Positions 1 to 64,000 of a stretch of DNA of 64,000 bases are shown here, one piece after another; position 1 is the first letter of the stretch, and every line of letters begins with the position of its first letter. Both the position numbers and the translations under genes were made by a program. This stretch comes from an uncultured Patescibacteria group bacterium (GTDB lineage: Bacteria; Patescibacteriota; Minisyncoccia; Phycocordibacterales; UBA918), in contig CAKUWT010000002.1 in the NCBI GenBank assembly GCA_934699595.1, positions 37,065 through 101,064 on the forward strand, in the 5' to 3' direction. The notes beneath the pieces were generated by a model. It made no database searches, was not told where the DNA came from, and saw only the letters and a list, made by a program, of their open reading frames with translations.

Positions 1-1340
1 AGTTACTCGACTGTCAGTTACTGCTGCCGGTCCAGTAGCCGATGACAACCACGATATTGAAATAACTTTGGTGACCACGTAGCCAAGTGCTAATAAAACA
101 ATCACACTAGCCACTGCCATTGTTAAGGTGTTGGTGCTATAAAGTTGACGGCTCACAGGTTGTGACTTAGGTTCGTCAAGACTGCGAACCGGTACGCGCA
201 ACTCTCGTTCGGCGCGGACACTTTCAGCTCGTTGCTCAAGCAGGGTCGGTTGTGCAGCCACTGTGGTAGGTGGTTGCGGCACCACTACCTGGGGCAAGTC
301 GTCTTCTCTTGGTAGGGTTTCTTTCTGTAGAGTTTGAGGTCTTACGGGAATTACTGGGGCGGGTTCTTCGGTTGGAGTAGTCTGTGCTGGTAGGGTTTGT
401 GCCGCGGCGGGAACCAGTGCTTCAGTTTTAGGACTTCGATAAAGGGTCGGGGCAATCACCTTTGCCTGTGCCGGTGTGTTGCTTTTGAGAGCGGTTCGCG
501 TCATCACAGATGCAGTCCTTAGCTTTTCATCGGCCGGCACAGAAACACTCCGACGGTTCTCGAGACTCACGTTACTGATAGTTTGTATGGTGCTTGGTTC
601 AGTAGTGACAAAGTGGCTCCAGGCATTAGTTTCTTGCTTAGGAGAAGGCTCTTTGGTTTTAGTTTTTTTGGCCGTTGCGATTTTCTGGTTACGCTCTTGA
701 ATATTTCGGATTAGGTTTTGGTGTTCAGCGGTAGTAGCCTTGGCCGTTAAGGAAGTGGCTTGTTGCACTACTCCTTTTCGTAACTCGGATTGTTGTACAG
801 TGTATTTTGGTTGCTCTTGTAATTCCCGTTGACGTTTTTTGGCAGCCAGCCAAGACTTAAAACTGTCAACGAGAGCGCTGCCTAAATGAAAGCGGTTTCT
901 TTTAGTATCAGTAATGATATTGGCGGAGAAATCATCCGTTTCGTCTTCTTGCAGAGAAATAATTTTAGTTTTATCTGAATGTAAAACGGACTCAACTTTT
1001 TGACTAGTCTCCCGCTTATCTACGGTTCGCAGTTCGTCAGAAAGTTTTTGGGAAAGGTTGCTTTTTTGAAGTGAGTGAAAGGGAGGGTTAACAGTCACGT
1101 TGCTAGATCCGAGGTTATTATTATCTGAAGCGAGAGTTGCTTCTGGAGCGGGCGTGACCTCCGTCGCAGAATCGTCTTTAATCACTGTCTCGTCAAGGGT
1201 TCTTGTTCGAGATGAGGATTCTTGACTGGTCACCTCCAACTGTTCCTTATGGTCGGGATGGGACTGGTTAGTTTTTTCAGTAGCTAAATCAGAAGCAAAA
1301 GTCCTGATGGTAGGCAAGTCTTTTGGGCTGCTATTGTTCA
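1..1340 (-). CDS. Partial hypothetical protein; its N-terminus is in the window and its C-terminus runs off the window start. It is Q/T/P/S-rich, low-complexity, and has a hydrophobic segment near the window edge.
   Basis: Hand translation of the minus strand starts at an ATG at 1338-1340 and runs without a stop to position 1, missed by the track because no stop lies in the window. About 446 aa were translated, ending in a TM-like LTMAVASVIVLLALGYVV stretch. No family recognised. Confidence 0.4.
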
Positions 1341-1394
1341 TTAGTTACTAGTATGACACAAAATAATCAGTTTGGCATAGGGCGTTGTGAGAAT

Positions 1395-1430
1395 AAAGGT
1401 CAGCGCCCCCAAATGGGGGCGCTGACCTTT
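1395..1430 (-). terminator. Rho-independent terminator hairpin downstream of pnp
   Basis: 16-bp perfect inverted repeat AAAGGTCAGCGCCCCC-AAAT-GGGGGCGCTGACCTTT between the pnp stop and the next minus-strand start. Confidence 0.6.
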
Positions 1431-1456
1431 AATCCTAATTAAATAATCCCACTACC

Positions 1457-3556
1457 CTACTTAATGAAGTCTGGATCAGCTTGTTTTAACGACAGGCCGA
1501 TTTTTTCGCCCTCAATCTTAATCACCACAGCGGGCACCACCTGTCCTGCGGCTAATACCTCAGACGCGCTGTCGAGTCGTCGGTTGGTAATTTCAGAAAT
1601 ATGAATCAAGCCTTCATGGTAATCGTCGAGACGGACGAAAGCGCCAAAATCGGTTAACTTAGTGACTGTCACCGACAGTTTATCTCCCACTAAATATTCT
1701 TTGGTCATGGCGGCAATCAGATCTCGGGCCTTTGCGGCACTGTCCCCTAGACCAGTAATAAACACCTGACCGTCTTCTTCGATAGTGATTTCTGTAGCGC
1801 CACTCTCACCCTTAATTTTGTTAATAGTTTTACCACCACCACCGATGACTAGGCCGATTTGCTCTGGTTTGATGCTGAGAGTGAGAATCTGCGGGGCACG
1901 TGCAGAGATTTTTTCTCTCGGAGTGGCAATGGCAGCAGTTAAGGTTTTGATTATTTGCTCGCGAGCAGTTTTAGCGTCAGCCAAAGCACCGGCTAAAATT
2001 TCCAACTTAATACCGTCCACTTTGACGTCCATCTGAATGGCGGTAATGCCGTCGATTGTTCCTGCTACTTTAAAATCCATATCACCATACTCGTCTTCGG
2101 GTCCCTGGATATCAGTTAGTAGTACATATTCCTCACCTTTAATCATTACTCCTGAGGCGATACCCGCTACGTGTTTCTTTAGGGGTACACCACCATCAAA
2201 CAAGGCTAGTGAGCTGGCACACACTGACCCCATGGAACTAGAGCCGTTACTAGACAGGGTTTCAGAAACCAGACGAATAGTGTACGGAAAAGTGGCGGCA
2301 TCAGGGATGAGTGGTCGCAAGGCTTTTTCTGCCAAAGCACCATGACCAATCATGCGTCGGTTAGTGCCACCGAATCGTCCAGTTTCTCCAACTGAAAATG
2401 GTGGAAAGTTATAGTGGTGCATAAAAGTTTTTTTGCCATCCTGAGTTTCCATAGTGTCAATTAGTTGCGCTGTCTCTGGGCCGCCGAGAGTGAGAGCAGT
2501 GAGGACGTGAGTTTCACCACGATAGAAAAGGCCACTTCCATGAAGGACCGGGGATACTCCCCCAGCCGTTGCTGTCAGGCTCCGCACTTCAGTAAAGGCA
2601 CGACCGTCAGCGCGCTTTTTGTCTATCACAACACCACGATGGAGAGTTTCGTCAAGTTTCTGATCGAAGAAATCTCGGCAGTGGCCAAGGTTTGCTTCTG
2701 GCTCGATGGCTTGTACTCTTTCCAGAAACTCATCAGTCAGCACATTGAGATGAGATTTGCCAGTTCGGTTTGAGAAGATCGTCTGGTACAAAGTTTCCGC
2801 AAATTCATCTTCATAAAGTTGATGTACAGATTCAGAAATTTCTGGAGTTGCAAAAATAATTTTCTTTTTGCCTAGATTAGAAGTGATTTCTTTTTGCCAC
2901 TGCTCAAGCTCGCTGTTGATTACGGTGGCCGCCTCAAGCAGGGCGAGAGTATCAGCTTCTTGAATCTCGTTAGCGTTCGCTTCAATCATATTGATAGTGT
3001 TACTTTGGCCACAAGCGGTGATTTCAAAATCGGTTTCCGCTTGCCTGGTCTCAGTTCGGGTTGGATTAAGGAAGAGTTCTCCGTGGGTATTTCGTAAGAA
3101 CCGTACAACACCAATTGGGCCGGCCCAGGGAATATCCGAAACCGCTAAGACTAACGAAGCCCCTAAAACACCGAGGATGTCCGGAGCTTCTTCCCCTCGA
3201 GCTAGGACTGTTACCGCAACCTGAATCTCTCGTCTCAGACTTTGATTGAAAAGTGGCCGAATCGTGCGATCAATTAGTCTAGCTGCAAGGATGGCCTCAT
3301 CACTGGGGCGACCTTCGCGACGCTGGTAACGACTGCCCAGAATTGCACCAGCGGCGTAGTAGCGTTCCTCGAACTCTACTGTCAGCGGAAAATAATTTAA
3401 ACCAAGATTATCTTTTTTACTCATCACCGCTGTTACAAGGATGACAGTTTCGCCATAAGTGAGAACGACCGAGCCGTTCGCTTGACCAGCCCAGCTGTTG
3501 AAATCTGCTACTAATTTTTTACCGGCCCACTCGGTAGTGTAGATTTTACTTGACAT
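1457..3556 (-). CDS. pnp: Polynucleotide phosphorylase (PNPase)
   Basis: 699-aa ORF with two RNase PH-like domains and KH and S1 domains at the C-terminus. The characteristic rpsO-pnp neighbourhood is present. Confidence 0.95.
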   Translation of the reverse strand: MSSKIYTTEWAGKKLVADFNSWAGQANGSVVLTYGETVILVTAVMSKKDNLGLNYFPLTVEFEERYYAAGAILGSRYQRREGRPSDEAILAARLIDRTIRPLFNQSLRREIQVAVTVLARGEEAPDILGVLGASLVLAVSDIPWAGPIGVVRFLRNTHGELFLNPTRTETRQAETDFEITACGQSNTINMIEANANEIQEADTLALLEAATVINSELEQWQKEITSNLGKKKIIFATPEISESVHQLYEDEFAETLYQTIFSNRTGKSHLNVLTDEFLERVQAIEPEANLGHCRDFFDQKLDETLHRGVVIDKKRADGRAFTEVRSLTATAGGVSPVLHGSGLFYRGETHVLTALTLGGPETAQLIDTMETQDGKKTFMHHYNFPPFSVGETGRFGGTNRRMIGHGALAEKALRPLIPDAATFPYTIRLVSETLSSNGSSSMGSVCASSLALFDGGVPLKKHVAGIASGVMIKGEEYVLLTDIQGPEDEYGDMDFKVAGTIDGITAIQMDVKVDGIKLEILAGALADAKTAREQIIKTLTAAIATPREKISARAPQILTLSIKPEQIGLVIGGGGKTINKIKGESGATEITIEEDGQVFITGLGDSAAKARDLIAAMTKEYLVGDKLSVTVTKLTDFGAFVRLDDYHEGLIHISEITNRRLDSASEVLAAGQVVPAVVIKIEGEKIGLSLKQADPDFIK

Positions 3557-3753
3557 TTTTAAGAAGTGTTTTATTTAATTTTATTAATATAGAGATAAGC
3601 ACACTTTAGATTTCAATAATTTGAAACCTACTTGTGCTCACCTCATCTATGAGGATAACAAAACCACCGCCCGGCACAAGTACCAGGCGGTGGTTTTACT
3701 TTTGTTTAGGTTGAAAAAATTATTTGGTATGACTTATAAAAAATATTTTACTT

Positions 3754-4386
3754 CTATAAGTCATCGGTGTCTGTACCTACTACTTGAGAAAATATTCCTG
3801 AGGTTTTTTTGGCCCCCGACTTTTTAGAGATGGTTTTTCTGAGACTCTGCTTTTTGGTTGCTGAGTAGGACTTACGTCGTTTGTAATTGATCAGGAAATC
3901 CTCAGGGTTTTCATCCAGATTGATAAAGTCATCAACGGCTTCAATTAGCCTGGCCGAAGTGGAGCGACCAAAAGTGATGGCTTCCACTTGACAGCCTTGA
4001 CCCTTGACGTACTCCACCAAGGGGACAAAATCCCCGTCGCCACTAGCGATGACGATGGCGTCAACTTTCTGAGCGAGTTTAATAGCGTCGACTGCGAGCC
4101 CAACATCCCAGTCAGCCTTTTTTGCTCCCCCGAAGAATACTTGTAGATCTTTAGTTTTAATCTCAATGCCACTTTTTTCCAAGGCTTCAAAAAAAGATTC
4201 CTCTTCCCCACTCTCAGTATTCACCACGTAGGCCAAGGCACGCACCAGCCGGCGGTCTCCAAGGGCCACGTCAACCAGATGTTTAAAGTTTACTCGAGCG
4301 TGATAAAGATTTTTTGCACTGTGATAAAGATTTTGGGTATCGATAAGGACAGCGACGCGTTGTTCCTTATGTTTGATTACACTCAT
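3754..4386 (-). CDS. NYN/LabA-like (PIN-like) domain protein with a basic C-terminal tail
   Basis: 210 aa with an N-terminal VAVLIDTQNLYHSA motif typical of NYN/LabA domains. It lies between rpsO and pnp. Confidence 0.65.
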   Translation of the reverse strand: MSVIKHKEQRVAVLIDTQNLYHSAKNLYHARVNFKHLVDVALGDRRLVRALAYVVNTESGEEESFFEALEKSGIEIKTKDLQVFFGGAKKADWDVGLAVDAIKLAQKVDAIVIASGDGDFVPLVEYVKGQGCQVEAITFGRSTSARLIEAVDDFINLDENPEDFLINYKRRKSYSATKKQSLRKTISKKSGAKKTSGIFSQVVGTDTDDL

Positions 4387-4479
4387 GATATTTTGTATTA
4401 AAAAGTTCAGATAATTAATTGATAAAAGTTTATAAAAATAAAATGTAAAAAGTGTTCTCGACAGAGAACACTTTTTAGC

Positions 4480-4746
4480 TTAACGTCTAAGACCGAGTTT
4501 TTCAAGCAGGGTCTGGTAGGTTTTTTCGTCAGTTCGCTCTAAGTATTTTAGGTGGCGTCGGCGGTTAGCTACCATCTGTAGCAAGCCTCGACGAGAGTGG
4601 AAGTCCTTTTTGTGGCTGCGGAGGTGGGTTGATAGTTCCTCAATTTGACGAGTCAACAGAGCTACTTGAGCTTCTGGTGATCCGGTGTCCCTCTCGTGAC
4701 GCTGAGTCTTTTTTAAAGTATTTTCTTTAACGCGTTTACTTAACAT
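4480..4746 (-). CDS. rpsO: 30S ribosomal protein S15
   Basis: 88 aa with an S15-typical sequence ([27 protein letters not shown]). Confidence 0.9.
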
Positions 4747-5298
4747 AAATATAATTTTTTGTTACACCGTTTGGATAGATACGTGCTTGGCAAAAGTAAT
4801 TAGGCCGCCCACTCCGTGGAGTAACTCCAGTAACCTGCGAAGGTCGCTGATTACTATAGCACAATCAGGTTAATATTTCAAGCTTCAGCCATAAATCCTA
4901 GTCTGTGAAACTGACGAAAATAAGCTTGTAGAACTTAGGTTTCTCAAGGAAGTGTTTTAGGTAATTGAGTATCCTCCTCACGACGTGATAACCCATCACT
5001 GGAGAGATGCCAAAGTTTCCCTGCTCACGGGTAGTTAAACAGAAAATGTAAAAAGTGGGTCGACAAGAAATTTCCTTCAGCGTGATTCACGTTGAACAAC
5101 AACTGACTGAGAAAAGAGTGACGGAAACGAGGGGACCATTTCTTTTTCAGAAGAGAGGCACGGTCAAGTGGAAGAGGTGGTGTCTAGAAACTATAAAAAA
5201 TGTGGGTCCCCTAGTGTATGGGGCAGGGAGTAGGTTTTGCTGGTCACCGATAAACTGGCCGATCGCTGAGAAATGTTGAGAGAGAAACTAACAGAGTA

Positions 5299-6240
5299 AT
5301 GTTAAAATGGATTGACATGGACTGGCAAACTTCATTGAAAGATTTTCAACAATATTTAGAAATTGAACGTGGTCGTAGTCAGGCGACGACTGAAAATTAT
5401 TTACGCTACTTGCGTAAGTATTTCCAGTTTGCCAAAATCAGTTCCCCGAGTGAGATTACTGAAGTTAGTGTTCGGGAGTGGCGGCTGCACTTAAACCGCT
5501 TACCAGGAACTAAAGTGGGTGGTCGTCAGGAACCGATGAAAAGACGAACTCAAAATTATTACTTGATAGCACTAAGAGCCTATTTAAAATTTTTACGAAT
5601 GCGCAATGTAGAGAGTTTGGCGCCAGAAAAAATCGAACTAGCCAAAGTGGCCTCGAGACAAATTGACATCATTACCGCTGCTGAGTTAGAGAGATTGTTG
5701 TTAGCTCCAGATCCGGCCACCCCGCAAGGCTTGCGTGATCGTGCTGTGCTACAGCTCCTCTTCTCGACGGGGCTTCGGGTATCTGAGTTGTGCTCTCTTA
5801 ACATTGACGATATTGATATGGAACGTGACGAGTTCTCGATTCGAGGTAAGGGAGAAAGGGTGCGGGTGGTGTTTTTGTCGGAGACTGCTAAGCGTATGAT
5901 TCGTGATTGGTTAGCGACGAGGGAAGATATTGAGGAGGCTCTTTTTATACAACTAGGAAAACGTAGCGCGGCCGATGGTAGTCGCCGGCTGCAGCCACGG
6001 GCAGTGCAGCGACTTTTGAAAAAGGCGGCAGTACTGGCTGGTATTACCCGTAAGGTGACACCACACACTATCCGTCACAGTTTCGCTACCGATTTGTTAA
6101 GAAACGGGGCCGACCTGCGAGCAGTTCAAAGCATGCTTGGACATGCTGACATCAGTACTACTCAGGTCTATACGCACGTGACTGATGCCCATTTACGAGA
6201 AGTTCATAAAAAATTTCATCACCGCAAAAATCAGGATTAG
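5299..6240 (+). CDS. Tyrosine site-specific recombinase, XerC/XerD family
   Basis: 313 aa with an N-terminal SAM-like domain and a C-terminal catalytic domain (RHSFAT..LLRNGADLRAVQSMLGHADISTTQVYTHV). Confidence 0.85.
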   Translation: MLKWIDMDWQTSLKDFQQYLEIERGRSQATTENYLRYLRKYFQFAKISSPSEITEVSVREWRLHLNRLPGTKVGGRQEPMKRRTQNYYLIALRAYLKFLRMRNVESLAPEKIELAKVASRQIDIITAAELERLLLAPDPATPQGLRDRAVLQLLFSTGLRVSELCSLNIDDIDMERDEFSIRGKGERVRVVFLSETAKRMIRDWLATREDIEEALFIQLGKRSAADGSRRLQPRAVQRLLKKAAVLAGITRKVTPHTIRHSFATDLLRNGADLRAVQSMLGHADISTTQVYTHVTDAHLREVHKKFHHRKNQD

Positions 6241-6303
6241 CAGAATAGAAATGCCCTCGCTAGTTAGCAAGGGCATTTTTAACAAATAGGGACTAGAGTT
6301 AAG

Positions 6304-6633
6304 TTAAAGTTTTTTTTCGAACTCAACCAAGAGAGCCAGCTTCCGTCTCAGTTCTCGTTTTGGATCTTGAGACCGTAGTAACCAAGCATGATTTTGCCAA
6401 GCGTGGCGGTAGCATTCACGGTTATGGAAAAAGAAGGGATGACCCCAGATAAACATCCGGAGGTGTTTCGGAGATTCTTCGCAGATAGCTCCGCGACAGC
6501 CGCAGATGCAAAGACCGTCCCTGTTGGTAAAGTTGAAAACGTGGTCGAGTACCGCAGCTCGATCTTCTCGATGGATAATCTTCCAGTACTGTTGATCTCC
6601 AGTCTGGTCAACCATCATGTTGCTGTAGTCCAT
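6304..6633 (-). CDS. Small Cys/His-rich protein; possible YHS/TRASH-like metal-binding fold; paralog 1
   Basis: 109 aa. It shares R.AVLDHVFNF..R...CICGC...H..M.IWG...FFH...C.R.A...DP..ELRR.LA with 6820..7131. An AGGAGG SD sits 8 nt upstream of the ATG. Confidence 0.45.
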   Translation of the reverse strand: MDYSNMMVDQTGDQQYWKIIHREDRAAVLDHVFNFTNRDGLCICGCRGAICEESPKHLRMFIWGHPFFFHNRECYRHAWQNHAWLLRSQDPKRELRRKLALLVEFEKKL

Positions 6634-6768
6634 TTTCCCCTACCTCCTGATTCTGATTCAGATCTGAAGAGAAGCTTACTGAATGTAGTAATTGGTGTCA
6701 ACTCATTGCCAAGTATCCCGCCCCGACTGTTTTGCTGGTCAGGGTTGTTTACGCTTTGGATTTAAAAA

Positions 6769-6793
6769 ACGGGTCCAGAATTTCTGGACCCGT
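6769..6793 (-). terminator. Hairpin terminator between the two paralogs
   Basis: ACGGGTCCAG-AATTT-CTGGACCCGT stem-loop flanked by an A/T run. Confidence 0.5.
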
Positions 6794-6819
6794 AATGGTG
6801 TCACTGTGGTCGGTACACA

Positions 6820-7131
6820 TTACATGATGACGTGTACCGCTAGGCGGCGCCTAAGCTCGTGCCGGGGATCTTTTCCTCGCTTCACAGTTTCGAGAACTTT
6901 TCTCGCGCGCCGGTGGCAGCGGAGCGAGTGAAAGAAATAGGCTCGTCCCCAGATACTCATTTTAGAGTGGTCTCCCAGACCACGATGGCGAATAGGTTGT
7001 CCGCAGCCGCAGATACAGACATCGCGCCTGTCTGCAAAATTGAAAACATGGTCAAGCACGGCCGTGCGGTTTTTTTCACGTATTATCACATCGCACTTGT
7101 TGCTGGTGTCGAACAGGTTGACAATATTCAT
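6820..7131 (-). CDS. Small Cys/His-rich protein; paralog 2 of 6304..6633
   Basis: 103 aa with the same conserved CICGC/FFH..C motif. A GAGGAGAGG SD lies upstream of the ATG. Confidence 0.45.
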   Translation of the reverse strand: MNIVNLFDTSNKCDVIIREKNRTAVLDHVFNFADRRDVCICGCGQPIRHRGLGDHSKMSIWGRAYFFHSLRCHRRARKVLETVKRGKDPRHELRRRLAVHVIM

Positions 7132-7260
7132 TCGTCCTCTCCTCTTGCTGAAACTTTCTTCTAGGTAAAATCATACTCAGCCGGAGCGCCAGTGTCAATT
7201 TTTGGTACTCATATATAGATGAGTACCAAAGTACATATTATCTTCTAACTAACAAAACAC

Positions 7261-7284
7261 GCCCCCGAGACTGGACTCGGGGGC
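7261..7284 (-). terminator. Rho-independent terminator
   Basis: GCCCCCGAG-ACTGGA-CTCGGGGGC stem, followed on the minus strand by a T-rich tract. Confidence 0.6.
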
Positions 7285-7303
7285 GCTATGGGTGGTGACA
7301 GCT

Positions 7304-7690
7304 TCAGTAAGCAAGATAGCCGATTCGCATACCGTTGCTCCAAGCCTCCACAATTTGAAAAGTGATTCCCCGGCGGCTGGTCCAGTGTCCAATAGGACGT
7401 TGGTAAATGGGGGTTGGCATCACCACGAAACCGCAGCCGGGACCACTGGGGCTGAGTGCCTGTCTCCGAACATGGACCTTGTTGAGAAATGAGTGTAAGT
7501 TTCTCTTTGAGGTACAGACAGACAGAGCATTCCTCAGAATGATACCTTGGGCTAGGTGAAGATCGGCCGCAGCTGCCTGGTTGGTAAATACCGCCGTGGT
7601 GACCTCGGCGGCGGCCCCGATTGAAGGGTTGCCAAGCAGTAAAGTCGCCGAAGTCAGTAATGTACTGATGACCTTTTTGAAAAAAGACAT
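7304..7690 (-). CDS. Hypothetical secreted protein with an N-terminal signal peptide
   Basis: 128 aa beginning MSFFKKVISTLLTSATLLLGNPSIGAAAE. An AAGGGAGG SD lies 7 nt upstream of the ATG. Preferred over the overlapping 189-aa R/S/P/G-rich ORF. Confidence 0.5.
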   Translation of the reverse strand: MSFFKKVISTLLTSATLLLGNPSIGAAAEVTTAVFTNQAAAADLHLAQGIILRNALSVCTSKRNLHSFLNKVHVRRQALSPSGPGCGFVVMPTPIYQRPIGHWTSRRGITFQIVEAWSNGMRIGYLAY

Positions 7691-7853
7691 GACGTGCCTC
7701 CCTTGTGTCTGATGTCTTCCGACTTTGATTAGACCATATTTTAATTAGAAAAACAATAAGTGCTGTTATTATGGTTAGGGAGTAAAAAGAACGGGAACGC
7801 GGATGCTTTTGCATCCGCGCCCTCGTTCCTTATTAGGGTCCATAGAGTAGCCT

Positions 7854-10268
7854 CTATAAATCATCGACCTCAAGCACAATCTCACCCCCCTTCTCTACTT
7901 GCCCGGCAATAATTTTGTTAGTCGCTGTATCCTCAATTTTTTCTGCAATCAAACGCTGTAAGGCACGTGCCCCAAAACGGTCGTCGTAACTGGCTGCAAT
8001 CAGAGTTTTAATAAACTCAGTACTCACGCGTAGTTTGTAGCCACGATCAGCCATCGACTTTTTAAGTTTATCAACCATTAGGTAAGCGATCTGAAAATAT
8101 TCGTCAGCATTCAAGGGTTCAAAAACCACCACATCGTCAAAGCGATTGATAAGCTCTCGTCGGAAGATACGGTTCTTGATCAGGTTGTCGACAACCGCAC
8201 TTTCAAGTGTGGGTGCGTCCATGCGGGCGGAGGTTGTATGAGCAATTAAATCCGCGGCCGCATTACTGGTTGCGATGATAATGGTGGTACGCAAATTGAC
8301 CCGCTCTCCGCGACCATCGGTGAAAAATCCCTCGTCAAGCATTTGTAGAAATAGATCATGGACGGACTGAGTAGCTTTTTCGAATTCATCAAACAGTAAA
8401 ACAGCATAAGGTTGCTGGCGAATTTTATCGGCCAAAGCTCCCGTCGCCCCTTTTTCACCAATCAGCTTTGCTAAACCGTCTGCCTGACTGTACTCCGACA
8501 TATCAAAACGAATCATGGCATTTTGATCTTTGAACAACACTCGCGATAGTGATTTGGCCGTTTCGGTTTTCCCTACCCCAGTTGGTCCCAGGAATAAGAA
8601 AGAGCCAATCGGTCGTTCAGTTTGACTCATTTGTAGACGAGCTCGGCGCAAGGCACGCGCGATACTGTTAATAGCGGCATCCTGCCCAATCACCTGGCAG
8701 TGCAGCTCGTCTTCCAGACCGAGCAATTGATCGCGTTCAGTATCGTCAATCGGTCCCATCGGTATGCCAGTTTTTTCACTAATATATGTATAGACAAAAT
8801 CTTCCTGCACCAAGTTAGTTTTTTGGCTCCTGACCACGCCGCTGATTTCAGCAAGAAAATCCAAAGCTCGGTCACTGAGGGTTTCCTGTTGTAGGCTGCG
8901 CTTACTTCCGGCCAGAATAGCCTCAAGAGCTGGGTAGGTAAAATAAACTCCCTGATAAGAAAGGTTCCTTGCGGCAGCTTCTAAAAGAGCAAGAACTTTT
9001 TCATCGCTGAGTTCCTCCACCAGGATTTGCTCAAAGCGCCGCACTACTCCACCGAGTGGGGAAATATGTCGATGGAAATTAGCGGGGGTGTCGGTGGCAA
9101 TAATATGTAAACCAGTCATGGCCAAATAATCATCAATCACAATTGGCAAACTCACTTGGTAACGAGCTGTCAAAGCCATCATGTCACTGAAGTTTTCAAT
9201 GATTATGGTGAGATTACCAGCTTCAGCCACCTGATCGAGAATGTCGTGAAAAGCAGCCTCGAGGTCAATCTGGTTTGGATAAGTTAGCACCAGCTTCTCT
9301 ATATCCAGAGGGATTAAGTGTTGTCCCGACAGAGCGTTGAGTGCACGTCCGGAACGAAGTCGCTGTTCAACCGCTAGCAAAATATCCATTTTACCTACCC
9401 CTTCATTACCTATGAGGAGGACATTACTGGCACGGCTATTAGCTAGGGCAACTTCAATTTTTTCAATCTCTGGCAAAAATTGCTTTTCAGCGGAAACTAA
9501 ATTAGCAAATGTGGCGTTAGCACGGAGAGGCTTAGAAAATTCTTCTAAGGCATAGGAATAACCGTAAACCAGTTCTCTTCCTAGGCCGCCGTGTCGTGAT
9601 AAATTATCTCGACTCCACCACCGTTCTCGCCGTAGCGATTCCTGGTGACCGCTGACCAACCAGCGAGCAGTTTTTAGAAAAGTAGCGGGAGTGACGCCTT
9701 CAGATTGAATAAAGTCACTAAAGCCAGTATCTTGCTTAAGGATAGTTTCAGCCAGGCTCCTTAGGGTGAAAGTTTTGGTGGGTAAAGGGATTTCAGTAGT
9801 TTGTAGACGGCGTCGTTCTGGCTGGTTTACCCAACTGTCAACCTTATCCAGATCAAGACCAGCTTGCCAAGCGATGCGTCTGCCCCAGAGAGATTCTAAA
9901 AATTGTCGAGTGAGGTCTCCTTGGTCGGGAATAAGAGTGTCGGCCACTGCAAAAGTAATCCCAGCCTGTGCTTTGTTGTGACTGGCAATAACTGAGTCTA
10001 GACCCCGAAAGTAGAAGCTGTTGCTGTAGGTGTAAACTAAGATTTGCTCTAACCATAAAGCGAAGAGGATCAGATTCAGTCCTAACCAGCGGGGATGATA
10101 CCAATCTGGATATATGGTTAGAGAAAGAATGAGGAAGATCAGTGAGAGGCAAAGTAGGTATAGCAAGGTTAGCCGCAGGCGACGTAGAAATGACCGTGTC
10201 GCTAAACGGTTTAGGATTACGAACGTGCGAAATTGGTTTAGAGTAGAGGTTAAATTTTTCTGATACAT
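7854..10268 (-). CDS. Clp/Hsp100-family AAA+ ATPase (ClpB/ClpC-like) with an N-terminal transmembrane region
   Basis: 804 aa with two AAA+ modules. NBD2 has a canonical Walker A (GPTGVGKT) and Walker B (LLFDEFE). NBD1 has GNEGVGKM and IIIENF. The N-terminal roughly 90 aa are strongly hydrophobic. Confidence 0.85.
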   Translation of the reverse strand: MYQKNLTSTLNQFRTFVILNRLATRSFLRRLRLTLLYLLCLSLIFLILSLTIYPDWYHPRWLGLNLILFALWLEQILVYTYSNSFYFRGLDSVIASHNKAQAGITFAVADTLIPDQGDLTRQFLESLWGRRIAWQAGLDLDKVDSWVNQPERRRLQTTEIPLPTKTFTLRSLAETILKQDTGFSDFIQSEGVTPATFLKTARWLVSGHQESLRRERWWSRDNLSRHGGLGRELVYGYSYALEEFSKPLRANATFANLVSAEKQFLPEIEKIEVALANSRASNVLLIGNEGVGKMDILLAVEQRLRSGRALNALSGQHLIPLDIEKLVLTYPNQIDLEAAFHDILDQVAEAGNLTIIIENFSDMMALTARYQVSLPIVIDDYLAMTGLHIIATDTPANFHRHISPLGGVVRRFEQILVEELSDEKVLALLEAAARNLSYQGVYFTYPALEAILAGSKRSLQQETLSDRALDFLAEISGVVRSQKTNLVQEDFVYTYISEKTGIPMGPIDDTERDQLLGLEDELHCQVIGQDAAINSIARALRRARLQMSQTERPIGSFLFLGPTGVGKTETAKSLSRVLFKDQNAMIRFDMSEYSQADGLAKLIGEKGATGALADKIRQQPYAVLLFDEFEKATQSVHDLFLQMLDEGFFTDGRGERVNLRTTIIIATSNAAADLIAHTTSARMDAPTLESAVVDNLIKNRIFRRELINRFDDVVVFEPLNADEYFQIAYLMVDKLKKSMADRGYKLRVSTEFIKTLIAASYDDRFGARALQRLIAEKIEDTATNKIIAGQVEKGGEIVLEVDDL

Positions 10269-10281
10269 ATATATGTATAAA

Positions 10282-10677
10282 TTAAAACATTAGCCAAAGT
10301 CCGTAAACTAAACAAAAGACAATCAGGGCTGGGGCAGCTAACCAGACAATATAAAAGCAGACACTCAAGATGGTGTAGAGCGTGAGCCCGACTAGTCCAG
10401 TAGTTAACACTGTGAGGCGAATAATCAGACCGAGTAATCTGCTGAGGGTATTAATTATTAGGCGTGTAAGGAATTCCTCTAAATTAAAACCGCGCGCTCT
10501 TGGCTCTGTCATCCGCTTGAAGGGGGCAAGTAAGGAGGCAGGCAGTTCTTTGATGGAAAAAAACTGTACGATAAACCACCAAAAATTACGAAAAACACGT
10601 AAATAAGAAGTGAGAGCTTCACTATAATGCCAACGCAAATAATCGTTAAGAAAGCCAAAAAATAACATAAGTGTCAT
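10282..10677 (-). CDS. Hypothetical integral membrane protein immediately upstream of the Clp-like ATPase
   Basis: 131 aa with several hydrophobic helices, separated by a 14-nt gap from the same-strand downstream gene. Confidence 0.45.
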   Translation of the reverse strand: MTLMLFFGFLNDYLRWHYSEALTSYLRVFRNFWWFIVQFFSIKELPASLLAPFKRMTEPRARGFNLEEFLTRLIINTLSRLLGLIIRLTVLTTGLVGLTLYTILSVCFYIVWLAAPALIVFCLVYGLWLMF

Positions 10678-10770
10678 TAATCCTATTGGTATTATAACCT
10701 AAACTAAATCTGGAGACCGGACTTGTCTGCAGGTAGTGATAAAAGTCTTTTGAGTAGTAGAGGCAAAACA

Positions 10771-10798
10771 AAAACTCCTGGCGTTTACCAGGAGTTTT
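10771..10798 (-). terminator. Rho-independent terminator of cspA
   Basis: AAAACTCCTGG-CGTTTA-CCAGGAGTTTT with flanking T-run. Confidence 0.6.
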
Positions 10799-10821
10799 TG
10801 TTAAGAAGTTACTTGTGCTAC

Positions 10822-11022
10822 CTAAGCACGAGCGACATTGGTGGCGGCAGGACCTTTTGGGCCTTCCTCAATGTCGAAAGAGACAGCATCCCCCTCGTTA
10901 AGGTCGTCGTAAGCAACGTCAACCACTGATTGGGCATGGAAGAAAACATCCTTGCTACCATCGTCAGGAGTGATAAAGCCGTAGCCGTTATCTTTTTTCA
11001 TGCGGGCAATTTTACCAGTCAT
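10822..11022 (-). CDS. cspA: Cold-shock protein (CspA family)
   Basis: 66 aa with KDNGYGFITPDDGSKDVFFH, characteristic of the cold-shock domain. Confidence 0.9.
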   Translation of the reverse strand: MTGKIARMKKDNGYGFITPDDGSKDVFFHAQSVVDVAYDDLNEGDAVSFDIEEGPKGPAATNVARA

Positions 11023-11205
11023 AATTAATTATTTATTTTTATCTATTAAAACAAAACTTCATCTCCTTAGGTGGTTCTTACATCCTTCCGAGTGAGCGTG
11101 GTTTCGCTGCTGCTATTAAAGCATATTTATAAGCAAAAACAAGTACTCGTGCTTACAAATACTGACTTTTGATGAAAGTTACAAAATAGCTTATATTAAG
11201 AAGTA

Positions 11206-11997
11206 ATGAAAATTTATTCTTGGAATGTGAACGGCATTCGCTCAGTGTACAGTAAAGGGCTGCTACAAAGCTTTATTAAGGAACACAATCCCGATATTCT
11301 TTGCTTACAAGAAACCAAAGCACAGCCAGAGCAGGTAGATTTTGTACTACCTGATTATAAGGAGTATTGGTGTTCAGCCACAAGGAAGGGCTACTCCGGT
11401 ACCGCTATTTATACCAAGGTTGCTCCGCGGCAGGTGTTATGCGGTTTTTCTAATGCGGTACAAAAGAAGCATCAGGTTGTTGATATTTACGGAGACGCTG
11501 CCACTGAAGGTCGGGTAACCACATTAGAGTTTGAGGATTACTACGTGGTCTCGGTCTATGTACCAAATGCTAAAGATGACCTGAGCCGTATCCCTCTCCG
11601 TGTACAGTGGGATGCTGCCCTGTTAGATTATTTGTTGGAATTGGAAAAAACCAAGCCCGTCCTTTGTGGTGGTGATTTTAACGTCGCTCATCAGGAGATT
11701 GACCTGGCTAGGCCAAAGCCGAATAGAGGCAAGAAGGGCTTCACTGATGAGGAGAGACAGGGTTTTACTAACTTCATTGAGAATGGTTTTTTTGATGCTT
11801 GGCGTACTTTGCATCCAGAGCAGACTGACGTCTACACCTGGTGGTCCCATTACGCCCAATCAAGAGCCCGGAATGTCGGTTGGCGGATAGACTATTGGTT
11901 AGTTTCCAACAAATTAAAGAAACAATTACTGCAAGCTGAAGTTCACGCCACTGTTATGGGTAGTGACCACTGCCCGGTTTCAATCACTCTTAAATGA
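11206..11997 (+). CDS. xth: Exodeoxyribonuclease III (AP endonuclease)
   Basis: 263 aa beginning MKIYSWNVNGIRS with the ExoIII/EEP-fold motifs. Confidence 0.9.
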   Translation: MKIYSWNVNGIRSVYSKGLLQSFIKEHNPDILCLQETKAQPEQVDFVLPDYKEYWCSATRKGYSGTAIYTKVAPRQVLCGFSNAVQKKHQVVDIYGDAATEGRVTTLEFEDYYVVSVYVPNAKDDLSRIPLRVQWDAALLDYLLELEKTKPVLCGGDFNVAHQEIDLARPKPNRGKKGFTDEERQGFTNFIENGFFDAWRTLHPEQTDVYTWWSHYAQSRARNVGWRIDYWLVSNKLKKQLLQAEVHATVMGSDHCPVSITLK

Positions 11998-12765
11998 ATA
12001 TAATTAAAGAGTTGAGAATTAGCCTTTGTTTACAAAGCAAAATTAAGTAACGGGTAAAGTGAACAGGTCTTGTCCTTTATAAAAGACAGAGTTTGCTCAC
12101 TTATCCCCACTTATACACATACTGTCCTTTACACTAACCTATAAAAGACATAATATACATGTAGGCCCAAAGAGGGCGCGCAGGAACTTTTCCTCGAGTT
12201 CTCCACAGAATCTTTCTGTTGAGAGTTCGGGGCTAAGCTCCCCGTAAAGAGTCCTTTATAAAAATAATAAGAGTTTTATCTCCAAAAATAACTCTAAAGT
12301 TCATAAGTAAAGAACAAACCCACCTTAATATAAGAAATCTGCTTACTAGTTCTCTAAAGACTAATAAGTGCAGTGATGTACGAGGTAGTGCTTGATAGAA
12401 TACGTAAGTAATCTTGATTTCTTCTCAAAGAGAGCAAAAAAAGGTTAACCACATTGTAATAGTGGATACCAATAGAGGAAAAACCTCCAATAATAAAGCT
12501 CTAAATCAAAAGGCCTGCGGGAGTTGCTAGTTAATGACAGTTTGACTACCAACTTCCCCAGGCCTTTTTCTATGGTTGAACATGGATCGTTTTAAATCTA
12601 ATCTGCAGATAAAATATCGCTGGTAACACCTTAGGGTGCTATCGATATTACGGACAGTTAGTTACGAGTAATTAGCTGAAACTGGATGAGGTCTAATATT
12701 TCTCTTATTTGGAGCAAAAAAGACATGATGAAAGGCCGGGACTATAAAACGGCTGTTTATTAAAG

Positions 12766-14235
12766 CTAAGTCACCTTGTGATTTCGAGCAATCGCTTGCA
12801 GGGCTTTAGCTTCCTCGTCAGCTAACAGCTTTTTGCCAGCAGCGGCAAGCTCTTCCAGCTCATCATCAGGGAGTAAGACTAACTCTTGCACCCGTTTCTC
12901 CAGATAATCGGCGGTATTCTTCTGTGGATCACTCAAGACTTCTTCCAAAAGGCTGTTTAATAATAAACCAAGCTTTTTACCAGGTTTTTCGTTGGTAACA
13001 CTCATGATTTTGCTGCCATCAATTTTCAATAAAGCGACAGAAATAGGGTCTCGGCGGGCTTCATCCACCATCGCTTGGTATTTTCGTAAGCGAAATGGCA
13101 GCGCTTTCGGTCTACCGGTGCCGATACGGTCACAAATACGCAGTTTTAACAAGTCGTCGATGTTCTCCTCCCCTACCCGCACAATCGTACGACGCACTGC
13201 CGCCAAGGTAATTTCATCTGGATCTGAGAAAAACATATGCCAGCGCACCAAAGTCACTACTTTGTCACTAATTTCTTTAGGAATACGCAATGAAGCCAAG
13301 ATTTCCTTAGTCATCTTCGCCCCCACTACTTCGTGACCGAAGAAGGTGTAGTGTTTGTTTTTACCTCCCGTACGTCTGGTGGCCGGTTTACCAATGTCGT
13401 GGAATAGAGCGGCTAATTTGAGGGTGTAACTGTAGTTCTTGTCACTGGCGGCCTGCAGTGAGCGTAACAAGTGCTCATAAACATCGTATTTATGCACCCC
13501 GCCCTGCTCACAGCCGATAGTGGGCAGTAATTCTGGTACCACGTACTGCAGAAGACCAAATTTTTCCAATAGAATAATGCCATACATTGGTTTATCAGAA
13601 GCGATAATCTTAGAAAACTCACTACCGATCCGTTCTCGGGAGATTTGCTTAAGCTTAGCTGCTTGGTCGCAAATGCCGGCAATGGTGTCTGGCTCTATTA
13701 GGAAATCTAGTTGAGCTGCCAACCGTACCGCGCGGAGCATGCGGAGCGCGTCTTCAGCGAAACGTTCCCCAGGGTCACGAACAGCTCGTAAACGTCCCTC
13801 TCGTAGATCTCGCAGACCATTAAAGGGGTCAATAATCTGTAAATCAGTTACTCGAATAGCGATAGCGTTAACGGTAAAGTCACGCCTAGCCAAGTCTTCC
13901 TCTAAAGAGACCCCAAAAACAACAGAATCCGGCCGTCTGGCGTCACTGTAAGTGCCTTCTGCTCGATAGGGAGTTATTTCAATCACTTGGAGAGTGGGGT
14001 CTGGGTCCTCAGTTTTTACACCAACAGTACCGTAGTCGTTATTGCAAAAACTATCTGGAAAAATTGTCTGAATTTGCTCAGGAGTGGCGTTGGTGGTTAA
14101 ATCCCAGTCGTTTGGTTGGCGTTTGGTCAATAAATCGCGCACACAACCACCAATTAGGTAGGCGGTAAAACCAGCTTTTTCTAAATCATCGGCTAGGCTA
14201 TGAATGATCGCCGGGATATTTGTTTGAGAAACCAT
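12766..14235 (-). CDS. cca: CCA-adding tRNA nucleotidyltransferase, polymerase-beta head plus HD domain
   Basis: 489 aa with GGCVRDLLL..DWDL at the N-terminus and an HD motif (LFHDIGKP). Confidence 0.85.
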   Translation of the reverse strand: MVSQTNIPAIIHSLADDLEKAGFTAYLIGGCVRDLLTKRQPNDWDLTTNATPEQIQTIFPDSFCNNDYGTVGVKTEDPDPTLQVIEITPYRAEGTYSDARRPDSVVFGVSLEEDLARRDFTVNAIAIRVTDLQIIDPFNGLRDLREGRLRAVRDPGERFAEDALRMLRAVRLAAQLDFLIEPDTIAGICDQAAKLKQISRERIGSEFSKIIASDKPMYGIILLEKFGLLQYVVPELLPTIGCEQGGVHKYDVYEHLLRSLQAASDKNYSYTLKLAALFHDIGKPATRRTGGKNKHYTFFGHEVVGAKMTKEILASLRIPKEISDKVVTLVRWHMFFSDPDEITLAAVRRTIVRVGEENIDDLLKLRICDRIGTGRPKALPFRLRKYQAMVDEARRDPISVALLKIDGSKIMSVTNEKPGKKLGLLLNSLLEEVLSDPQKNTADYLEKRVQELVLLPDDELEELAAAGKKLLADEEAKALQAIARNHKVT

Positions 14236-14316
14236 AATCGACGATATTATAACAAATATTATTGCTTTTTCCCTATTTTAGACGTATGATGGCTGACGAA
14301 AGCGAATACGCTAACT

Positions 14317-14388
14317 GCACCCATGGTGAAATGGATATCACAACTGACTTCGGATCAGTCGTTCTGGGTTCGAGTCCTGGTGGGTGCA
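14317..14388 (+). tRNA. tRNA-Arg(TCG)
   Basis: Folded by hand. The acceptor is GCACCCA/TGGGTGC, the D stem GTGA/TCAC, and the anticodon stem ACTGA/TCAGT with loop CTTCGGA. The T arm is CTGGG-TTCGAGT-CCTGG. No CCA is encoded. Confidence 0.75.
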
Positions 14389-14440
14389 CAATCGTTACTT
14401 AATTTTATTACGTAACAAAACTTCCTAGAGATAATAAAAC

Positions 14441-14635
14441 ATTATTTGGGCAGAAACAGTGTAAAGACACTGTTTCTGAGACTAGTACCACCAGGGCATT
14501 TCTATTTTTATAGTCGGACTATCGTCCTTCTTAAAAATAAGTCAAGCCCGATTGAGATATTTCTAAGGCGACAGCCGAAAGAAATATCCAATTGGGGTAC
14601 TGAACCTGTAAGGTTCGAGTCCTGGTTGGGGTAAA
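14441..14635 (+). repeat. tRNA-associated modular repeat element, copy A, ending in a degenerate copy of the tRNA-Arg 3' half
   Basis: tttgggCAGAAACAGTG-taaaga-CACTGTTTCTG hairpin at 14451-14478. A GATATTT...AAATATC stem-loop at 14556-14588. The end is GGTTCGAGTCCTGGTTGGGG, compared with the tRNA's GGTTCGAGTCCTGGTGGGTGC. Confidence 0.6.
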
Positions 14636-14771
14636 AGCCATTTACCTGGTTCGACTATGGAGGAAGGTCACTTAGTAGATTTGAAATCTCTCAGACGAAC
14701 AAAATATCCACTAGAATGACCGAAGTGGGTGGCTGTGTCCAATTTTTAAAAAATCACTATACTAAAGTATT

Positions 14772-15146
14772 ATGAAACTATACATTATTCCTGGTTTAGG
14801 TGAAAGCCTTGATGATTATCAATGGTTGGTTCTGTCGGGTGAACAACGTGGTTACGAGGTCGAGTTTCTTCCTTGGCAATTACCGGGGAACCTTTTGACC
14901 GAAATTATCAACCGTCCTCTGGTGCCTGGCTCAACAGTTTTTGGCTTCTCCGTCGGGGCTTTGATAGCCTATAAGCTAACAACACCGATGTAAAAAGGTA
15001 TCTATGCATCAATGTCGGAGATCCTTGAGGGCGATATTGAGCCAGTTTTAGATGAGGCGGTAAAGATCTTTGAATTTAAAACAGTTCAAGACTTTCGCTA
15101 CTTAACATATGGTGTACCAAAAGCGACTGAGTGGGTGCAGTTTTAA
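14772..15146 (+). pseudogene. Decayed alpha/beta serine hydrolase paralog of 18726..19334, interrupted by an in-frame TAA
   Basis: The 73-aa ORF has a GFSVGA nucleophile elbow and ends at the TAA at 14991. The same frame continues with ...FEFKTVQDFRYLTY, resembling the C-terminus of the intact hydrolase (KLVTFQDRNHFLL). The total is still too short for the fold. Confidence 0.4.
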
Positions 15147-15400
15147 GGTGAATTAGAACCTAGTTCCCGAGTGCATCAATTAGGGTCAGTACAGATAGTT
15201 CCCCAAACTGGTCACGAGCTAACTCCCGCTTATCAGGAATTGATACTTAGCGAGCTCTAGCTCTAAAGCTGGTATCAGAACCTCTTCTTATTAACAACCT
15301 GCTACTCTTCCCCTCACCCAGAGCTGCCTAATACCCCTCCCCAAAAAATGAACACTGGTGACTATCTTTGTAATAAAGATATTGTTATACTAAGTTACGA

Positions 15401-16090
15401 ATGACCGTAAAAAAACCCTATAAACAAAAGCTATATCAGGAAGCGCTTACTTTGAGGCAGCGTGGCTTTACCTATACTCAGATTGCAGAAATCTGTGGTA
15501 TTTCACGTGGAACCGTCAGTAATTGGCTAAAAGACCACTCTTTTTCCCAGCGAGTAGCTTTAGATAATCAAAAAAGAGCTGTCAGGCAGAATAAGGAGCG
15601 TCTAAAACTAGTTAACAAAACTAGAGCTAATGAACGCCAACGACAGCTGGCTGAAATGGTTCGTCACGCCACTGTGGAGTTTAAGAATTATCAGTCCTCT
15701 CCCCTGTTTATGAGCGCTTTAGCGCTTTATGCCGGTCACGCTGATCATAAAGCAACTAATCAGGTGCGCTTTAGTAGCAATCAAGTCGAGCTTCATTTAA
15801 TCTTTAAACGGTTCCTGCTCAAATACGCTGGCGTTACCAACGAACGTTTACGTCTCGCTCTGCAAATACCAGAAACAGCTAACCAAGAACGGTGCCGAAA
15901 ATATTGGGCGCAGAAACTAGGACTAAAAGCTAATCAGTTCTACAAAATCCAGCTTATCCCTAGGGGTCACACCAGTAGACCGTTGCATTTTGGGACCGGA
16001 AACACTATAATCAATGATACTTTACTTCAAGCTAAGTTGCAGACCTGGGCAAAGCTCACTTTGCAGCAGCTGAGTAAAAAGAGTTCTTGA
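15401..16090 (+). CDS. Hypothetical protein with an N-terminal helix-turn-helix domain
   Basis: 229 aa. LRQRGFTYTQIAEICGISRGTVSNWLK resembles resolvase/terminase-small-subunit-type HTH. The C-terminal half is unassigned, with only a weak LAGLIDADG-like stretch (LYAGHADH). Confidence 0.45.
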   Translation: MTVKKPYKQKLYQEALTLRQRGFTYTQIAEICGISRGTVSNWLKDHSFSQRVALDNQKRAVRQNKERLKLVNKTRANERQRQLAEMVRHATVEFKNYQSSPLFMSALALYAGHADHKATNQVRFSSNQVELHLIFKRFLLKYAGVTNERLRLALQIPETANQERCRKYWAQKLGLKANQFYKIQLIPRGHTSRPLHFGTGNTIINDTLLQAKLQTWAKLTLQQLSKKSS

Positions 16091-16106
16091 TTAAGTTCAA
16101 TACATT

Positions 16107-16180
16107 GCGGCCATGGTTAAGTGGTATAACATGTCGTTGCCAACGATAAGTCGAGAGTTCGATTCTCTCTGGCCGCACCA
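16107..16180 (+). tRNA. tRNA-Gly(GCC) with genomically encoded CCA
   Basis: Hand fold. The acceptor is GCGGCCA/TGGCCGC, the D stem GTTA/TAAC, the anticodon loop TTGCCAA, and the T arm GAGAG-TTCGATT-CTCTC. The discriminator A is followed by CCA. Confidence 0.85.
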
Positions 16181-16231
16181 AAAGTGACCTAATCTTATTA
16201 CGTTAGGTATTCTCTATATTAAACAAACTTT

Positions 16232-16368
16232 ATTTGGGCAGAAACAGTCCGGGGGACTGTTTCTGAGAATCGAAGGGTTAGTCAGATATTTTAAGGTCTG
16301 ATAGGTGAACTAAAATATCGATAACCAGCACTGAACCCGTAGAGTCCGATTCCCTCTAGTCGCACCAA
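16232..16368 (+). repeat. tRNA-associated modular repeat element, copy B, ending in a degenerate copy of the tRNA-Gly(GCC) 3' half
   Basis: tttgggCAGAAACAGTC-cggggg-GACTGTTTCTG hairpin at 16239-16265. The 9-bp stem GATATTTTA...TAAAATATC covaries with copy A. The end is GAGTCCGATTCCCTCTAGTCGCACCA, compared with the tRNA's GAGTTCGATTCTCTCTGGCCGCACCA. Confidence 0.6.
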
Positions 16369-16768
16369 AGGGTAGTGTAATCCTGTTATAGTACACACTG
16401 TCTATTTATTGAAACTGGATGAATCTGTTGATCAAGGTCAGCCCCCACGTCGCTTACAGAGTATTAGTCATTAAATAGACAGGGTCCTCATAAACTCAGT
16501 ATTTGGACCCAGATCAGACCTATAGGCCTATAAGGGAAAAAGATAATAGACAAAAGTCGCCTCTGGGGACAAACCTGTGTATTTGTGGATAAGAGACAAT
16601 CGTCTTTTATGGATTATCTTATTTAGAGCCATATATTAAAAGACATAGTCAAAATATGGTCTTATTTAATGTTTCACGTGAAACAAGTTACACGAGAAAC
16701 AGTCTTTAGCTAGAACGATAACCAAGTATCATTTTAATTAGACCAGGCTGTGTGTTAAACTAGCCTCA

Positions 16769-17170
16769 GTGTCAAGGCTAAAAAATAAGCAAATTGGCAA
16801 TCTAGGAGAATCTGTTGTTGCAAATCACTTAGTGAGACATGGGTTCACTATTTTAGAACGAAATTACCTTAAAAAGTGGGGTGAAATTGACATTATTGCA
16901 GTCAAAAGCGATAAAGTGCATTTTATCGAAGTAAAAACTGTTTCATATGAAACAAAATCTCTATTAAAGTATGCTGTTACACATGAAACTTGGCGACCTG
17001 AAGAAATGGTGCATAAGCATAAACAAGAACGGTTTAAGCGAGTAATCGACACTTGGTTAAGCGCCACTAGTTATCAAGGAGATTGGCAAATTGATGTTAT
17101 CACCTTAAGAATTGTGCCACGTGAAACATACGCTGTTATAAAAGTCTTTGATAATTTAATCTTTGAGTGA
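16769..17170 (+). CDS. YraN/UPF0102-family putative endonuclease
   Basis: 133 aa with G..GE..A..HL...G..ILERNY....GEIDIIA....V.FIEVKT, the UPF0102 signature. Confidence 0.7.
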   Translation: MSRLKNKQIGNLGESVVANHLVRHGFTILERNYLKKWGEIDIIAVKSDKVHFIEVKTVSYETKSLLKYAVTHETWRPEEMVHKHKQERFKRVIDTWLSATSYQGDWQIDVITLRIVPRETYAVIKVFDNLIFE

Positions 17171-18117
17171 ACGCAGACATGTTACACGTGTAACTAAAAT
17201 GTCCGAATATTGAGATTTAGGACCAAAATTACGTTTTTATAAAAAACAAACATAAAATAAATGAGGACAGTCCTGCTGATAGTAGATAATTTTGTAATCT
17301 AGTTAAGAGCCAGTCATCTTTTGGGAGTAGAGGCGAGGGTTACACGTGTAACTGAATTCGCAGAAACGTAGGCTAGATTGAGCCGTCTTTGATCAGCACG
17401 CTAGAATAATGGACGTATTTATACCTGCTGGCACTACCTTCTTTAGGTAATTCTCAAAAAAAGAGAAGAAAAGGTTACCGACTGATTGGTCCAGGGCTGC
17501 CGGACTTACTGACTTGGTTAAAAAACTTCGAAATTCTTCTTGATAAACACTGCCTTGGTGCATTGGTTGAGATTACCGCTTAATTATAAGGTGATTTATG
17601 TAGAATTTACCGTTTTAGAAGTAAAAATGTTTCCCATGAAACGGCTTTTAAAAAAATAATACTTATAAATCGATCTTTGGGCAAAGACCTTAAGTCTTTG
17701 TTGGTACAACTTACTCGTTGGAATCAACTTTGGGTCATATTTTTCTAAAAAAGAGGATATAATACTTATTATACGCTGGAGTGCATCAGAAGTTTGGACT
17801 TAAATGCTATTCAGGTGTTACACGTGTAACTGGTTAGATTACAAAAATTCCAGAAACTAGTAGAATCGATATGAAATTTGGCAGAAACCGGTAAAAAACT
17901 GGCAATAACTTCTAATTATCTGTCATGGGGTTAGTTTCACGTGAAATATTTGTCTTGTGAGCTTCAGTTTAAATCTATGAGGGTTTTTGACTGGCGCAAA
18001 AGGTTAAGCAAATGGTGGAGGATTAACTGTTGTTGTATACATAGCGATATGTAATCGAACTGTGCGGTTTCAGCATGGATTGTCGATTTTTTACTTGCTA
18101 TTAAGTGGGTACTAGCC
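17171..18117. repeat. Roughly 950-bp noncoding stretch with no ORF of 60 aa or more, containing repeated 14-bp CACGTG-core palindromes and hairpin repeats
   Basis: GTTACACGTGTAAC occurs at 17181-17194, 17339-17352 and 17817-17830. GTTTCACGTGAAA(t) occurs at 17934-17946, and GTTTCACGTGAAAC lies upstream at 16671-16684. A tttgggCAAAGAC-cttaag-GTCTTTG hairpin sits near 17672-17700. Confidence 0.55.
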
Positions 18118-18390
18118 TGACTATAAAAATAGAAATGTCCTGGCGGTACTGTTCACAGAAACAGTCTCCCAGACTGTTTCTGCCCAGACAGAGTTGCTTC
18201 GCCTCTTAGCGTTAAATTGCTCACTAATATTCAGTAACCTAGATGTCGGGGAGCCGGGAATCGAACTCTACGAGTTCAGTATCCCAATTGGATATTTCCT
18301 TCGGCTGGCGCCTTAGAAATATCTCAATCGGGCTTCGATTCCTCAAGAATAGTCCCCCAGACTATTCTTGCCCAAACAACGTTAGGTTTT
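18118..18390 (-). repeat. tRNA-associated modular repeat element, copy C (minus orientation, split architecture), containing a copy of the tRNA-Pro 3' half
   Basis: On the minus strand, a tttgggCAAGAATAGTC-tgggg-GACTATTCTTG hairpin at 18345-18371 is followed by aatcgaagcccgattgagatatttctaagg and a tRNA-like end GTTCGATTCCCGGCTCCCCGACA at about 18245-18268. That end is identical to the tRNA-Pro 3' end. A second hairpin unit, CAGAAACAGTC-tgggag-GACTGTTTCTG with its agtaccgccaggacatttctatttttatag tail, lies at 18118-18185. Confidence 0.6.
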
Positions 18391-18436
18391 GTATCTGTAG
18401 TTATATGTTACTCACTAATATCCAGTAAGTCACTTG

Positions 18437-18507
18437 TCGGGGAGCCGGGAATCGAACCCGGGCCGCACGGTCCCAAACCGCGTACACTACCATTATGCTA
18501 CACCCCG
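18437..18507 (-). tRNA. tRNA-Pro(TGG)
   Basis: Hand fold of the minus strand. The acceptor is CGGGGTG/CTCCCCG with one T-T mismatch at 6:67. The anticodon loop is TTTGGGA and the T arm CCGGG-TTCGATT-CCCGG. No CCA is encoded. Confidence 0.7.
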
Positions 18508-18725
18508 AAATTGGCGTCGCTGTGCCAAAAATATATCACCTTTACGGTGAAAAAGCCAATCGGGACTGGAGAATAAGTAGAGTCAAAATTTAAGTTCAGT
18601 GCAGTTGCATAAGGTCTCTAGCAGATAAGTCAATAAATAGTGGTTCCAGCAGTCAATATTTAGTGAGTTGAATTAAGAAGTTTGTTATTAATCCCCAAAA
18701 TAGCTAAACTAACCAGACATAACAA

Positions 18726-19334
18726 ATGAAACAGGTATTTTTTATTCATGGCGGTAGCGCTTATTCCCGTTATGATGATTTCTTAGAAGCCTTAAAAACT
18801 AAGGAGTTGCGCTCAGTTACTGGAGAGTCCAGTGAGCGCTGGTCGGACAATTTGCGGCGAGATCTGGGTGGGCAGACGGAACTTTTTCAGCCCCGAATGC
18901 CTAATGCTGATAATGCGCAATATCAAGAGTGGCAAATTTGGTTTGAACGACATTTTTCTTATTTACTAGACGGAGTGATCTTGGTCGGCTGGTCTTTGGG
19001 AGGGATGTTCCTTGCTAAGTATTTGTTAGAGAATGATTTGCCGTTCCGTCCGAGCGCGTTGCTGCTCTTGGCGGCTCCTGCCGGAAGTTGTGCAAGCGAA
19101 GTTGGGGAAGATTGTGGCACTTTTCAATTTGATCCAGGCAGAATCGAGGAGTTGGCAACTAAAATGTCCAATATTCAGATTTGGCACTCGGAAGACGATT
19201 TTGTGGTACCTTACGCAGATGCTTTAGTCTATCAGGCGGCACTACCGCAGGCTAAACTGGTGACTTTCCAGGACCGAAACCACTTCTTGCTACCGCAGTT
19301 TCCAGAATTTATTGAAGCTATCCATAGTCTTTAA
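18726..19334 (+). CDS. Alpha/beta-fold serine hydrolase (YdeN/RBBP9-like)
   Basis: 202 aa with a GWSLGG nucleophile elbow and later Asp/His candidates (SEDDFVV, RNHF). Confidence 0.65.
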   Translation: MKQVFFIHGGSAYSRYDDFLEALKTKELRSVTGESSERWSDNLRRDLGGQTELFQPRMPNADNAQYQEWQIWFERHFSYLLDGVILVGWSLGGMFLAKYLLENDLPFRPSALLLLAAPAGSCASEVGEDCGTFQFDPGRIEELATKMSNIQIWHSEDDFVVPYADALVYQAALPQAKLVTFQDRNHFLLPQFPEFIEAIHSL

Positions 19335-19412
19335 GGTGTGCTCGGGTAACTTTTCCCGAAAAACAGCGTAAGAGTTCGGATTAACTAGCGTCTACGTATA
19401 TAATGGTTCCAT

Positions 19413-20018
19413 ATGAGAGAACAGCTGTCAGAACCCGGAAACCAGGAGAAAGACTTTCTAGAGGCCTTTCATCAGTACAACGATGCTCTTTTTAGGCACG
19501 CTTGGATGCGTATCAGTGATCGAGAGAAGGCGATTGACTTAGTGCATGACACCTTCACTAAGGTTTGGGGGTATATTCGTAACGGTAAGGAAGTAGAGCA
19601 GTACCGCCCTTTTCTTTATAAGGTCTTGAATAACCTTATTATTGATGAGTACCGGCGTAAGCGCGAAACCTCCTTAGATGCCCTCTTTGAGAAAGAGGGG
19701 GTAGATGAGGGAACTTTTCCTGAGTTATCAGAAAGTACTGCTGAAACCCTCGCGGCCACTATGGATGGGCAACAGGCCTTTGATTTGGTGGGAGAACTAC
19801 CAGATACTTACAAAGAAATTCTCATTTTACGGTTTGTTGATGGTTTGGGGCCAAAAGAGATCGGTGAGCTGGTGGAGGTGAGTGAAAACGTGGTCTCGGT
19901 GCGTTTGCATCGTGGTCTGAAGATGCTCCGAGAGAAGATTGAGTCTGAGAGTTTGGCGGCTGATGAGCGACGAGAGATCAAGAAAACCCGAGAAAAAAAT
20001 AAACATGCGAAGATTTAG
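19413..20018 (+). CDS. RNA polymerase sigma-70 factor, ECF subfamily
   Basis: 201 aa with a region-2 motif (FRHAWMRISDREKAIDLVHDTFTKVW) and region 4 (LILRFVDGLGPKEIGELVEVSENVVSVRLHRGLKMLR). Confidence 0.85.
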   Translation: MREQLSEPGNQEKDFLEAFHQYNDALFRHAWMRISDREKAIDLVHDTFTKVWGYIRNGKEVEQYRPFLYKVLNNLIIDEYRRKRETSLDALFEKEGVDEGTFPELSESTAETLAATMDGQQAFDLVGELPDTYKEILILRFVDGLGPKEIGELVEVSENVVSVRLHRGLKMLREKIESESLAADERREIKKTREKNKHAKI

Positions 20019-21342
20019 CGAACAATTTTATAAAAAAGCTCAGAGTGTTAAGTTGAGCATAGCGGAAAAGTCTGAACTAGAGAGACAGCTGCTTACTTAT
20101 ATTGAGTATCACCCGCTGGCGGCTACTAGTGTAGTAGCGGGACAGGCTGGGCAGCGAGTGGCTAGTCCGTGGTATCGCTACCTACTTGATTACCGAGCCG
20201 TTGGCGCTATGGCGGTGATGTTTTTAATGATTGGTATTCCTTTGTGGGCAGAAAGAACTTTGCCTGGTGATGTTTTGTACCCCGTTAAAGTTAAGGTTAA
20301 TGAGGAAGTCTGGAGTTCTCTAGCTAGAACACCTTACGAAAAGGTTGAGTGGGAGGGTGAGCGACTGGAACGACGGTTGTCTGAGGCCCGCAAGTTAGCT
20401 GATAGCGGACGTTTGACTCCTGAGTTGGAGGCAGAAGTGTCGGCTAATGTTTTAGCGCATGCTAAAAGTGCTGATCAAAGTTTGGCAAAGTTGCGGACTG
20501 AGGACGAGGCGAACGCTGATGCGGCTACGATGGCTTGGAATTCCAGTTTAGAAGCACAGGTGGCGATGTTAAGTTTGAGTAATGAGATTGAGGGAGAGTC
20601 TGACACCGGTATAGAGGCAAAGCCTCTGGTGGCCCTGGCGAGAACTTTGGGTGAGAGTCTTCCTGCAACCGATGTCACTTTAAAAGCAACTTATAACGAC
20701 CTGGTTGCGCAGCTAGACAAAGACTTTAAGAAGAATGAAACAGCCTTAGCAAAATTAAGGAAAGATCCGACCGTGGAAGCTGACTTTACCGCAATTGAGA
20801 AAAGTCTGAATGATCTACAGCAAATCGCTTCGACTATTTATGAGCAGTATTCAGAAATTGAGTCTGGACAGCAATCTGTAGATGATAAAGAGGCTCTTCT
20901 TAAAGAAAAACGTGACGCTCTACGTAAAATTCTTCGTGACAGCAAGAAGTTAAATATTTTCTTGACAGAGTTGGAAGTACGTAAAAAGATCACTATCGAC
21001 CAGGTTTTTCTGGATAATCTCGATACTAAAGCAGCGGTTAAAACTTTGCAGGCGGAGATTAGTAAGGATCTAGAAATTTTAAGAAAATGGTTAAGTGAGG
21101 AAAGTCGGTTGACAGCGGTAGAGAAGCAGACTCTGACCAATGATTTGGATCGGGCTGATCAGGCGATTTTTGTTGAAGATGTTAGTCTTGAGGAGTTAAA
21201 AAAGATAAGATCTGCCCTAGAGATAGAATTGAAACGAAAAGAAGAATTATCGCTAGGAGCGACTGGGGGAGAGGCGACTAACCAAGGGGCAGCAACCGGA
21301 ACGAAGTCTTTAGAATCTCCAAGTTGGATGTTGCCGAGATAA
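20005..21342 (+). CDS. Putative membrane-anchored anti-sigma factor-like protein with a large coiled-coil extracytoplasmic domain
   Basis: The ATG at 20005 overlaps the sigma stop codon, implying translational coupling. One TM helix (AVGAMAVMFLMIGIPLWA) is followed by a long K/E/L-rich helical region. The track's earlier start at 19939 is out of frame with the sigma gene. Confidence 0.45.
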   Translation: MRRFSEQFYKKAQSVKLSIAEKSELERQLLTYIEYHPLAATSVVAGQAGQRVASPWYRYLLDYRAVGAMAVMFLMIGIPLWAERTLPGDVLYPVKVKVNEEVWSSLARTPYEKVEWEGERLERRLSEARKLADSGRLTPELEAEVSANVLAHAKSADQSLAKLRTEDEANADAATMAWNSSLEAQVAMLSLSNEIEGESDTGIEAKPLVALARTLGESLPATDVTLKATYNDLVAQLDKDFKKNETALAKLRKDPTVEADFTAIEKSLNDLQQIASTIYEQYSEIESGQQSVDDKEALLKEKRDALRKILRDSKKLNIFLTELEVRKKITIDQVFLDNLDTKAAVKTLQAEISKDLEILRKWLSEESRLTAVEKQTLTNDLDRADQAIFVEDVSLEELKKIRSALEIELKRKEELSLGATGGEATNQGAATGTKSLESPSWMLPR

Positions 21343-21389
21343 TTTACAAAACTTGTAGAAAAAGCCTTTCCGAAACGGAAAGGCTTTTT

Positions 21390-22493
21390 CTACAGGTTTT
21401 GCTCTAGGAGACTGGTTAAGAATGGACTCATGATTTCATTAAAAATGTTTGCGCGGGTGGTGATGTTGCCGCTGATGTTAGTTTTGAGATTCGCGCCGGT
21501 TTCTTCGGTGATTGTGCGATCGATATGGCTTAAGGTAATGGCCCGCAAGCTCCCCACGCCCTCGGTTGCGTCGTTGCCACGAGTAGTAATAACACCGATG
21601 ACAGAATTATGACTGTTGGCTACCGGGCCGCCAGAAGCGCCGTGGTTGCCGAGTTCGCTTCCAGAAAGAGCGATAACATCAGCATAGCCGGAGCTAAAAG
21701 TGTATAGATTGGTAATGTTAGCGCTAGCAATACTAGGAATGAATAACCCCGTGCGCCCGTCGGTGAAAAGGCTGGTGGCCGGATAACCGGCTGCCCGGAC
21801 AGTGCTACCTTTGATAGAAGTTGGAAGCAGGTCAGTAGTAATAGCTAGAGCTGGGAAAGTATCGGGCAGAGGAGTTACTTCGTCAATATTGGCGGAAATA
21901 TAAAGAAGAGCGTAATCGCGCTCGCCAGTGCCGAGAGGAAGGGTGTCGTTGATCGCTGCAGCATGCTCTTGAATCCAGGCGGGTGAGATATACAGCAAAT
22001 CAGCTATATAATGTGCCACTGCCGGTGATCCGGTGCGCACCACGCAGGACGCCGAGTCTAGATAATCAGTATTTTTCAGCAGTAGAAACTGTGCTACATG
22101 AGCGTTGGTGAGAATAACTCCTTGGTTGCTGATGAAAAAGCCTGTTCCGGTAGTGGTGCGGAGGCTGTCTTTGGTAGTAATGGTGCAAAAAATATTTACT
22201 AAAGCCTCTAAGGGGTTGTTGGTGTAGGTGGGTTGGGTGCCAGTACTGCCGACAAGGTTAGCTTGTTGATAGCGAAGACTGTTTAGGAGGATATCAGGAA
22301 TGGGCAGGGTTTTGTTGGAGAGCGACTGGTTAATGAGAAGGCTGTCGCGATGAGGTGGAAATAAAGCGGTAAGACTGTTGGTGTCATTGAAATACTGCCA
22401 CCCCCAAAGGCTGCCCAAGAGTGCGGTCAGTACCAGTAAAACCTTTAAACTAGTTGACATAGTTGTGCTAATTGTAGCATGGGTGGAGGCCAT
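21390..22493 (-). CDS. Secreted or membrane-anchored trypsin-like (S1/chymotrypsin-fold) serine protease
   Basis: 367 aa with an N-terminal hydrophobic signal/anchor. His is in TNAHV and Ser in GNHGASGGPV, a GDSGGP-like motif. Confidence 0.6.
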   Translation of the reverse strand: MASTHATISTTMSTSLKVLLVLTALLGSLWGWQYFNDTNSLTALFPPHRDSLLINQSLSNKTLPIPDILLNSLRYQQANLVGSTGTQPTYTNNPLEALVNIFCTITTKDSLRTTTGTGFFISNQGVILTNAHVAQFLLLKNTDYLDSASCVVRTGSPAVAHYIADLLYISPAWIQEHAAAINDTLPLGTGERDYALLYISANIDEVTPLPDTFPALAITTDLLPTSIKGSTVRAAGYPATSLFTDGRTGLFIPSIASANITNLYTFSSGYADVIALSGSELGNHGASGGPVANSHNSVIGVITTRGNDATEGVGSLRAITLSHIDRTITEETGANLKTNISGNITTRANIFNEIMSPFLTSLLEQNL

Positions 22494-22569
22494 TGGTGCT
22501 GGCGATAGTGAGGCGGCTGTGCTAGAATGCAGGGAACTTTTTATAAAGTTGTGCGAAAAAATAGGATTT

Positions 22570-22640
22570 GCGGGTGTAGTTTAGTGGTAAAACGACTGCC
22601 TTCCAAGCAGTAGTCGGGAGTTCGATTCTTCTCACCCGCA
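22570..22640 (+). tRNA. tRNA-Gly(TCC)
   Basis: Hand fold. The acceptor is GCGGGTG/CACCCGC, the D stem GTTT/AAAC, and the anticodon stem ACTGC/GCAGT with loop CTTCCAA. The T arm is GGGAG-TTCGATT-CTTCT. Confidence 0.8.
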
Positions 22641-22770
22641 CGAGTACAAAAATGAGCGTCCCGTCAGGGCGCCATTTTTGTTCGTGCGGGTGAAGGGAGT
22701 CAACTGCTTGGCTTCCGGGAAGAATCGAAAGGCGGAGCCATGTCGCCTTGCGACAAGTGAGCCGGGGTCG

Positions 22771-22952
22771 AGAACACTTAGTAGATTTGGAGGCGTCAGC
22801 CGAACAAATATACTTAGTGATTCGTGACCGATTCGTATCGCCCTCACTCGCACTAGATGATTTACTAGATATTAAGTAAGTCATAAAACTTTAAATAATT
22901 AACCAAGCACTGTCTGGGGTACTGAGCCCATAAGCTTCGATTCTTCTCAAAC
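22771..22952 (+). repeat. tRNA-associated repeat element, copy D, ending in a degenerate copy of the tRNA-Gly(TCC) 3' half
   Basis: cacttagtagatttgg...cagccgaacaaatatac is also present at 14679-14725. Then ctGGGGTACTGAgcccataaGCTTCGATTCTTCTCAaac ends it, compared with the tRNA's GAGTTCGATTCTTCTCACCCGC. A 5'-like fragment tgcgggtgaaggg lies at about 22684. Confidence 0.5.
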
Positions 22953-22979
22953 AAACCTTCTTACATTAAGATAACCACT

Positions 22980-24077
22980 ATGAATATCATTACTAATCTA
23001 CAGAAACTCGTTGCTTTTCCTACCGAGACGGGGCGGAAGACGGAGACTTTGTCACTGTTTTCCTTTGTGCGGTCGGAGCTGGCAGATTTGCCACTACATT
23101 TTACTGAGCGCGAGTATCAGAATTTTCCTGCCTTACTCATCACTACTCGCGATACTAAGACGCCGAAGATCTGGCTCTACTGTCATGTTGACGTGGTGCC
23201 GGCAACGACCGAGCAATATCAAGCGATTGAACAGAATGGTCGGCTTTATGGCCGGGGAGTCTTTGATATGAAATTTGCTCTGGCATCTTACCTCAGCCTC
23301 TTTCGTGAGTTAGGCGAGAGTCTGACTGATTTTGATTTGGGAATCATGCTGGTCAGTGATGAGGAGGTGGGCGGCTTTAACGGAGCTAATCGGTTACAGC
23401 AAGAAGGTTTTTTGTCGAAGGTAATTATTATCCCGGACGGTGGCGATGATTTGCGCGTAGAAACCAAAGCTAAAGGCATATGGCATTTAACCATTCGAGC
23501 GGAGGGTAGGGGTGCGCATGGTTCGCGTCCGTGGGAGGGGGAGAACGCGATTGAGCAGCTGAGTGATTATTTGACCGCTTTACGTCAAGCAGTGTGTCAT
23601 CAAGATAAAACTGAAAAGTGGTGTCGTACTCTCAGTACAGGCATGATCACGGGTGGACAAGCGGTCAACCAGGTACCAGATTATGCTGAGGCAAAGATTG
23701 ATATCCGACTTATTTCTAATGAGGAGAAAACGGAAATTGAGCACATCTTTACCAGTTTGCAGGCAGAGTATCCGCGGGTGACGGTGGAGACTGATATGTT
23801 GGGGAGTTGTGTAAATACCGACATTAATAATCACTATTACCAATCATTCGTGGAAATTACAGAAAGTATTACTGGAGTGGAGCACGTGCCTGTTTGTAGC
23901 TATGGCGCTAGCGATGCCCGGTTTTTTGTATCTGATATGCCCGCGATTATCACTAGACCGACTGGTGGCGGTATGCATGGAGCGGAGGAGTGGCTCGATT
24001 TGGCTAGCTTTGCCAAATTCCATCAGATCATCATGGCGTTTGTACAGCAGAACGGACAGATTGATGTTGGTGATTAG
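22980..24077 (+). CDS. M20-family metallopeptidase (ArgE/DapE-like deacylase)
   Basis: 365 aa with LYCHVDVVPA, GRGVFDMK and SDEEVGG motifs. Confidence 0.8.
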   Translation: MNIITNLQKLVAFPTETGRKTETLSLFSFVRSELADLPLHFTEREYQNFPALLITTRDTKTPKIWLYCHVDVVPATTEQYQAIEQNGRLYGRGVFDMKFALASYLSLFRELGESLTDFDLGIMLVSDEEVGGFNGANRLQQEGFLSKVIIIPDGGDDLRVETKAKGIWHLTIRAEGRGAHGSRPWEGENAIEQLSDYLTALRQAVCHQDKTEKWCRTLSTGMITGGQAVNQVPDYAEAKIDIRLISNEEKTEIEHIFTSLQAEYPRVTVETDMLGSCVNTDINNHYYQSFVEITESITGVEHVPVCSYGASDARFFVSDMPAIITRPTGGGMHGAEEWLDLASFAKFHQIIMAFVQQNGQIDVGD

Positions 24078-24095
24078 TTGGATGGGGAATAGAAA

Positions 24096-24130
24096 GCGAG
24101 GGCCGGCAAAGCCGGCCCTCGCTTTTTTAC
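24096..24130. terminator. Bidirectional rho-independent terminator between convergent genes
   Basis: GCGAGGGCCGGC-AAA-GCCGGCCCTCGC followed by TTTTTT. Confidence 0.65.
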
Positions 24131-24156
24131 CAGTCAGCTTGATACTGACTAGGGTT

Positions 24157-24429
24157 TTATTTCAATGAATCTTTGAGAGTTTTTGAGGCGCGGAATTTTG
24201 GCACTCGCATAGCGGCCACCTTAACGGTCTCACCAGTACGTGGATTACGAGCTTCTCTGGCAGCTCGCATTTTGGCTTCGAAGATACCAAAACCTGCTAC
24301 CGATACCTGGTCACCAGCTTTCATAGCTCCCTCAATACTAGAGAAGACAGTATCGACAGCACGCTCAGCATCAGCCTTGGTGCCACCAAGAACCTCATGT
24401 ACTTTATTGATGATATCAACTTTGTTCAT
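24157..24429 (-). CDS. hup: DNA-binding protein HU
   Basis: 90 aa; MNKVDIINKV...GFGIFEAKMRAAREARNPRTGETV is HU-typical. Confidence 0.9.
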   Translation of the reverse strand: MNKVDIINKVHEVLGGTKADAERAVDTVFSSIEGAMKAGDQVSVAGFGIFEAKMRAAREARNPRTGETVKVAAMRVPKFRASKTLKDSLK

Positions 24430-24643
24430 ATGTCAGTATTTAATTTAAGTGTGGTTAAACTTCCGCGTTAGAATTTTTCCGACGCCGCCGCTTACTGCGG
24501 ACTTGCCAGTATTATATAGCAACATATATGACGTGCAAGCTATTTACACTTTAAGTATCTGTGTTTTGCTGTTTAGGAGCGACAGTAGCCGCTGGTTGGA
24601 GATGGTGGTAAGATAAAAAATATTTTAATTTTTATCATAAATT

Positions 24644-25261
24644 ATGTCAGAAACTGTAGGAATAAAAGTGGGGGTGATGGGAGCGACCGGAAGCTTCTCC
24701 GAGCAGGCGGGAGAGCGCTATCTACGCGACAACGATTTGCAGGGAGAAATTTTACCGCTCGTTAGTGCTGAAGCGGTTTTGAGTGCTCTCACAAAGGGAG
24801 AAATTGATCGGGCGGTTTTTCCCATTGAGAATAGCAATGGTGGCATTGTGCTGGAGGCAGTGCACGCCATGTCTAAATATAACTTTGAGATTGAAGCTAT
24901 GTTTGAGCTGGACGTGCATCATATGTTGTTAGTAAGGCCCGGAGTGACTGCCGCTACTATTGATACTATTTGCTCACACGACCAAGCACTGCGACAATGC
25001 CGGATGTACTTGAAACGGGCGTGGGGTGAGGCTGAGGTTAAACCGTACAGCGATACTGCCGCCGCTGCTGCAGCGTTAGCGATAGGTGAGCTACCGGTCA
25101 CTACGGCTGTCATCGCTCCCAAACGGGCGGCGACGCAGTACGGCTTAGAAATTCTCGAAGCATCCATTCAGGATTTGAAATACAACTACACTACTTTTAT
25201 CGTGGCTAAGCAGCGAACGGTGACAGGTGAACGCGAGTTATCAACAGCTGGAGTAAAATGA
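24644..25261 (+). CDS. Prephenate dehydratase catalytic (PDT) domain protein without an ACT domain
   Basis: 205 aa with GATGSFSEQA...FPIENSNGG matching the PDT domain. No regulatory ACT domain follows. Confidence 0.7.
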   Translation: MSETVGIKVGVMGATGSFSEQAGERYLRDNDLQGEILPLVSAEAVLSALTKGEIDRAVFPIENSNGGIVLEAVHAMSKYNFEIEAMFELDVHHMLLVRPGVTAATIDTICSHDQALRQCRMYLKRAWGEAEVKPYSDTAAAAAALAIGELPVTTAVIAPKRAATQYGLEILEASIQDLKYNYTTFIVAKQRTVTGERELSTAGVK

Positions 25262-25385
25262 GATTCTCGATAATCAAAGTTGGTTATAATTAAAGCACCC
25301 GCGAGGGCTCATGAGATTAAGGTACACAGCTGTTACCTGAATCAAACTGATAACAAACCTTATCAATAAAAATTTAAGAATCAAT

Positions 25386-25832
25386 ATGATGAAATTAATG
25401 AAAGAACGTGGTTTCACCCTCATCGAACTCTTGGTGGTGATTGCCATTATTGGTATTCTCGCCGCTGTAGTCTTAGCTTCACTTAACGATGCACGTAAGT
25501 CTGGTAATGATGCTGCTCTAAAACAATCGATGGCGTCACTAAGATCACAGGCGGAGATTTTCTATAATGAAAATAGTTTTTCTTACAGCGGTTTCTGTGC
25601 CACCTTGGCTACCGGTCAGCCAAACGCAGCTCTAGCTGCCTCAATTCAGAACAATAGTAACGGGGCAGGTGCTCCTGTGTGTGTGCAAAATACCAGTGGC
25701 ACAGGTTGGGCAACCACAGCTATTATATCTTCAGGTAGAAAGTGGTGTGTAGATAGTACTGGAGTGGCTAGGGATATTGCTGCTGCGGCTACAACCCCTA
25801 CAAATGCGGACCCTACTTGTCCAGCTTCTTAA
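25386..25832 (+). CDS. Type IV major pilin, copy 1
   Basis: 148 aa with the prepilin leader MMKLMKERG followed by FTLIELLVVIAIIGILAAVVL, and C-terminal Cys pairs. Confidence 0.85.
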   Translation: MMKLMKERGFTLIELLVVIAIIGILAAVVLASLNDARKSGNDAALKQSMASLRSQAEIFYNENSFSYSGFCATLATGQPNAALAASIQNNSNGAGAPVCVQNTSGTGWATTAIISSGRKWCVDSTGVARDIAAAATTPTNADPTCPAS

Positions 25833-25854
25833 TTTAGTATAAAAACCAAATAAT

Positions 25855-25884
25855 AAAACAAGACCCGTATCCGGGTCTTGTTTT
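25855..25884 (+). terminator. Rho-independent terminator after pilin 1
   Basis: AAAACAAGACCCG-TAT-CCGGGTCTTGTTTT. Confidence 0.65.
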
Positions 25885-26053
25885 ATTATGATTAACTGTC
25901 CCAGTTATATATACCTAGGAGTTATGCACAGACAAAAATAATTACCATACTGGATATAGAGGTTTCTTGTATACTTAAAAAAGATTAAGGTATACAGCTG
26001 TTACCTGAATCAAACTGATAACAAACCTTATCAATAAAAATTTAAGAATCAAT

Positions 26054-26494
26054 ATGATGAAATTAATGAAAGAACGTGGTTTCACCCTCATCGAACTCTT
26101 GGTGGTGATCGCTATTATCGGTATTCTCGCCGCTGTAGTCTTAGCTTCACTTAATGACGCCCGTAAGTCTGGTAATGATGCCGCTTTGAAACAGTCGATG
26201 GCGTCGGTGCGGTCGCAAGCAGAAATTCATTATAATGAAAATGGCTTTTCTTATGCCACTTTCTGTGACAGTGGTACATTGGCTTCTGCCAATGCAGCCT
26301 TGCGTGATTCTATTAGGAATAATAGCAGCGACAACACTAATCCCGTTTGTACTTCGAGTGCAGATGCCTGGGCGGCCTCAGCTAGGATTTCTGACAATCC
26401 CGGTACTACCGCTCGCTATTGGTGTGTAGATAGTACGGGTGCGGCCAGAGAGGGGACGACTGCTCTAGGATCTAGCGCGACAGTTTGTCCGTAG
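26054..26494 (+). CDS. Type IV major pilin, copy 2
   Basis: 146 aa. The first roughly 60 codons and 71 nt of upstream sequence are near-identical at the nucleotide level to copy 1. The C-terminus is divergent. Confidence 0.85.
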   Translation: MMKLMKERGFTLIELLVVIAIIGILAAVVLASLNDARKSGNDAALKQSMASVRSQAEIHYNENGFSYATFCDSGTLASANAALRDSIRNNSSDNTNPVCTSSADAWAASARISDNPGTTARYWCVDSTGAAREGTTALGSSATVCP

Positions 26495-26510
26495 ACCGCT
26501 AGTCTTGAGG

Positions 26511-26549
26511 AAAACAAAAACCGCCATCTTTGATGGCGGTTTTTGTTTT
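26511..26549 (+). terminator. Rho-independent terminator after pilin 2
   Basis: AAAACAAAAACCGCCATC-TTTG-ATGGCGGTTTTTGTTTT. Confidence 0.65.
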
Positions 26550-26575
26550 CCTAAGTATGTTATTATTTGAGGACA

Positions 26576-27043
26576 ATGAGATTGTGCCAATTACAGCTAG
26601 GTAAACAGCGGGGTTTCACCCTCATCGAACTCTTGGTGGTGATTGCAATTATCGGTATTCTGGCTGCCGTAGTTTTAGCTTCATTAAATAGTGCCCGCAA
26701 ACAAGGGAATGATGCTGCTCTAAAACAATCGATGGCGTCACTAAGATCACAGGCGGAGATTTATTACCTAAGAAGTAATTTTACTTACGACGGTTTCTGC
26801 GACACGTTAACCTCCGGAAAAGTTAATGCGCACTTAGGAGATTCGATTAAGAAAAACAGCAACAACAACACTGCTCCAGTTTGTAATGATGAGGATCAGG
26901 TTTGGGCTGCCTCGGCACAGATATCTCCACAGGGTGTAGTGAGCCGCTATTGGTGTGTAGACAGCACGGGAGTCGCCAAGGAGCAGGCTTCTGCTTTGGC
27001 TGGCATGGCTGGCGCACCCGCGGTCGACACCCAGTGTTTGTAA
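26576..27043 (+). CDS. Type IV major pilin, copy 3 (longer leader peptide)
   Basis: The ATG at 26576 gives MRLCQLQLGKQRG|FTLIELLVVIAIIGILAAVVL. The track's TTG at 26567 is an alternative start. The C-terminal half is divergent. Confidence 0.8.
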   Translation: MRLCQLQLGKQRGFTLIELLVVIAIIGILAAVVLASLNSARKQGNDAALKQSMASLRSQAEIYYLRSNFTYDGFCDTLTSGKVNAHLGDSIKKNSNNNTAPVCNDEDQVWAASAQISPQGVVSRYWCVDSTGVAKEQASALAGMAGAPAVDTQCL

Positions 27044-27045
27044 GC

Positions 27046-27387
27046 CCGGCTTCTTCGGTGCGCTCACAGGCGGAGATTCATTATTTAAAAAATGGTTTCA
27101 CTTACACTAGTTTTTGTAACTCTTTTAACTCCGGCCAAGCAAATTTTCCCTTAGGGCAATCAATTAAGAAAAATAGTTATGCCAATGAAGGAATCGCTTG
27201 TATGGATAGAAATTCTAGCTGGGCTGTTGTTGCTCCGGTGTTACGAGAGGGGGGCGAAGTGAAGGCGTGGTGCGTAGACAGCACTGGCTGGGCGGGGATG
27301 CTGCAGGTTTCAGATAGTTTATATTACTATAATGCCAATATCTTAAAGCCAGACTCATGCCACTCCTTTACTCTTGTTGCCAGTTAG
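27046..27387 (+). pseudogene. 5'-truncated pilin copy lacking start codon, leader and N-terminal helix; a silent-cassette candidate
   Basis: Reading-frame homology begins at ...SVRSQAEIHYLKNGFTY..FC...GQSIKKNS...WCVDSTG, matching the pilin C-terminal domains (compare copy 2 ASVRSQAEIHYNENGFSY and copy 3 GDSIKKNS). It directly abuts the pilin 3 stop and is only read through from an out-of-frame overlap, 26902.. in the track. Confidence 0.6.
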
Positions 27388-27462
27388 GTGGTGTTATCGG
27401 TACCGATTTTGCGGTAATGCTAAGTTGCTTTTTCTTGATAACTAAGTAAACTAACCACTGTT

Positions 27463-28608
27463 ATGACGCATACACACGAACACAATTTAGATTATAAAAA
27501 ACTATTTACCGTTACTCCTAAAGAGGACTCAACTGTGGAAATTGTCGGAGAGTTACCCTACGAAGCTCTGTTAGAAGAGCGACCAGCCGCTATTAAACAG
27601 TTGGGTAAGCAGTTAAAAGTAGACGGTTTTCGCAAGGGGCACCTTCCGGAAGCTGTGATTATTAGTAAAGTCGGTGAGATGGCTATCTTGACCGAAATGG
27701 CGGAGCGTGCTGTGGCGCATCACTACGGACATATAGTAGAAGCGTTTGAGTTGGCTGCCCTCGGACGTCCGCAGATTGCACTTACCAAAATTGCCCCTGA
27801 GAACCCGCTTGGTTTTACCGCTACAACGGCAGTTTTCCCTGATTTTACTCTACCGAACTACAAGGAAATCGCACACGTGGCTAATCTAAAGAAGGTTACC
27901 GCGGTGGTGGAGGAGGCTGATGTTGATAAACAGATTAGTGATATTCTACGACAAAAGGTCGCATACGAACGTTTGCAAAAAAAAGCAGTTGCTAAATCTG
28001 CAAAAGATAAGTCAGAAGAAACAGCTAATAATAATAAGAACGAAGATGTGATTGAATCCCAGGAAGACTTGGATAAGTTACCTCTTCCCGAACTGACTGA
28101 TGAGTTGGTTAAAACGCTGGGACAACCGGGACAGTTTACTGATGTGACTGATTTTAAAGCTAAGATTAAAGAGCATCTGCAAATTGAAAAAGAACGTGAA
28201 GCAACAGCCAAGAACCGCACCAATGTTACCGAGGCAGTGATGGCGGAGACGAAATTGGTGGTGCCTCGAGTACTCCTAGATGCAGAACTTTCGCAAATGT
28301 GGGCAGAGATGCAAGACAATTTGTCACAAGCCAATCTACAGATGGGTGACTATTTAAAACATATTAAAAAAACTGAGACTGAGCTCAAGAAAGAATGGGA
28401 GGGCGACGCTAAAAAACGGGTGGAGTTGCAGTTGATTTTGAGCGCGATCGCGAAAGAAGAACAGCCAGAACTTGATCAGGAAGCTGTCACGGGTGAAGTG
28501 GAGGCAATTCTCAAGCAATACCCGGGAGCTGATGAAGAGCGAGTAAGGTCTTACGTTACTAATATGATGACCAATGAGGCGGTGATGAAAATGCTAACCG
28601 AGGCCTAG
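27463..28608 (+). CDS. tig: Trigger factor-like chaperone lacking the PPIase (FKBP) domain
   Basis: 381 aa with the ribosome-binding signature VDGFRKGHLP (E. coli IDGFRKGKVP) and N- and C-terminal domains alignable to TF. The FKBP region is replaced by a K/E/N-rich linker. Confidence 0.65.
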   Translation: MTHTHEHNLDYKKLFTVTPKEDSTVEIVGELPYEALLEERPAAIKQLGKQLKVDGFRKGHLPEAVIISKVGEMAILTEMAERAVAHHYGHIVEAFELAALGRPQIALTKIAPENPLGFTATTAVFPDFTLPNYKEIAHVANLKKVTAVVEEADVDKQISDILRQKVAYERLQKKAVAKSAKDKSEETANNNKNEDVIESQEDLDKLPLPELTDELVKTLGQPGQFTDVTDFKAKIKEHLQIEKEREATAKNRTNVTEAVMAETKLVVPRVLLDAELSQMWAEMQDNLSQANLQMGDYLKHIKKTETELKKEWEGDAKKRVELQLILSAIAKEEQPELDQEAVTGEVEAILKQYPGADEERVRSYVTNMMTNEAVMKMLTEA

Positions 28609-28656
28609 AGTCGTTCCTGACAGTTCGTATTTTTGTGGTATGCACAGGATTAACCT

Positions 28657-29232
28657 GTGCAGGAGGTAACAAGTAGACCGATAAAGGTTATACTAGTGGG
28701 GATGTTGATATGCTATCGAAGTTTGGCAGCGTTTTTAGTAGGGAGCAGCTTATGGCTGTGGCCCCTAGCTATTTTGGCTGAGGAGACGGTAATGGCAACG
28801 ACAACAGCTGAGGAAACGGTCGCTACCAGCACACCCTCTTTGATGGGAGCTTTGTCCTCGGTGGGGCAAACTCGATTACAGGTTTTATTTAATGCTCAAA
28901 ATCGCCGCCTGAGTTTGGCAGTACAACGTTTAGAAAATATTACCAAGCGTTTAGAGACGCATATTCCAGAAGATTTGGAAGAAGTTGAGAGTTATGAGCA
29001 ATTATCCTCTGAGACTAAAGCGGAACTAGCTATTTGGATGGCTAAAGAAACTTTGACCACGGCTAAGACAGCTCTTGGTCAGGCTGAAGGTCGTAACGCT
29101 ACCGTCCTTTTGAGTCCAGATCCAGAATTTGTTTGGCAGCAACTAAAAACTGAGTATTTGGCAGTTGAGCATGCTTTGAAAGCGACTCAAAATGCTCTTG
29201 AGCTAGCTTTGTATAATTTAATTATTAAATAA
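28657..29232 (+). CDS. Hypothetical protein with an N-terminal hydrophobic segment
   Basis: 191-aa ORF with no recognisable motif; the start codon is uncertain. Confidence 0.3.
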   Translation: MQEVTSRPIKVILVGMLICYRSLAAFLVGSSLWLWPLAILAEETVMATTTAEETVATSTPSLMGALSSVGQTRLQVLFNAQNRRLSLAVQRLENITKRLETHIPEDLEEVESYEQLSSETKAELAIWMAKETLTTAKTALGQAEGRNATVLLSPDPEFVWQQLKTEYLAVEHALKATQNALELALYNLIIK

Positions 29233-29234
29233 CC

Positions 29235-29732
29235 ATGCCTGATCCGACCAAAACACAGCCTGATTTTTCTCGAGAAGAGATGATTATGCCTAAAGACGAT
29301 AGTGGAATACGACTAGTTCCTGCGGCCAAGGTGAGTAAATCAGTTAGCAAGGTTTTTGTGGTGACAGCGCTTGGTCTATTGTTGGTAACAGCGCTAATCA
29401 TCCTGGGCGCACTGTTTCTACCCAAGGTTGATTGGCGGCAATGGCTTGCGGGGTCGTCGGCAGATTTTGTTGTTGAAGAAAAAGTGCCTCCATTTATGGT
29501 CAAAACAGAAGCACCTGAAAAAAATCAGGATTTGGAAGATTTGATGAAATATAGTGAATCAACAGATTTGGAAGCAATCGCTACCGATTTGGCCGCAACT
29601 GATTTTAGAAATATTTTACTGGAGGTGAACCAGATCGAGCGTGAGATCAAGGCTGATCTAGCTACTAGCGCTAGCAGTAGCGACCCTGCTCTCCATGTTG
29701 GTGATGAGGATGAAGCGGAAGAAGAGAGATAG
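29235..29732 (+). CDS. Hypothetical single-pass membrane protein with an acidic C-terminus
   Basis: 165 aa with TM VFVVTALGLLLVTALIILGALFL and a D/E-rich tail. Confidence 0.35.
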   Translation: MPDPTKTQPDFSREEMIMPKDDSGIRLVPAAKVSKSVSKVFVVTALGLLLVTALIILGALFLPKVDWRQWLAGSSADFVVEEKVPPFMVKTEAPEKNQDLEDLMKYSESTDLEAIATDLAATDFRNILLEVNQIEREIKADLATSASSSDPALHVGDEDEAEEER

Positions 29733-29800
29733 GACAAGTTAGTAAATAATAAAACCGTCTAGCATGAGACGGTTTTATTATATTGGTTGTCAATTTGTCT

Positions 29801-30319
29801 CTAATCTTGTTGTTGGTACATCTCTACACTTTTAGTAAAAGCGTCCTTGGCGGCAGTGGCGCCAGACCATTCGCCCACACTTACCTCTTTATGTTGGACT
29901 TTTTTATAGGTTTCAAAGAAATGCGTCATCTCTTTGATAAAGTGCTTGTTGAGGTCAGCTAAGTCTTGCACATCGTCGAAACGAGGATCGTCAATCGGAA
30001 CCGCCACCACTTTATCGTCACGGTCGCCGCCATCAATCATTTCCATGATAGCCACCGGACGCGCTCGCACGAGAATACCTGGAGCGAGTGGGTAAGTGGT
30101 AAGCAGCACCACATCTAGAGCGTCGCCATCATCAAATAGTGTCTGCGGTACAAAGCCATAATCGAAAGGATAGTCTTGAGCGGTATGCATCACTCGGTCA
30201 AGAGCAATAATGCCGGTTTCTTTATCAATCTCGTACTTATTCTTAGAGAACTTTGGAATTTCAATAATCACATTCATTGCCTCAGTAGTACCGGCAGGAA
30301 TATCATGTAGTAGGTTCAT
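29801..30319 (-). CDS. ppa: Inorganic pyrophosphatase (family I)
   Basis: 172 aa with the DGDALDVVLL motif and overall PPase pattern. Confidence 0.9.
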   Translation of the reverse strand: MNLLHDIPAGTTEAMNVIIEIPKFSKNKYEIDKETGIIALDRVMHTAQDYPFDYGFVPQTLFDDGDALDVVLLTTYPLAPGILVRARPVAIMEMIDGGDRDDKVVAVPIDDPRFDDVQDLADLNKHFIKEMTHFFETYKKVQHKEVSVGEWSGATAAKDAFTKSVEMYQQQD

Positions 30320-30349
30320 ATTATTGTTTAATTAAGAAATAGTAAAACC

Positions 30350-31732
30350 TTAGACGGTCTCATCAGTTTTATTTGCTTCGGTGACCTCCGGCTCTCCTTC
30401 AGCTGCTTCTACAGCATCAATAGCTGCTTCCGCCTCCTCAGGAGTGTCGACTGGGTCTTCTTCGTCACGATCAGGATTAAGGCCACGGTCTTCTGTGCGC
30501 TCATCGCCAGGATCATTAGCTGGAACAGAGTCGATGATATCAGTAGTGACTTCTTCGGGAGCTTCTTCTCCCGCTTCCGGAGTACTGGAAACAATGTCAA
30601 TTTTCCAACCAGTCAACTTGGCAGCTAAGCGCACATTTTGTCCGCCACGACCAATGGCTAGTGACTGTTGATCGGTCTGGACCACAGCTTCAGCATGGCC
30701 ACGTTCGTTGCTTTCCTCATTAGGTTCGCTAAGAATATTTACTTGCAAGACTCGCGCAGGTAGTAAAGCGTCCTCGACGAACTCCTCATTGACTGGGGAC
30801 CATTCGATAATATCAATTTTTTCTCCACCCAGCTCACTCATTACGGTGCTAACGCGCACTCCGTGCTGTCCAACCAAAGAGCCGACGGGATCAACATATT
30901 CGTCATGAGAAAAGACAGCAATTTTAGACCGAGCACCGGCTTCACGAGCTACTGCTTTTACTTCCACGGTGCCGTTTTGTAGCTCAGGAGTCTCTTGGGC
31001 GAACAGTTCCACCAAGAAATCAGGATGTGCCCGAGAGAGTTTTAAGAATACGCCGCGAGAGCTTTCCTCCACGGCCAACAGTAGTGCCCGAATACGATCG
31101 CCAGGTTTGTAGCGCTCACCAGGAATCTGTTCTTCGTAAGGCATCATGGCAGTGACGCGACCAAGGTCGACGTACAAGAAGCCCCGTTCAAAACGTTGCA
31201 CCTGTCCGACCACAATTTGTCCAGCTTTTTGGCCAAAGTCTGCCATGGCCGCGTCTTTTTCAGCTTCCCGGAATTTTTGCATAATCACCTGCTTGGCAGT
31301 CTGGGCAGCAATCCGACCAAAGTCTGACTTACTCTCGAGTGAAAAGGCCAATTCCTCACCCGGCTCCACATCACGCTTAATCATGCGGGCAGTATCAATC
31401 ATGATGTGCTTCTCCTCATCGAAACGAACTTTCTGGTCGGTGTCCTCGCTGATCTCCTCAGTTTCAGTAGTATTTTCTCCAGTTTCATCCTCGTCTTCCT
31501 CACTTACTTCACGAATCATCTCGGGACTAACCGCGATTTTAATTTGTTCAAACACGACGTTACCCGTCGCTAGGTCAAAATGCGCCTTAATCACTTGGCC
31601 GCGCTGCCCGTATTCCTTTTTGTAAGCGGTTGCGAGTGACTGCTCAATCGCTTCAATAATCCGTTCGCGGGAAATACCGCGCTCGGTCTCCATTTCTTCC
31701 AGGACGGAGTTGATGGCTTTTAAATCAAACAT
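30350..31732 (-). CDS. nusA: Transcription termination/antitermination factor NusA
   Basis: N-terminal domain, S1 and two KH domains, and an acidic C-terminal tail. The start at 31732 (MFDLKAINSV...) is preferred over the upstream in-frame ATG at 31810. Confidence 0.9.
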   Translation of the reverse strand: MFDLKAINSVLEEMETERGISRERIIEAIEQSLATAYKKEYGQRGQVIKAHFDLATGNVVFEQIKIAVSPEMIREVSEEDEDETGENTTETEEISEDTDQKVRFDEEKHIMIDTARMIKRDVEPGEELAFSLESKSDFGRIAAQTAKQVIMQKFREAEKDAAMADFGQKAGQIVVGQVQRFERGFLYVDLGRVTAMMPYEEQIPGERYKPGDRIRALLLAVEESSRGVFLKLSRAHPDFLVELFAQETPELQNGTVEVKAVAREAGARSKIAVFSHDEYVDPVGSLVGQHGVRVSTVMSELGGEKIDIIEWSPVNEEFVEDALLPARVLQVNILSEPNEESNERGHAEAVVQTDQQSLAIGRGGQNVRLAAKLTGWKIDIVSSTPEAGEEAPEEVTTDIIDSVPANDPGDERTEDRGLNPDRDEEDPVDTPEEAEAAIDAVEAAEGEPEVTEANKTDETV

Positions 31733-32067
31733 AAATAAATAATGGTGGGGTATACCCCTTAATATGTAATCTTGGTTTAGTTGCTGGGCGAGCCAGGCAT
31801 GAGAAACCAAGATATTTTAATAATTTGGCAGAATTTAAGAGGGCTCTAGCTCTTGTTTGCTCTCTAGTTTAGACCAGAGGCGGCACCGCTAAACTCTACC
31901 GATAACAAGTTGCGCGGGCCCAAGGCCCGCGCAACAGTTACAGATCACTGTACCACAATTTGATTCTTTTTACAAAATTTTTTTGGGCGGCTACCTGTGT
32001 AAAGTGGCGGGCGTAGTTACTCTACTATCGTGTATAATTGAATCAGTTAAATAGGTGACTAGTTTTT

Positions 32068-33822
32068 ATGGACATTAAGGATAAGCAACTAAAAGAATTT
32101 ATTCTCGACTCTGGGTTGATTACTAAGGGGGAACTGGTCGAGGCTGAGAAAGTGGCGGCTGAGGAAGGGCGGACTTTGGCGGAGGCTTTGGTAACTAGTG
32201 GGCAGATTACCGAGGACGATATGCGTCGGGTGAATTCTTATATCACTGGTATCCCCTACATCTCTCTGAAAGATTTACAGAACATTGATTTTGAAGTGCT
32301 ATCTCTTATTCCAGAACCAGTCGCCCGTACTCATAATATCGTCGCATACAAAAGAACCGATCGTGAGCTTGAGGTGGCCATGCTGGACGTGGCTGATTTG
32401 GCAGCGATTGATTTTGTTAAGAAGAAAGTGGGTTTAAAAATCCTTCCTAGGCTGACAGACAGCGAATCAATGCGTCGGGCTTTACAGCGCTATCAGAAAA
32501 CTCTTAAGGATGAGTTTGGCGACTTTATTGCTGAGGATGCCAAAGCTTTAAAAACTATTAAAACAGAAGATGGTAGCGAAGTATCAGAGACTGATTTAAA
32601 AAAGATGGCCGAGGATTTGCCAGTGGTGCGGATCGTAGACACGCTTTTGCGGCACGCGGTTATTCAGAATGCTTCCGATGTGCACATTGAGCCGATGGAA
32701 GAGGAGGTTTTGGTCCGGTACCGGATTGACGGTATTTTGAGTGATGCCATGAAGCTGCCCAAAAGTGCGGCTGATATGATTGTGGCGAGAATCAAAGTGT
32801 TGTCTAATTTGAAGCTTGACCAAAAACGTCTTCCGCAAGACGGGCGGTTTAAGATTGAGATGGATGGGCAGAAAGTCTCTCTCCGTGTTTCAGTGTTACC
32901 AATTTATTTTGGAGAAAAGGTGGTGATGCGCTTGTTGCGGGAGAATCGCTCGGGGTATTCCTTGGAGGGTATCGGTTTTCATGGTCAGTCTTTGGAAAGA
33001 ATTCATCGGGCTATGCGCACCACGACAGGAATTATCCTTATTACCGGACCGACCGGATCTGGTAAGTCCACCACTTTATATACTATTTTGGATTTACTCA
33101 ATACTCCGGAGGTAAATATTTCTACGATTGAAGACCCAATTGAGTACCAGATGCCGCGGATTAACCAGACTCAGGTGAAGCCAGACATTGGTTTTACTTT
33201 TGCCAACGGTTTGCGTACGCTCATGCGACAAGATCCGGACATCATTATGGTGGGTGAGATCCGCGATCAAGAGACAGCTAGCTTGGCGATCAACGCTGCT
33301 CTCACAGGTCACTTAGTTTTAGCCACAGTACACACTAACTCCGCCGCTGGGACAGTAGCCCGCTTGACCGATATGGGCGTGGAGCCGTTTCTCTTGGTCT
33401 CTACTTTGCGAGTGGCGGTGGGACAACGTCTGGTGCGTAAGCTCACTGATGATAAAATTCCTTATATACTTAGCAAAGCCGAACGAGAAGAGTTGGCGCG
33501 ACATGCCAATATGGATTTGGTCTTGGCAGCCTTGAAGGAAGAAGGGGTGGTCAAAGGTAGTGCTACCTGGAATGATGTGGAGTTTTATCACCCCAAGGAA
33601 AACGGACTAACAGCCGATGGTTACCAAGGGCGGATGGGTATTCATGAGGTGTTTGAGGTGTCTGCGGCTATTAAAGAGTTGGTGATTGGACACAGGACAG
33701 GTGATGAGATTGAGGCTGAGGCCAGAAAAACTGGTATGCTCACGATGATGGAGGACGGTATTTTTAAAGCTGCCCGCGGACTTACGACTGTAGAAGAGGT
33801 CTTACGTGTAATTAATGAATAA
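32068..33822 (+). CDS. pilB: Type IV pilus assembly ATPase PilB (GspE family)
   Basis: 584 aa with N-terminal GSPII domains and Walker A GPTGSGKSTTLY. Confidence 0.9.
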   Translation: MDIKDKQLKEFILDSGLITKGELVEAEKVAAEEGRTLAEALVTSGQITEDDMRRVNSYITGIPYISLKDLQNIDFEVLSLIPEPVARTHNIVAYKRTDRELEVAMLDVADLAAIDFVKKKVGLKILPRLTDSESMRRALQRYQKTLKDEFGDFIAEDAKALKTIKTEDGSEVSETDLKKMAEDLPVVRIVDTLLRHAVIQNASDVHIEPMEEEVLVRYRIDGILSDAMKLPKSAADMIVARIKVLSNLKLDQKRLPQDGRFKIEMDGQKVSLRVSVLPIYFGEKVVMRLLRENRSGYSLEGIGFHGQSLERIHRAMRTTTGIILITGPTGSGKSTTLYTILDLLNTPEVNISTIEDPIEYQMPRINQTQVKPDIGFTFANGLRTLMRQDPDIIMVGEIRDQETASLAINAALTGHLVLATVHTNSAAGTVARLTDMGVEPFLLVSTLRVAVGQRLVRKLTDDKIPYILSKAEREELARHANMDLVLAALKEEGVVKGSATWNDVEFYHPKENGLTADGYQGRMGIHEVFEVSAAIKELVIGHRTGDEIEAEARKTGMLTMMEDGIFKAARGLTTVEEVLRVINE

Positions 33823-33830
33823 GTGGTCCT

Positions 33831-35060
33831 ATGAAAAAGTTTACCTACGAAGGCGAAGACGCAAGTGGTAAAAGAATCAAGGAGACTATTACTGCCAAAG
33901 ATCGTTACGCGGTATACGATATTGCTCGTGCCGAGGGACATCGAGTGACGGCTGTTAGCGAGTACAAGAATTTTTCTCTAGAGTCGCTAATTAATGTTGA
34001 GAAAATTAATCAAAAGCTCAGTCGTGTCAAACAGGATGAGTTAGTAATGATGACTCGGAACCTTGGTTCAATGTTGACAGCTGGTTTGACGGTAACCAGG
34101 GCGTTGTCAGTTATCGAAAGGCAAAGTAGTAACCCTAAACTAAAGGGGGTGATTAACCAGGTAGTAGAAGATGTTAACAAAGGAGGTCAGTTTTATGATG
34201 CTCTGAAAAAGTCTCCTAAAATTTTTGATAATTTATATGTAGCCATGGTGCGGGCGGGAGAAGAGAGTGGTAACTTAGCGGAATCGCTCAAAACCCTATC
34301 TTTGCAAATGGAGCGTTCTAGTAATCTAAAGAAAAAAATCAAGGGAGCCATGATTTATCCCTCGATCGTAATTGCGGTGATGGTGGTTATTGGTATTCTG
34401 ATGATGATCTTTGTGATGCCGGCTATCACTGGTATCTTCAAAGATATGGGTAACGAACTACCTGGGACGACCAAAGTTTTAATTGCAACCAGCGACTTTT
34501 TGGTAGCTAATACTATTTTGTCGTTAGTGACATTAGTTGGGGTGATTGTCGGCTTTATCTATTTCTTAGGTACTAAAATCGGCAAGCACTTCACTTCATG
34601 GCTGGTGGTACGGTTGCCAGTTATTGGTACCATGGCCAAAGAGACCAATGCAGCTCGAACGGCTCGAACACTATCGTCCTTATTAAATTCTGGGGTTGAT
34701 GTGTTGCAGTCTTTAGAGATTACTGAGGAAGTGGTACAGAATATTTACTACAAGCGGATTTTGCACGAAGCCGGTGAGAGGGTGGAAAAGGGTACTCCTC
34801 TCTCGACGACCTTTATTGCTCACAACCAACTTTACCCTATTCTGGTGGGAGAAATGATTCTGGTGGGAGAGGAAACTGGACAAATCGCCGGTATGTTGGG
34901 TGAGCTGGCAATTTTTTATGAGAACGAAGTAGAGAGAAAAACTAAAGATCTCTCCACCATTGTGGAACCATTATTAATGGTTGTAATCGGCGCCTCGGTT
35001 GGTTTCTTTGCCTTGGCTCTGATTGCGCCAATTTATTCTATTTCCGATGGCTTGTCTTAG
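33831..35060 (+). CDS. pilC: Type IV pilus inner-membrane platform protein PilC (GspF family)
   Basis: 409 aa with duplicated GspF domains and TM helices. Confidence 0.9.
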   Translation: MKKFTYEGEDASGKRIKETITAKDRYAVYDIARAEGHRVTAVSEYKNFSLESLINVEKINQKLSRVKQDELVMMTRNLGSMLTAGLTVTRALSVIERQSSNPKLKGVINQVVEDVNKGGQFYDALKKSPKIFDNLYVAMVRAGEESGNLAESLKTLSLQMERSSNLKKKIKGAMIYPSIVIAVMVVIGILMMIFVMPAITGIFKDMGNELPGTTKVLIATSDFLVANTILSLVTLVGVIVGFIYFLGTKIGKHFTSWLVVRLPVIGTMAKETNAARTARTLSSLLNSGVDVLQSLEITEEVVQNIYYKRILHEAGERVEKGTPLSTTFIAHNQLYPILVGEMILVGEETGQIAGMLGELAIFYENEVERKTKDLSTIVEPLLMVVIGASVGFFALALIAPIYSISDGLS

Positions 35061-36771
35061 AAACAAACTTACCGGACGCGGCTTCTCATTGGTGGAGACA
35101 CTGGTGGTCTCGGCATTGATACTGGTGGTTTTTAGCGGTTTGATTTTAGGCTTCAAGTATTCTCTCGAGTTAATTCTGACTAGTCGGGCCCGGTTATCGG
35201 CGCTATCTGTAGCTACAGATCGGATGGAGTACATTCGCTCGCTATCGTATGATGACGCTGGCACAGTGGGAGGGATCCCAGCCGGGTCTATCCCACAAAC
35301 TCAAGTTATCAGCCTGAACGGTATTGATTTTACTGAGCGAATACTGATTGAATATCAGGACGACCCGGCTGATGATCTGGCCCCAACCGATTTAATCCCC
35401 ACCGATTATAAAGCGATACAAATCAGTTACGAGTGGACGGTAAATGGTAAGACCTACTCCACCTCACTGAGCAGCAATATCGTTCCCCGGTCTCTTGAGA
35501 CTAGCGCGGGCGGTGGATCCATTAGGGTGCGGGTTTATGATGCGGGAGCCAACCCGATAGCCGGGGCGGAGGTGAGACTAGTCAATAATTACGCCACCAC
35601 AACCGTCGACACTGTCAGAACTACCAACAGCAATGGGGAGGCTTTGTTTTTGGGAGCAGCGGCCGGTTCAGAGTATGAATTATCTGTGACCAAAGCCGGG
35701 TACTCCACAGATGGTACTTATCGGGCTGATGCCAAAGTGGTCACCCCTTACTCCGCTCCCTTTCCGGTGCTGGAAGGAGATGTGGTGGCGCTTAACTACT
35801 TTATAGATAAATTAAGCGATTTACACGTCGCTACTTATAGCAGTATTACTGACGCTAGTGTGGCTGTCGATATGAATGATAGCAGTCAGGTAGTAGCTAG
35901 TGATCAGGTAGTATTAAATGGCGGGCAGTGGCAATTGGCAGAGATTTCTCCCGGAGTTTTTGCAGACAGTGGACAAATTATGTACCAATTGCCGACCCCT
36001 GCACCACTAGCCGCTTGGCAGAACTTGACGCTTAGTAAGAACTTAATTCCCGGGACAAACCTACGTTACCGAATTTACCAAGGATACGCCTCTCCCGTAC
36101 TGGTCCCAGATACTGACTTACCCGGTAATAGTTTAGGATATGTAAGCGACGCCATTGATATTTCTGGACTTAATCCCGTCACTTATAACGAGCTGGTTTT
36201 GGGAGTTGATTTTGAAACTAGTGACTCAACAATCACCCCACAACTGTTGGGTGTAAAAAATAATTACTGGTCTGAGGCCACAGTTTTGCCTAATGTCAGC
36301 TTTGCTCTTGATAGTATGAAAATTATCGGACAAGATGGTGACGGAGCGGATGTCAGTAAGAATAGCTATGCGATGAATACGGCGGGTAATGGCAAGGCAC
36401 TATTAAGTGATATTGAGTGGGACTCGTATAATTTCGTCAATGCTGGTTACGATGTGATCAGTGCCTGTACCGGCGATCCGGTATCGGTAGCGCCTGGCAC
36501 CGAAGATAATCTGACATTAGTCCTCCAGCCCAAAATACCTAATAGTTTAAGAGTGGTGGTAAAAAATAATGAGCAGCAACCAATAGCTGGAGTGGCGGTT
36601 TCTTTGTCAGGTAGTGGGGTGACTAAAAATTTGGAGAGTGATTTTTGTGGACAGGCTTTCTTCCCCGGCCTGACCAAGGACGGTAACTACACGGTGACGG
36701 TTGATTATGAGGGGGTAACCCAGACCGTGGATGTGATTGGGGGACAGACAGCGGCGACGGTAATCTTTTAG
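35047..36771 (+). CDS. Large pseudopilin / minor pilin-like protein with a prepilin-type N-terminus and beta-rich C-terminal domains
   Basis: The ATG at 35047 overlaps the pilC stop. The leader MACLRNKLTGRG|FSLVETLVVSALILVV matches the prepilin cleavage/methylation motif. About 575 aa. Confidence 0.7.
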   Translation: MACLRNKLTGRGFSLVETLVVSALILVVFSGLILGFKYSLELILTSRARLSALSVATDRMEYIRSLSYDDAGTVGGIPAGSIPQTQVISLNGIDFTERILIEYQDDPADDLAPTDLIPTDYKAIQISYEWTVNGKTYSTSLSSNIVPRSLETSAGGGSIRVRVYDAGANPIAGAEVRLVNNYATTTVDTVRTTNSNGEALFLGAAAGSEYELSVTKAGYSTDGTYRADAKVVTPYSAPFPVLEGDVVALNYFIDKLSDLHVATYSSITDASVAVDMNDSSQVVASDQVVLNGGQWQLAEISPGVFADSGQIMYQLPTPAPLAAWQNLTLSKNLIPGTNLRYRIYQGYASPVLVPDTDLPGNSLGYVSDAIDISGLNPVTYNELVLGVDFETSDSTITPQLLGVKNNYWSEATVLPNVSFALDSMKIIGQDGDGADVSKNSYAMNTAGNGKALLSDIEWDSYNFVNAGYDVISACTGDPVSVAPGTEDNLTLVLQPKIPNSLRVVVKNNEQQPIAGVAVSLSGSGVTKNLESDFCGQAFFPGLTKDGNYTVTVDYEGVTQTVDVIGGQTAATVIF

Positions 36772-36785
36772 CAGCTGGTATAACT

Positions 36786-37397
36786 ATGAATAAACTATAC
36801 TTACAAAAGGGTTTTACGTTAGCTGAAGTGGTCGTGGTGGCGACGATCAATACCGTGCTGATGCTGGCGGTGTCGCTAACTGTTATGTATATTTATCAAC
36901 AAAACAGCTACACCTTCTCACAGAGTCAAGAAATCGATCATGCTCGTCGGGGATTGTTAACTTGGGAACAAGACGCCCGGTCCATGAGTACTGGAGCGGA
37001 CGGTTCTTACGCGGTAGAAAAGGCTCAGTCTAGTAGTTTTGAATTTTATACAAATATTGACCACGACAAAGATATTGAATTTGTCCGGTATGTCGTGGAC
37101 GACCATACTTTATACCGGTACATATATAAAGCTACTGGTTTACCGGTGAAGTACGAGCGAGCGACACCCACTTCAATAGAAATCTTATCAGAGTATGTGC
37201 AAAATATAGACTTAGGGGTACCTCTGTTTACTTACTACGGTGGCAACGGGGCAGAGTTGTTGTCTCCTGAGGCGATGATCACTGATATTAGGTATGTGGA
37301 TATGGAGATTGTTATCAATGTTGACCCCCTCCGTTCGCCAGACGGCTACACCCTTAAGGGGAGTGTTACACCCCGGAACCTTAAAGATAACTTATAA
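36786..37397 (+). CDS. Minor pilin / pseudopilin
   Basis: 203 aa with MNKLYLQKG|FTLAEVVVVATI, a prepilin-type N-terminus. Confidence 0.7.
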   Translation: MNKLYLQKGFTLAEVVVVATINTVLMLAVSLTVMYIYQQNSYTFSQSQEIDHARRGLLTWEQDARSMSTGADGSYAVEKAQSSSFEFYTNIDHDKDIEFVRYVVDDHTLYRYIYKATGLPVKYERATPTSIEILSEYVQNIDLGVPLFTYYGGNGAELLSPEAMITDIRYVDMEIVINVDPLRSPDGYTLKGSVTPRNLKDNL

Positions 37398-38834
37398 TTG
37401 CTTAGTATGAACGTCTCACTAAAAAATAATTTGCAAAGTGGTTACTTGCTGGTATTGGTGCTGGTCTTTGGAGCCATCTTCCTGACTATTCTGATGGGCT
37501 TTATTAGTTTTATTTATTCTCAGAGTCGGGTGGTCACTCAACGAGTGCAGTTAGAACAGGCGGGGAATATTGCCGAGGCTGGCCTCAATTATTACCGCTG
37601 GTTTTTGGCGCATTATCCTGATGATGTTACTAATGGCACCGGTGCTCCGGGGCCGTACGTTGAGGTCTATACCGATCCGGCTGGTAACGCTATTGGTGAG
37701 TACTCTTTGGATATTGAAAGTACTGAGTTTTGTGGAGATGTCTCAACCATCACCGTGCACTCAACGGGATATACTTACGAAAACCCGAGCGTGAAGCGTA
37801 CCATTAGTGCTAGTTACCGGCGCCCAACAGTGGCGGACTATTCTTTTATTATCAACCAAAATGTCTGGGCGGGTGATTCTCGGGTGATCACCGGCCCTTA
37901 TCACAGCAATGGCGGTATTCGCATGGACGGGCAGAATAATTCTCAGGTGACTAGTATGCTGGGAACCTGGACTTGTACCGACAGTTTCGGCTGCAGCCCA
38001 GCCACTACCAAGCCGGGAGTTTTTAGTACCGAGAGCCATTCCCGTCCAGAGTTATTTTCTTATCCGGTACCACAAATCAACTTTGGTAATTTTAAATATG
38101 ATTTGTTGAGTATGAAAGAGAAGGCGATCAATAATGGCGGGCTTTTTCTTCCAGCTTCAAATAAAGAGGGTTACGAAATCACTATCAATGGTGACGATAT
38201 TGAAGTCTACCGGGTTGTCAAAACCCACAGCTATTACGGTCTGAGTGTTAATGACTTAAAAAACTATCAGCTGGAGGACAATGTGATTAAGAACAAGAAC
38301 GTGGTGCCGAATAAGGACTTTGATCCCAGCTGTCCAATTATTTTTGTCGAAGACCGAGTCTGGCTGAAAGGTAATTTGAATGACCGAGTGACCCTGATCG
38401 CCAGTAACCAAAGTGATACCAGTAAAAAACCGTCGATTATTCTGCAGGGCAACATCACTTACAACAACCCTGATGCCGGTTTGCTGGCTCTCGCGGAATC
38501 CAATGTGTTGATTGGGGTGAATGTACCTAATAATCTGTACCTGAACGGGATCTTTATTGCTAAGGAGGGGTACTACGGGCGTAACCACTACACCGCTTCA
38601 CACTTAAGCTCTATCGGTATGTCCGCTTACGTTTTCCGTAATTCTGAGAACCTTAACGGAACCGTGGTTTCTAACGGCCAGGTGGGGACGCAGTGGACGA
38701 GTTCGGGAGTGCCAGTTTCAGGTTTCTACAATCGTTACAACACCTTCGACCGTAACTTGGCGGAGAACCCGCCAGCTCTCACCCCCCGGATTTCTGAAGT
38801 CTACCAGTTTCTGGATTGGCGGGACGCGCGGTAG
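37398..38834 (+). CDS. PilX-like minor pilin / pilus-associated protein
   Basis: 478 aa. The N-terminal TM plus QLEQAGNIAEAGLNYYRW resembles the PilX N-terminal domain. Confidence 0.55.
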   Translation: MLSMNVSLKNNLQSGYLLVLVLVFGAIFLTILMGFISFIYSQSRVVTQRVQLEQAGNIAEAGLNYYRWFLAHYPDDVTNGTGAPGPYVEVYTDPAGNAIGEYSLDIESTEFCGDVSTITVHSTGYTYENPSVKRTISASYRRPTVADYSFIINQNVWAGDSRVITGPYHSNGGIRMDGQNNSQVTSMLGTWTCTDSFGCSPATTKPGVFSTESHSRPELFSYPVPQINFGNFKYDLLSMKEKAINNGGLFLPASNKEGYEITINGDDIEVYRVVKTHSYYGLSVNDLKNYQLEDNVIKNKNVVPNKDFDPSCPIIFVEDRVWLKGNLNDRVTLIASNQSDTSKKPSIILQGNITYNNPDAGLLALAESNVLIGVNVPNNLYLNGIFIAKEGYYGRNHYTASHLSSIGMSAYVFRNSENLNGTVVSNGQVGTQWTSSGVPVSGFYNRYNTFDRNLAENPPALTPRISEVYQFLDWRDAR

Positions 38835-38869
38835 TGAGGTTCGGTTTACCTGTGGTAGAATGTGTCCAT

Positions 38870-39649
38870 ATGCAAACTACCGGAAAATGGGTGATTGGTA
38901 ATTGGAAAATGAACCCTGGGGAACTAGCGGAAGCCAAAAAATTATTCCTCGGGGCAAGACAGGCAGCCAAAAAATATCCGTCAGTTCAGGTAGGAGTGGC
39001 AGCACCGTTTGTCTTTCTTAGTGAGTTGCGGAAACTGTCGGTGGCCGGTCTCGTCTCTCTAGGGGCGCAGAATTTATTCCCCGAAGCTCTGGGTGCCCAC
39101 ACCGGCGAAATCTCACCCTTGATGTTGAAAGGTCTAAACGTGACTCAGGTTATCATTGGTCATAGTGAGCGCCGAGCGGCTGGAGAAACTAGTCAGGAAA
39201 TTGTCGCTAAAATCAAGAGTGCTTTGAAGTACAAGCTGACTCCAATTATTTGCTTTGGGGAAACGGAACGCGATGAGCAGGGCAGTTTTTTGGCGGTAGT
39301 GGAAGCGCAGCTAGAAGAGATTGTGGCAGAAATTCCGGCGACGCGACTGAAGGAGGTTATTTTTGCTTATGAGCCTGTCTGGGCGATTGGCAGTGGAGAG
39401 ACCCCCGCCCCGGATGAGGTGGAAGAAATGCGGCTATTTATTCACAAAGTCTTAGCTAAGAAGTATTCTCGACCAGTCGCGAGTAAGGCGACGATTATTT
39501 ATGGCGGTTCGGTTTCTAAAAATAACGCGGCATTGCTGTTGGCGGAAACGGAGATGGCTGGTTTTTTGGTCGGCGGTGCCAGTTTGAAGGTAGGTGATTT
39601 TGAGGGCATTATTGCAGCGGCCGCTAAGAGTGATAAAAAATCAAGATGA
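38870..39649 (+). CDS. tpiA: Triosephosphate isomerase
   Basis: The ATG at 38870 gives MQTTGKWVIGNWKMN...AYEPVWAIGSG. The track's earlier TTG start would overlap the upstream gene. Confidence 0.9.
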   Translation: MQTTGKWVIGNWKMNPGELAEAKKLFLGARQAAKKYPSVQVGVAAPFVFLSELRKLSVAGLVSLGAQNLFPEALGAHTGEISPLMLKGLNVTQVIIGHSERRAAGETSQEIVAKIKSALKYKLTPIICFGETERDEQGSFLAVVEAQLEEIVAEIPATRLKEVIFAYEPVWAIGSGETPAPDEVEEMRLFIHKVLAKKYSRPVASKATIIYGGSVSKNNAALLLAETEMAGFLVGGASLKVGDFEGIIAAAAKSDKKSR

Positions 39650-40770
39650 GATTACTAACCGATATCCCGGCTGCAGAACTGAAAGACCGTTACGTATTTT
39701 TACGTGGCTCGTTGAATGTGCCGGTGCGGGATGGGGTAGTGCTGGATGATTTTCGCTTGCAGCAATTATTGCCCACTATCAAGTATTTACAGGAGCGAGA
39801 GGCACGGATTATTTTAGCGGGACACATTGGTCGAGAAGCAAACGAAACCTTGCAACCAGTACAATTGGCTTTGGCGGAGCTGGGGATAGAAACTATCTGG
39901 GGTGGGCGAGTGGGAGAGGGAAGTTTTGCTACAGCGCGAGCTGATTTATTGTCAGGGCAAGTGCTGTTGTTAGAAAACCTGCGCCAAGATCCGCGGGAAG
40001 TGGTTAATGATTCTGGATTTGTTAGTGAGTTGGCAGCGACAGCCGATTTGTACATTAATGACGCTTTTGCCGATTCGCATCGAGAACACGCTTCTATTTT
40101 TGGTCTGCCACAGCGCCTACCGAGTTATGCGGGTTTAGGATTGGCGAAGGAAGTGACTGAGTTGTCTAAGGCCCTTAATCCAATCCGACCGTCTTTGCTG
40201 ATTTTAGGCGGAGCCAAGTTTGATACCAAGATCCCCCTGTTGGAAAAATTGCTACCAGTTTATGATTGTGTCTTTATTGGCGGCGCTTTACTAAATGACG
40301 TATTGTTGGCGACGGGTTATGAGGTCGGGCGGTCGTTGGTGTCTGAGGTGTCGTTAGTCGGACGTTCGTGGCTGAAAGATTCTAAAATTGTTCCGGTGAT
40401 AGATGTGGTGGTGCGTAGCGGAGAGCAGGAGCGAGTGTGTCTGATTAGTGAAGTGCAGCCAGCAGAAATGATTGTCGATATGGGACCAGAAACAGTCGCC
40501 AGTTTGCGAGGGCCGATTAGCGAGGCGAAAACTATTTTATGGAACGGTCCGCTAGGATTGTATGAATCCGGGGCTAAAGGCAGTACTCACGCAGTGGTGG
40601 AGCTAGCGGCGGCGAGCAAGGCTTTTTCAGTGGTGGGCGGAGGAGACACAATAGCAGCGATTGCCGACTTGGCGGTAGAGGAAAAGCTCGGTTTTGTTTC
40701 TACTGGAGGTGGAGCAATGCTGACTTTCTTGGAGCAGGGCACTTTGCCGGGGATTAGGGTGTTGGGGTAG
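39646..40770 (+). CDS. pgk: Phosphoglycerate kinase
   Basis: 374 aa with the PGK hinge/binding motifs; it overlaps the tpiA stop by 4 nt. Confidence 0.9.
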   Translation: MRLLTDIPAAELKDRYVFLRGSLNVPVRDGVVLDDFRLQQLLPTIKYLQEREARIILAGHIGREANETLQPVQLALAELGIETIWGGRVGEGSFATARADLLSGQVLLLENLRQDPREVVNDSGFVSELAATADLYINDAFADSHREHASIFGLPQRLPSYAGLGLAKEVTELSKALNPIRPSLLILGGAKFDTKIPLLEKLLPVYDCVFIGGALLNDVLLATGYEVGRSLVSEVSLVGRSWLKDSKIVPVIDVVVRSGEQERVCLISEVQPAEMIVDMGPETVASLRGPISEAKTILWNGPLGLYESGAKGSTHAVVELAAASKAFSVVGGGDTIAAIADLAVEEKLGFVSTGGGAMLTFLEQGTLPGIRVLG

Positions 40771-40900
40771 GTGATGAGTGAGGGCCCGGCCAGTGATTTT
40801 CCAAAGGAAAATCACGGGCCAGGTTTTGGTTATTTTATTTTTAGAACTACTCCTGGCGAGGAGTTGCTCCCGCTGAAAACAGAAAAGTTTTATGTGCTGG

Positions 40901-41326
40901 TTAATTAGCCAAAGCAGCACGTAGGCGAGCAGCAGTTTCCGCCTGAGCTTCTGGAGTAACTTCAGTATGGCCAAAGGGCAGCGCTTTTCCATCATCAGCC
41001 AAGCGGGGAATAACGTGCAGATGCGCGTGAGGTATCTCTTGTCCAGCTTCTTCACCACTATTCATCACGATATTAACGCCTGTCGCTAGACCAGTTTCTT
41101 TCAAACTGCGACTAATTTTCCTGGCTAGCAAAATCATTTCTTGTAAGTAGGTTGGTTCACTGTCAAAAATATTGACGAATACTTGTTTAGGAATAATCAG
41201 GGTGTGTCCGGGATTGACTGGCTGAATATCCAGAAAAGCCAGTAGCTGGTCGTCTTCGTAAATGATGTTAGCGGGGATTTCCCGAGCGATAATTTTAGTA
41301 AAGATGGTTTCCGGATGTTTGTCCAT
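40901..41326 (-). CDS. HIT-family (histidine triad) hydrolase
   Basis: 141 aa with the HAHLHVIPR histidine triad. Confidence 0.85.
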   Translation of the reverse strand: MDKHPETIFTKIIAREIPANIIYEDDQLLAFLDIQPVNPGHTLIIPKQVFVNIFDSEPTYLQEMILLARKISRSLKETGLATGVNIVMNSGEEAGQEIPHAHLHVIPRLADDGKALPFGHTEVTPEAQAETAARLRAALAN

Positions 41327-41356
41327 GGTAGTTTAATGTTACCATAGGAAGCACTT

Positions 41357-43084
41357 ATGAGTCACGAGCGTACCAGGTTAAAAATTCCTCAGCTGAGCGA
41401 TGTGCCGGTTTCAGTGCGTGCTGAGTTGGCGGAGTTTTCGCCCACCATGCAGCTCCTTCTCTGGCAAGCTGGTTTTGATGACAAAAAAGCTGTAGCCTCG
41501 TTTATTAATCCTAGCTATGAGGATAGTCTACATGATCCGCTATTGCTGCACGATATTGGTAAGGCCACTAAAGCCATTGTGCGGGCAGTTGATCATAGAC
41601 AGAAAATTGCTATTTTTAGTGACTATGATTGTGATGGTATTCCGGGGGCAGTGGTACTGCATGATTTCTTCACCGCCATCAAGCACGAGAACTTTATTAA
41701 TTACATCCCACACCGCCACTATGAGGGCTTTGGCTTGAGTATAGCGGCGGTAGAGAAATTAGCTAAAGATGGGGTGGAATTGATTATTACGATTGATTGT
41801 GGGGTAACCGACGTGGAGGCAGTGGCGCGTGCCAATGAGCTCGGTGTGGCGGTTATTATTACTGATCATCATGAGCCGGGCGAGACCTTACCAGATGCCC
41901 TGGCCATCGTTAATCCTAAATTAGGCAAATACCCGTTCCCTAATTTATGTGGAGCGGCAGTGGCTTTTAAGCTGGCAAAGGCGGTGATGCAGGTGAGTAG
42001 TTACCAAGTTACGCCCGGACAGGAAAAGTGGTGGCTTGATATGGTGGGGTTAGCTACTATTGCTGATATGGTGCCACTGGTGGACGAAAACCGCACTCTG
42101 GCACTTTATGGTTTGAAGGTGTTGCAAAAGTCTCGTCGCCCCGGCCTGCAGCATTTACTACGGTTAGCCAAGACTAGTCAACGCTTTATCACCGAGGACG
42201 ACATCGGCTTTACCGTTGGTCCACGTATTAACGCCGCTTCACGGATGGATGCTCCCGAGCAAGCCCTGAACTTACTTATTAATCAAGACGAGGTCGAAGC
42301 TGGGGTGCTCGCCCGTGATTTAGAAAAACTAAACAACGAACGAAAAGGATCAGTGGCCGCCCTCACAAGACAGCTGCATCAAAAAGTTTATGGTCTGGTG
42401 GAGGTGCCTCCCGTCTTGGTTTTTGGTGACAATACCTGGCGTCCGTCATTAGTGGGTTTGGTCGCTGGCAAGTTGGCAGAGGAATATCAGCGCCCGGCAT
42501 TTATCTGGGGTCGTGATGGTAATAACGTCATTAAAGGTTCGGCTCGCTCGGGTGGCGGTGTCAGTGTACTGGCACTGATGCAGCAGGTACCGGAGGCTTT
42601 TCTTGGTTTTGGTGGTCATCAGGAAGCGGGTGGATTTTCGGTGGCAGATGAGCAGGTGATTGCCCTTGCTGATAGTTTGGTAGCAGCCCATGGTCGTTTG
42701 GCGGGGGCGGAGGAACGAGTGGAGATAACGTCCCAGACTTGGGATATTAAAGCTGAATTGGAATGGTCTGATCTGTTCACTCAATTACCACAAGAACTAT
42801 TTCAACTAGCGCCGTTTGGAGTTGGTAATGAAAAGCCACTGTTTGTATTTCGTCCAGAGGCACCGTCAGCGGTAGTCAGTTTTGGTAAGCAGCAGGAGCA
42901 TACCCGCCTTACTTTTGTGACGCCCAAAGGCGCGATTGAGGCAATTGCTTTCTTTACTACCCCGGATCAGTTTCGAGTGACTCCGACCGTAGGGGTGGCC
43001 AATACTGTCTTGGGATACCTGGAGGTTAGCTACTGGCGGGGACGACGTGAGGTGCGAGTAAGGCTGGTGGAGATTTTGCCATAA
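41357..43084 (+). CDS. recJ: Single-stranded-DNA-specific exonuclease RecJ
   Basis: 575 aa with DHH motifs (FSDYDCDGIPGAV; ITDHH) and a DHHA1 region. Confidence 0.85.
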   Translation: MSHERTRLKIPQLSDVPVSVRAELAEFSPTMQLLLWQAGFDDKKAVASFINPSYEDSLHDPLLLHDIGKATKAIVRAVDHRQKIAIFSDYDCDGIPGAVVLHDFFTAIKHENFINYIPHRHYEGFGLSIAAVEKLAKDGVELIITIDCGVTDVEAVARANELGVAVIITDHHEPGETLPDALAIVNPKLGKYPFPNLCGAAVAFKLAKAVMQVSSYQVTPGQEKWWLDMVGLATIADMVPLVDENRTLALYGLKVLQKSRRPGLQHLLRLAKTSQRFITEDDIGFTVGPRINAASRMDAPEQALNLLINQDEVEAGVLARDLEKLNNERKGSVAALTRQLHQKVYGLVEVPPVLVFGDNTWRPSLVGLVAGKLAEEYQRPAFIWGRDGNNVIKGSARSGGGVSVLALMQQVPEAFLGFGGHQEAGGFSVADEQVIALADSLVAAHGRLAGAEERVEITSQTWDIKAELEWSDLFTQLPQELFQLAPFGVGNEKPLFVFRPEAPSAVVSFGKQQEHTRLTFVTPKGAIEAIAFFTTPDQFRVTPTVGVANTVLGYLEVSYWRGRREVRVRLVEILP

Positions 43085-43145
43085 CTAGAATCGGCAAATT
43101 GTATTAGGGACAGTTTTTCGCTATGATAGATACATTACGTAATAT

Positions 43146-43565
43146 ATGGAAAAAATTTTCGTCAATACGGATGGTGGCGCTCGAGGTAATCCGGGACCAG
43201 CAGCAGTGGGGGTGTTTGTGACGGATGCTGACGGGAAGATGCTGAAGGAGGTAAAACAGACTATCGGTAATAGCTCTAATAACTTTGCCGAGTATCAGGC
43301 GGTGCTGATCGGGCTTGAGACTCTTAAGCAAATGTATGGTAAGGCCACTAGGGATAAAGAGATTGTTTTGCGCTTAGATAGTGAGTTGGTAAAGAAGCAG
43401 CTGAACGCTGAGTACCAAATAAAGGAACCAGGCCTGGTACCCAATTTCATTGCCATTCATAACTTACGTGTGACGAATTTTCCACATCTTACTCTCCAAC
43501 ATGTACCGCGGGAGCAGAACAAAGAAGCTGATCGCCTGGTTAACGAAGCCTTGGATGGTCAGTAG
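43146..43565 (+). CDS. rnhA: Ribonuclease HI-like protein
   Basis: 139 aa with NTDGGARGNPGPAAVG...NNFAEYQAVLIGLETL matching the RNase H fold motifs. Confidence 0.75.
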   Translation: MEKIFVNTDGGARGNPGPAAVGVFVTDADGKMLKEVKQTIGNSSNNFAEYQAVLIGLETLKQMYGKATRDKEIVLRLDSELVKKQLNAEYQIKEPGLVPNFIAIHNLRVTNFPHLTLQHVPREQNKEADRLVNEALDGQ

Positions 43566-43584
43566 CAGCGCCGGTTAGTTACTT

Positions 43585-45261
43585 ATGGTGGCTACGAAGA
43601 AATTATTTTTCATCACCAGCTGCTTTGCTCTCGGTATTTTAGTCGCTAGTTTTTGGACAGTGTCACCCACGACGCTGTCTTTTTTATTACTGTTAGCTCT
43701 ATTGTTAGGTCTAATCTACGTCCGAGAGAAGCGGGGTGTTCACTCAGCTTGGGTGTTGATCGGGAGTATCGTGTTGGTTAGTTTTGTAGCTGGGGTTTTT
43801 CGCCTGCAGCTAGCAGATTTACATTGGGAACAAACTGGTCACGGCTTGGACAACTTAGTGGGTGAGACAGTTACTCTTGAAGGAGTGATTGCCGAGCCGC
43901 CGGAGTCGCGAGAAGCTACCCAGCGCTTGGTGATAACTACCTCAGAGGTAAGGGTGATAGTGTCGACGGAGCGTTACCAAGATTTAGCTTATGGCGACCA
44001 GGTCACCGTCATTGGAAAATTGAAAAAACCGGAAACTATTATTTCTGAAGACGGGCGGACTTTTGATTACGCTGGTTATTTAAAGGCTAAAAATATTGCT
44101 TACCAAATCTCTTTTGCTCAAGTAGAGGTCACCTCTTCTGGTCATGGCCAACCAGTCTTGGCTCTGATTTATCGACAGAAGTACGCTTTTATGAACGCTC
44201 TAGAATCAGTCTTAAGTGAGCCAGAGGCCGGGTTAGGAGAAGGATTGTTGCTCGGGGTGAAGCAGTCGCTCGGGGTTAAGTTGGAGGAGGATTTTCGCCG
44301 GACGGGGATTATCCATATCGTGGTTTTGTCTGGGTACAACGTGATGATTGTGGTGGCGTTCATGATGTTTATTTTGAGTTTATTTCTGGGTCAGCGGGGG
44401 CGGATTATTGGCGGAGTAATTGGCATTATGGGGTTTGCGCTGTTGGTGGGCTTGTCGGCCACGGTTCTTCGTGCCAGCATTATGGCGGTGCTGGGACTCC
44501 TAGCTTTATTCTGGGGGCGGAGCTATGACGTAATGAGGGCCTTATTTATCGCTGGGATGATTATGTTGCTTTTCAACCCTGATATTTTGGTGCATGATGT
44601 TGGTTTTCAGTTGTCTTTTATGGCTACTTTTGGATTGATTCTGTCTTTGCCTAACTTTGAGAATATCTTAGTGGCTTGGAGAGATCGGGTGGGTATAAAA
44701 GAAATTATCATGTCAACTGTGGCCACACAAATTGCCGTTTTACCACTCTTGCTTTACCAGATGGGACAGCTATCTTTTGTAGCGGTCGCCGTGAACGCTC
44801 TAGTCTTGCCGGTGGTGTCTTTTGCTATGCTGGGAACTTTTGTGACCGGACTGACTGCTGTGGCGTCACCTACTCTGGCCCTCGTCCCCGCTCTGCCCAC
44901 CAACTTCTTTTTAGGCTACATTATTATGATGGCCGAATGGTGGTCGGCACTTCCCTTTGCGACGGCAAACTTGCCGGTGTTTTCGGCGCTATGGTTGATG
45001 GTGGCCTATGGATTACTAACGGCTGTGTTCATTGTTGGACGTCGGATGTTAAAAAACTATCATACTAAAAAGATGGCTAGAGAAAAAAGTAAGATGAGCA
45101 CAATTTCTGTTGACAGTCAGGAGCAGGACTTGAGTCGGTGGCAGGTAGTGACTGAAGCGGAGTGGTTGGTGGGGGAAGCGGCCGAGCCGAGCGAAGACTT
45201 GCCTTCGCCCGGCTCGGCCGCGGCTTCTGTCCCAAAGACGTTGCCGGTCTTCTTTCAGTAG
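43585..45261 (+). CDS. comEC: ComEC/Rec2-like competence membrane protein; channel portion only, no MBL domain
   Basis: 558 aa, polytopic membrane protein with an N-terminal DUF4131-like region and competence domain. No C-terminal metallo-beta-lactamase module is present. Confidence 0.75.
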   Translation: MVATKKLFFITSCFALGILVASFWTVSPTTLSFLLLLALLLGLIYVREKRGVHSAWVLIGSIVLVSFVAGVFRLQLADLHWEQTGHGLDNLVGETVTLEGVIAEPPESREATQRLVITTSEVRVIVSTERYQDLAYGDQVTVIGKLKKPETIISEDGRTFDYAGYLKAKNIAYQISFAQVEVTSSGHGQPVLALIYRQKYAFMNALESVLSEPEAGLGEGLLLGVKQSLGVKLEEDFRRTGIIHIVVLSGYNVMIVVAFMMFILSLFLGQRGRIIGGVIGIMGFALLVGLSATVLRASIMAVLGLLALFWGRSYDVMRALFIAGMIMLLFNPDILVHDVGFQLSFMATFGLILSLPNFENILVAWRDRVGIKEIIMSTVATQIAVLPLLLYQMGQLSFVAVAVNALVLPVVSFAMLGTFVTGLTAVASPTLALVPALPTNFFLGYIIMMAEWWSALPFATANLPVFSALWLMVAYGLLTAVFIVGRRMLKNYHTKKMAREKSKMSTISVDSQEQDLSRWQVVTEAEWLVGEAAEPSEDLPSPGSAAASVPKTLPVFFQ

Positions 45262-45402
45262 TTTTAGAGTTCTCTGGTAGAGTATTTTTCCTAGAACTTG
45301 ATTGGGTACAGGAAAATAATTGGACCGCGGGCTTTGCCCGCGGTCCAATTATTTTAAATACACTCAGCTCTTATTATCGGCCAATTGTCGTGCCGATCAA
45401 CT

Positions 45403-45981
45403 CTAACTTAAACGCTCCGCCACTATTTCCCAGTTGAGGTTCTTAAAGAAGGCTTCTACGTACTGCCCCTTTTCGCTAGAGCGGTAGTCGCGCAGGTAGG
45501 AATGCTCCCACATATCAAGACCAAGTACCATTTGCAAATCGGGGAGTTGTCCCAAGTGCTGCTCGTCTACCCAGGTCTGCACTAGTTGCTCGGTGTGGCG
45601 ATCATAATAAAGCATGGCCCAGCCAATCCCGCGGGTACCGACAATGGTTTTAAAGCTCGTTAGCCAGGTATCAAAGCTACCCCATTGTTTTTCTATCAGG
45701 TCTTTTAGTTTACCCTTTGGTAAAGCTTTGGCCCCGCCTTCAAATTGTTTGAAGTAGTATTCATGGTTCCGCATCCCGCCAAACTCAAAGCCGAGTCGGC
45801 GCTGGAGTTCACTAATCGCTAATGTATTCGCTTCGCGGTCGGTGCTGTAGGCGGTAATTTTTTCCTGAATCGCATTAACATTTTTCACATAGCCTTCATA
45901 AAGCCCGATGTGGTCATTAATAGTTTCGTTACTAATTCCGTCTAGGTCGGGGACAGTAAAGGTCATCGGTTCATATTTCAT
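45403..45981 (-). CDS. Fe/Mn superoxide dismutase-like protein
   Basis: 192 aa. Metal-ligand positions are conserved (H in NDHIG, H in MRNHEYYF, DMWEH). The canonical N-terminal HHxKHH motif is not conserved. Confidence 0.6.
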   Translation of the reverse strand: MKYEPMTFTVPDLDGISNETINDHIGLYEGYVKNVNAIQEKITAYSTDREANTLAISELQRRLGFEFGGMRNHEYYFKQFEGGAKALPKGKLKDLIEKQWGSFDTWLTSFKTIVGTRGIGWAMLYYDRHTEQLVQTWVDEQHLGQLPDLQMVLGLDMWEHSYLRDYRSSEKGQYVEAFFKNLNWEIVAERLS

Positions 45982-46013
45982 AGTTTGTAAAAATTATTTT
46001 CTAGCAAGTTTCG

Positions 46014-46943
46014 GTGACGATTGTCATCAGGTACTGTCGCAGCCGTCGCCTTCTCCTCTATAATAGAACTATGCAGGCGGTTCTGTCCAATGGGCGGGTA
46101 GTGATAGTGGGTTTTTTGTTGCTGCTAAATGTCAGTGCCGGTGGTTTGTGGTTGATTGGTGCTAAGGGAAGTGCTGCTGGTACTGGTTTTTTAGAAGTGT
46201 ACTTTCTAGACATTGGTCAGGGTGATGCCATTTTTATCATTACTCCAGAAGGTGGACAAATTTTGATAGATGGCGGACCCAACAACACTGTTCTTCGCCA
46301 GCTACGTACCGCTATGCCGTGGTGGGATCGAAGTATTGATGTGGTGGTGGGGACGCATTTTGACAAAGATCATGTTGGCGGTCTGGTAGATGTGCTCTCG
46401 CGGTACCGGGTGGGGGAAGCGTTGATCACCATCAACGAAAGCGGCAGCGTCGTTAAAAAAACTTTTAAGAATCGTTTGGTAGACAACGGTATTAAAACCA
46501 CCTACGTACAGGCTGGCGAGCGGTACCAACTAGGGGAGGCAGTAGACTTGCTGGTTTTTTCTCCGACCGCCGCCGCTCGAGTAGCGGATACTAATACCAG
46601 TTCCATTGTGCTGCAACTCCGCTACCAAGACACCAGCTTCTTGCTGACTGGCGATGCCCCCTCAGAAATTGAGGACTACTTAGTACGACGCTTTGGCGAT
46701 CAGCTGCAAAGCCAAGTGCTAAAACTTGGACATCATGGTTCACGCACCTCCAGCTCTGCACTTTTCTTGGCCGCAGTTGCTCCCGAGTACGCGATTGTGT
46801 CTGCCGGACGAAATAATTCCTACGGTCACCCGCATCCAGAAGTCTTGGAACGAGCTGTTGCAGCGGAGATAAAGATACTGAGTACCACTGAACAGGGCAC
46901 TATTCACTTGGTGAGTGACGGACAAACAGTGATGGTTAAGTAG
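46014..46943 (+). CDS. Metallo-beta-lactamase-fold protein, ComEC C-terminal-domain-like, with an N-terminal membrane anchor
   Basis: VYFLDIGQGDAIFIITPEGGQILIDGG and HFDKDHVGG plus LKLGHHGSRTSS match the ComEC-type MBL domain. The likely start is the internal Met at about 46071. Confidence 0.7.
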   Translation: MTIVIRYCRSRRLLLYNRTMQAVLSNGRVVIVGFLLLLNVSAGGLWLIGAKGSAAGTGFLEVYFLDIGQGDAIFIITPEGGQILIDGGPNNTVLRQLRTAMPWWDRSIDVVVGTHFDKDHVGGLVDVLSRYRVGEALITINESGSVVKKTFKNRLVDNGIKTTYVQAGERYQLGEAVDLLVFSPTAAARVADTNTSSIVLQLRYQDTSFLLTGDAPSEIEDYLVRRFGDQLQSQVLKLGHHGSRTSSSALFLAAVAPEYAIVSAGRNNSYGHPHPEVLERAVAAEIKILSTTEQGTIHLVSDGQTVMVK

Positions 46944-46994
46944 TTGTGAGGAGCTGTCTGAATATCTCTTGTCATTAAATAATTTCATGGCAAA

Positions 46995-47036
46995 TAAAAA
47001 ATAACCCGCCGGCTAGGCGCCGGCGGGTTATTTTTT
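46995..47036. terminator. Bidirectional rho-independent terminator
   Basis: AACCCGCCGGC-TAGGC-GCCGGCGGGTT with T-runs on both strands, between the MBL gene (+) and rpmB (-). Confidence 0.65.
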
Positions 47037-47050
47037 GATTGTGAGCTAGC

Positions 47051-47293
47051 TTAGATAAGCTTAGCGTCTTTCAGAGTGGCGTAGGCGCCATTCTTGGTTA
47101 GGGTACGCAAACCTTTGGTGGAAACTTTAACCACTACGGTCTTTTCTAGTTCAGGCACGTAGATACGCTTCTTCTGAATATTTGGAGAGCGCTTAATCTT
47201 ACCGCCCGGATTAAACTGGGTGGCACGAGTACGGTTGCTGTAGCGTCCGCCAACTTGTGGGCCTTTGCCGGTGATTTCACATTTATTCGCCAT
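47051..47293 (-). CDS. rpmB: 50S ribosomal protein L28
   Basis: 80 aa; MANKCEITGKGPQVGGRYSNRTRAT... fits the L28 pattern. Confidence 0.8.
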   Translation of the reverse strand: MANKCEITGKGPQVGGRYSNRTRATQFNPGGKIKRSPNIQKKRIYVPELEKTVVVKVSTKGLRTLTKNGAYATLKDAKLI

Positions 47294-47426
47294 AGTTTTC
47301 TTAATTTAAGTGTCGGTATCTTACCATGGACGGGAATTATTGCAATAGTCTATTTATATGTTAACCTGTTTGTTCGTATCGAGAGATAACTACATCTCTC
47401 GAACGGCATGCAATAGGAGAGTACGC

Positions 47427-47657
47427 ATGAAAAAACTTCTTTTTATGGCGGCTGCCGCCGCTCTCGTGACTACCTCAACCCAAGCAGAGGTGAAAAGTCC
47501 AACATCTGCCCTGTCTCAGATTCAGTCGCAGAACACCTCTCTGTCCTTGGGGGAAATGGGGGAGGTGAGAGGTGAGGCAATTCCCTGGCCTCTATATTAC
47601 GCTGTTTTGCATGCGCCGTCGCTGGCTGCACTTCTCAGTTCGGCCATCCGATTTTAA
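47427..47657 (+). CDS. Small hypothetical secreted protein
   Basis: MKKLLFMAAAAALVTTSTQA signal peptide. AGGAGAG SD lies 5 nt upstream of the ATG at 47427. Confidence 0.35.
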   Translation: MKKLLFMAAAAALVTTSTQAEVKSPTSALSQIQSQNTSLSLGEMGEVRGEAIPWPLYYAVLHAPSLAALLSSAIRF

Positions 47658-47688
47658 ATACTGTGTTTAGTATATTCTTTGTTAGAAT

Positions 47689-48288
47689 ATGTTTATAATA
47701 GATATCTGTAAAAAGTATTTGTCGATCAGTCTGGAGCCGCCCATTGGTGAAGCTGTTCTTGTGTTGGGGGTTATTTGTATTCTAACAGCAATCGGATTCA
47801 TTGACGGTATAACAGCCTTAAGTTGGTTTATTCCAGGATCTTTATTCATTTCTTTCATTTTGGGGATATTTCTCTTGAGTAGATTGTGGCAATATAAAGC
47901 AGCTAGTGCGTATTGGTATTTCTATACAATATTTATAATTCTCAACATCATCATCAGTATTGGTGTTATTGTAAAATTGTTCACCTTGAACTTCTTAACT
48001 TTACTGGGCCTGCTTCTTTTTATAACAAGTATTTTTTCAGCTTTGTTTGCGGTAATGATTTTATTAGGGAAGAGTTATTTTACAAAAAAGTTTTGGCGGA
48101 TATTCTTTTTTTTGGAAATAATCCTTATTCCACTAGTCCTGTTGTATAGTTATAAGGTTAAATTCCTTACCAGTGCTGACACCCTCATAACTACTAAGGG
48201 AATGATTGTTACTAGTATTGTGTATATTGTTTTGGTCTTGCCATATTTTTACAAACTCTATAAGTACAGTTTTGATAAAACTAAATAA
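47689..48288 (+). CDS. Hypothetical polytopic membrane protein encoded in a markedly AT-rich segment
   Basis: 199 aa, I/L/F-rich with several predicted TM helices. The local base composition is visibly lower in GC than the flanks. Confidence 0.5.
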   Translation: MFIIDICKKYLSISLEPPIGEAVLVLGVICILTAIGFIDGITALSWFIPGSLFISFILGIFLLSRLWQYKAASAYWYFYTIFIILNIIISIGVIVKLFTLNFLTLLGLLLFITSIFSALFAVMILLGKSYFTKKFWRIFFFLEIILIPLVLLYSYKVKFLTSADTLITTKGMIVTSIVYIVLVLPYFYKLYKYSFDKTK

Positions 48289-48293
48289 AAACA

Positions 48294-48322
48294 AACCCCA
48301 GCATGTCAAACATGCTGGGGTT
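48294..48322. terminator. Hairpin terminator
   Basis: AACCCCAGCATG-TCAAA-CATGCTGGGGTT immediately after the membrane-protein stop. Confidence 0.5.
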
Positions 48323-48544
48323 CTCCTTAAATATATCACCGTAAAAGAACTTGAGAACGAAGACGCTGCAGAGTTAGTGGAGATTATTAAAAAGTTTTTT
48401 GATGTTAATCGGACACTTTGTGTAATTAGTGGAGATGTAGATTGGGTGGCGCAGGAAAAGATTAAGGACAAATTCCGCGCCGTACAGACGAGAGAATAGC
48501 TCCCTCTTTCTCCTCACCTTTCTCTGTGTTAGCATTAGAGCCAT

Positions 48545-49183
48545 ATGGATGAAACACAAATTGTGGCAATTATTATTGCCTTGGTGATGTCGGTTGTTAT
48601 TCACGAAATGGCGCATGGCTATATGGCTAACTGGCTGGGTGACCCGACCGCGCGTTTAGCCGGCCGTCTCTCTGGCAACCCCTTGGTGCACTTGGATCCG
48701 TTGATGTCGGTAATTATTCCGGGGTTGCTGGTGCTGTCCGGCTCACCGATTCTTTTTGGCGCGGCCAAGCCAGTGCCGTACAACCCCTTTAATTTACGAA
48801 ACCAAAAGTGGGGTGAGGCTTTGGTGGCTGCCGCTGGCCCAGCTTCTAATATTGCCCTCGCTATCATCTTTGCTCTCCTAGTGCGCTTTGCTGATGTGCT
48901 GAGTCTAAATGAAGCTTTTACTAGCCTGGCGGTACAGATTGTGATGCTAAACATCTTCTTAGCTCTGTTTAACTTAGTGCCAATCCCACCTCTTGACGGC
49001 TCCAAAATTCTCCCACGATTACTACCTTATAATTTGCGGATGAGCTACGACCAGCTCCGTCGTCGTATGGAAGGTAACTTCTTCCTTTCTTTTGCTATCA
49101 TTATTATTCTGTTTGTGTATGTCTTTAGTGCCCCGATTGTACAGTTTACGCTGTGGGTGACGAGGCTGATGATTGGTGCGTAA
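48545..49183 (+). CDS. M50-family membrane metalloprotease (site-2 protease-like)
   Basis: 212 aa with HEMAH zinc motif and NLVPIPPLDG second motif, multi-TM. Confidence 0.8.
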   Translation: MDETQIVAIIIALVMSVVIHEMAHGYMANWLGDPTARLAGRLSGNPLVHLDPLMSVIIPGLLVLSGSPILFGAAKPVPYNPFNLRNQKWGEALVAAAGPASNIALAIIFALLVRFADVLSLNEAFTSLAVQIVMLNIFLALFNLVPIPPLDGSKILPRLLPYNLRMSYDQLRRRMEGNFFLSFAIIIILFVYVFSAPIVQFTLWVTRLMIGA

Positions 49184-49272
49184 AGTTACCGTGACTGGTT
49201 TGACTATTGATGTCTTCTAATTTATGCTCCCTATTGGAACAGATTTGTTCCGTGTAACAAGAGGAGGATGAA

Positions 49273-49476
49273 ATGGGTTGGGGTTCTTGGTTCAAGAACA
49301 GTGACGGGACGTCTTCGAGTACAAAGACACGGAGTTCGGGTGGTGTGAAAGAAACGCACCATCTTGTCACCGACAAAGGTGGTTCCAAACGGAACCACAG
49401 TCACGTCATTGTGAGGGAGAGCGGTGGGCGGAAGTCTGCACATTGCGTTCCTCACAAAGACAATCGCAAGAAGTGA
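49273..49476 (+). CDS. Small basic hydrophilic protein (Gly/Ser/Lys-rich, KGG motif)
   Basis: 67 aa. AGGAGG SD lies 5 nt upstream of the ATG. It is followed by a GGCAGC-CA-GCTGCC hairpin plus T-run at 49477-49509. Confidence 0.45.
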   Translation: MGWGSWFKNSDGTSSSTKTRSSGGVKETHHLVTDKGGSKRNHSHVIVRESGGRKSAHCVPHKDNRKK

Positions 49477-49518
49477 GATCAAGACCGGCAGCCAGCTGCC
49501 GATCTTTTTAATAACCTA

Positions 49519-49746
49519 TTAATAAATGAACTCCTCAGGATTAAAATTGTATCCCCGAGATTCCTCATCGTCACCCAAGTATACTGACATATCCAAGACA
49601 AAATCCCTCTCTTTCTTAGAAATATCTTTTAATTCAGACAGCTTGAAGAAAGCATCTGATAATTCTAAATCTGTAGCAAAATCCTTACTTTTAGCCTGGT
49701 TGTATAATTTGGTGATCTGCTTGGCCAAAGAAACCTTGTTTTCCAT
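49519..49746 (-). CDS. Small hypothetical protein
   Basis: 75-aa ORF in an AT-rich segment; no motif recognised. Confidence 0.25.
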   Translation of the reverse strand: MENKVSLAKQITKLYNQAKSKDFATDLELSDAFFKLSELKDISKKERDFVLDMSVYLGDDEESRGYNFNPEEFIY

Positions 49747-49824
49747 ATAAAGCTATATTATAACTTTTACTAAAATAAATAAAGGGCAAATAATCCGACA
49801 TTAACATTAGTATAATATTAAGAT

Positions 49825-50127
49825 ATGGAAAAAGCAGTTTCATTTAGAGTGAAGGAAGGGCAGAGCGAGCCTTGGCGACAGTGGTGTGAGGAGTTGAGTA
49901 CCAGCTTGCGTGCCGCCGCAGTGGAGACTTTGGTGGAGGAAAAAGTTCGGCAGGAACTGACGCTCAGGTTTGAGATAGCTGGCCAAGCATACGTGATTGG
50001 CTTTATGGAAGGTGAGTGCTTGCCTGCTAATCTGGAAAGAGCCATTAATCGGCGACATCTGGCGATGCGCGAGCAGTGCTTGGAGCGGATGGGTGAAGTG
50101 ACGGTGTTGGCGAATATTCGGAGTTAG
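49825..50127 (+). CDS. Hypothetical small protein
   Basis: 100 aa, followed directly by a strong GC hairpin at 50135-50167. Confidence 0.4.
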   Translation: MEKAVSFRVKEGQSEPWRQWCEELSTSLRAAAVETLVEEKVRQELTLRFEIAGQAYVIGFMEGECLPANLERAINRRHLAMREQCLERMGEVTVLANIRS

Positions 50128-50212
50128 GGTAGCGCAGCCGGGCGGAAGCTACGCTTCCGCCCGGCTGTCTTGCTTACTTTATCGAATCGTTTTGAAAGTT
50201 TTTATAAAAATG

Positions 50213-50250
50213 AAAAAGGCCGGTGCTTTGTAAAAACAAAGCACCGGCCT
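50213..50250 (-). terminator. Rho-independent terminator for the minus-strand gene 50276..50647
   Basis: AGGCCGGTGCTTTG-TAAAAA-CAAAGCACCGGCCT with a U-run on the minus strand. Confidence 0.6.
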
Positions 50251-50275
50251 CGCCAAACGGCAGTCCTGTTCAACC

Positions 50276-50647
50276 CTACGGCCGCAGTCCGGATGATTCG
50301 TACGTGACTTTCCATCCCTGGTCGAGCATGGCTGCTCTGAACTCCGCGTAACAGCGATATCCAACAATAAGCCCGCCATGGTTCTGGTTTACCACAAGTT
50401 GCAGCACCATATACAGCGATCCTTGCTGAAGACTCTCGCTGCCCCATAGGCTTTTCAAGCGATGTTCGTAGCTGGAGACCTCGGCAATGATGGTCCCCCG
50501 ATCCAAGCTGTCCACATGACGAGCTATCTCGACCGTAGTGCCGAGTGGTGAAGGGAAGGGTAGGTTAGAAGCCCTCTCGAATATGACGTATTCTTTCTTT
50601 TCCCCTGCGATAGTGACAGCCACCTCGTACTTTAGTAAGTTGTCCAT
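50276..50647 (-). CDS. Hypothetical protein
   Basis: 123-aa ORF with its own terminator; no family recognised. Confidence 0.4.
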   Translation of the reverse strand: MDNLLKYEVAVTIAGEKKEYVIFERASNLPFPSPLGTTVEIARHVDSLDRGTIIAEVSSYEHRLKSLWGSESLQQGSLYMVLQLVVNQNHGGLIVGYRCYAEFRAAMLDQGWKVTYESSGLRP

Positions 50648-50814
50648 CAGCCCGCTCCTTTACTGTGGCGAAACAAGTCTTTCAGCATAATGCCTTATCT
50701 ACCAATAAAGTCAAGAGCAAATCATCTTCTCAATTATGGAGTTGTCACACAGCAAACCCTCGCAAACCTTGCAAAAAAACCTAAATATAGTATTCTGACC
50801 TCGCTAGATATTTT

Positions 50815-51222
50815 ATGGCAACAATCAATCAATTAACCAAAAAGAAACGGGTTGACCCAGCTCGCAAACGCAAGACGGGTGCTTTGTACATGGGCTTTGA
50901 CTCAGTAGAGAACAAGCCTAACTACTACAATTCACCTTTCAAGCGTGGCGTCTGTACGCGTGTGACCACCAAGACTCCACGTAAGCCGAACTCAGCGATT
51001 CGTAAAATCGCTCGTGTCCGTCTTTCTAACGGCTTGGAAATTACCGCCTACATTCCTGGTATTAAGCACACTCTGCAAGAACACTCCGTAGTGTTGGTGC
51101 GAGGAGGACGTGTGAAGGATATTGGTGTGAACTACACCATTGTCCGCGGAAAATACGATGCGACTGGTGTTAGCGAGCGCCGACGAGGACGCTCAAGATA
51201 TGGTGCAAAGAAACCTAAATAA
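50815..51222 (+). CDS. rpsL: 30S ribosomal protein S12
   Basis: 135 aa with [52 protein letters not shown]. Confidence 0.95.
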
Positions 51223-51421
51223 ACTTTAATCATAAAAAGTTTAGGGATCCGTACACCAAAATAGTTTATATTCGCTACAGATAAACGACTGCGATACAGA
51301 GGTAGGACCTTTGGTATCAAGAATATGCGAAGAATGAAAAAGTCAGCTTTTAAAATAATAAGTTTGCCTCTCTCATTCTTAATTACTTACTAAATTAAGA
51401 ACTTAAGTTTACTAAAACTAT

Positions 51422-51895
51422 ATGCGACGACCAGTAAAAAAGAAGCCAGTCGTAAAGCCAGACGTTAAGTATGGCTCTATCGATGTGGAGCGCTTGATCA
51501 ATTACATCATGCTCCATGGTCAGAAGGAAACCGCCCGCAAAATCGTTTATGGTGCTTTCGCTGAAATCGAAAGTCGTAAAGATGGCGGCGGTGATCCGGT
51601 GGAAATGTTTAATACTGCGCTGCGGAACGCCGGTCCGTTGATGGAGGTGCGCTCTCGTCGAGTGGGTGGAGCCAACTACCAAGTGCCGCGAGAAGTGCGG
51701 CCAGAGCGTCGGGTATCTCTCGCTTTGCGTTGGATTATCAACGCGGCCCGCGGACAAAAAGGTGTCCCGATGTACAAAGCCTTGGCAAGTGAAATCCTGC
51801 TGGCTGCTAAAGAAGAGGGAACTGCTGTGAAGCGACGCGATGATATGCACAAGATGGCAGAAGCCAACCGAGCCTTTGCTCACTTTGCTTGGTAG
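51422..51895 (+). CDS. rpsG: 30S ribosomal protein S7
   Basis: 157 aa with an S7-typical sequence. Confidence 0.95.
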   Translation: MRRPVKKKPVVKPDVKYGSIDVERLINYIMLHGQKETARKIVYGAFAEIESRKDGGGDPVEMFNTALRNAGPLMEVRSRRVGGANYQVPREVRPERRVSLALRWIINAARGQKGVPMYKALASEILLAAKEEGTAVKRRDDMHKMAEANRAFAHFAW

Positions 51896-52010
51896 TAATC
51901 CTGTCAACTGCTTTAAAGTCAAAGCCCCGTTCTCATGAACGGGGCTTTGACTTTATCCCTATCATAATTACCAAAAATGGTGTAGGGTAAGCTTTCATTC
52001 AACCTATGAT

Positions 52011-53492
52011 ATGTCACGACCAGAAGGCGTAATTGTTTTTAAAGAAGTGGGTTTTGAGTACGACTCTACCCGACCGATTCTCCGCGAGGCGAGTTTTGTG
52101 GTGCGCCGTGGCGCCAAACTGACGCTAATGGGACAAAACGGGGCTGGAAAGAGTACTATTTTCTCCCTCATTACCGGAAAATTAGCCACTGATGAGGGTA
52201 GTATTAACTTGCCGCCTCGTACCACCATTGCCATTGCGCGCCAGATTATTCCTCGGGAAGAATTGCTGCTGACGGTGCGTGATTTTTTCCTGGAGAGTTT
52301 TAGCGAAAAGGTTTATGATATAGACCCACGGATTGATGCAGTCTTGGAAATCGTCAACCTGACTCCAACTGAGAAGCAACGTAGTACTTTTAAGGATAGG
52401 ATTGTTGGCACTTTTTCTGGCGGACAACAGGCCCGGCTGTTGTTGGCGCAGGCTTTAATTCAGAACCCAGATATTTTATTACTTGATGAACCGACTAATA
52501 ACTTAGATCGGAGCGGTATTGAGCAACTGACTACTTTTTTGAAAGAGTACCGCAAGACGGTGCTGGTTATTTCTCACGACGCTGACTTTTTAAACGCTTT
52601 TACCGAAGGAATTCTTTATTTAAATACCCAAACCAGAACGGTGGAGCAGTACGTGGGTAATTATCACGCCGCTCTGAAACTAATCGCCGCCCAAGTCGAG
52701 CGTGAGCAAAGACAGAATACTTTACTGGAAAAAGAAATTAGAGACAAGAAAGACAAGGTCAACTACTTCGCCAATAAGGGCGGTAAGATGCGCCTATTAG
52801 CCAAACGGATGCGGGAGGATATTGCCGAGGCAGAGGAAGATAAGGTGGAGGTGCGTCGCGAGGACCGCACTATTCGTGACTTCACCATCCCGAAACAGGA
52901 TAACTTACCCACCACGGTGCTAACTTTAGATAATTACCAGGTGATTAAAAACCACGAACCAAAAGTAGTAACTTGCGACCTGGTGCTGAAAAAAGGGGAG
53001 CATCTGCAGATTATTGGCCCCAACGGGATTGGTAAGACCACTTTGTTGGAGCGCTTAGCTAATGATGAGACTAATGAGTACGTGGCCGCTGGCGTTAAAG
53101 TCGGTTATTATCGCCAGGATTTTTCTAACTTAAATTTTGAGAAAACTGTCCTACAAATTCTCGAAGAGGCCTTGAGTAGTCGCAATGAAGAGGCTGTTAG
53201 GTCGCGAGCGTCCGGATTTTTGCTGACCGCGGAAATTATGAAGACCAAAGTTGGCCATTTATCAGAAGGACAGAAGGGTTTGGTGGCGTTTGCTAAGCTG
53301 GTTTTGGAAGCTCCTGGCTTGCTGATTCTGGACGAGCCCACCAACCATATCAATTATCGGCACTTGCCAGTGATTGCCAAAGCTTTGGATCAGTACGAAG
53401 GGGCGCTGATTTTGGTCTCGCACGTGCCGGAGTTTGTGGCCAAAGTACGGATTGATACGGTTCTGGATTTAGGAAAGAAAATCCGTAAGTAA
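52011..53492 (+). CDS. ABC-F family ATPase (tandem ABC domains, no TM domain)
   Basis: 493 aa with two Walker A motifs (GQNGAGKST; GPNGIGKTT), two LSGGQ/LSEGQ signatures and a charged inter-domain linker. Confidence 0.8.
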   Translation: MSRPEGVIVFKEVGFEYDSTRPILREASFVVRRGAKLTLMGQNGAGKSTIFSLITGKLATDEGSINLPPRTTIAIARQIIPREELLLTVRDFFLESFSEKVYDIDPRIDAVLEIVNLTPTEKQRSTFKDRIVGTFSGGQQARLLLAQALIQNPDILLLDEPTNNLDRSGIEQLTTFLKEYRKTVLVISHDADFLNAFTEGILYLNTQTRTVEQYVGNYHAALKLIAAQVEREQRQNTLLEKEIRDKKDKVNYFANKGGKMRLLAKRMREDIAEAEEDKVEVRREDRTIRDFTIPKQDNLPTTVLTLDNYQVIKNHEPKVVTCDLVLKKGEHLQIIGPNGIGKTTLLERLANDETNEYVAAGVKVGYYRQDFSNLNFEKTVLQILEEALSSRNEEAVRSRASGFLLTAEIMKTKVGHLSEGQKGLVAFAKLVLEAPGLLILDEPTNHINYRHLPVIAKALDQYEGALILVSHVPEFVAKVRIDTVLDLGKKIRK

Positions 53493-53551
53493 TGACTATT
53501 TAGTGTTTCTGATAAATTAGGTACTTGCCCGGCAGAATTGGGAGTAGGTTA

Positions 53552-53580
53552 TTGACATCCGTACTTAAATATGCTATATT
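53552..53580 (+). promoter_or_regulatory. Canonical sigma-70-type promoter for the GC-rich minigene
   Basis: TTGACA (53552-57), 17-nt spacer, TATATT (53575-80). A GGGAGG SD at 53607-12 lies 7 nt before the ATG. Confidence 0.55.
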
Positions 53581-53619
53581 AGAAGGAGTAAAGGATTGTT
53601 ATTTCTGGGAGGAATATCG

Positions 53620-53946
53620 ATGTGTAAGATCGAGCGGCGTGAAATTGCGCTGGAGACCAGCACGGTCTTCGTCTCCGACAGGCATGACTGCCCGTACTCG
53701 GAGCGGTATTGTACCGCTCTCCCCGAGTACGGGGAAAGTGATCAGGTCTCTGACCTGATCGCCGCCGCTTTCGACCGCCGGGCCGAGCGGGAACGCTTGG
53801 CCGCTCTGAAGAGGTGCCGCGGTCGCGGCCGCTCCGGGTGGAGGCCGCTGCGCATCCACGATTACCGTAGCGGACAGCCGACCATTTCGGTTGAGGCCGA
53901 GGCTGATGCTGAAGAGTTCGCCAGCTATGCTGACTTCGACGTGTAG
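53620..53946 (+). CDS. Small hypothetical protein encoded by a visibly GC-rich, compositionally foreign segment
   Basis: 108 aa (MCKIERREIALETST...). It has a strong promoter, an SD and a downstream terminator. GC content by eye is well above that of the flanks. Confidence 0.5.
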   Translation: MCKIERREIALETSTVFVSDRHDCPYSERYCTALPEYGESDQVSDLIAAAFDRRAERERLAALKRCRGRGRSGWRPLRIHDYRSGQPTISVEAEADAEEFASYADFDV

Positions 53947-54049
53947 GATCTTTTGCTTGACGAAGCTGGGTGGCTGGCGGAGATGATTCTCCCCCAGAGA
54001 CCCGGCGCCAGTCTTGATCTGAGGTAACACCTCCGATCGTTCAAATTAA

Positions 54050-54077
54050 GGCCGCCAGCTCGCTGGCGGCTTTTTTC
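54050..54077 (+). terminator. Rho-independent terminator of the GC-rich minigene
   Basis: GCCGCCAGC-TCG-CTGGCGGC followed by TTTTTT. Confidence 0.65.
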
Positions 54078-54122
54078 TGTGTCAGGTAGTTTCTAGAGAT
54101 ATTTTTGCTATAATGCACCTAT

Positions 54123-54689
54123 ATGAAAAATATTATTATTGTCGGATTGGGGTTGGTGGTCGTAGTCTTGTTAGTCTGGGCTTTTATGACGGGTAAGCTT
54201 GGATTTGGCACACCGGTAGCGACCGTGCCGGGAGAAGAAACAAGTACCACTACCGACAATCCCGCGACTGAGACTGGTGAAGCTGAAGACAGTGATGCCG
54301 ACGAGCAGTGGGTGGCCAGTTACTTGCCCGCCATTGACGCTTTGGCTGATAAGATTACCGTTAGTTCGGTTACTCCGGGCACGGTAATAACTTCGCCAGT
54401 AACCATCGCAGGAGAGGCTCGAGGTCCTTGGTATTTTGAAGCTAGTTTTCCAGTTTTCCTCAATAATTGGGATGGTCTGACGATCGCCACTGGTGTCGCA
54501 ACCGCCCAAAGTGATTGGATGACTGAAGACTTTGTCCCATTCACACTATCCTTAAGTTTTGTTAATCCGTACCAGGTTGGTGACCCTGATTTTATGAAAA
54601 AGGGCACGCTGATACTTAAGAAAGACAATCCTTCTGGCTTACCCGCCAATGACGCCAGTTTAGAGGTGCCGATTTTCTTCGCCAACTAG
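54123..54689 (+). CDS. Membrane-anchored secreted protein with a Gmad2-like immunoglobulin-like domain
   Basis: 188 aa with an N-terminal anchor, an acidic T/E/D-rich linker and a beta-rich C-terminal domain. Confidence 0.45.
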   Translation: MKNIIIVGLGLVVVVLLVWAFMTGKLGFGTPVATVPGEETSTTTDNPATETGEAEDSDADEQWVASYLPAIDALADKITVSSVTPGTVITSPVTIAGEARGPWYFEASFPVFLNNWDGLTIATGVATAQSDWMTEDFVPFTLSLSFVNPYQVGDPDFMKKGTLILKKDNPSGLPANDASLEVPIFFAN

Positions 54690-54867
54690 TTTGGTGACTG
54701 CCGCGGACGGGTGACGTGCCGTTGCCGTTTCGTCATTAATGCGTTATAGTACCTCCGTCTTGTCATTTTATGACGGTACTCTTTTCTATCAGCCGTGCGC
54801 AATTTTGTGAACAAAGAGACGGAAGGAGGTTTAGCAACAATCAATTAAATTTTAATAACTTTATTTT

Positions 54868-57039
54868 ATGGCCCGAGAGTTTCCTATTGAGCGCACCCGC
54901 AACTTTGGAATTGTAGCGCACGTTGATGCTGGAAAGACCACGACCTCTGAGCGTGTACTTTTCTTTACTGGTATGACCCATAAATTGGGTGAAACCCATG
55001 ATGGCGCATCTGTGACCGACTGGATGGAGCAAGAACGCGAGCGTGGTATCACGATTACGGCGGCGGCAATTTCTTGTAACTGGTCCAAGTCTGACGTGGT
55101 GGATCGTACCGATAAATCACAAATGTATACCTTCAATGTTATCGACACCCCGGGCCACATCGACTTTACCGCTGAGGTGAAGCGGTCAATGCGCGTTTTG
55201 GACGGCGCCGTGACCGTCTTTGACTCGGTGGCAGGAGTGGAGCCGCAATCAGAGACCAACTGGGCTTATGCTGATGAGGCGGGAGTACCACGATTGTGCT
55301 ACATCAATAAGATGGACAAACTCGGCGCTGACTTCAATAAGGCCTACCAAACCATTGTCAGTCGCTTGTCTAGCAAAGCTGTGCGCGCCCAAATACCGTG
55401 GGGCAAGGAGGATAGTCTCAAGGGAGTGATTGATTTACTGACTCGAAAAGCCTACACCTTCGAAGGTAATATGGGCATGGAAATTAAGGAGCATGAGGTG
55501 CCTGAGGAATATCGCGAGGAAATGGAAGAGTTACGTGCCGAATTGATTGAGCGCATTGTGGAGCATGATGACGCTGCTATGGAAGCTTTTTTGGAAGGCG
55601 AAGAGCCGAGCTTGGAAGATCTGAAGAAGATCATGCGTAAAGCGGTGTTGGCTAATGAAATCTTCCCGGTTTATACTGGTTCCTCATTGAAAAATATCGG
55701 CGTACAGCTAATCCTTGATGCTGTGGTGGACTACCTGCCGTCACCAGTTGATTTGCCGCCAGTGCACGGTATCAATCCTAAAGATGATAGTGAAATTGAG
55801 CGTAAGCCAAGCGACGCTGAGCCATTTGCCGCCCTGTCTTTCAAATTGCAAACTGACCCGTTTGTGGGGCAGCTTACCTTTTTCCGAGTTTATTCGGGTG
55901 TGATTAAAGCTGGTAGTTATATTTATAACGCCAATACTGGTAAAAAGGAGCGACTCGGACGGATCGTACGTCTTCAGGCTGACAAGCGTACTGAAATTGA
56001 GGAAGTTTACGCTGGTGAAATTGCTGCTGGAGTTGGGTTGAAAGATATTAAGACGTCACATACTCTTTGTGACGAGAATAACCCGATTATTCTAGAGCAG
56101 ATCACTTTCCCAGAACCGGTGATCGCCCTTCGAGTGGAGCCGAAAACTAAGAACGACCAGGAGAAAATGGGTGTCGCTCTTAAAAAGTTGGCTGATGAAG
56201 ACCCGACTTTTAAAGTATCTACTGACCCAGAAACGATGGAAACAATTATTGCGGGTATGGGCGAGCTACACCTTGAGGTGTTGGTGGACCGGATGAAGCG
56301 TGAGTTTAACGTGGAGGCTAATGTGGGTACGCCACAAGTAGCTTATCGTGAGACCATTCAACGGGAAGCGGAAGCCGATTATAAGTACGTTAAGCAGTCT
56401 GGCGGTCGGGGGCAATATGGACATGTCAAGATTCGTATTAAACCAATGGAGCCGCTGGCTGAGGGTGAAACTGTGGCCAAGAACGTTACTCGTGAAGATC
56501 ACTTTGAGTTCATCAACAGTATCAAGGGAGGGGTGGTGCCACAGGAGTACATTCCAGCTGTGGTAAAAGGTGCGCGCGAAGCGATGGCCCGTGGACAGGT
56601 GGCAGGATACAAAATGGAGGATGTCTCAGTTGAGCTTTACGACGGTAGCTACCATGATGTTGACTCCTCAGAAATTGCCTTTAAGTTAGCCAGTATTTAT
56701 GCTTTCCGGGACGCGGCTAAGAAAGCTAACGCCGTCTTGCTAGAGCCAGTGATGAAGGTAGAAATCCGCACCCCAGAAGAATACCTTGGTGATATTAACG
56801 GTAATATTTCTAGTAAGCGAGGTCACGTGGAGAGTATGGGAGAGATTGGCGACAAGCGCGTCATTACTGCCAAAGTACCACTATCAGAAATGTTTGGTTA
56901 TACCAATACCTTGCGCTCAATGACTCAAGGGCGAGCTACTAACATGATGGAGTTTGATCACTACGCCGTGGTGCCACCAAATATTGCTGATGAGATTAAG
57001 AAAGTGCGTGGGGTCAAGGACGTGGTCGACGAAGATTAG
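54868..57039 (+). CDS. fusA: Elongation factor G
   Basis: 723 aa with G-domain motifs AHVDAGKTT and DTPGH, and full five-domain length. Confidence 0.95.
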   Translation: MAREFPIERTRNFGIVAHVDAGKTTTSERVLFFTGMTHKLGETHDGASVTDWMEQERERGITITAAAISCNWSKSDVVDRTDKSQMYTFNVIDTPGHIDFTAEVKRSMRVLDGAVTVFDSVAGVEPQSETNWAYADEAGVPRLCYINKMDKLGADFNKAYQTIVSRLSSKAVRAQIPWGKEDSLKGVIDLLTRKAYTFEGNMGMEIKEHEVPEEYREEMEELRAELIERIVEHDDAAMEAFLEGEEPSLEDLKKIMRKAVLANEIFPVYTGSSLKNIGVQLILDAVVDYLPSPVDLPPVHGINPKDDSEIERKPSDAEPFAALSFKLQTDPFVGQLTFFRVYSGVIKAGSYIYNANTGKKERLGRIVRLQADKRTEIEEVYAGEIAAGVGLKDIKTSHTLCDENNPIILEQITFPEPVIALRVEPKTKNDQEKMGVALKKLADEDPTFKVSTDPETMETIIAGMGELHLEVLVDRMKREFNVEANVGTPQVAYRETIQREAEADYKYVKQSGGRGQYGHVKIRIKPMEPLAEGETVAKNVTREDHFEFINSIKGGVVPQEYIPAVVKGAREAMARGQVAGYKMEDVSVELYDGSYHDVDSSEIAFKLASIYAFRDAAKKANAVLLEPVMKVEIRTPEEYLGDINGNISSKRGHVESMGEIGDKRVITAKVPLSEMFGYTNTLRSMTQGRATNMMEFDHYAVVPPNIADEIKKVRGVKDVVDED

Positions 57040-57090
57040 GCGCGCCAATTCTAAAGAAAGCACCTAATCGTCGCTTAATAAAAAATAATT

Positions 57091-57130
57091 AAAATCCCTC
57101 TCACCCGAGAGGGATTTTAATTATTTTTTA
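57091..57130 (+). terminator. Rho-independent terminator after fusA
   Basis: AAAATCCCTCTC-ACCC-GAGAGGGATTTT followed by a T-run. Confidence 0.65.
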
Positions 57131-57225
57131 TCAACAACTTTACGTTGCCTATGTCAACAGAGGAGGGAAGTGTGACATAATAAACTGAACTTAATAGTTA
57201 GTTAAATTAAAATATTATTATTGGT

Positions 57226-57846
57226 ATGACCGTCTCATCTTTCTTCAAAAGCACCGCCCTCCTCGGAATGGTTGCCTTTGGCCTATTAGCCTACAACTTT
57301 ATCCAAGCTTCTTGGACAGCGCCTACAGCGACTCCTCCTGGGGGCAACACTGATAGACCGATTAACGTTGGTAGTATTTATCAAGCTAAGTCTGGTGACC
57401 TTGGTGCTATCCGCATGCGGGCAGGACAGTATTGTAATGCGGCGGGGACGAAGTGTTTTACAGCTGATCAGGTGGAGGGGCTAGTTAAAGCTGGCGGTAC
57501 GGTGACTCCTCCAGGTGGTACACCGACTGACATTTTGCGAAGGGAGAGTGGGCGAGCAACTATTGCTACCGAGTCATACGGTTTTGGGTCACGCAATTCT
57601 GGTACTAGAGCTAAGCCTGTTTCCGTCAGTTTTGGTAAATCATTTACTAGCGTTCCGATGGTGCAAGTCACAACTGCAGATGGTCGCAACCTTGTTGATG
57701 CTCCAGTAGCTGTTTCCCGAACTGGCTTTATAGTGACAATTCCGCAAGACTGCAGCACTTCCACTCACGGCTCGGGTGAGGCCGAGACTACCCGATGTAA
57801 TCCTCGCTACACCGGATCGCTAAACTGGAATGTTATTGGCAATTAA
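57226..57846 (+). CDS. Secreted or anchored protein with an H-type-lectin-like C-terminal domain; paralog 1
   Basis: 206 aa. The first roughly 78 codons are nucleotide-identical to 62505... The C-terminus (VSFGKSFTSVPMVQVTTADG...VSRTGFIVT) resembles the H-type lectin beta-sandwich. Confidence 0.5.
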   Translation: MTVSSFFKSTALLGMVAFGLLAYNFIQASWTAPTATPPGGNTDRPINVGSIYQAKSGDLGAIRMRAGQYCNAAGTKCFTADQVEGLVKAGGTVTPPGGTPTDILRRESGRATIATESYGFGSRNSGTRAKPVSVSFGKSFTSVPMVQVTTADGRNLVDAPVAVSRTGFIVTIPQDCSTSTHGSGEAETTRCNPRYTGSLNWNVIGN

Positions 57847-57854
57847 TAAAAAAT

Positions 57855-59081
57855 ATGCAAGATTCACCTTTAAATCATCTGAGAAACACCTCGCTTATTG
57901 TCGCCACCTTTTTACTAGGTGCTTTTCTCGCTACGTTATTTTTGTTACCGGTGGCAGTTACTGCAGCAGAGTCACCTTTTGATAGTAATGTGCCTCTGAC
58001 TGGATACGCATGGAGTAGTAACATCGGTTGGATTTCTTTTAACTGCCAAACAGGCGGTAACTCGGGAGGTAATATTTGTGCTACTAGTAATTATAAAGTG
58101 GAGATTAAAACTGACGGTACGCTCTCAGGCTACGCTTGGAGTAGTAACATTGGTTGGATTAAGTTTGGCGGGCTGAGCGCCATTCCTAGTGGTCCTGGTA
58201 ATGCGGCTAATAATGCCCAACTAGTTAGTGTTGGCAGTGATAAGTATGAGTTACAGGGTTGGGTTCGAGTCTGTTCCTCAAACTCAGCCGCTGGGTCTTG
58301 TAATTTTGGAGTGACTCGTAACGAAGGCTGGGATGGTTGGATTTCTCTAAAGGGGACCAGTCCTAACTACACCACTGAGTTTACCAGCGCTGGCGTAGTT
58401 AAAACTCCGGTCGGTTACGCTTGGGGCAGTAGTGTAGTGGGTTGGATTGGTATGACTCATCTCGATATTGAGGCTCCTGAGGCTATTAAAATTACTAGTT
58501 TCAAAAAAGGCGCTGGTGAAACATTGGCGACAGATGGTTCAGAGACTTATGACAATGTTACGTTAGTTGCCACGGTTACTGGAGTTGATACGGGTAAGAG
58601 CGTGCCGTATACCGTTACTGTTAATGGGGTGACAAAAACTGGTACTTATAAAGCCGATAGTCCAACAACTGGTACCTTTACCCCAGCGCTGAAGTTTGAC
58701 GGCGTACCCGCTAATGTGCCCGTGACGGCTATCTTGAGAGTGGGTACTGCAAAGAATTATGACGAAAAAACCATCACCCTCAATCTTGTGGCGGCTGCTG
58801 CTACCGTGAGTCTGAAAGCTCAGCCAGATCTCGTCCGCCCTGGCTCGACCTCAAACCTAAGGTGGACAGTTTCTAGTCCGCAGGATGTTTCTTGTCAGAT
58901 TACTGGTGGGGGAATGGATAAGACTGTTAACATAGCCGGTGGAACCCCGGACACTGGTAGCGTTGACACCAATGTGATAAATAACCTTACCCGGTTCACG
59001 ATCACGTGTTCTGGAGCAGGAGTAATCACAACTAGCGAGTCGACAACAGTAAGTGTGGTACCTTACGTAATGGAGAGATAA
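57855..59081 (+). CDS. Secreted repeat-containing surface protein
   Basis: 408 aa with an N-terminal signal/anchor and three copies of a GYAWSSNIGWI(S/K)F-type motif. The C-terminal half is T/V/G-rich and beta-like. Confidence 0.5.
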   Translation: MQDSPLNHLRNTSLIVATFLLGAFLATLFLLPVAVTAAESPFDSNVPLTGYAWSSNIGWISFNCQTGGNSGGNICATSNYKVEIKTDGTLSGYAWSSNIGWIKFGGLSAIPSGPGNAANNAQLVSVGSDKYELQGWVRVCSSNSAAGSCNFGVTRNEGWDGWISLKGTSPNYTTEFTSAGVVKTPVGYAWGSSVVGWIGMTHLDIEAPEAIKITSFKKGAGETLATDGSETYDNVTLVATVTGVDTGKSVPYTVTVNGVTKTGTYKADSPTTGTFTPALKFDGVPANVPVTAILRVGTAKNYDEKTITLNLVAAAATVSLKAQPDLVRPGSTSNLRWTVSSPQDVSCQITGGGMDKTVNIAGGTPDTGSVDTNVINNLTRFTITCSGAGVITTSESTTVSVVPYVMER

Positions 59082-59110
59082 TTAATCAAAAAATATTATA
59101 AATTGTAGAT

Positions 59111-59443
59111 ATGGAACTAATTAGAGAGAAAAAAGTATTTTGGTTATCGGCGGCGATCCTCATCTTCATGCTGATGCTAATTGGCATCTATATAGTTATC
59201 GGTATCGAATCTGCTAAAAGACATTCTCAGCCTGACTTAGTAGATGATCAGTCTGGGGGCATGTTAGATGATAGCGCTGAGCGTCAAGCTATTTGGGAGG
59301 ATCTGAACCAGGAGGCGCCTGAGATGGCCCCGGAAGAAGTAGAGGAAATTATTTCTGATCTAGATAATCCTACTAGCGTTGACATGGAGGAGGCAGAGAG
59401 GCAGCAAATTGCGGAGGAATTATCGATTGGCTTGGGGGAATAA
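59111..59443 (+). CDS. Small membrane-anchored acidic protein
   Basis: 110 aa with one TM helix and a D/E-rich tail. A terminator at 59462-59500 follows. Confidence 0.4.
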   Translation: MELIREKKVFWLSAAILIFMLMLIGIYIVIGIESAKRHSQPDLVDDQSGGMLDDSAERQAIWEDLNQEAPEMAPEEVEEIISDLDNPTSVDMEEAERQQIAEELSIGLGE

Positions 59444-59810
59444 TCTTGGGTATTGTAGACAAAAAAATAAGCCGCGGGCAAAGCCCGCGGCTTATTTTTC
59501 ATCAGGCACCATCCCTAAAGCCGCTCTCACCCAGTAGAAAATCACTTGAGAAAGGAGGGTAATTTAGTCAATAGTAAGAGACGAGAGGGCTAGTAGGGTG
59601 GTCGTTGGTTGCGCCAGCATTATTCTCGTGCTACACTCCCTCTCAGCGTTTAAGACCTATGTTCGCTAATTGCTCCCTTGCGGAGCAAGAGAACCACTGG
59701 GCACAATTAACCGTGCCTAATGCTATGCCGACGAAAGTCTGTTAGCTGAGGACGGTTTTTGTTTTTAGGTTTCCGGTCTAGCGCTTTTATTAGCATAAGT
59801 GAAAATAACA

Positions 59811-60431
59811 ATGAAATTTATTGTTGGCACTAAGGAGCGCATGACGCAGATTTTTGACGCTGACGGCGTTTGTCATCCTGCCACCGTGCTCCGAGTGGAA
59901 TCGGCAGCCATCACTCGTATTAAAACCAAAGATTCCGATGGTTACGATGCGGTGCAGGTGGCGACTGGTGTAAAAAAAGACCACCGTGTACGTCGCGCCG
60001 ACAAAGGTCAGCACGAGACTGCTGAGACAGTGCGTGAGTGGCGACCAAAAAGTATTTATGGTGAGGATATTACCGGCTTGACGGTCGGGCAAACCTTGAA
60101 TGCTGAGACTTTTGCTGCTGGCGATAAGATTGCTGTGTCGGCTGTCTCTAAAGGTAAAGGTTTTCAGGGAGTGGTTAAGCGTCACAACTTTGCTGGTGGC
60201 CCACGAACGCACGGTCAGAAGCACTCTGAACGTCGCTCTGGTTCAATCGGTTCCACTGGTAATATGCGCGTGCTGAAGGGTACTCGCATGGCCGGTAGGA
60301 TGGGTGGCGACCGGATTACGGTCAAGAATCTCACTGTACTGCAGGTAGATGCTGCTAACAACTTATTACTGGTGAAGGGCGCTGTCCCTGGTCGAAAAGG
60401 AACTTTAGTAGAAGTGCGTGGCGCTAATTAA
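59811..60431 (+). CDS. rplC: 50S ribosomal protein L3
   Basis: MKFIVGTKERMTQIFD... is L3-typical. The start is taken at the ATG at 59811, not the upstream GTG at 59799. Confidence 0.9.
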   Translation: MKFIVGTKERMTQIFDADGVCHPATVLRVESAAITRIKTKDSDGYDAVQVATGVKKDHRVRRADKGQHETAETVREWRPKSIYGEDITGLTVGQTLNAETFAAGDKIAVSAVSKGKGFQGVVKRHNFAGGPRTHGQKHSERRSGSIGSTGNMRVLKGTRMAGRMGGDRITVKNLTVLQVDAANNLLLVKGAVPGRKGTLVEVRGAN

Positions 60432-60435
60432 ATAA

Positions 60436-61119
60436 ATGATTATGAAAATTAATGTTTATTCTAGTACAGGAACTACTAAAGGGGAGTTTAATCTTCCGGA
60501 GCAGGTTTTTGCTCTACCTTGGAATGGAGATTTGGTGCACGATGTGGTGACATCCATGCAAGCCAATGCTCGGGCTGGGACTGCTCACACTAAGGACCGT
60601 GGTGAGGTGCGTGGTGGTGGTAAAAAACCATGGCGTCAGAAAGGAACTGGTCGTGCCCGTCATGGTTCTCGTCGCAGCCCGATCTGGGTTGGTGGTGGAG
60701 TTACTCATGGACCACGTAACGAGCGTGATTACAAAGTCAAGATAAATAAGAAAGTGAAAGCGAAGGCTTTGGGGATTATTCTCAGCCGCAAATTAGCTGA
60801 TACCGAAATTATTGCTTTGGATAGTTTAGCACTATCGGAAATGAAAACTGCTAAAGCGGTAGAGGTGGTAACAGCGGTGGCCAAGGCTTCAGAGGCAAGC
60901 GCCTTAGCTACTAAGAAGCAGAATGCTGCCTTGGTAATCTTGCCAGAGCGTGATGAGGTTGCGGAAAAAAGCTTCCGCAACTTAGGACAATTCTCGGTAA
61001 TGCAAGCCAAGGACATTAGTCCAGTTGATTTACTAACCTATAAATACGCTGTGTTAGTCAACCCGGAAGCGACGGTAGAAATTCTTTCTGCGCGTGTGCT
61101 GCCGATGGTGACTAACTAG
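60436..61119 (+). CDS. rplD: 50S ribosomal protein L4
   Basis: 227 aa with L4-typical features (GGGKKPWRQKGTGRARHGS). Confidence 0.9.
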   Translation: MIMKINVYSSTGTTKGEFNLPEQVFALPWNGDLVHDVVTSMQANARAGTAHTKDRGEVRGGGKKPWRQKGTGRARHGSRRSPIWVGGGVTHGPRNERDYKVKINKKVKAKALGIILSRKLADTEIIALDSLALSEMKTAKAVEVVTAVAKASEASALATKKQNAALVILPERDEVAEKSFRNLGQFSVMQAKDISPVDLLTYKYAVLVNPEATVEILSARVLPMVTN

Positions 61120-61132
61120 CGAAGAAATTGTT

Positions 61133-61483
61133 ATGGCCCTCTTTAGTCGAAAAAAATCAGAATCTACAGCGGCAACCGTGACCACTAGTCAGGCAACTGA
61201 TCGTAATCTAGAGGCGGTGATTATCCGTCCATTGATTACTGAGAAGGCACTCGGACAGAGCGATCGTCGAGTCTATGCTTTTCTAGTTCGTCGGGATGCT
61301 AATAAATTTGCTGTATCCGCTGCAGTAGCTGCGGTCTATAAAGTGACGCCGGTAAGGGTGAATATCGTTAACAAAGCACCAAAGCAAGTCAAATCACGCA
61401 CCCGCGGTCGAATGGTGTCAGAACGTGGTTACAAGAAAGCTTACGTCTACTTAAAAGCAGGCGATAGCATTAACCTAATCTAA
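61133..61483 (+). CDS. rplW: 50S ribosomal protein L23
   Basis: 116 aa; the position and sequence (IIRPLITEKA...) fit L23. Confidence 0.85.
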   Translation: MALFSRKKSESTAATVTTSQATDRNLEAVIIRPLITEKALGQSDRRVYAFLVRRDANKFAVSAAVAAVYKVTPVRVNIVNKAPKQVKSRTRGRMVSERGYKKAYVYLKAGDSINLI

Positions 61484-61488
61484 AGCAG

Positions 61489-62349
61489 ATGAAAAAATAT
61501 AACCCTACATCTCCTGGTCGTCGTGATGGTTCAGTAATCGAGTATCGCAAGAAACTCACCTCTACCACCAATCGCCCGCTAAAAAGTTTGACGCGCGGTC
61601 GTAAAAGTACTGGTGGACGCAATAGCTACGGACGTACTACAGTAGTGAGTCGTGGTGGCGGTCACAAGCGTACTTATCGCCAGATTGACTTTAAGTATGA
61701 TAAGAAAGATATTGCTGCTCGAGTGGAAAGTATCGAATACGACCCATTTCGCACTGGTTTTATTGCCCTGGTACTATATCGAGACGGTGAACGACGCTAC
61801 ATTCTCGCCCCACAGAAACTGACTCAGGGTGATGAAATCTTGGTTTCCGAAAAGGCTAAGATCGCTGTCGGTAACCGTTTGCCGCTCAAAGAGATTCCGG
61901 TCGGAACTTACGTGTACGGGATTGAAATTAATCCTGGTGCTGGTGCTCGACTGGCGCGAAGTGCGGGAAACTTTGCTGAAGTGGTTGCTCACGACGCTGG
62001 TTACACTACCGTCAAGCTGCCGTCTTCAGAAATCCGTAAAATTCACGGTACGGCCTGGGCTTCTGTCGGTGAGGTGTCTAACGAAGAAAATCGCTTAGTC
62101 ACTCTCGGCAAGGCTGGGCGTGCCCGACACGTTGGAATTCGACCGAAGACTCGGGGAAGTGCCATGAACGCCGTCGATCACCCACACGGTGGTGGTGAAG
62201 GTCGTTCGCCTCGTGGTCATCGCCGCGCTCGCACCAAACAAGGTCGTCCGGTTGGTAAAGGTCAGAAGACCCGCTCACCGAAGAAGCACTCTAATAAGTT
62301 TATTGTGCAGCGTCGGAAGCCAGGTCGCTTGATGACGAGCAAGAAGTAG
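61489..62349 (+). CDS. rplB: 50S ribosomal protein L2
   Basis: 286 aa with GRNSYGRTT...VDHPHGGGEGR. Confidence 0.95.
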   Translation: MKKYNPTSPGRRDGSVIEYRKKLTSTTNRPLKSLTRGRKSTGGRNSYGRTTVVSRGGGHKRTYRQIDFKYDKKDIAARVESIEYDPFRTGFIALVLYRDGERRYILAPQKLTQGDEILVSEKAKIAVGNRLPLKEIPVGTYVYGIEINPGAGARLARSAGNFAEVVAHDAGYTTVKLPSSEIRKIHGTAWASVGEVSNEENRLVTLGKAGRARHVGIRPKTRGSAMNAVDHPHGGGEGRSPRGHRRARTKQGRPVGKGQKTRSPKKHSNKFIVQRRKPGRLMTSKK

Positions 62350-62370
62350 TGCACCCTGTTCAGGTAAGTA

Positions 62371-62407
62371 AAAATAAAACACCTCCCCTCAGGAGGTGTT
62401 TTATTTT
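62371..62407 (+). terminator. Rho-independent terminator after rplB
   Basis: ACACCTCC-CCTCA-GGAGGTGT flanked by A/T runs. Confidence 0.6.
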
Positions 62408-62504
62408 ACCTCGCTATCAACAACTCCTCACTTTAGCTTGTAAAACATTAGTATCAGTGTGACATAATGTACTCATATCCGTAATTAGTTTACCTAGTCA
62501 AATA

Positions 62505-63347
62505 TTGCGTATGACCGTCTCATCTTTCTTCAAAAGCACCGCCCTCCTCGGAATGGTTGCCTTTGGCCTATTAGCCTACAACTTTATCCAAGCTTCTTGG
62601 ACAGCGCCTACAGCGACTCCTCCTGGGGGCAACACTGATAGACCGATTAACGTTGGTAGTATTTATCAAGCTAAGTCTGGTGACCTTGGTGCTATCCGCA
62701 TGCGGGCAGGACAGTATTGTAATGCGGCGGGGACGAAGTGTGTGACTGCCGACGGATTAATTGGTGGTGGCTCAGGGCAGGCAATGGCGATTGGCCGAGT
62801 GGCGATGACTGTTAATGCGGCGGGGAACCTAACTGTTGGTACGGTAACTTTTGATAAACCTTTTGATAAGGTGCCAAAAGTAGTGGCGTCAGTGCAAGAC
62901 GCTTATTACAATGGACCTTGTCGGGGTGACGAAATTATTTTCCGAGTTAATGTCCGTAGTGTATCCAGAACCGGATTTGTAGTAGAGGCCCCGTATGCTA
63001 CTGGTGGTTGTGGAACACGGAGAGTGGTCGGAGCGAGTTGGATAGCTTTGGCAGATGGTGGCGCCAACACCCTTGTGCGCACTTTTAGTGAAAATCAGAT
63101 GAAAAATGCTGTTAAAAAAGAGAATCCATCGGTAGCAACTGCTGACGCCGTACATGACACTCCGGGAAACCGCGCGGCTCTTTGTGAGTCACTATTTCCT
63201 GGCAGTAGCCCTACCAGAGCCACGACAGGATCATTCACTTCCCCTAGTAACAACACAGTTTACACTTTATCGGGCTTTACAGTTTGGACACGGGCGGGTG
63301 CTAGTGGACGTAATGTGACTTTGACTAGTTTGGAGTGTACCAGGTAG
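62505..63347 (+). CDS. Secreted or anchored H-type-lectin-like protein; paralog 2 with a C-terminal extension
   Basis: 280 aa. The 5' about 235 nt and the 13-nt upstream motif agtgtgacataat are identical to paralog 1. A lectin-like core (VTFDKPFDKVPKVVASV...VSRTGFVVE...SWIALADGG) is followed by an extra roughly 90 aa. Confidence 0.5.
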   Translation: MRMTVSSFFKSTALLGMVAFGLLAYNFIQASWTAPTATPPGGNTDRPINVGSIYQAKSGDLGAIRMRAGQYCNAAGTKCVTADGLIGGGSGQAMAIGRVAMTVNAAGNLTVGTVTFDKPFDKVPKVVASVQDAYYNGPCRGDEIIFRVNVRSVSRTGFVVEAPYATGGCGTRRVVGASWIALADGGANTLVRTFSENQMKNAVKKENPSVATADAVHDTPGNRAALCESLFPGSSPTRATTGSFTSPSNNTVYTLSGFTVWTRAGASGRNVTLTSLECTR

Positions 63348-63645
63348 TTATAAGTCACTTTAGTAACTAAAATTACAAAACGGCCACATTTTCTGTGGCT
63401 GGTTTTGGTTAAAGTGGTAAGTCTATACTTGCAAAAAAATCCTTATTTGTTAACATAGACCACACCGTACAGCAGAGTCTACTTAGTAACTTTGCGTGTC
63501 GGAGCAGAAAATATTTGGCTCTTTCACACTTACCTTAAGTGTACAGTGGTAACGCGCCGTTCTCGCGCCGTTACCAATGTATATTTAGGCTGGCTTATTA
63601 AAGACAGCAGTGCGGTTTATTAATTATCTATAAATTAAATTTATT

Positions 63646-64000
63646 ATGGCTGAAAATTATGATCGTTCCAAGCCGCACGTAAACGTTGGTACTATTGGTC
63701 ACGTTGACCATGGTAAGACTACTACCACGGCTGCTATCCTTACTGTCCTTAAAGCTCATGAAGCTGAGGGTTATGGAGCCAACGTGAAAGATGTGGCGGC
63801 TATCGACAAAGCGCCAGAGGAGAAGGCTCGCGGAATTACTATTTCCTTGTCTCACTCTGAGTACGAAACTCCTAAGCGTCATTACGCACATATCGATGCT
63901 CCTGGTCACGCTGACTATATTAAAAATATGATCACCGGTGCCGCCCAGATGGACGGGGCTATTTTGGTAGTATCAGCTACCGACGGTGCTATGCCGCAGA
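63646..64000 (+). CDS. tuf: Elongation factor Tu; N-terminal part, running off the window end
   Basis: [31 protein letters not shown]...[26 protein letters not shown]. It is not in the ORF track because no stop lies within the window. Confidence 0.9.

Follow-up and report, generated by a model that had tools for sequence, protein, structure and literature searches.

A putative two-member array of structured tRNA-trailing units behind tRNA-Pro(TGG) in a Patescibacteria genome

The locus behind tRNA-Pro(TGG) and its counterparts

The window, i.e., the whole stretch of 64,000 nt that was analyzed, carries a tRNA-Pro(TGG) gene on the minus strand (18436-18507), recognized by ARAGORN and by Rfam RF00005 (60.8 bits). 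CCA is not encoded in this gene, and a promoter-like site is located upstream of it (18559 to 18530). The gene anchors an array lying on the same strand, hereafter copy C. As read from its sequence, copy C is made of two tandem units of complete format, C1 (18435-18244) and C2 (18243 to about 18051).

Unit C1 begins next to the tRNA with a trailer hairpin, CTTACT-ggatatt-AGTGAG (18411-18429; sequence and RNAfold), which is the counterpart of the conserved flank motif ttactNNatatta; the alignment places a hairpin of other sequence at the same position in units A, B, and C2. Then comes hairpin 2, CAAGAATAGTC-tggggg-GACTATTCTTG (18344-18370; sequence and RNAfold), followed by the aatcgaagcccgattgag... 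module (18340-18283). An antisense T-loop segment, GGAATCGAA (18334-18342), was assigned from the RNAfold MFE structure and from covariation helix 1, while RNAfold also delineated a long stem-loop, CCCGATTG-a-GATATTTCT...GGAAATATC-CAATTGGG (18283-18332), and a terminal hairpin, GAACTC-GTA-GAGTTC (18263-18277), the 3′ arm of which overlaps the start of the tRNA copy. This copy, GTTCGATTCCCGGCTCCCCGACA (18244-18266), ends the unit and exactly repeats 23 nt of tRNA-Pro; its source (18457-18435, minus strand; sequence and repeat search) begins at G53, extends to position 74 and takes in 1 nt of flank.

Unit C2 follows the same course. Its trailer hairpin, GTTACT-gaatatt-AGTGAGC (18220-18238; sequence and alignment), is a paralogue of that of C1. 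Hairpin 1, CAGAAACAGTC-tggga-GACTGTTTCTG (18156-18182), was found by sequence, repeat search and alignment. Like hairpin 2 it has 11 bp, and three fully compensatory pair changes between the two can be read from the sequence. The module AGTACCGCCAGGACATTTCTATTTTTATAG, i.e., agtaccgccagg... with its tttttatag tail (18121-18150), is 86% identical to copy A. By-eye comparison with the tRNA-Arg sequences showed that ACCGCCAGGAC within this module is antisense to the 3′ strand of tRNA-Arg (GTCCTGGCGG) and not to tRNA-Pro. Beyond this point C2 retains only a remnant (18051-18095; alignment columns 217-265), in which the long stem-loop is represented by its 3′ half, CTGAAACCGCACAG, and the tRNA copy, GTTCGATTAC, is decayed; the decayed third T-loop copy, GTTCGATT (18060-18053), ends the unit.

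The other units of the window lie on the plus strand. Unit A (14390-14636), behind tRNA-Arg(TCG) (14317-14389), is the fullest version, with hairpin 1 at 14451-14478, the antisense/tail module at 14484-14513, the long stem-loop at 14547-14596, the terminal hairpin at 14602-14616, and the tRNA-Arg copy at 14612-14633. Unit B (16181-16369), behind tRNA-Gly(GCC) (16107-16180), was delimited by sequence, alignment, folding and covariance model; it has hairpin 1 at 16239-16265, GAGAATCGAA at 16265-16274, a variant long stem-loop at 16276-16326, the terminal hairpin at 16333-16347, and a diverged tRNA-Gly copy at 16344-16369. Unit D (22642-22949), behind tRNA-Gly(TCC) (22570-22641), is composite: a palindromic terminator that includes the 3′ end of the tRNA (22632-22693) and an antisense segment, GAAGAATCGAA (22719-22729), precede a type-2 scaffold (22775-22829) with a decayed copy (22830-22847), then a type-1 3′ end with the copy TTCGATTCTTCTCA (22936-22949). 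Units A, B, C1, and C2 share one order, namely trailer hairpin, hairpin 1 or 2, an optional antisense/tail module, long stem-loop, terminal hairpin and tRNA copy.

The original prediction for copy C had named tRNA-Pro(TGG), the two hairpins, the common modules and an exact duplicate of the tRNA 3′ end, all of which are present in the sequence. It had given the duplicate about 10 nt of flank: the exact part is indeed there, with 23 nt, whereas the direct repeat between C1 and C2 reaches 50 nt, the 23 exact bases being joined to a 27-nt flank with 7 differences. The spacer from the duplicate to hairpin 1 measures 61 nt instead of about 55 nt, and the array, which had been thought to end at 18118, reaches about 18051, where the decayed third T-loop copy closes it. 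The idea that modules had been split and reordered did not hold in the four-way alignment, where C1 and C2 are each colinear with A and B and carry a different deletion, C1 lacking the agtacc..tatag insert and C2 the 5′ half of the long stem-loop.

The two mechanisms that had been proposed fared better. Stepwise insertion fits the perfect copy of the tRNA-proximal C1 and the decayed copy of C2, as well as the distribution of differences, 0/23 in the tRNA part and 7/27 in the flank (Fisher p = 0.011). Recombination among copies fits the similarities, which form a mosaic block by block: the hairpin block is 84% identical in the pairs A-B and B-C2, the long stem-loop 90% in A-C1 and about 50% in the other pairs, and the terminal hairpin 88% in B-C1. 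A dot-plot comparison of A with copy C also yielded the matches anticipated, over 82 nt (14544-14625 against 18254-18335; 89%, BLAST E = 1e-25) and over 56 nt (14466-14521 against 18113-18168; 86%, BLAST E = 5e-17). The tRNA-derived share of the 82-nt match is only about 14 nt, which answers the objection of short chance matches. Among relatives, L019 and L020 have an identical CCA-enzyme sequence and are therefore probably conspecific; they carry different long stem-loops inside otherwise identical units.

Distribution and predicted fold of the family

Units of this type trail all four tRNAs of the window. In nine related Paceibacteria genomes, the loci of which were reached via homologues of the neighboring CCA-adding enzyme (12766-14235), they follow 19 of 27 tRNA loci. 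They are non-coding, measure about 170-250 nt, and are invariably located downstream of the tRNA and in its orientation, both in the window and in the nine genomes. A covariance model of the core, searched over 246 kb, gave no match away from tRNAs. Scans of genome, metagenome and viral contigs with the hairpin-1 pattern returned chance matches only, without tRNAs (L001-L006), and nothing was found when viral contigs were scanned with the type-1 and type-2 scaffold motifs or when the units were compared to phages and plasmids by blastn. Extension of the contig leftwards brought no more tRNAs, and our literature searches retrieved no description of this tRNA-trailing CPR family. The original prediction had missed the lineage-wide, structure-constrained nature of the family and the internal antisense copy.

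In every unit with at least 10 nt of terminal copy surviving, the copy corresponds to the sequence of the resident tRNA. In 11 of 15 cases the first nucleotide of the copy is precisely C56, adjoining GGTT; in C1 it is G53. Intact copies have 19-23 nt and end 1-4 nt beyond the tRNA; past the discriminator they track the gene sequence (e.g., GCA-CAAA) and not the mature -CCA end. The ..AATCGAA motif occurs as 10 antisense copies across the CPR loci. The internal antisense segment of the L016 Gly-TCC unit, like that of C2, fits another tRNA, whereas its terminal copy fits the resident one. Terminal copies are often eroded or shortened to 6-12 nt, and tRNA-Pro is without units in 4 of 7 genomes; hence, no complete mimic of the tRNA is needed and the units can be dispensed with.

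RNAfold gave C1 a folding z-score of -6.7, and unit A -87 kcal/mol with z = -8.0 (82 bits with the covariance model). The antisense segment GGAATCGAA of C1 pairs with GATTCC in the terminal tRNA copy in the MFE structure; the closing helix GGAAUC:GAUUCC can reach only 6 bp in C1, while that of A has about 10 bp. Pairing of the antisense segment with the terminal copy is predicted to close a three-way junction. In the covariation alignment, which holds only six sequences, about four of them independent, 87% of the cells of the whole fold are paired; shuffles give 70%, and none of 500 attains 87%. Double-sided changes affect 20 of 33 pairs, and slid controls attain no more than 52%. Helix 1, between antisense and copy, is 74.5% paired across units. 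The long stem-loop shows double-sided changes in 12 of 17 pairs across the six units (91% of cells paired), and in the terminal hairpin 4 of 6 pairs covary (94% of cells paired). With 5 G-U pairs and no A-C pair, the long stem-loop favors folding of the tRNA-sense strand. The covariation itself would be explained just as well by a site of folded single-stranded DNA.

Conservation was also considered at the DNA level. A 200-nt trailer of tRNA-Gly(GCC) is 90% identical between L016 and L019, against 77% for the flanking CCA-enzyme gene and 72% for the HTH gene; this could reflect recent transfer rather than selection. As for expression, no internal promoter was evident in the units, and no terminator was predicted between the tRNA and the unit in A, B, and C. 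The units of the window would thus be transcribed together with the tRNA, as its 3′ trailer. Several relatives possess a strong intrinsic-terminator-like palindrome between the tRNA and the unit, so that co-transcription would be limited there.

Origin of the units and rival explanations

We propose, with a probability of roughly 0.45, that copy C is a tandem array of two members, C1 being the newest and C2 older and eroded, of lineage-specific structured modules that trail tRNAs in a Paceibacteria clade and have an RtT-like layout. In our best reading, these modules are tRNA trailers that resemble RtT, are constrained in structure, accumulated step by step at the 3′ end of the tRNA and were reshuffled through recombination. 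The sequences show that units are born at this end through an event that duplicates the C56-to-end segment, so that new units adjoin the tRNA and older ones are pushed outward and decay. They also show that recombination or gene conversion exchanges blocks between units of different tRNAs, which generates the mosaic pattern. The transcribed unit would be a folded RNA with a closing helix built from tRNA T-loop/T-stem sequence and, by analogy with what is assumed for RtT, would probably serve as a processing or stability module.

Several of these observations would also be expected of miniature non-autonomous mobile DNA that homes to the T-loop/3′ end of tRNAs and is mobilized in trans. Insertion would duplicate a target of roughly 19-23 bp, from C56 to the tRNA end, or bring a replacement 3′ end, and the fold would be a single-stranded DNA recombination site (cf. 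integron attC, CTX-phage attP), with which the covariation is compatible, the antisense:sense helix being a double-stranded replica of the target. The resident-tRNA 3′ direct repeats that bound every unit, the left boundary fixed at C56, the newest unit adjoining the tRNA, and the near-identical blocks shared by the Arg, Gly, and Pro loci all point in this direction, as do the antisense "fossils" of another tRNA (C2, L016 Gly-TCC) in units whose terminal copy is always resident, the nested and truncated copies of L016 Gly-GCC, and the variable presence of units among relatives. However, in the nine genomes no gene for a transposase, integrase, HUH, Cas1 or RT was present at less than 10 kb from a unit. 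Pfam scans of the neighboring ORFs identified a single tyrosine recombinase (Phage_integrase domain), a syntenic XerC/D-like gene (5299-6240) at a distance of 8-13 kb, and we know of nothing that shows Xer proteins acting at tRNA genes. The unit ends, when read, bear no terminal inverted repeats besides the tRNA-derived ones, there are no copies away from tRNAs, and no enzyme class is, to our knowledge, documented for 19-23-bp duplications at tRNA T-loops. Moreover, the orthologous unit in L016, L019, and L017 is vertically inherited and more conserved than the coding genes, and gene conversion alone can account for the mosaicism. We therefore regard mobile DNA as unlikely, although worth keeping in view. 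A bolder form of the idea appears to us distinctly doubtful, namely that the units are an unrecognized self-propagating miniature element of CPR bacteria, or the guide/recognition RNA for one, which would home to the T-loop and, by duplicating a target of about 20 bp, restore the 3′ end of the tRNA. If true, the closing helix would replicate the element's own target, and the units would be target-adaptive, protein-less cassettes using tRNA genes as integrons use attI.

Direct repeats from the T-loop to the tRNA end also form what we take to be the classic identity block of tRNA-integrating elements, for which Williams reportedly distinguished sublocation classes (NAR, 2002), and tandem accretion is common at tRNA genes. 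The units might then be attL/attR scars of kilobase-size integrative elements or prophages that were inserted by tyrosine integrases at tRNA 3′ ends and later deleted. But independent deletions would leave random remnants, whereas the architecture of 170-250 nt, with its covarying helices, is complete and the same from unit to unit; furthermore, none of the units has integrase or phage genes beside it, and phage, plasmid and viral collections contain no match to them, which makes such scars very improbable. It is harder still to believe that the units are natural guide RNAs, in which a scaffold would carry a 3′ guide of about 20 nt matching the tRNA gene after a GTT (T-loop) PAM/TAM, with the polarity of Cas12/TnpB guides and the target logic of the tRNA-homing short crRNA of type V-K CRISPR-associated transposons. 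The C56 start of 11 of the 15 copies, adjoining the tRNA GGTT, the length of 19-23 nt of intact copies, the short covarying hairpin directly before the copy (cf. Cas12-type repeats) and the terminator after each copy in L010 would suit such guides, and truncated repeat-spacer units targeting tRNA attachment sites, as described by Hsieh and Peters (bioRxiv 10.1101/2021.02.06.429022), offer a precedent. Yet no cas12k, tnsB/C, tniQ, tnpB or other RNA-guided effector gene was detected in the window and about 180 kb of related loci, and the "guide" is paired with the internal antisense segment in the predicted, covarying structure. It is also often of only 6-12 nt though the scaffold is conserved, GGTT/AGTT precedes the copy as well in A and C1, so that the locus would target itself, and the units sit 0-50 bp from the tRNA and not at a transposon end. 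As regards omega RNAs of TnpB/IS200-IS605, no tnpB domain (OrfB_IS605/Zn-ribbon) was present in any ORF scanned.

Other candidates were rejected. A primer-binding site or retroelement does not agree with copies that follow the gene beyond the discriminator and not the mature -CCA, and no RT was found. A group I intron can be set aside as the tRNAs are intact and no intron family was matched in Rfam; the published tRNA introns of Patescibacteria are placed at 35/36, in the anticodon loop (PMC13011429). ARAGORN found no tmRNA-like or tRNA-like gene. A conserved 229-aa HTH protein with a LAGLIDADG-like C-terminal fold is encoded upstream of tRNA-Gly(GCC), but it was discarded as an effector: it is syntenic with or without units, its catalytic motif is degenerate, and no link to them emerged.

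Significance and comparison with known systems

The CPR/Patescibacteria have genomes that are among the smallest of bacteria. Despite this, the clade retains 0.2-0.6 kb of structure-constrained, non-coding DNA downstream of most tRNA genes that were examined. The fold may act in tRNA precursor processing or as a stability module, or it may be a recombination site or a mobile cassette. On a practical level, tRNA loci with these repeats are places where short-read assemblies break, and an annotator could take the repeats for att scars or CRISPR-like guides.

Four known systems resemble the units in part. Att duplications of tyrosine integrases of the T-loop class likewise repeat the segment from the T-loop to past the tRNA end and are arranged in tandem with the newest beside the tRNA, but the CPR "element" has only 170-250 bp, no coding capacity and no nearby integrase, and consists of a folded module instead of attP arms. 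With the short crRNA of type V-K CAST the units share a tRNA 3′ segment of about 17-20 nt after the T-loop GGTT and a repeat-like hairpin before it, the agreement with a GTN/GGTT PAM being one of position only; the CPR loci are devoid of Cas12k/Tns genes, CRISPR array and transposon ends, the segment is paired in the fold, and the host is a CPR bacterium and not a cyanobacterium. Integron attC sites and CTX-phage attP(+)/IMEX also present an imperfect hairpin, conserved in structure and not in sequence, and a polarity of the array. The inverted core pair ..ATCGAAC / GTTCGAT.. of the CPR units resembles the R″/R′ boxes of attC; however, the core ATCGAAC/GTTCGAT is one position off RYYYAAC/GTTRRRY, IntI is absent from the loci, and the cassettes have no cargo. 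The sRNAs of tRNA 3′ external transcribed spacers (3′ETS-leuZ) are, similarly, non-coding RNAs from the trailer of a tRNA transcript, but they are short, single and unstructured sponges, not repeated and without tRNA-end copies.

The RtT repeats of E. coli have been an unexplained oddity since the 1970s, known from one tRNA locus in enterobacteria. In our analysis, this 178-bp repeat distal to tyrT (RtT RNA, rttR, RF00391) appears as the closest known system, with the same layout but no homology. Rfam RF00391 gave no match in the window at the gathering score, none at E≤5 over 14000-23500 and none in the relatives, whereas the same search on E. coli gave four matches around tyrT/tyrV. When all of Rfam was searched, neither the gathering score nor E≤5 yielded anything except tRNAs and spurious miRNA-type matches on a bidirectional terminator. 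Both systems consist of tandem units of about 180 nt placed directly behind a tRNA gene and co-oriented with it, and neither RtT nor the window units A, B, and C have a terminator between the tRNA and the first unit. Both end in a copy of the last 19-25 nt or so of the tRNA gene, from a T-loop start at 58 in E. coli and at 56 in CPR; C1 shows such an end in its exact, distal and co-oriented 23-nt copy. In both, internal antisense closes the structure: each of the three distal units of E. coli contains an antisense copy, which in the Rfam consensus forms GGGGAAGGAU:AUCCUUCCCC with the tRNA-Tyr-derived end, and a comparable closing helix is predicted for C1 and A.

The internal helices differ, and so do several other traits. 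The CPR units follow many tRNAs per genome (Arg, Gly-GCC, Gly-TCC, Pro) and RtT only tRNA-Tyr; they are mosaic and diverged where the E. coli repeats are near-identical; they have no small ORF like tpr; and their copies do not include CCA, which is encoded in those of E. coli. The shared logic, i.e., a T-loop-to-3′-end copy, an internal antisense and a tRNA-trailing position, nevertheless suggests a recurrent solution and not an accident. The CPR family, independent of RtT and much more diverse, supplies comparative data with which the role of this fold can be tested.

Anatomy and mosaicism of the array behind tRNA-Pro

The minus strand of positions 17800-18800 was read for copy C, the sequence behind tRNA-Pro(TGG). 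The tRNA gene (18507-18436, minus strand; ARAGORN and Rfam tRNA) is followed on the same strand by hairpin 2, CAAGAATAGTC/GACTATTCTTG (18370-18344), by the aatcgaagcccgattgag... module 3' of this hairpin, and by an exact 23-nt copy of tRNA-Pro from G53 to the 3' end, GTTCGATTCCCGGCTCCCCGACA (18266-18244). Hairpin 1, CAGAAACAGTC/GACTGTTTCTG (18182-18156), comes next with the agtaccgccagg...tttttatag tail (18150-18121); hairpin 2 differs from it at three positions per arm, all three compensatory. All the modules, hairpins and the duplicate tRNA-Pro 3' end of the original prediction were found on the minus strand; the spacer, estimated at about 55 nt, measures 61 nt between the 23-nt copy and CAGAAACAGTC/GACTGTTTCTG. 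Also, comparison of A with C gave matches of 82 nt at 89% (BLAST E-value 1e-25) and of 56 nt at 86% (5e-17), far above chance, only about 14 nt of the longer match being tRNA-derived.

The proposed order of the modules did not hold. A four-way alignment of the regions that follow tRNA-Arg (unit A), tRNA-Gly-GCC (unit B) and tRNA-Pro resolved the modules described as split and reordered into two tandem units, C1 (18435-18244) and C2 (18243 to about 18051), both on the minus strand and each colinear with A and B. The plan common to the units comprises, in order, the tRNA 3' end, a small AU-rich trailer hairpin, hairpin 1/2, an optional antisense/tail module, a long stem-loop, a terminal hairpin (6-bp stem, GUA loop), and the copied 3' part of the tRNA. 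C1 lacks the antisense/tail module and C2 the 5' half of the long stem-loop; C2 ends in a decayed tRNA copy, GTTCGATT (18060-18053, minus strand). The alignment thus shows two tandem units in copy C and not a shuffled version of A.

The other half of that interpretation, recombination among element copies or stepwise insertion, is supported. Blockwise identities among A, B, C1 and C2 are mosaic: the hairpin block gives 84% for both A-B and B-C2, the long stem-loop block 90% for A-C1 and about 50% for the remaining pairs, and the terminal hairpin block 88% for B-C1. Also, two related Paceibacteria loci with identical CCA-enzyme sequence (L019 and L020, both reached via P0055) have units that are identical except for the long stem-loop, which has been swapped. 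The 50-nt direct repeat bounding C1 shows no difference over the 23 positions of its tRNA part versus 7 of 27 in its flank (Fisher p = 0.011), so that the terminal copy of C1 is of more recent origin than the flank or has been better maintained. The array is polar, C1 having been inserted between tRNA-Pro and the older C2.

A separate assembly (L008) is 100% identical to the window sequence. In the Logan assemblies of ERR7738460 from the same strain (L007 and L009, compared with window 14390-18185), short-read contigs stop inside units A and C2, and the repeat family thus evidently breaks assemblies at tRNA loci.

Conservation of the fold and the internal antisense copy

Covariation was counted under a three-helix structure proposed in this analysis, with six aligned type-1 cores of which about four are independent. 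Paired cells amounted to 87% versus 70% in column shuffles, none of 500 reaching the observed value, and to at most 52% in slid controls. Double-sided changes were found in 20 of 33 pairs overall (12/17 in the long stem-loop, 4/6 in the terminal hairpin). This covariation argues for selection on unit structure, a signal that folded single-stranded DNA would be expected to give identically. As the long stem-loop contains five G-U and no A-C pairs, the folding strand is the tRNA-sense strand. Loci L016 and L019 also share 90% identity over the 200-nt tRNA-Gly-GCC trailer, versus 77% and 72% over the flanking genes, which points to constraint or else to recent exchange.

In most units the T-loop/T-stem of the tRNA is also found in antisense, in a segment that ends ...AATCGAA and sometimes reaches the acceptor strand. 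Many relatives further possess a palindrome resembling a terminator, with a 3' arm complementary to the acceptor 3' strand. In the RNAfold structure of C1 (-70.1 kcal/mol, z = -6.7), the antisense segment GGAATCGAA (18342-18334, minus strand) and GAUUCC of the terminal copy form the helix that closes a predicted three-way junction; the closing helix of unit A has about 10 bp (z = -8.0). The clearest canonical unit, behind tRNA-Arg in L019 and L020, consists of a palindromic terminator, GTGCACCCG, a hairpin, GGGAGGGACTCGAA, the long stem-loop, GUACUG, GGUCC-UGUAA-GGACC and (C)GAGUCC. Unlike the terminal sense copy, which always matches the resident tRNA, the antisense segment can be the relic of a different tRNA: C2, adjoining tRNA-Pro, bears ACCGCCAGGAC, a fit to tRNA-Arg, and the Gly-TCC unit of L016 has an antisense copy of the CTCACCC variant where tRNA and sense copy read CTCGCCC.

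tRNA loci of the window and its relatives

Units stand behind all four tRNAs of the 64-kb window, the fourth, behind tRNA-Gly-TCC, being composite, and a core covariance model gave no copy away from tRNAs in 246 kb. Otherwise the window, assigned to Patescibacteria/Paceibacteria by CCA-adding enzyme homologues, carries ordinary chromosomal genes (among them those for PNPase, NusA, EF-G, ribosomal protein L2 and type IV pili). Because pattern scans of public collections yielded chance matches only, syntenic loci were reached through these homologues (L010, L012, L014, L016, L017, L019, L020, L021). At 19 of 27 tRNA loci, the 3' part of the resident tRNA is found again in sense, in antisense or in both orientations. 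Fifteen sense copies have at least 10 nt, 11 of them starting exactly at T-loop C56; sense copies end 1-4 nt beyond the tRNA. They track the gene sequence (e.g., GCA-CAAA at the L010 tRNA-Arg) and not the mature CCA end, which excludes a tRNA-primer origin. Behind the tRNA-Pro of L010 lie two additional units whose copies, 20 and 19 nt long, are exact. Of the seven genomes in which tRNA-Pro was seen, four lack a unit behind it, and the units are thus not essential for this tRNA.

A scaffold of a second type, cacttagtagattt...gaacaaatata(c)ttagtgattcgtgacc, was seen at window 14666-14722 and 22775-22829, at about 8493-8545 of L010, and in L012, L014, L017 and L021. It is followed by a tRNA 3'-part copy, often decayed, and can chain directly behind a type-1 unit. 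Behind the tRNA-Arg of L016 (9251-9323, minus strand), a 126-nt sequence is repeated in tandem about 2.9 times (about 8930-9205); in each repeat, 16 nt are antisense to the T-loop/T-stem of tRNA-Arg, and a hairpin and a type-2 scaffold with GAGTCC at its end are also present.

No terminator was predicted between tRNA and unit for A, B and C in the window, and a promoter-like site lies upstream of tRNA-Pro, making co-transcription plausible there. Several relatives have a strong terminator-like palindrome between tRNA and unit. Terminator-like hairpins reaching into the tRNA were seen at window 22632-22693, at L010 6030-6075 and behind tRNA-Arg in L019/L020. Their 3' arm is the complement of positions 63-66 to 80 (acceptor 3' strand and flank), so that in a read-through transcript the 3' end of the tRNA could pair into the terminator rather than form the acceptor stem.

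The palindromic motif TGTTACACGTGTAACT (CACGTG core) occurs at five sites (16670, 16975, 17180, 17338 and 17816; window 16670-17831) surrounding a UPF0102/YraN gene in the stretch that separates the unit arrays of tRNA-Gly and tRNA-Pro. Comparable CACGTG palindromes lie at the equivalent place in L012, L016 and L021, and they may be operator sites. At 21347-21401, a perfect palindrome with 26-bp arms (A-tract, stem, T-tract), flanked by convergent anti-sigma-like and trypsin-like protease genes, resembles a strong terminator acting in both directions; Rfam returns spurious miRNA-family matches to it. Long perfect palindromic terminators are typical of the lineage.

Possible origin and comparison with RtT RNA

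We tentatively favor, at a probability of about 0.45, an RtT-like reading: structure-constrained trailer modules, born by duplication, shuffled by recombination and probably transcribed with the tRNA as a folded RNA. Units would arise at the tRNA 3' end through duplication of the C56-to-end segment, recombination would shuffle them, and the folded RNA would probably act via a closing helix built from tRNA T-loop/T-stem sequence; we infer both this transcription and a role in processing. The main rival, a miniature DNA element or cassette mobilised in trans and homing to the T-loop, with the fold as its single-strand recombination site, would account for the constant start at C56, for antisense copies left from other tRNAs and for truncated, nested copies. 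We hold it less likely, and it lacks a matching enzyme: no integrase, transposase, TnpB/Cas, Cas1, HUH or RT gene was found near any unit in the window and the relatives' gene tables, a syntenic XerC/D-like gene 8-13 kb from the units being the sole exception. Phage, plasmid and viral collections gave no match to the units.

That the units are scars of large integrated elements is highly improbable, since this leaves the uniform, covarying 170-250-nt architecture unexplained. A guide-RNA reading is likewise highly improbable: the position of the copy after GGTT and its length fit, but the "guide" is base-paired inside the predicted fold, no effector was found near the units, and the copy is often truncated though the scaffold is conserved.

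The RtT-like reading draws on the E. coli tyrT/tyrV distal region (NC_000913 1286200-1288000), where 178-bp units behind the tRNA have the layout of the Patescibacteria (CPR) units and end in a tRNA-Tyr copy from position 58 to CCA plus flank. GGGGAAGGAU stands inside each of the three distal units and is paired in the RF00391 consensus with AUCCUUCCCC of the tRNA-derived end. These repeats and a 171-nt processed RNA were reportedly described by Egan and Landy in 1978, Rossi et al. in 1981 and Bösl and Kersten in 1991. One of the repeat units encodes rttR (PMC3318445), and rtT RNA has been tied to tyrT transcript processing and possibly the stringent response (2024 preprint, 10.1101/2024.07.17.603846). 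At the CPR units no Rfam family other than tRNA was matched, even at E ≤ 5; without a match to the RF00391 model they are not members of that family, but an independent one with the same architecture. They are also more diverse than RtT and attached to several different tRNAs per genome. The CPR units add a new variant, found across the lineage, to a class of tRNA-linked repeats that is known but still unexplained.

Follow-up and report, generated by a model that had tools for sequence, protein, structure and literature searches.

Tandem major-pilin paralogs without variation systems are known from Streptococcus sanguinis (pilE1/pilE2) and Thermus (PilA4/PilA5), and cdiA and rhs loci carry orphan or displaced 3' cassettes. 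To our knowledge, a tandem major-pilin array with a 5'-truncated extra head has not been reported. Antigenic variation at Neisseria pilE/pilS requires a G-quadruplex-forming (G4) sequence upstream of the expression locus (PMC4023411). In class II meningococci, which lack G4 and Sma/Cla, the pilS cassettes do not serve as donors (PMC4023411), and truncated pilS copies alone therefore do not imply donor activity.

We analyzed a 64-kb window, which is the whole stretch of DNA under study, from an uncultured, Paceibacteria-like CPR (Patescibacteria) bacterium; the pilin genes, frag4 and the repeats, patch and terminators described here for the array are located on its forward strand. The window contains three complete type IV major-pilin-like genes, pil1 (25386-25832, 148 aa), pil2 (26054-26494, 146 aa) and pil3 (26576-27043, 155 aa), followed by frag4 (27046-27387), which comprises 113 codons of a pilin head domain and lacks the 5' part of the gene. 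A preliminary description of three tandem pilins with a 5'-truncated fourth copy was thus correct for all four elements and their positions. We interpret the array as lineage-specific tandem type IV major-pilin paralogs, with frag4 as a fourth paralog truncated by a 5' deletion, and assign this reading a probability of roughly 60%.

Comparison with N. gonorrhoeae and class I N. meningitidis revealed a similar arrangement, in which an expressed pilin is located beside a promoterless copy without the 5' constant region. As in Neisseria, short conserved blocks flank a variable head, and there is evidence of short-patch, non-reciprocal exchange. The architectural likeness to pilE/pilS is real: besides expressed-looking genes and a conserved block, there is one head cassette, which is promoterless, 5'-truncated and directly oriented. 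In contrast to Neisseria, however, the locus contains one truncated copy rather than 8-19 (PMC4023411) and three expressed-looking genes, and its homology blocks are only 15-20 nt long. No G4 motif (regex G3+N1-7 x4, both strands) was found in 24000-29000, the sole occurrence in the window being at 39899, and no Sma/Cla-like 3' repeat was common to the sequences downstream of the four stop codons. The sole conversion patch detected lies between two complete genes, in their conserved part, and no variants are known. The locus also resembles class II pilE meningococci (PMC4023411) in having a truncated cassette, no cis elements for conversion and no donor tracts; there, however, the cassettes occupy a locus of their own and are left over from a functional system, whereas no functional system is known in this lineage. 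The topology is further similar to that of tpsA/tpsC (PMC3848433), cdiA and rhs orphans, in which a 5'-truncated variable C-terminal copy is located downstream in the same orientation, a retained piece of the conserved region could prime recombination and exchange is rare. Unlike these, the present locus encodes a pilus subunit, has no toxin or immunity gene and contains a single cassette abutting the stop codon. The array shares two to four adjacent genes, near-identical 5' halves and differing heads with tandem pilin paralogs, including the Saccharibacteria tandem pilins found in this analysis, and differs from them in its extra 5'-truncated head. Finally, Moraxella Piv and shufflon inversions likewise join alternative pilin C-terminal segments to one constant 5' part, but they require inverted orientation and a nearby invertase. 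frag4 is in direct orientation without flanking inverted repeats, and no recombinase adjoins it; the only one found was an Xer-like gene approximately 20 kb away.

Each of pil1-3 was defined by an open reading frame and a public gene call, with the pil3 start being the ATG picked by that call and its stop codon being 27041-27043. All three matched Pfam N_methyl (PF07963; E 1.3e-9, 1.2e-9 and 2.5e-10, respectively), in agreement with an array of pilins, and their prepilin junction reads ...RG/FTLIELLVVIAIIGILAAVVLA, as in class III signal peptide proteins, with a leader that ends in Gly and is followed by the N-methylation motif (F-T-L-I-E type) and a hydrophobic alpha1-N helix. Pilus assembly machinery is encoded by PilB (T2SSE, E 4.6e-117) at 32068 and PilC (T2SSF) at 33831, followed by minor pilins; together with ComEC, these genes are located 5-18 kb downstream of the array, and RecJ is also encoded nearby. 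A 72-nt leader, or promoter-proximal region, precedes pil1 (25314-25385, 5' repeat copy 1, repeat family D1), and repeat comparison identified a second copy upstream of pil2 (25982-26053). The two copies differ by one mismatch in 72 nt, in place of the approximately 71 identical nucleotides described previously. The fold prediction for 25314-25385 was weak (z -2.2), and this region had no match in Rfam. The longest exact run between pil1 and pil2 is 116 nt (25326-25441 = 25994-26109), and the entire repeat spans 289 nt with 89% identity (blastn, E 1.6e-107). Coding identity between pil1 and pil2 was 95% in the first 123 nt, fell to 70% in the 54 nt that follow and was 80% in the 40 nt after those; the near-identity of approximately 175 nt of 5' coding sequence in the preliminary description thus applies to the first 123 nt but not to the following 54. 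Its statement that the two genes then diverge completely was overstated, as the heads show 49-54% protein identity and have a 20-nt WCVDSTG block in common. pil3 has a leader peptide and 5' flank unlike those of pil1 and pil2 and carries the conserved block, as had been described, with 83% identity to pil1 across 208 nt. Intrinsic terminator hairpins are located after pil1 (25850-25889, inverted repeat I3, 18-bp perfect stem, fold -25.3 kcal/mol, z -7.5) and after pil2 (26508-26552, inverted repeat I1, 21-bp perfect stem, fold -35.1 kcal/mol, z -10).

We found a gene-conversion patch of 55 nt in pil1 (25506-25560) that is identical to pil3 26708-26762 and differs from pil2 at 14 sites. The patch sits inside an otherwise pil2-like pil1, in the conserved part rather than the head, and its run of 14 consecutive informative sites at which pil1 equals pil3 was reached in 0 of 100000 permutations (p<1e-5). 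The identity of this patch indicated that the paralogs have exchanged DNA. An exact-match search also revealed a 15-nt block, TCACAGGCGGAGATT, at 26747-26761 in pil3, which recurs at 25545 in pil1 and at 27064 in frag4. Because this block is codon-aligned in all three sequences, a recombinant with the frag4 head would be in frame; its predicted junction, at which the 5' part of pil3 or pil1 is joined to the frag4 head, reads ...ATGGCGTCACTAAGATCACAGGCGGAGATT/CATTATTTAAAAAATGGTTTC. No exact match between frag4 and pil1-3 exceeds these 15 nt, and no longer tract derived from frag4 was found in pil1-3. Flanking homology on the 5' side consists of this exact 15-nt match, and the only 3' homology to pil1-3 is the conserved WCVDSTG-coding block at 27268-27287 (20 nt, 85-90% identity, repeat family D4). 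Each pilin cluster consisted of one member sequence only.

frag4 was identified by tblastn against pil3 within the window (E 5.6e-23) and is open to the TAG at 27385-27387, but without a start codon, leader peptide or alpha1-N helix. Its homology begins at approximately 27049-27058, 6-15 nt past the pil3 stop codon, in the -1 frame relative to pil3. The earlier claim that it lacks a start codon and leader was confirmed, as there is no in-frame ATG upstream of 27202 and no Pfam N_methyl match. The absence of a Shine-Dalgarno sequence ahead of GTG 27058, of frag4 as a gene in public annotations and of any terminator-like site between 27043 and 27387, after pil3, also favors a remnant. In the window, tblastn and blastn identified no other promoterless 5'-truncated pilin copy. 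A trigger factor gene begins 75 nt past frag4.

The head encoded by frag4 is nevertheless well preserved, which counts against a remnant: the frame is open for 113 codons, without stops or frameshifts, and the invariant residues are intact. In a 24-sequence alignment that included frag4, it retained 14 of the 14 family-invariant columns, including four Cys, and these four Cys and the WCVDSTG motif were invariant throughout, in agreement with a globular type IV pilin head, in which conserved cysteines form the disulfide-bonded D-region after alpha1-C. The AF2 model of frag4 (pLDDT 87, core pLDDT >89) contains alpha1-C and a four-stranded sheet; a Foldseek search of the isolated head model against the PDB gave no significant match. 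This intactness reflects either recent truncation or a maintained sequence. On the other hand, frag4 was the most atypical head in a comparison set that was picked by similarity to pil3 and is hence biased; it had the lowest family-HMM score among 113 heads, the highest hydrophobic fraction among those compared and eight residues after the last Cys, compared with 0-4 in the family, in a tail of low pLDDT. These features are consistent with relaxed constraint. A frameshifted, more typical C-terminal tail was ruled out by stop codons in the other frames. In the curated family set, the nearest relatives of the frag4 head were pil3, pil2 and pil1, in that order, which identifies it as an in-genome paralog and not a recent import. 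An earlier word-indexed search had scored only six candidates, and 1.84 billion representatives were then scanned exhaustively with phmmer; the best match was pil3 at 49%, with none closer, and no frag4-type head was found on a pilin N-terminus in these public protein sets.

To place the array among its relatives, we compared it with 80 related metagenome loci. At least two tandem family pilins were present in 34 of them, and 10 of 54 tandem pilin pairs had at least 50 nt of exact 5' identity, with a 143-nt exact run between two pilins at locus L015. The cassette comparison across genomes that had been proposed earlier yielded no further truncated copy: among 130 heads in the 80 loci, there was no truncated head behind a full pilin. 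Several entries without the N-terminal motif were motif variants (AFTIIE, GLTLIE) or contig-edge cases, and P0126 (99 aa), considered as a second head-only example, was rejected because it is a full pilin whose start had been called wrongly. No orthologous array locus was found in the collections searched; exact-protein look-ups returned the contig of origin only, an exact search of the JGI metagenomes for a 32-mer from the pil1/pil2 leader gave no match, and a trigger-factor-based contig scan revealed only relatives with at most 57% identity and no pilins at the syntenic site. Synteny with these relatives is broken, with ClpP-RNase Y there and the pilin array here.

In the preferred reading, the array would have originated by tandem duplication followed by divergence of the head domains. 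The 5' parts (leader region, signal peptide and alpha1 helix) would have been held similar by purifying selection and occasional short-patch gene conversion. The fourth paralog would then have lost approximately 215-360 nt, comprising the intergenic region, promoter, leader and first approximately 55 codons, so that its head-coding part became joined to the pil3 gene just a few nucleotides past the stop codon. The spacing of the four copies of the WCVDSTG block (25743, 26420, 26951 and 27268) argues for this deletion, being 677, 531 and 317 nt, with the last unit approximately 215-360 nt short. With its start codon, promoter and essential N-terminal segment lost, frag4 is most likely a gene remnant. 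It is probably transcribed within the 3' untranslated region of pil3 without being translated, and presumably is not selected for any role. As a by-product of this architecture, the 15-nt block of pil3 or pil1 could on rare occasions recombine with that of frag4 to produce an in-frame, frag4-headed pilin. The position of the deletion endpoint, just a few nucleotides past the pil3 stop codon, is a neat coincidence that weighs against this reading. Inversion was rejected as the origin of the truncation, since no complementary 5' pilin fragment was found elsewhere in the window and the synteny break is at the wrong end of frag4.

The preliminary description had instead read the locus as a pilE/pilS-like gene-conversion system that would generate surface or adhesin diversity. 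In this rival reading, frag4 would be a functional silent cassette, either a RecA-dependent gene-conversion donor to pil1-3 or a head activated by one-step deletion between the 15-nt direct repeats, altering the pilus surface or host-binding specificity. The architecture and the 55-nt patch uphold part of this proposal: frag4 is promoterless, 5'-truncated and starts within the conserved block, its open frame, intact invariant residues and confident model would suit a donor, the codon-aligned 15-nt block would yield in-frame chimeras, patchy conversion between paralogs has happened, and RecJ and ComEC are encoded nearby. The proposal was not upheld in the features that characterize a variation system, as the 64-kb window contains one cassette only, the G4 motif is absent (although a different initiator is conceivable), there is no 3' repeat common to the loci and pil1-3 contain no frag4 tracts. 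Moreover, the homologous stretches measure only 15 nt (exact) on one side and 20 nt (90%) on the other, public protein sets contain no pilin carrying a frag4-like head, none of the 80 related loci shows the arrangement, and pilS copies can exist without donor function (PMC4023411). Nothing shows that frag4 is a working silent cassette rather than the leftover of a deleted gene, and we consider a functional cassette unlikely. In its most specific form, which we regard as quite improbable, the locus would serve a CPR episymbiont as a minimal device for switching pilins without a G4, with a single untranslated cassette in the pil3 3' UTR being recombined into pil1-3 or activated by a 317-nt deletion between the 15-nt repeats. 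The 5'-deleted fourth paralog accounts for the data at least as well as the pilE/pilS-like reading.

Alternatively, frag4 could be the original pil3 head, pushed downstream by an inserted head segment ending in a stop codon. Such an insertion would have combined homologous crossover within the conserved 5' half with illegitimate joining at the 3' end, making frag4 an orphan C-terminal module as at tpsA, cdiA and rhs. Consistent with this, frag4 has the topology of an orphan cassette (same orientation, directly after the stop codon and with a piece of the conserved region kept), the pil1/pil3 patch documents recombination in precisely this conserved block, DNA-uptake genes are encoded (ComEC and the type IV pilus genes), and TpsA/tpsC provides a precedent (PMC3848433). 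However, the pil3 head is closest to the pil2 and pil1 heads of the same genome and not to any foreign pilin, and thus gives no hint of having been imported. In addition, the 80 surveyed loci contained no further displaced heads. The present data do not separate displacement from simple deletion, and we regard it as doubtful.

Translation of frag4, as a head-only protein from GTG 27058 or TTG 26902 or as a frameshift-fused second head of pil3, is very unlikely. The frame is open back to 26902, and CPR metagenomes do encode pilin-like heads on non-pilin N-termini or proteins with at least two heads (L023, L046, L047 and P0123), but neither candidate start has a ribosome-binding site, there is no signal peptide, the 48 upstream codons look random and run across pil3 in a different frame, inspection of 26902-27043 by eye revealed no slippery heptamer, and public gene callers skip frag4. 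An assembly artefact at the pil3/frag4 junction, a concern for any repeated gene family in a metagenome assembly, is hardly credible, as the junction contains no repeat for an assembler jump, the longest repeat of the locus (116 nt) is elsewhere, a 75-kb ENA MEGAHIT contig is identical to the window over 20.4 kb through this junction, and the pilins are recorded on three contigs in NCBI and ENA.

Nearly all CPR bacteria have type IV pili, which in the cultivated Saccharibacteria mediate attachment to the host (PMC11623550, PMC9894109), and pilin diversification in CPR bacteria therefore bears on host range. The present locus and the 80-locus survey revealed that pilin paralogs in tandem, exactly identical over long 5' parts but divergent in their heads, are common in CPR bacteria, and that the copies do exchange short patches. 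This pattern is one of modular recombination on an evolutionary scale and is not evidence of a programmed, high-frequency variation system. If a pilin-switching device did exist here, it would alter the pilus surface with which the cell attaches to its host or takes up DNA, and frag4-derived chimeras, if real, would make this the first pilS-like cassette of a reduced-genome lineage outside Neisseria-type systems.

Three complete tandem type IV pilin genes were present, as the preliminary description had proposed: pil1 (25386-25832), pil2 (26054-26494) and pil3 (26576-27043, stop at 27041-27043) are each a complete prepilin ORF with the canonical G|FTLIELL motif and a Pfam N_methyl match (E-values of 1e-9 to 2.5e-10). 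The upstream and 5' coding parts of pil1 and pil2 were indeed nearly identical, with a shared repeat of 289 nt at 89% identity (25314-25602 versus 25982-26270; blastn E-value of 1.6e-107), a single base difference across the 72 nt preceding the ATG (25314-25385 versus 25982-26053) and a longest exact run of 116 nt (25326-25441 = 25994-26109); coding identity was 95% over the first 123 nt, then 70% and then 80%. Along 208 nt that encode the helix, pil3 matched pil1 at 83% identity, and its 5' flank and leader peptide were unlike those of pil1 and pil2. The heads, i.e., the globular domains after α1-C, had been said to diverge completely; this needed correction because those of pil1-3 are still 49-54% identical in protein, and a 20-nt block encoding the WCVDSTG motif is common to these genes and to frag4, the truncated copy behind pil3.

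Terminators follow pil1 (25850-25889; perfect 18-bp hairpin, -25 kcal/mol, z -7.5) and pil2 (26508-26552; perfect 21-bp hairpin, -35 kcal/mol, z -10), and none was found after pil3. Both perfect palindromes have A-runs and T-runs on either side, with which they would be able to work in both directions. TATAAT/TATACT-like hexamers lie ~25-30 nt further upstream of the 72-nt leader of pil1 and pil2, which may therefore be a conserved long 5' UTR; folding prediction gives it no more than a modest structure (z -2.2), and no Rfam family was found for it.

The existence of a fourth, 5'-truncated copy directly after the pil3 stop (27046-27387) was supported by tblastn with pil3 (E-value of 5.6e-23). 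The homology of frag4, in the -1 frame, runs from ~27049-27058 to the TAG at 27385-27387 and comprises ASSVRSQAEIHY followed by a full pilin head. All 14 of the 14 invariant columns in a 24-sequence head alignment (R, Q, A, E, Y, four Cys, W-C-V-D-S and G) are kept. From an alignment of 44 sequences, AlphaFold2 gave a model with a mean pLDDT of 87, with residues 1-90 (α1-C, the αβ-loop and a four-stranded sheet) above 89 and the last 23 residues poorly predicted. Among 113 heads, frag4 had the lowest score against a family HMM from which the window's own genes were left out (62 bits versus a family median of 96) and the highest hydrophobic fraction (0.31; median 0.23). Additionally, its tail is low in Gly/Ala/Ser/Thr, and 8 residues follow the last Cys, compared with 0-4 in the family with one exception. 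This atypicality is only suggestive because the comparison set was picked by similarity to pil3. The core of frag4 is intact and its C-terminal tail odd.

Recombination among the complete genes was evident from the non-random pattern of informative sites in pil1, pil2 and pil3, examined from the GFT motif up to codon column 80. On either side of a central tract pil1 groups with pil2, whereas 14 consecutive informative sites pair pil1 with pil3, a run length matched in 0 of 100000 permutations. This tract is a 55-nt exact identity (pil1 25506-25560 = pil3 26708-26762) coding NDAALKQSMASLRSQAEI, across which pil2 differs at 14 positions, mostly synonymous. It is a short gene-conversion patch of the classical kind, shared by two complete genes, and the conserved block that contains it is also the one in which homology to frag4 starts. 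The longest exact match of frag4 to any expressed gene was the 15-mer TCACAGGCGGAGATT (25545, 26747 and 27064).

The origin of frag4 appears to be local. When 1.84 billion representatives were scanned exhaustively with phmmer, its best hit was the neighbouring pil3 (49%, E-value of 2e-16) and no closer relative was found; within the family set its head relatives ranked pil3, pil2 and pil1, and the pil3 head was likewise nearest to those of pil2 and pil1. Since the heads of the array are each other's nearest relatives, the four probably form a lineage-specific paralog group from tandem duplication. The WCVDSTG blocks of the four copies are spaced by 677, 531 and 317 nt, which implies that the last unit is short by ~215-360 nt, a length that corresponds to an intergenic region together with the first ~55 codons. 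The reading we favor, at a probability of about 0.6, is that the array would have grown by tandem duplication while its heads diverged, that the conserved 5' part would occasionally have been converted by short patches among the copies, and that a deletion ending just after the pil3 stop would have decapitated the fourth paralog, now carried on the pil3 transcript and probably untranslated.

The previously proposed likeness to Neisseria pilE/pilS variation finds partial support in the truncated copy and in the pil1/pil3 patch. In Neisseria, variation depends on a repertoire of silent copies and on a G4 motif upstream of pilE, and a 3' Sma/Cla repeat shared by the loci enhances it (PMC4023411), whereas the 64-kb window contains one truncated copy, no G4 motif was found within 24000-29000, and no 3' repeat was common to the sequences after the four stops. 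In class II meningococci, the pilS cassettes are present as non-donors, and the pilE locus is without these elements (PMC4023411). That frag4 is a maintained silent cassette is an unlikely reading, although its frame is open with all invariant residues intact, the 15-nt block is codon-aligned, and a recombination event joining it to pil3 (317 nt away) or to pil1 would produce a pilin that is in frame and has a new head. The variable head is bordered by homology of 15 exactly matching nt on one side and of 20 nt at 85-90% on the other, and no frag4-like tract was visible in the pil1-3 heads by sequence comparison. Each pilin cluster had one member in a collection of 5.8 billion proteins, protein-collection searches, including the 1.84 billion representatives, revealed no frag4-type head on any pilin, and the searchable literature yielded nothing on pilin gene conversion in CPR. 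Equally improbable is a displaced head in the style of the tpsC (PMC3848433) and cdiA orphans, although the present data fit it as they fit a deletion. Translation of frag4 is very improbable: the reported lack of a start codon and leader was upheld, with no leader or α1-N helix, no in-frame ATG before 27202 and no ribosome-binding site found before the lone GTG (27058), and public gene callers left the region uncalled. An assembly artefact is hardly credible, and an ENA MEGAHIT contig (ERZ27286916 k141_66386, 75 kb) shares with the window 20.4 kb of identical sequence that spans the entire locus.

The source genome is of CPR/Patescibacteria; the best matches of its trigger factor (46-57% identity) were in Paceibacterota, Minisyncoccia and 'Saccharibacteria'-labelled MAGs, and the window GC is 45.9%. 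The locus is flanked by prephenate dehydratase (24644-25261) and trigger factor (27463-28608), and a type IV pilus operon lies 5-18 kb downstream, with PilB (32068), PilC (33831), a large Ig-like protein plus minor pilins (35023-38834), RecJ (41357) and ComEC (43585). The protein at 35023-36771 (582 aa; CarboxypepD_reg, Big_1 and SpaA-like Ig domains), directly after pilC and overlapping its end, may be a large tip or minor pilin, as its N-terminal region matches pilins weakly at 35077. An ORF at 62505-63347, adjoining the ribosomal protein L2 gene, has an H-type lectin domain (E-value of 1.4e-7) and may encode a surface carbohydrate-binding protein. In 11 related MAGs (L001, L003-L012), the gene order was pilC-pilB / NusA-PPase-X-Y-tig-ClpP-RNase Y / PDT-HU, with ClpP and RNase Y separating tig from PDT/HU; in the window (24157-29732), both of these are missing from the site, which the pilin array takes up instead, and the order and orientation of tig-X-Y differ. 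None of the 11 had pilins at the syntenic site, and all are distant (~50% amino-acid identity), so they are uninformative on the history of frag4.

To survey related loci, JGI metagenome contigs were scanned for RSQAEI[YHF]Y and WCVDSTGxA, which gave 80 loci; all their stop-to-stop frames, searched with an HMM, together contained 130 head domains. A prepilin N-terminus was found on 116 heads, 10 were cut by contig ends, and 4 were internal without one, three on unrelated N-terminal regions (L023, L046 and L047) and one in a frameshifted pilin (L063). The arrangement reported for frag4 did not recur, with 0 of the 130 heads truncated behind a complete pilin. At L063 (2075-2488), a family pilin directly upstream of a complete pilin has its N-terminal helix out of frame ('lnfwwlwllsvfwlr', then SLNTARTKG...), by either a pseudogene frameshift or a sequencing error. 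A 99-aa 'head-only' protein (P0126; L099:1-456) was rejected, its call beginning at an internal Met with a full prepilin upstream in the same frame; head-only pilin entries in databases thus require checking.

Pilin heads also occurred C-terminally on unrelated N-termini without a prepilin motif (L023:389-2191, L046:3509-4288 and L047:3680-4240), and six proteins (P0123, P0128, P0131, P0135, P0124 and P0125) carried family heads on non-prepilin N-termini and/or in multiple copies. In non-pilin proteins the head begins at ~...IKQ..N.RSQAE, and large proteins carry two (P0123, 773 aa) to about ten (P0124, 1502 aa, 10 matched stretches). From these sequences, the pilin head seems to behave in CPR as a surface module that is mobile. 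Tandem arrays of two, three and four family pilins were found in 29, 3 and 2 loci, and 10 of 54 neighbor pairs had at least 50 nt of exact 5' identity; examples were 143 nt in L015, a locus of a 729-kb genome (5998-6140 versus 6533-6675), and 116 nt in the window. Pairs in L094, L032, L077 and others had exact 5' runs (95, 86, 74 nt, etc.) with divergent heads. Given the recurrent arrays and long exact runs, a near-identical 5' half with a different head is typical of CPR pilin arrays, unlike the truncated copy, and points to concerted evolution or replacement of heads as a widespread process across them.

Follow-up and report, generated by a model that had tools for sequence, protein, structure and literature searches.

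The stretch of DNA analysed here (64,000 nucleotides, hereafter the window) comes from a small uncultured bacterium of the Paceibacteria (CPR/Patescibacteria). HMM searches, including Pfam, identified in its last part the following genes of the str-S10 ribosomal cluster and the genes lying between them, in this order:

50815..51222, + strand, rpsL (S12; PF00164, E 4e-31)
51422..51895, + strand, rpsG (S7; PF00177, E 5e-56)
52011..53492, + strand, ABC-F-like ATPase (PF00005 twice, no membrane domain)
53620..53946, + strand, GC-rich ORF of 108 aa (GC up to 75% versus ~47% for the window)
54123..54689, + strand, Gmad2-like Ig-domain protein (PF10648, E 1.2e-7)
54868..57039, + strand, fusA (EF-G; five EF-G domains in Pfam)
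57226..57846, + strand, lectin-like 1 (206 aa; first 77 aa equal to those of lectin 2, the rest weakly H-lectin-like)
57855..59081, + strand, secreted repeat protein of 408 aa (GYAWSSNIGWI repeats)
59111..59443, + strand, membrane-anchored acidic protein of 110 aa (TM plus acidic; positional orthologue in relative L166)
59811..60431, + strand, rplC (L3; PF00297; 206 aa in public records; identical protein P0131)
60436..61119, + strand, rplD (L4; PF00573, E 2e-59)
61133..61483, + strand, rplW (L23; PF00276)
61489..62349, + strand, rplB (L2; PF00181 and PF03947)
62511..63347, + strand, lectin 2 (H-type lectin domain protein; PF09458, E 1.4e-7)
63646..64000, + strand, tuf (EF-Tu; PF00009; truncated by the window end)

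The most likely start codons of rplC and lectin 2 are ATG 59811 and ATG 62511 (alternatives at 59799 and 62505, respectively). The canonical str-S10-spc cluster runs rpsL-rpsG-fusA-tuf and then rpsJ-rplC-rplD-rplW-rplB-rpsS-... (Brandis et al. 2019, PMC6735719; Brandis 2021, PMC8046335). In the window, tuf lies ~6.6 kb from fusA, with the rplC..rplB block and four predicted terminators in between. No coding match to S10 or S19 was obtained in the whole 64 kb (tblastn), and the 367-nt spacer 5′ of rplC contains no S10 ORF. Both genes were located on L084, an independent megahit contig from the same organism; it is free of repeats and overlaps the window by 1400 nt at 100% identity. On this contig rpsJ begins 24 nt 3′ of tuf (~870 nt beyond the window end), and rpsS-rplV-rpsC and the remainder of the cluster lie 1.8 kb past rpsJ, the order being tuf, rpsJ, a 102-aa minus-strand gene, two small ORFs and rpsS. 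Window and contig together hold rpsL, rpsG, fusA, tuf, rpsJ, rplC, rplD, rplW, rplB and rpsS; gene content and orientation are canonical, as are the blocks tuf-rpsJ, rplC-rplD-rplW-rplB and rpsS-rplV-rpsC-rplP-... What is not kept is the colinear fusA-tuf-rpsJ-rplC...rplB-rpsS, which here reads fusA-...-rplC..rplB-...-tuf-rpsJ-...-rpsS, with seven intervening ORFs in the window and three more between rpsJ and rpsS. Adjacency of tuf and rpsJ is retained, as in a str operon that ends in rps10 (the 24-nt spacer compares with a median of ~106 nt in relatives), while contiguity with rpsL-rpsG-fusA is not. The gene order given in the preliminary description, the interruption of the cluster by accessory and surface-protein genes, the place of tuf 3′ of rplB and the lack of S10 5′ of rplC were all confirmed. 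The gene rpsJ is nonetheless present: it lies directly 3′ of tuf just outside the window, a location which that description had itself named as one that would count against its reading.

Several of the accessory genes have counterparts at the same sites in related genomes. The best NCBIfam match of the ATPase is NF000355 (ribosomal protection-like ABC-F), full length but at 317 bits below the 380-bit cutoff, and an orthologue 79% identical sits 5′ of fusA in L167. The 408-aa repeat protein has orthologues (49–54% identity) in the same place after fusA in L165, L166 and L167, and remoter ones (29–35%) after fusA in L087 and L170, whose gene order is canonical. The acidic protein is 23% identical to its positional orthologue in L166 (E 3e-6), and analogous genes of 146 and 108 aa occur in L087 and L170. 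In L165 and L166 the interval from rplB to tuf holds an orthologue of lectin 2 (48–51% identity). Lectin-like 1, the repeat protein, the acidic protein and the GC-rich ORF gave no significant family match (for the GC-rich ORF, in Pfam, NCBIfam or Rfam); the promoter-like site of this ORF, at 53552-53580, is the best in its region (11/12).

A scan for hairpins followed by U-runs returned terminator-like structures after rpsG, the GC-rich ORF, fusA, the acidic protein, rplB and lectin 2, so that the earlier proposal that each block has its own terminator stands as a prediction. These and the other putative regulatory features of the region are:

51918..51951, + strand, predicted terminator after rpsG (15-bp hairpin, -28.5 kcal/mol, then TTTAT)
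54048-54073, + strand, predicted terminator of the GC-rich ORF (hairpin prediction)
57084..57125, + strand, predicted terminator after fusA (19-bp hairpin, -25 kcal/mol, then U-run)
59467..59495, + strand, predicted terminator after the acidic protein (13-bp GC-rich hairpin, -24.7 kcal/mol, then TTTTC)
59609..59637, + strand, candidate rplC-operon promoter (TTGCGC, 17 nt, TACACT, upstream TG)
59651..59779, + strand, candidate structured rplC leader (per-sequence folds, RNAalifold, covariance model)
62375..62403, + strand, predicted terminator after rplB (12-bp hairpin, -16.7 kcal/mol, then TTTTA)
63381..63401, + strand, predicted terminator after lectin 2 (hairpin prediction)
63494..63627, + strand, conserved tuf leader (alignable directly 5′ of tuf in L165/L166, L005, L006, L087 and L090)

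A counterpart of the rplC promoter (TTGnnn-17-TATACT) is kept at the same distance in seven relatives. Downstream of it there is, in a small sample, a conserved and covarying 5′ UTR structure, which embeds a terminator-like hairpin (59710-59756) followed by a U-run: RNAalifold on five relatives gave 45 pairs, 19 of them with compensatory changes, the paired region being largely the terminator hairpin. The corresponding covariance model matched exclusively 5′ of rplC (12 family members, within the 1.4 Mb searched); on the window its E value was 0.09. The tuf leader contains a conserved helix with covariation and marks one end of the tuf-rpsJ unit, the other end of which carries a predicted strong terminator after rpsJ. 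Neither leader has a match in Rfam.

Comparison with related Paceibacteria loci showed the canonical order in 160 of 160, within the DNA covered per locus. Gaps of more than 1 kb were present at rpsG|fusA in 3 of 30 loci, at fusA|tuf in 18 of 48, at rpsJ|rplC in 17 of 76 and at rplB|rpsS in 36 of 85; spacers inside the blocks measure tens of nucleotides, and the insertions cluster at these four boundaries. Genomes with the ancestral order carry insertions at the same boundaries (examples are L087, L170 and L172). Repeat and acidic proteins lie between fusA and tuf in L170 and L087, the 102-aa minus-strand gene is found 5′ of rpsS in L170, L172 and L087, and lectin paralogues occupy the relevant module boundaries in the sister clade. 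Fragmentation of the cluster is thus typical of the Paceibacteria lineage and not special to the window genome.

The order seen in the window (hereafter derived) is common to its genome and two other species-level lineages, L165/L166 and L167-169, its closest known relatives (L2 82–84%, L3 76–77% identity). It occurs on JGI contigs of 100 and 762 kb, without flanking repeats, and also on Logan contigs from several runs. In a simple neighbour-joining tree of four proteins the derived-order genomes and the window form one clade (50/50 bootstraps), while the canonical order is kept by L170 and L172, which are sister genomes, and by L087, the outgroup. In the derived order tuf carries its leader with it, and the candidate promoter and leader of rplC are present in canonical and derived genomes alike. 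Since the exchange of blocks is found in independently assembled lineages and the sister clade is canonical, it is neither an artefact nor recent. The preliminary description had suggested repeated insertion and rearrangement, with an order universal in the lineage as the outcome that would make it lineage-typical. The derived order is confined to a small clade and is not universal in Paceibacteria; a true rearrangement did occur, and so did insertions, although these are lineage-wide. Repeated rearrangement is unsupported; one swap between neighbouring blocks is enough to account for the order. Nor was a recent date upheld: all three of the closest known lineages have the swap, and neither the sister clade nor any other relative does. 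The swap is a real but modest, clade-level oddity of gene order.

We favour an account, to which we assign a probability of roughly 0.8, in which a modular cluster underwent one block swap at the stem of the clade and lectin-like 1 was gained later. The str-S10 cluster of this family would be a chain of modules, [rpsL-rpsG], [fusA], [tuf-rpsJ], [rplC-rplD-rplW-rplB] and [rpsS-rplV-rpsC-...], and not one concatenated super-operon. Every module would close with a predicted intrinsic terminator, and at least the tuf and rplC modules would open with a conserved promoter and leader of their own; each module would be an independent transcription unit, and this would have relaxed selection on gene order. 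Module boundaries are insertion hot spots across Paceibacteria, filled mostly with fast-evolving secreted or surface proteins (lectin-like, repeat and acidic membrane proteins). In the ancestor of the clade the genes would have run fusA - repeat protein - acidic protein - tuf-rpsJ - lectin genes - rplC..rplB - (lectin) - 102-aa gene (minus strand) - rpsS. At the stem of the clade the neighbouring blocks [tuf-rpsJ] and [rplC..rplB], the latter perhaps together with a lectin gene, would have traded places with orientation unchanged, giving fusA - repeat - acidic - rplC..rplB - lectin - tuf-rpsJ - 102-aa gene (minus strand) - rpsS. The likeliest physical route would be a segmental duplication spanning [tuf-rpsJ-lectin-rplC..rplB-lectin], with reciprocal loss afterwards, or else excision and reintegration, either being seeded by recombination between paralogous lectin genes at module boundaries. 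A search of the spacers of the window, L165, L166 and L087 (tblastn, E<=5) detected no relic of tuf or rpsJ between the acidic protein and rplC, and none of rplC..rplB after rpsJ. With no relics at the vacated sites the duplication-loss route, as in the SNAP model, would have left no direct trace, which is expected after long divergence.

The two lectin genes of the window share a direct repeat of 233 identical nucleotides:

57224..57456, + strand, direct repeat copy 1 (start codon and first 77 codons of lectin-like 1)
62509..62741, + strand, direct repeat copy 2 (5′ end of lectin 2)

The identical segment and its sharp 3′ edge indicate that the lectin genes are recombinationally active in the window. 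In L165, L166 and L167 fusA and the repeat protein have no lectin-like 1 between them, and the gene is a later gain specific to the window lineage. It would have been acquired at that site after the swap, its first 233 nt having been equalised with lectin 2 by duplication or gene conversion.

Both joins of the window, that of fusA to the rplC block and that of rplB to tuf, cross this perfect repeat (R), and short-read assemblies of the same organism (megahit with k=141, and Logan) break exactly within it: contig A extends to window position 57364, contig B covers 57316-62649 and contig C begins at 62601. The exact path of the window depends, because of this, on there being only two copies of R. 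Such breaks would suit an artefact in which the repeat caused the misassembly of a cluster that is in fact canonical. That explanation is largely refuted and retains a minimal likelihood, since contig C is continuous from lectin 2 to a point past rpsS, with tuf and rpsJ on the way and rplC..rplB absent from the rpsJ-rpsS interval, and since with two copies A-R-B-R-C is the sole linear path; no third protein with a repeat-encoded N-terminus was found in the protein database, and L165, L166 and L167 show the same order on contigs with neither lectin-like 1 nor flanking repeats. That the repeat flanks the rplC..rplB block on both sides might also point to a recent, strain-level scrambling by the lectin repeat in the window genome, which is close to the reading of the preliminary description. 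This is refuted by the same three relatives, which lack lectin-like 1, and hence the repeat, yet have the derived order at protein identities of only 76–84%; the swap must for this reason predate the repeat.

The event itself might have been a conservative, one-step transposition of a ~2-kb leader-tuf-rpsJ-terminator cassette to a site downstream of rplB or of the lectin gene, or two overlapping inversions, in either case with no duplication intermediate. The clean module boundaries of the moved unit and the lack of duplicate relics agree with this, but we consider it unlikely: neither the window nor L165 or L166 has a transposase, integrase or inverted repeats flanking the cassette, removal of the sole copy of tuf-rpsJ, even transient, should be lethal, and non-homologous events of this kind are expected to be rare (PMC8046335). 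Insertion of a foreign tuf-rpsJ cassette 3′ of rplB, with loss of the native copy 5′ of rplC, would produce an identical gene order. Such horizontal transfer is highly improbable, however, given that EF-Tu and S10 follow the identity ranking of the other ribosomal proteins (EF-Tu, 89–90% to derived-order versus 84–87% to canonical relatives; S10, 87–90% versus 78–82%), that canonical relatives have a homologous non-coding leader before tuf, and that the GC content is unremarkable.

In a full-text search of the literature this block permutation was not found described. In cyanobacteria, plastids and archaea, rps10 closes the str operon (rps12-rps7-fus-tuf-rps10) and the rplC cluster is separate. 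The present arrangement resembles that type in that rpsJ is tightly tied to tuf and uncoupled from rplC, which opens its own unit; it differs in that tuf-rpsJ is detached from rpsL-rpsG-fusA and placed between rplB and rpsS, and in that the rplC block is severed from rpsS. Insertion between operons first and disconnection later, probably by way of duplication and asymmetric loss, is the pattern described by Brandis (2021, PMC8046335), and the history proposed here, with insertions between operons and a later separating or rearranging event, fits it. Here, however, breaks also fall inside the classical S10 operon (rpsJ|rplC and rplB|rpsS), two blocks are permuted yet remain within about 10 kb, and the inserted genes mostly encode secreted or surface proteins. 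Like the E. coli S10-operon leader, which mediates attenuation by L4, the rplC leader has a terminator hairpin just before the first gene of an L4-encoding operon, a likeness that is hypothetical; it differs in preceding rplC instead of rpsJ and in lacking an Rfam match. The E. coli leader is reported as restricted to Gammaproteobacteria (PMC3616713). It is possible, and offered tentatively at rather less than even odds, that operon concatenation has been replaced in this family by autonomous modules, each under its own previously undescribed structured leader RNA (the rplC leader with its built-in terminator, possibly an autoregulatory attenuator of the L4/L3 type, and the tuf leader), and that this autonomy permitted reshuffling of essential translation genes. 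Were this so, the clade would constitute a natural experiment in which the rpsJ-rplC and rplB-rpsS linkages have proved dispensable.

The gene content and order read along the + strand in the preliminary description were borne out by HMM searches. The stretch contains the following features:

50815-51222, +, rpsL (HMM search)
51422-51895, +, rpsG (HMM search)
52011-53492, +, ATPase with two ABC domains; best NCBIfam match ribosomal-protection-like ABC-F, full length, 317 bits (below the 380-bit cutoff)
53620-53946, +, GC-rich ORF, 108 aa, GC up to 75%
54123-54689, +, Gmad2-domain protein
54868-57039, +, fusA
57226-57846, +, lectin-like 1
57855-59081, +, repeat protein, 408 aa
59111-59443, +, acidic protein with a TM segment, 110 aa
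59811-60431, +, rplC
60436-61119, +, rplD
61133-61483, +, rplW
61489-62349, +, rplB
62511-63347, +, H-lectin protein (lectin 2)
from 63646, +, tuf, truncated by the window end

Strong hairpins followed by U-runs lie 3′ of six genes (rpsG, the GC-rich ORF, fusA, the acidic protein gene, rplB and lectin 2), which agrees, as a prediction, with the proposal that each block has its own terminator. A likeness between the acidic-protein terminator and the rplB terminator of L006, a relative's locus, looks like generic hairpin resemblance. At the gathering threshold, Rfam returned four tRNAs located elsewhere in the window and nothing more; at E ≤ 1 to 5, matches over 57000-64000 and 53450-54150 were at chance level at most. 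No other sigma-70-like promoter in the region is as good as that of the unit carrying the GC-rich ORF (53552-54073), and the unit's terminator is strong; the ORF matched no protein or RNA family, and its composition suggests a foreign origin.

No rpsJ precedes rplC, as had been noted, and tblastn with the S10 and S19 proteins of E. coli and B. subtilis returned no match in the entire 64-kb window. The gene is not missing, however: it lies just past the window end, 24 nt after tuf. Contig L084 (megahit k141_548800, 10.7 kb) is the downstream contig of the window organism and is identical to the window across a 1400-nt overlap. It was retrieved through the predicted product of the cut lectin 2 gene, starting at window position 62601 (k=141 overlap); a protein search with the 118-aa EF-Tu fragment yielded only short fragments of ≤88% identity. 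In L084, tuf (398 aa) is followed by rpsJ, a strong terminator, a 102-aa minus-strand gene, two small ORFs and then rpsS-rplV-rpsC-rplP-rpmC-rpsQ-rplN-rplX-rplE. Both genes sought, rpsJ and rpsS, are therefore found after tuf, 1.8 kb apart on a single contig with no assembly break, and rplC..rplB does not lie between them.

The synteny comparison called for in the preliminary description was made with loci anchored on L2, 80 from GTDB species representatives and 80 from metagenomes, annotated by tblastn with the window's proteins. All belong to Paceibacteria or other Patescibacteria, with a best L2 identity of 79%. In the DNA covered, none of the 160 departed from the canonical order (rpsL-rpsG-fusA-tuf-rpsJ-rplC-rplD-rplW-rplB-rpsS-rplV-rpsC-rplP...). 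Spacers within tuf-rpsJ, rplC..rplB and rpsS..rplP measured tens of nucleotides; the boundaries between blocks were as follows.

Gaps of more than 1 kb at block boundaries in Paceibacteria loci
rpsG / fusA: 3 of 30 loci, largest 1.8 kb
fusA / tuf: 18 of 48 loci, largest 5.8 kb
rpsJ / rplC: 17 of 76 loci, largest 6.0 kb
rplB / rpsS: 36 of 85 loci, largest 8.4 kb

Since these four boundaries are routinely interrupted, fragmentation of the cluster by accessory genes is typical of the lineage; that seen in the window is real but ordinary. In three loci (L007, L018 and L035) the rplC block lacks rpsJ within 8 kb upstream. L007 (Kaiserbacteria RIFCSPHIGHO2_02_FULL_49_34) carries atpD, a signal peptidase and large surface proteins ahead of this block (1-8100); the leader motif is kept, and none of fusA, tuf and rpsJ lies within 8 kb. 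Here the rplC block has been detached on a further, independent occasion.

No relative above 79% identity came out of the L2-anchored metagenome scan, and closer ones came from protein searches with lectin 2 and L3. In contrast to the 160 canonical loci, five of these contigs (L165-L169) have the derived order. Two JGI contigs, L165 (100 kb) and L166 (762 kb), are 84% (L2), 77% (L3), 89% (EF-Tu) and 88% (S10) identical to the window and read fusA, a 405-aa repeat protein, a 118-aa acidic protein, rplC-rplD-rplW-rplB, H-lectin gene(s), tuf, rpsJ, a 105-aa minus-strand gene and rpsS. The Logan contigs L167-L169, from several sequencing runs (L3 76% identical to the window), read ABC-F, a 1051-aa protein, fusA, the repeat protein, rplC..rplB, tuf and rpsJ, with no lectin gene in the rplB-tuf interval. 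The next relatives out are canonical. In L170 (GCA_046293175.1; L3 72%), fusA is followed by a 373-aa repeat protein, a 108-aa protein, tuf-rpsJ, three lectin-like genes (a 398-aa ORF among them), rplC..rplB, a 234-aa protein, a 102-aa minus-strand gene and, further on, rpsS. L172 (GCA_043786675.1) has rpsJ, lectin-like genes, rplC..rplB and, further on, the minus-strand gene and rpsS, and L087 has fusA, a 352-aa repeat protein, a 146-aa acidic protein, tuf-rpsJ, rplC..rplB, a 411-aa protein with a lectin-type N-terminus, the minus-strand gene and rpsS. In a neighbour-joining tree of L3+L4+L23+L2 (50 bootstraps), the window, L165, L166 and L167 formed one group in 50/50 bootstraps, with L170+L172 as sister group and all other canonical genomes outside. 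The flanking markers have not moved: the repeat and acidic proteins stay after fusA and the minus-strand gene before rpsS. The block swap is thus a genuine synapomorphy of a small clade, and its simplest reading is that [tuf-rpsJ] and its neighbour [rplC..rplB, with or without a lectin gene] changed places once, on the clade's stem. A rearrangement has thus taken place, but there is no sign of the repeated rearrangement proposed earlier: the swap is common to the window and L165-L169 and explicable by a single event.

The pair after fusA, a secreted protein with GYAWSSNIGWI-type repeats and a small membrane-anchored acidic protein, is conserved across the family and has no family annotation. 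The repeat protein lies at window 57855-59081, L166 4515-5732, L087 4052-5110 and L170 2695-3816; its acidic partner was not called in L167. The minus-strand gene (about 102-123 aa, weak DUF2103 match) precedes rpsS in every family member in which that region was examined except L090, and is a useful marker of the right-hand breakpoint. Its coordinates, all on the minus strand, are L084 2757-3065, L005 12814-13131, L006 12561-12932, L008 4189-4506, L087 12304-12630 and L166 12971-13288.

The two lectin genes do not differ at all over their first 233 nt (57224-57456 and 62509-62741). Homology stops abruptly 3′ of this repeat and similarity upstream is only about 65%, a pattern suggestive of a chimeric duplicate or of gene conversion in the recent past. 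Short-read assemblies of the window organism (megahit, Logan) fragment at the repeat: one megahit contig (L083, 75 kb) ends at window 57364, a second (L001) covers 57316-62649, L084 starts at 62601, and one Logan contig covers 57427-62538. Misassembly across the repeat was nevertheless rejected. With two repeat copies the window's path is the only linear one; more decisively, the same order occurs on contigs of other organisms that lack both lectin-like 1 and any flanking repeat. The repeat was likewise rejected as the cause of the swap, since lectin-like 1 is missing from the other derived-order genomes, which makes the repeat the later of the two. Among 5.8 billion proteins searched, the N-terminus encoded by the repeat was found in just two, both on one 141,483-bp contig, presumably the one from which the window derives; looked up as exact sequences, lectin 2 at full length (from either of two alternative starts), lectin-like 1 and P0121 gave no match. 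Tandem lectin paralogues in L165 (9975-11571) and L166 (9089-10537) are 72-75% identical with near-identical short segments, and differ between these otherwise nearly identical contigs, which indicates rapid turnover of lectin surface-protein genes.

Each block looks self-sufficient, and the modules, as putative independent transcription units, would be under relaxed selection for their order. The swap might then have started with a tandem duplication of [tuf-rpsJ-(lectin)-rplC..rplB-(lectin)]; if its leading tuf-rpsJ copy and its trailing rplC..rplB copy were then lost, the outcome would be precisely the derived order, every gene keeping its orientation. In the sister clade the relevant boundaries are occupied by lectin paralogues whose 5′ region is conserved; as such paralogues are visibly recombining in the window genome, they are plausible recombination substrates. 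A search of the vacated spacers for remnants of tuf/rpsJ or rplC..rplB found none, which leaves the route inferred; a conservative cut-and-paste or a double inversion is a less likely alternative to duplication and loss. That tuf-rpsJ was replaced through horizontal transfer is improbable, since EF-Tu and S10, like the tuf leader, track species relationships.

Few gene arrangements in prokaryotes are as conserved as the str-S10-spc cluster, which co-transcription and operon concatenation are believed to keep stable. Compared with it, the window organism has the same gene set but fails colinearity and contiguity. In the cyanobacterial/archaeal type, rpsJ is tightly linked to tuf, and rplC heads a unit of its own that lacks rpsJ. 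The window cluster shares both traits; unlike that type, its tuf-rpsJ is separated from fusA and sits in the interval from rplB to rpsS. In Gammaproteobacteria and Bacilli, an insertion between operons comes first and a second event disconnects them, segmental duplication with asymmetric loss being the favoured route (PMC8046335; PMC6735719). The history of the window cluster matches this sequence: a clean change in the order of two blocks within the classical S10 operon, dated on the tree, took place in a lineage where insertions had already split the cluster into units with their own leaders and predicted terminators, which fits the insertion-first, rearrangement-second model and extends it to the CPR. 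Full-text literature searches found no description of this permutation, which speaks only weakly for its novelty. The finding stands, with the apparent loss of rpsJ accounted for and insertions that are nothing unusual in the lineage; the swap is of modest interest. Pipelines relying on syntenic ribosomal-protein blocks (marker concatenation, contig binning, scaffold checks) can be misled in Paceibacteria, because the block contains surface-protein genes and, in the window genome, short-read assemblies break up at the 233-nt repeat.

Of greatest interest among the by-products are the conserved leaders of rplC and tuf, candidate new ribosomal-protein regulatory RNAs, neither of which matched Rfam. 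About 130 nt 5′ of tuf are conserved at the same place in rearranged and canonical relatives, with a helix around GCG..GUUCUCGCGCC whose outer pairs covary; the [tuf-rpsJ] block therefore moved with its leader. The rplC leader has features common to twelve family members, some elements being missing in the more divergent ones: a promoter-like TTGnnn-17-TATACT in seven relatives (TTGCGC-17-TACACT in the window), a closing helix AGACC...GGUC, a variable hairpin, the conserved sequence ACCAAUGGGCAC and, in most members, a long terminator-like hairpin with a U-run 45-60 nt 5′ of the start codon.

Positions of the conserved leaders
tuf leader: window 63494-63627; L166 about 11095-11231; L006 5198-5327; L005 3065-3132; L087 about 5809-5839
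rplC promoter and leader: window 59609-59779; L003 2895-3009; L004 2829-2942; L006 7994-8099; L008 127-246; L087 8141-8260; L166 6305-6404

RNAalifold on five family members gave 45 pairs for the rplC leader, 19 with compensatory changes. A covariance model of the same five, run on 1.4 Mb of related DNA, matched nowhere but upstream of rplC; its match in the window lies at 59651-59772 (E 0.09). The leader is family-specific and could act as a ribosomal-protein attenuator, perhaps one under autoregulation by an encoded protein, in analogy to the S10 leader of E. coli. Upstream of rpsS, the window organism (L084 4217-4372, some 45 to 200 nt from the gene) and L166 (13318-13475) share a 158-nt non-coding stretch at 79% identity, which may be a third module leader or promoter.
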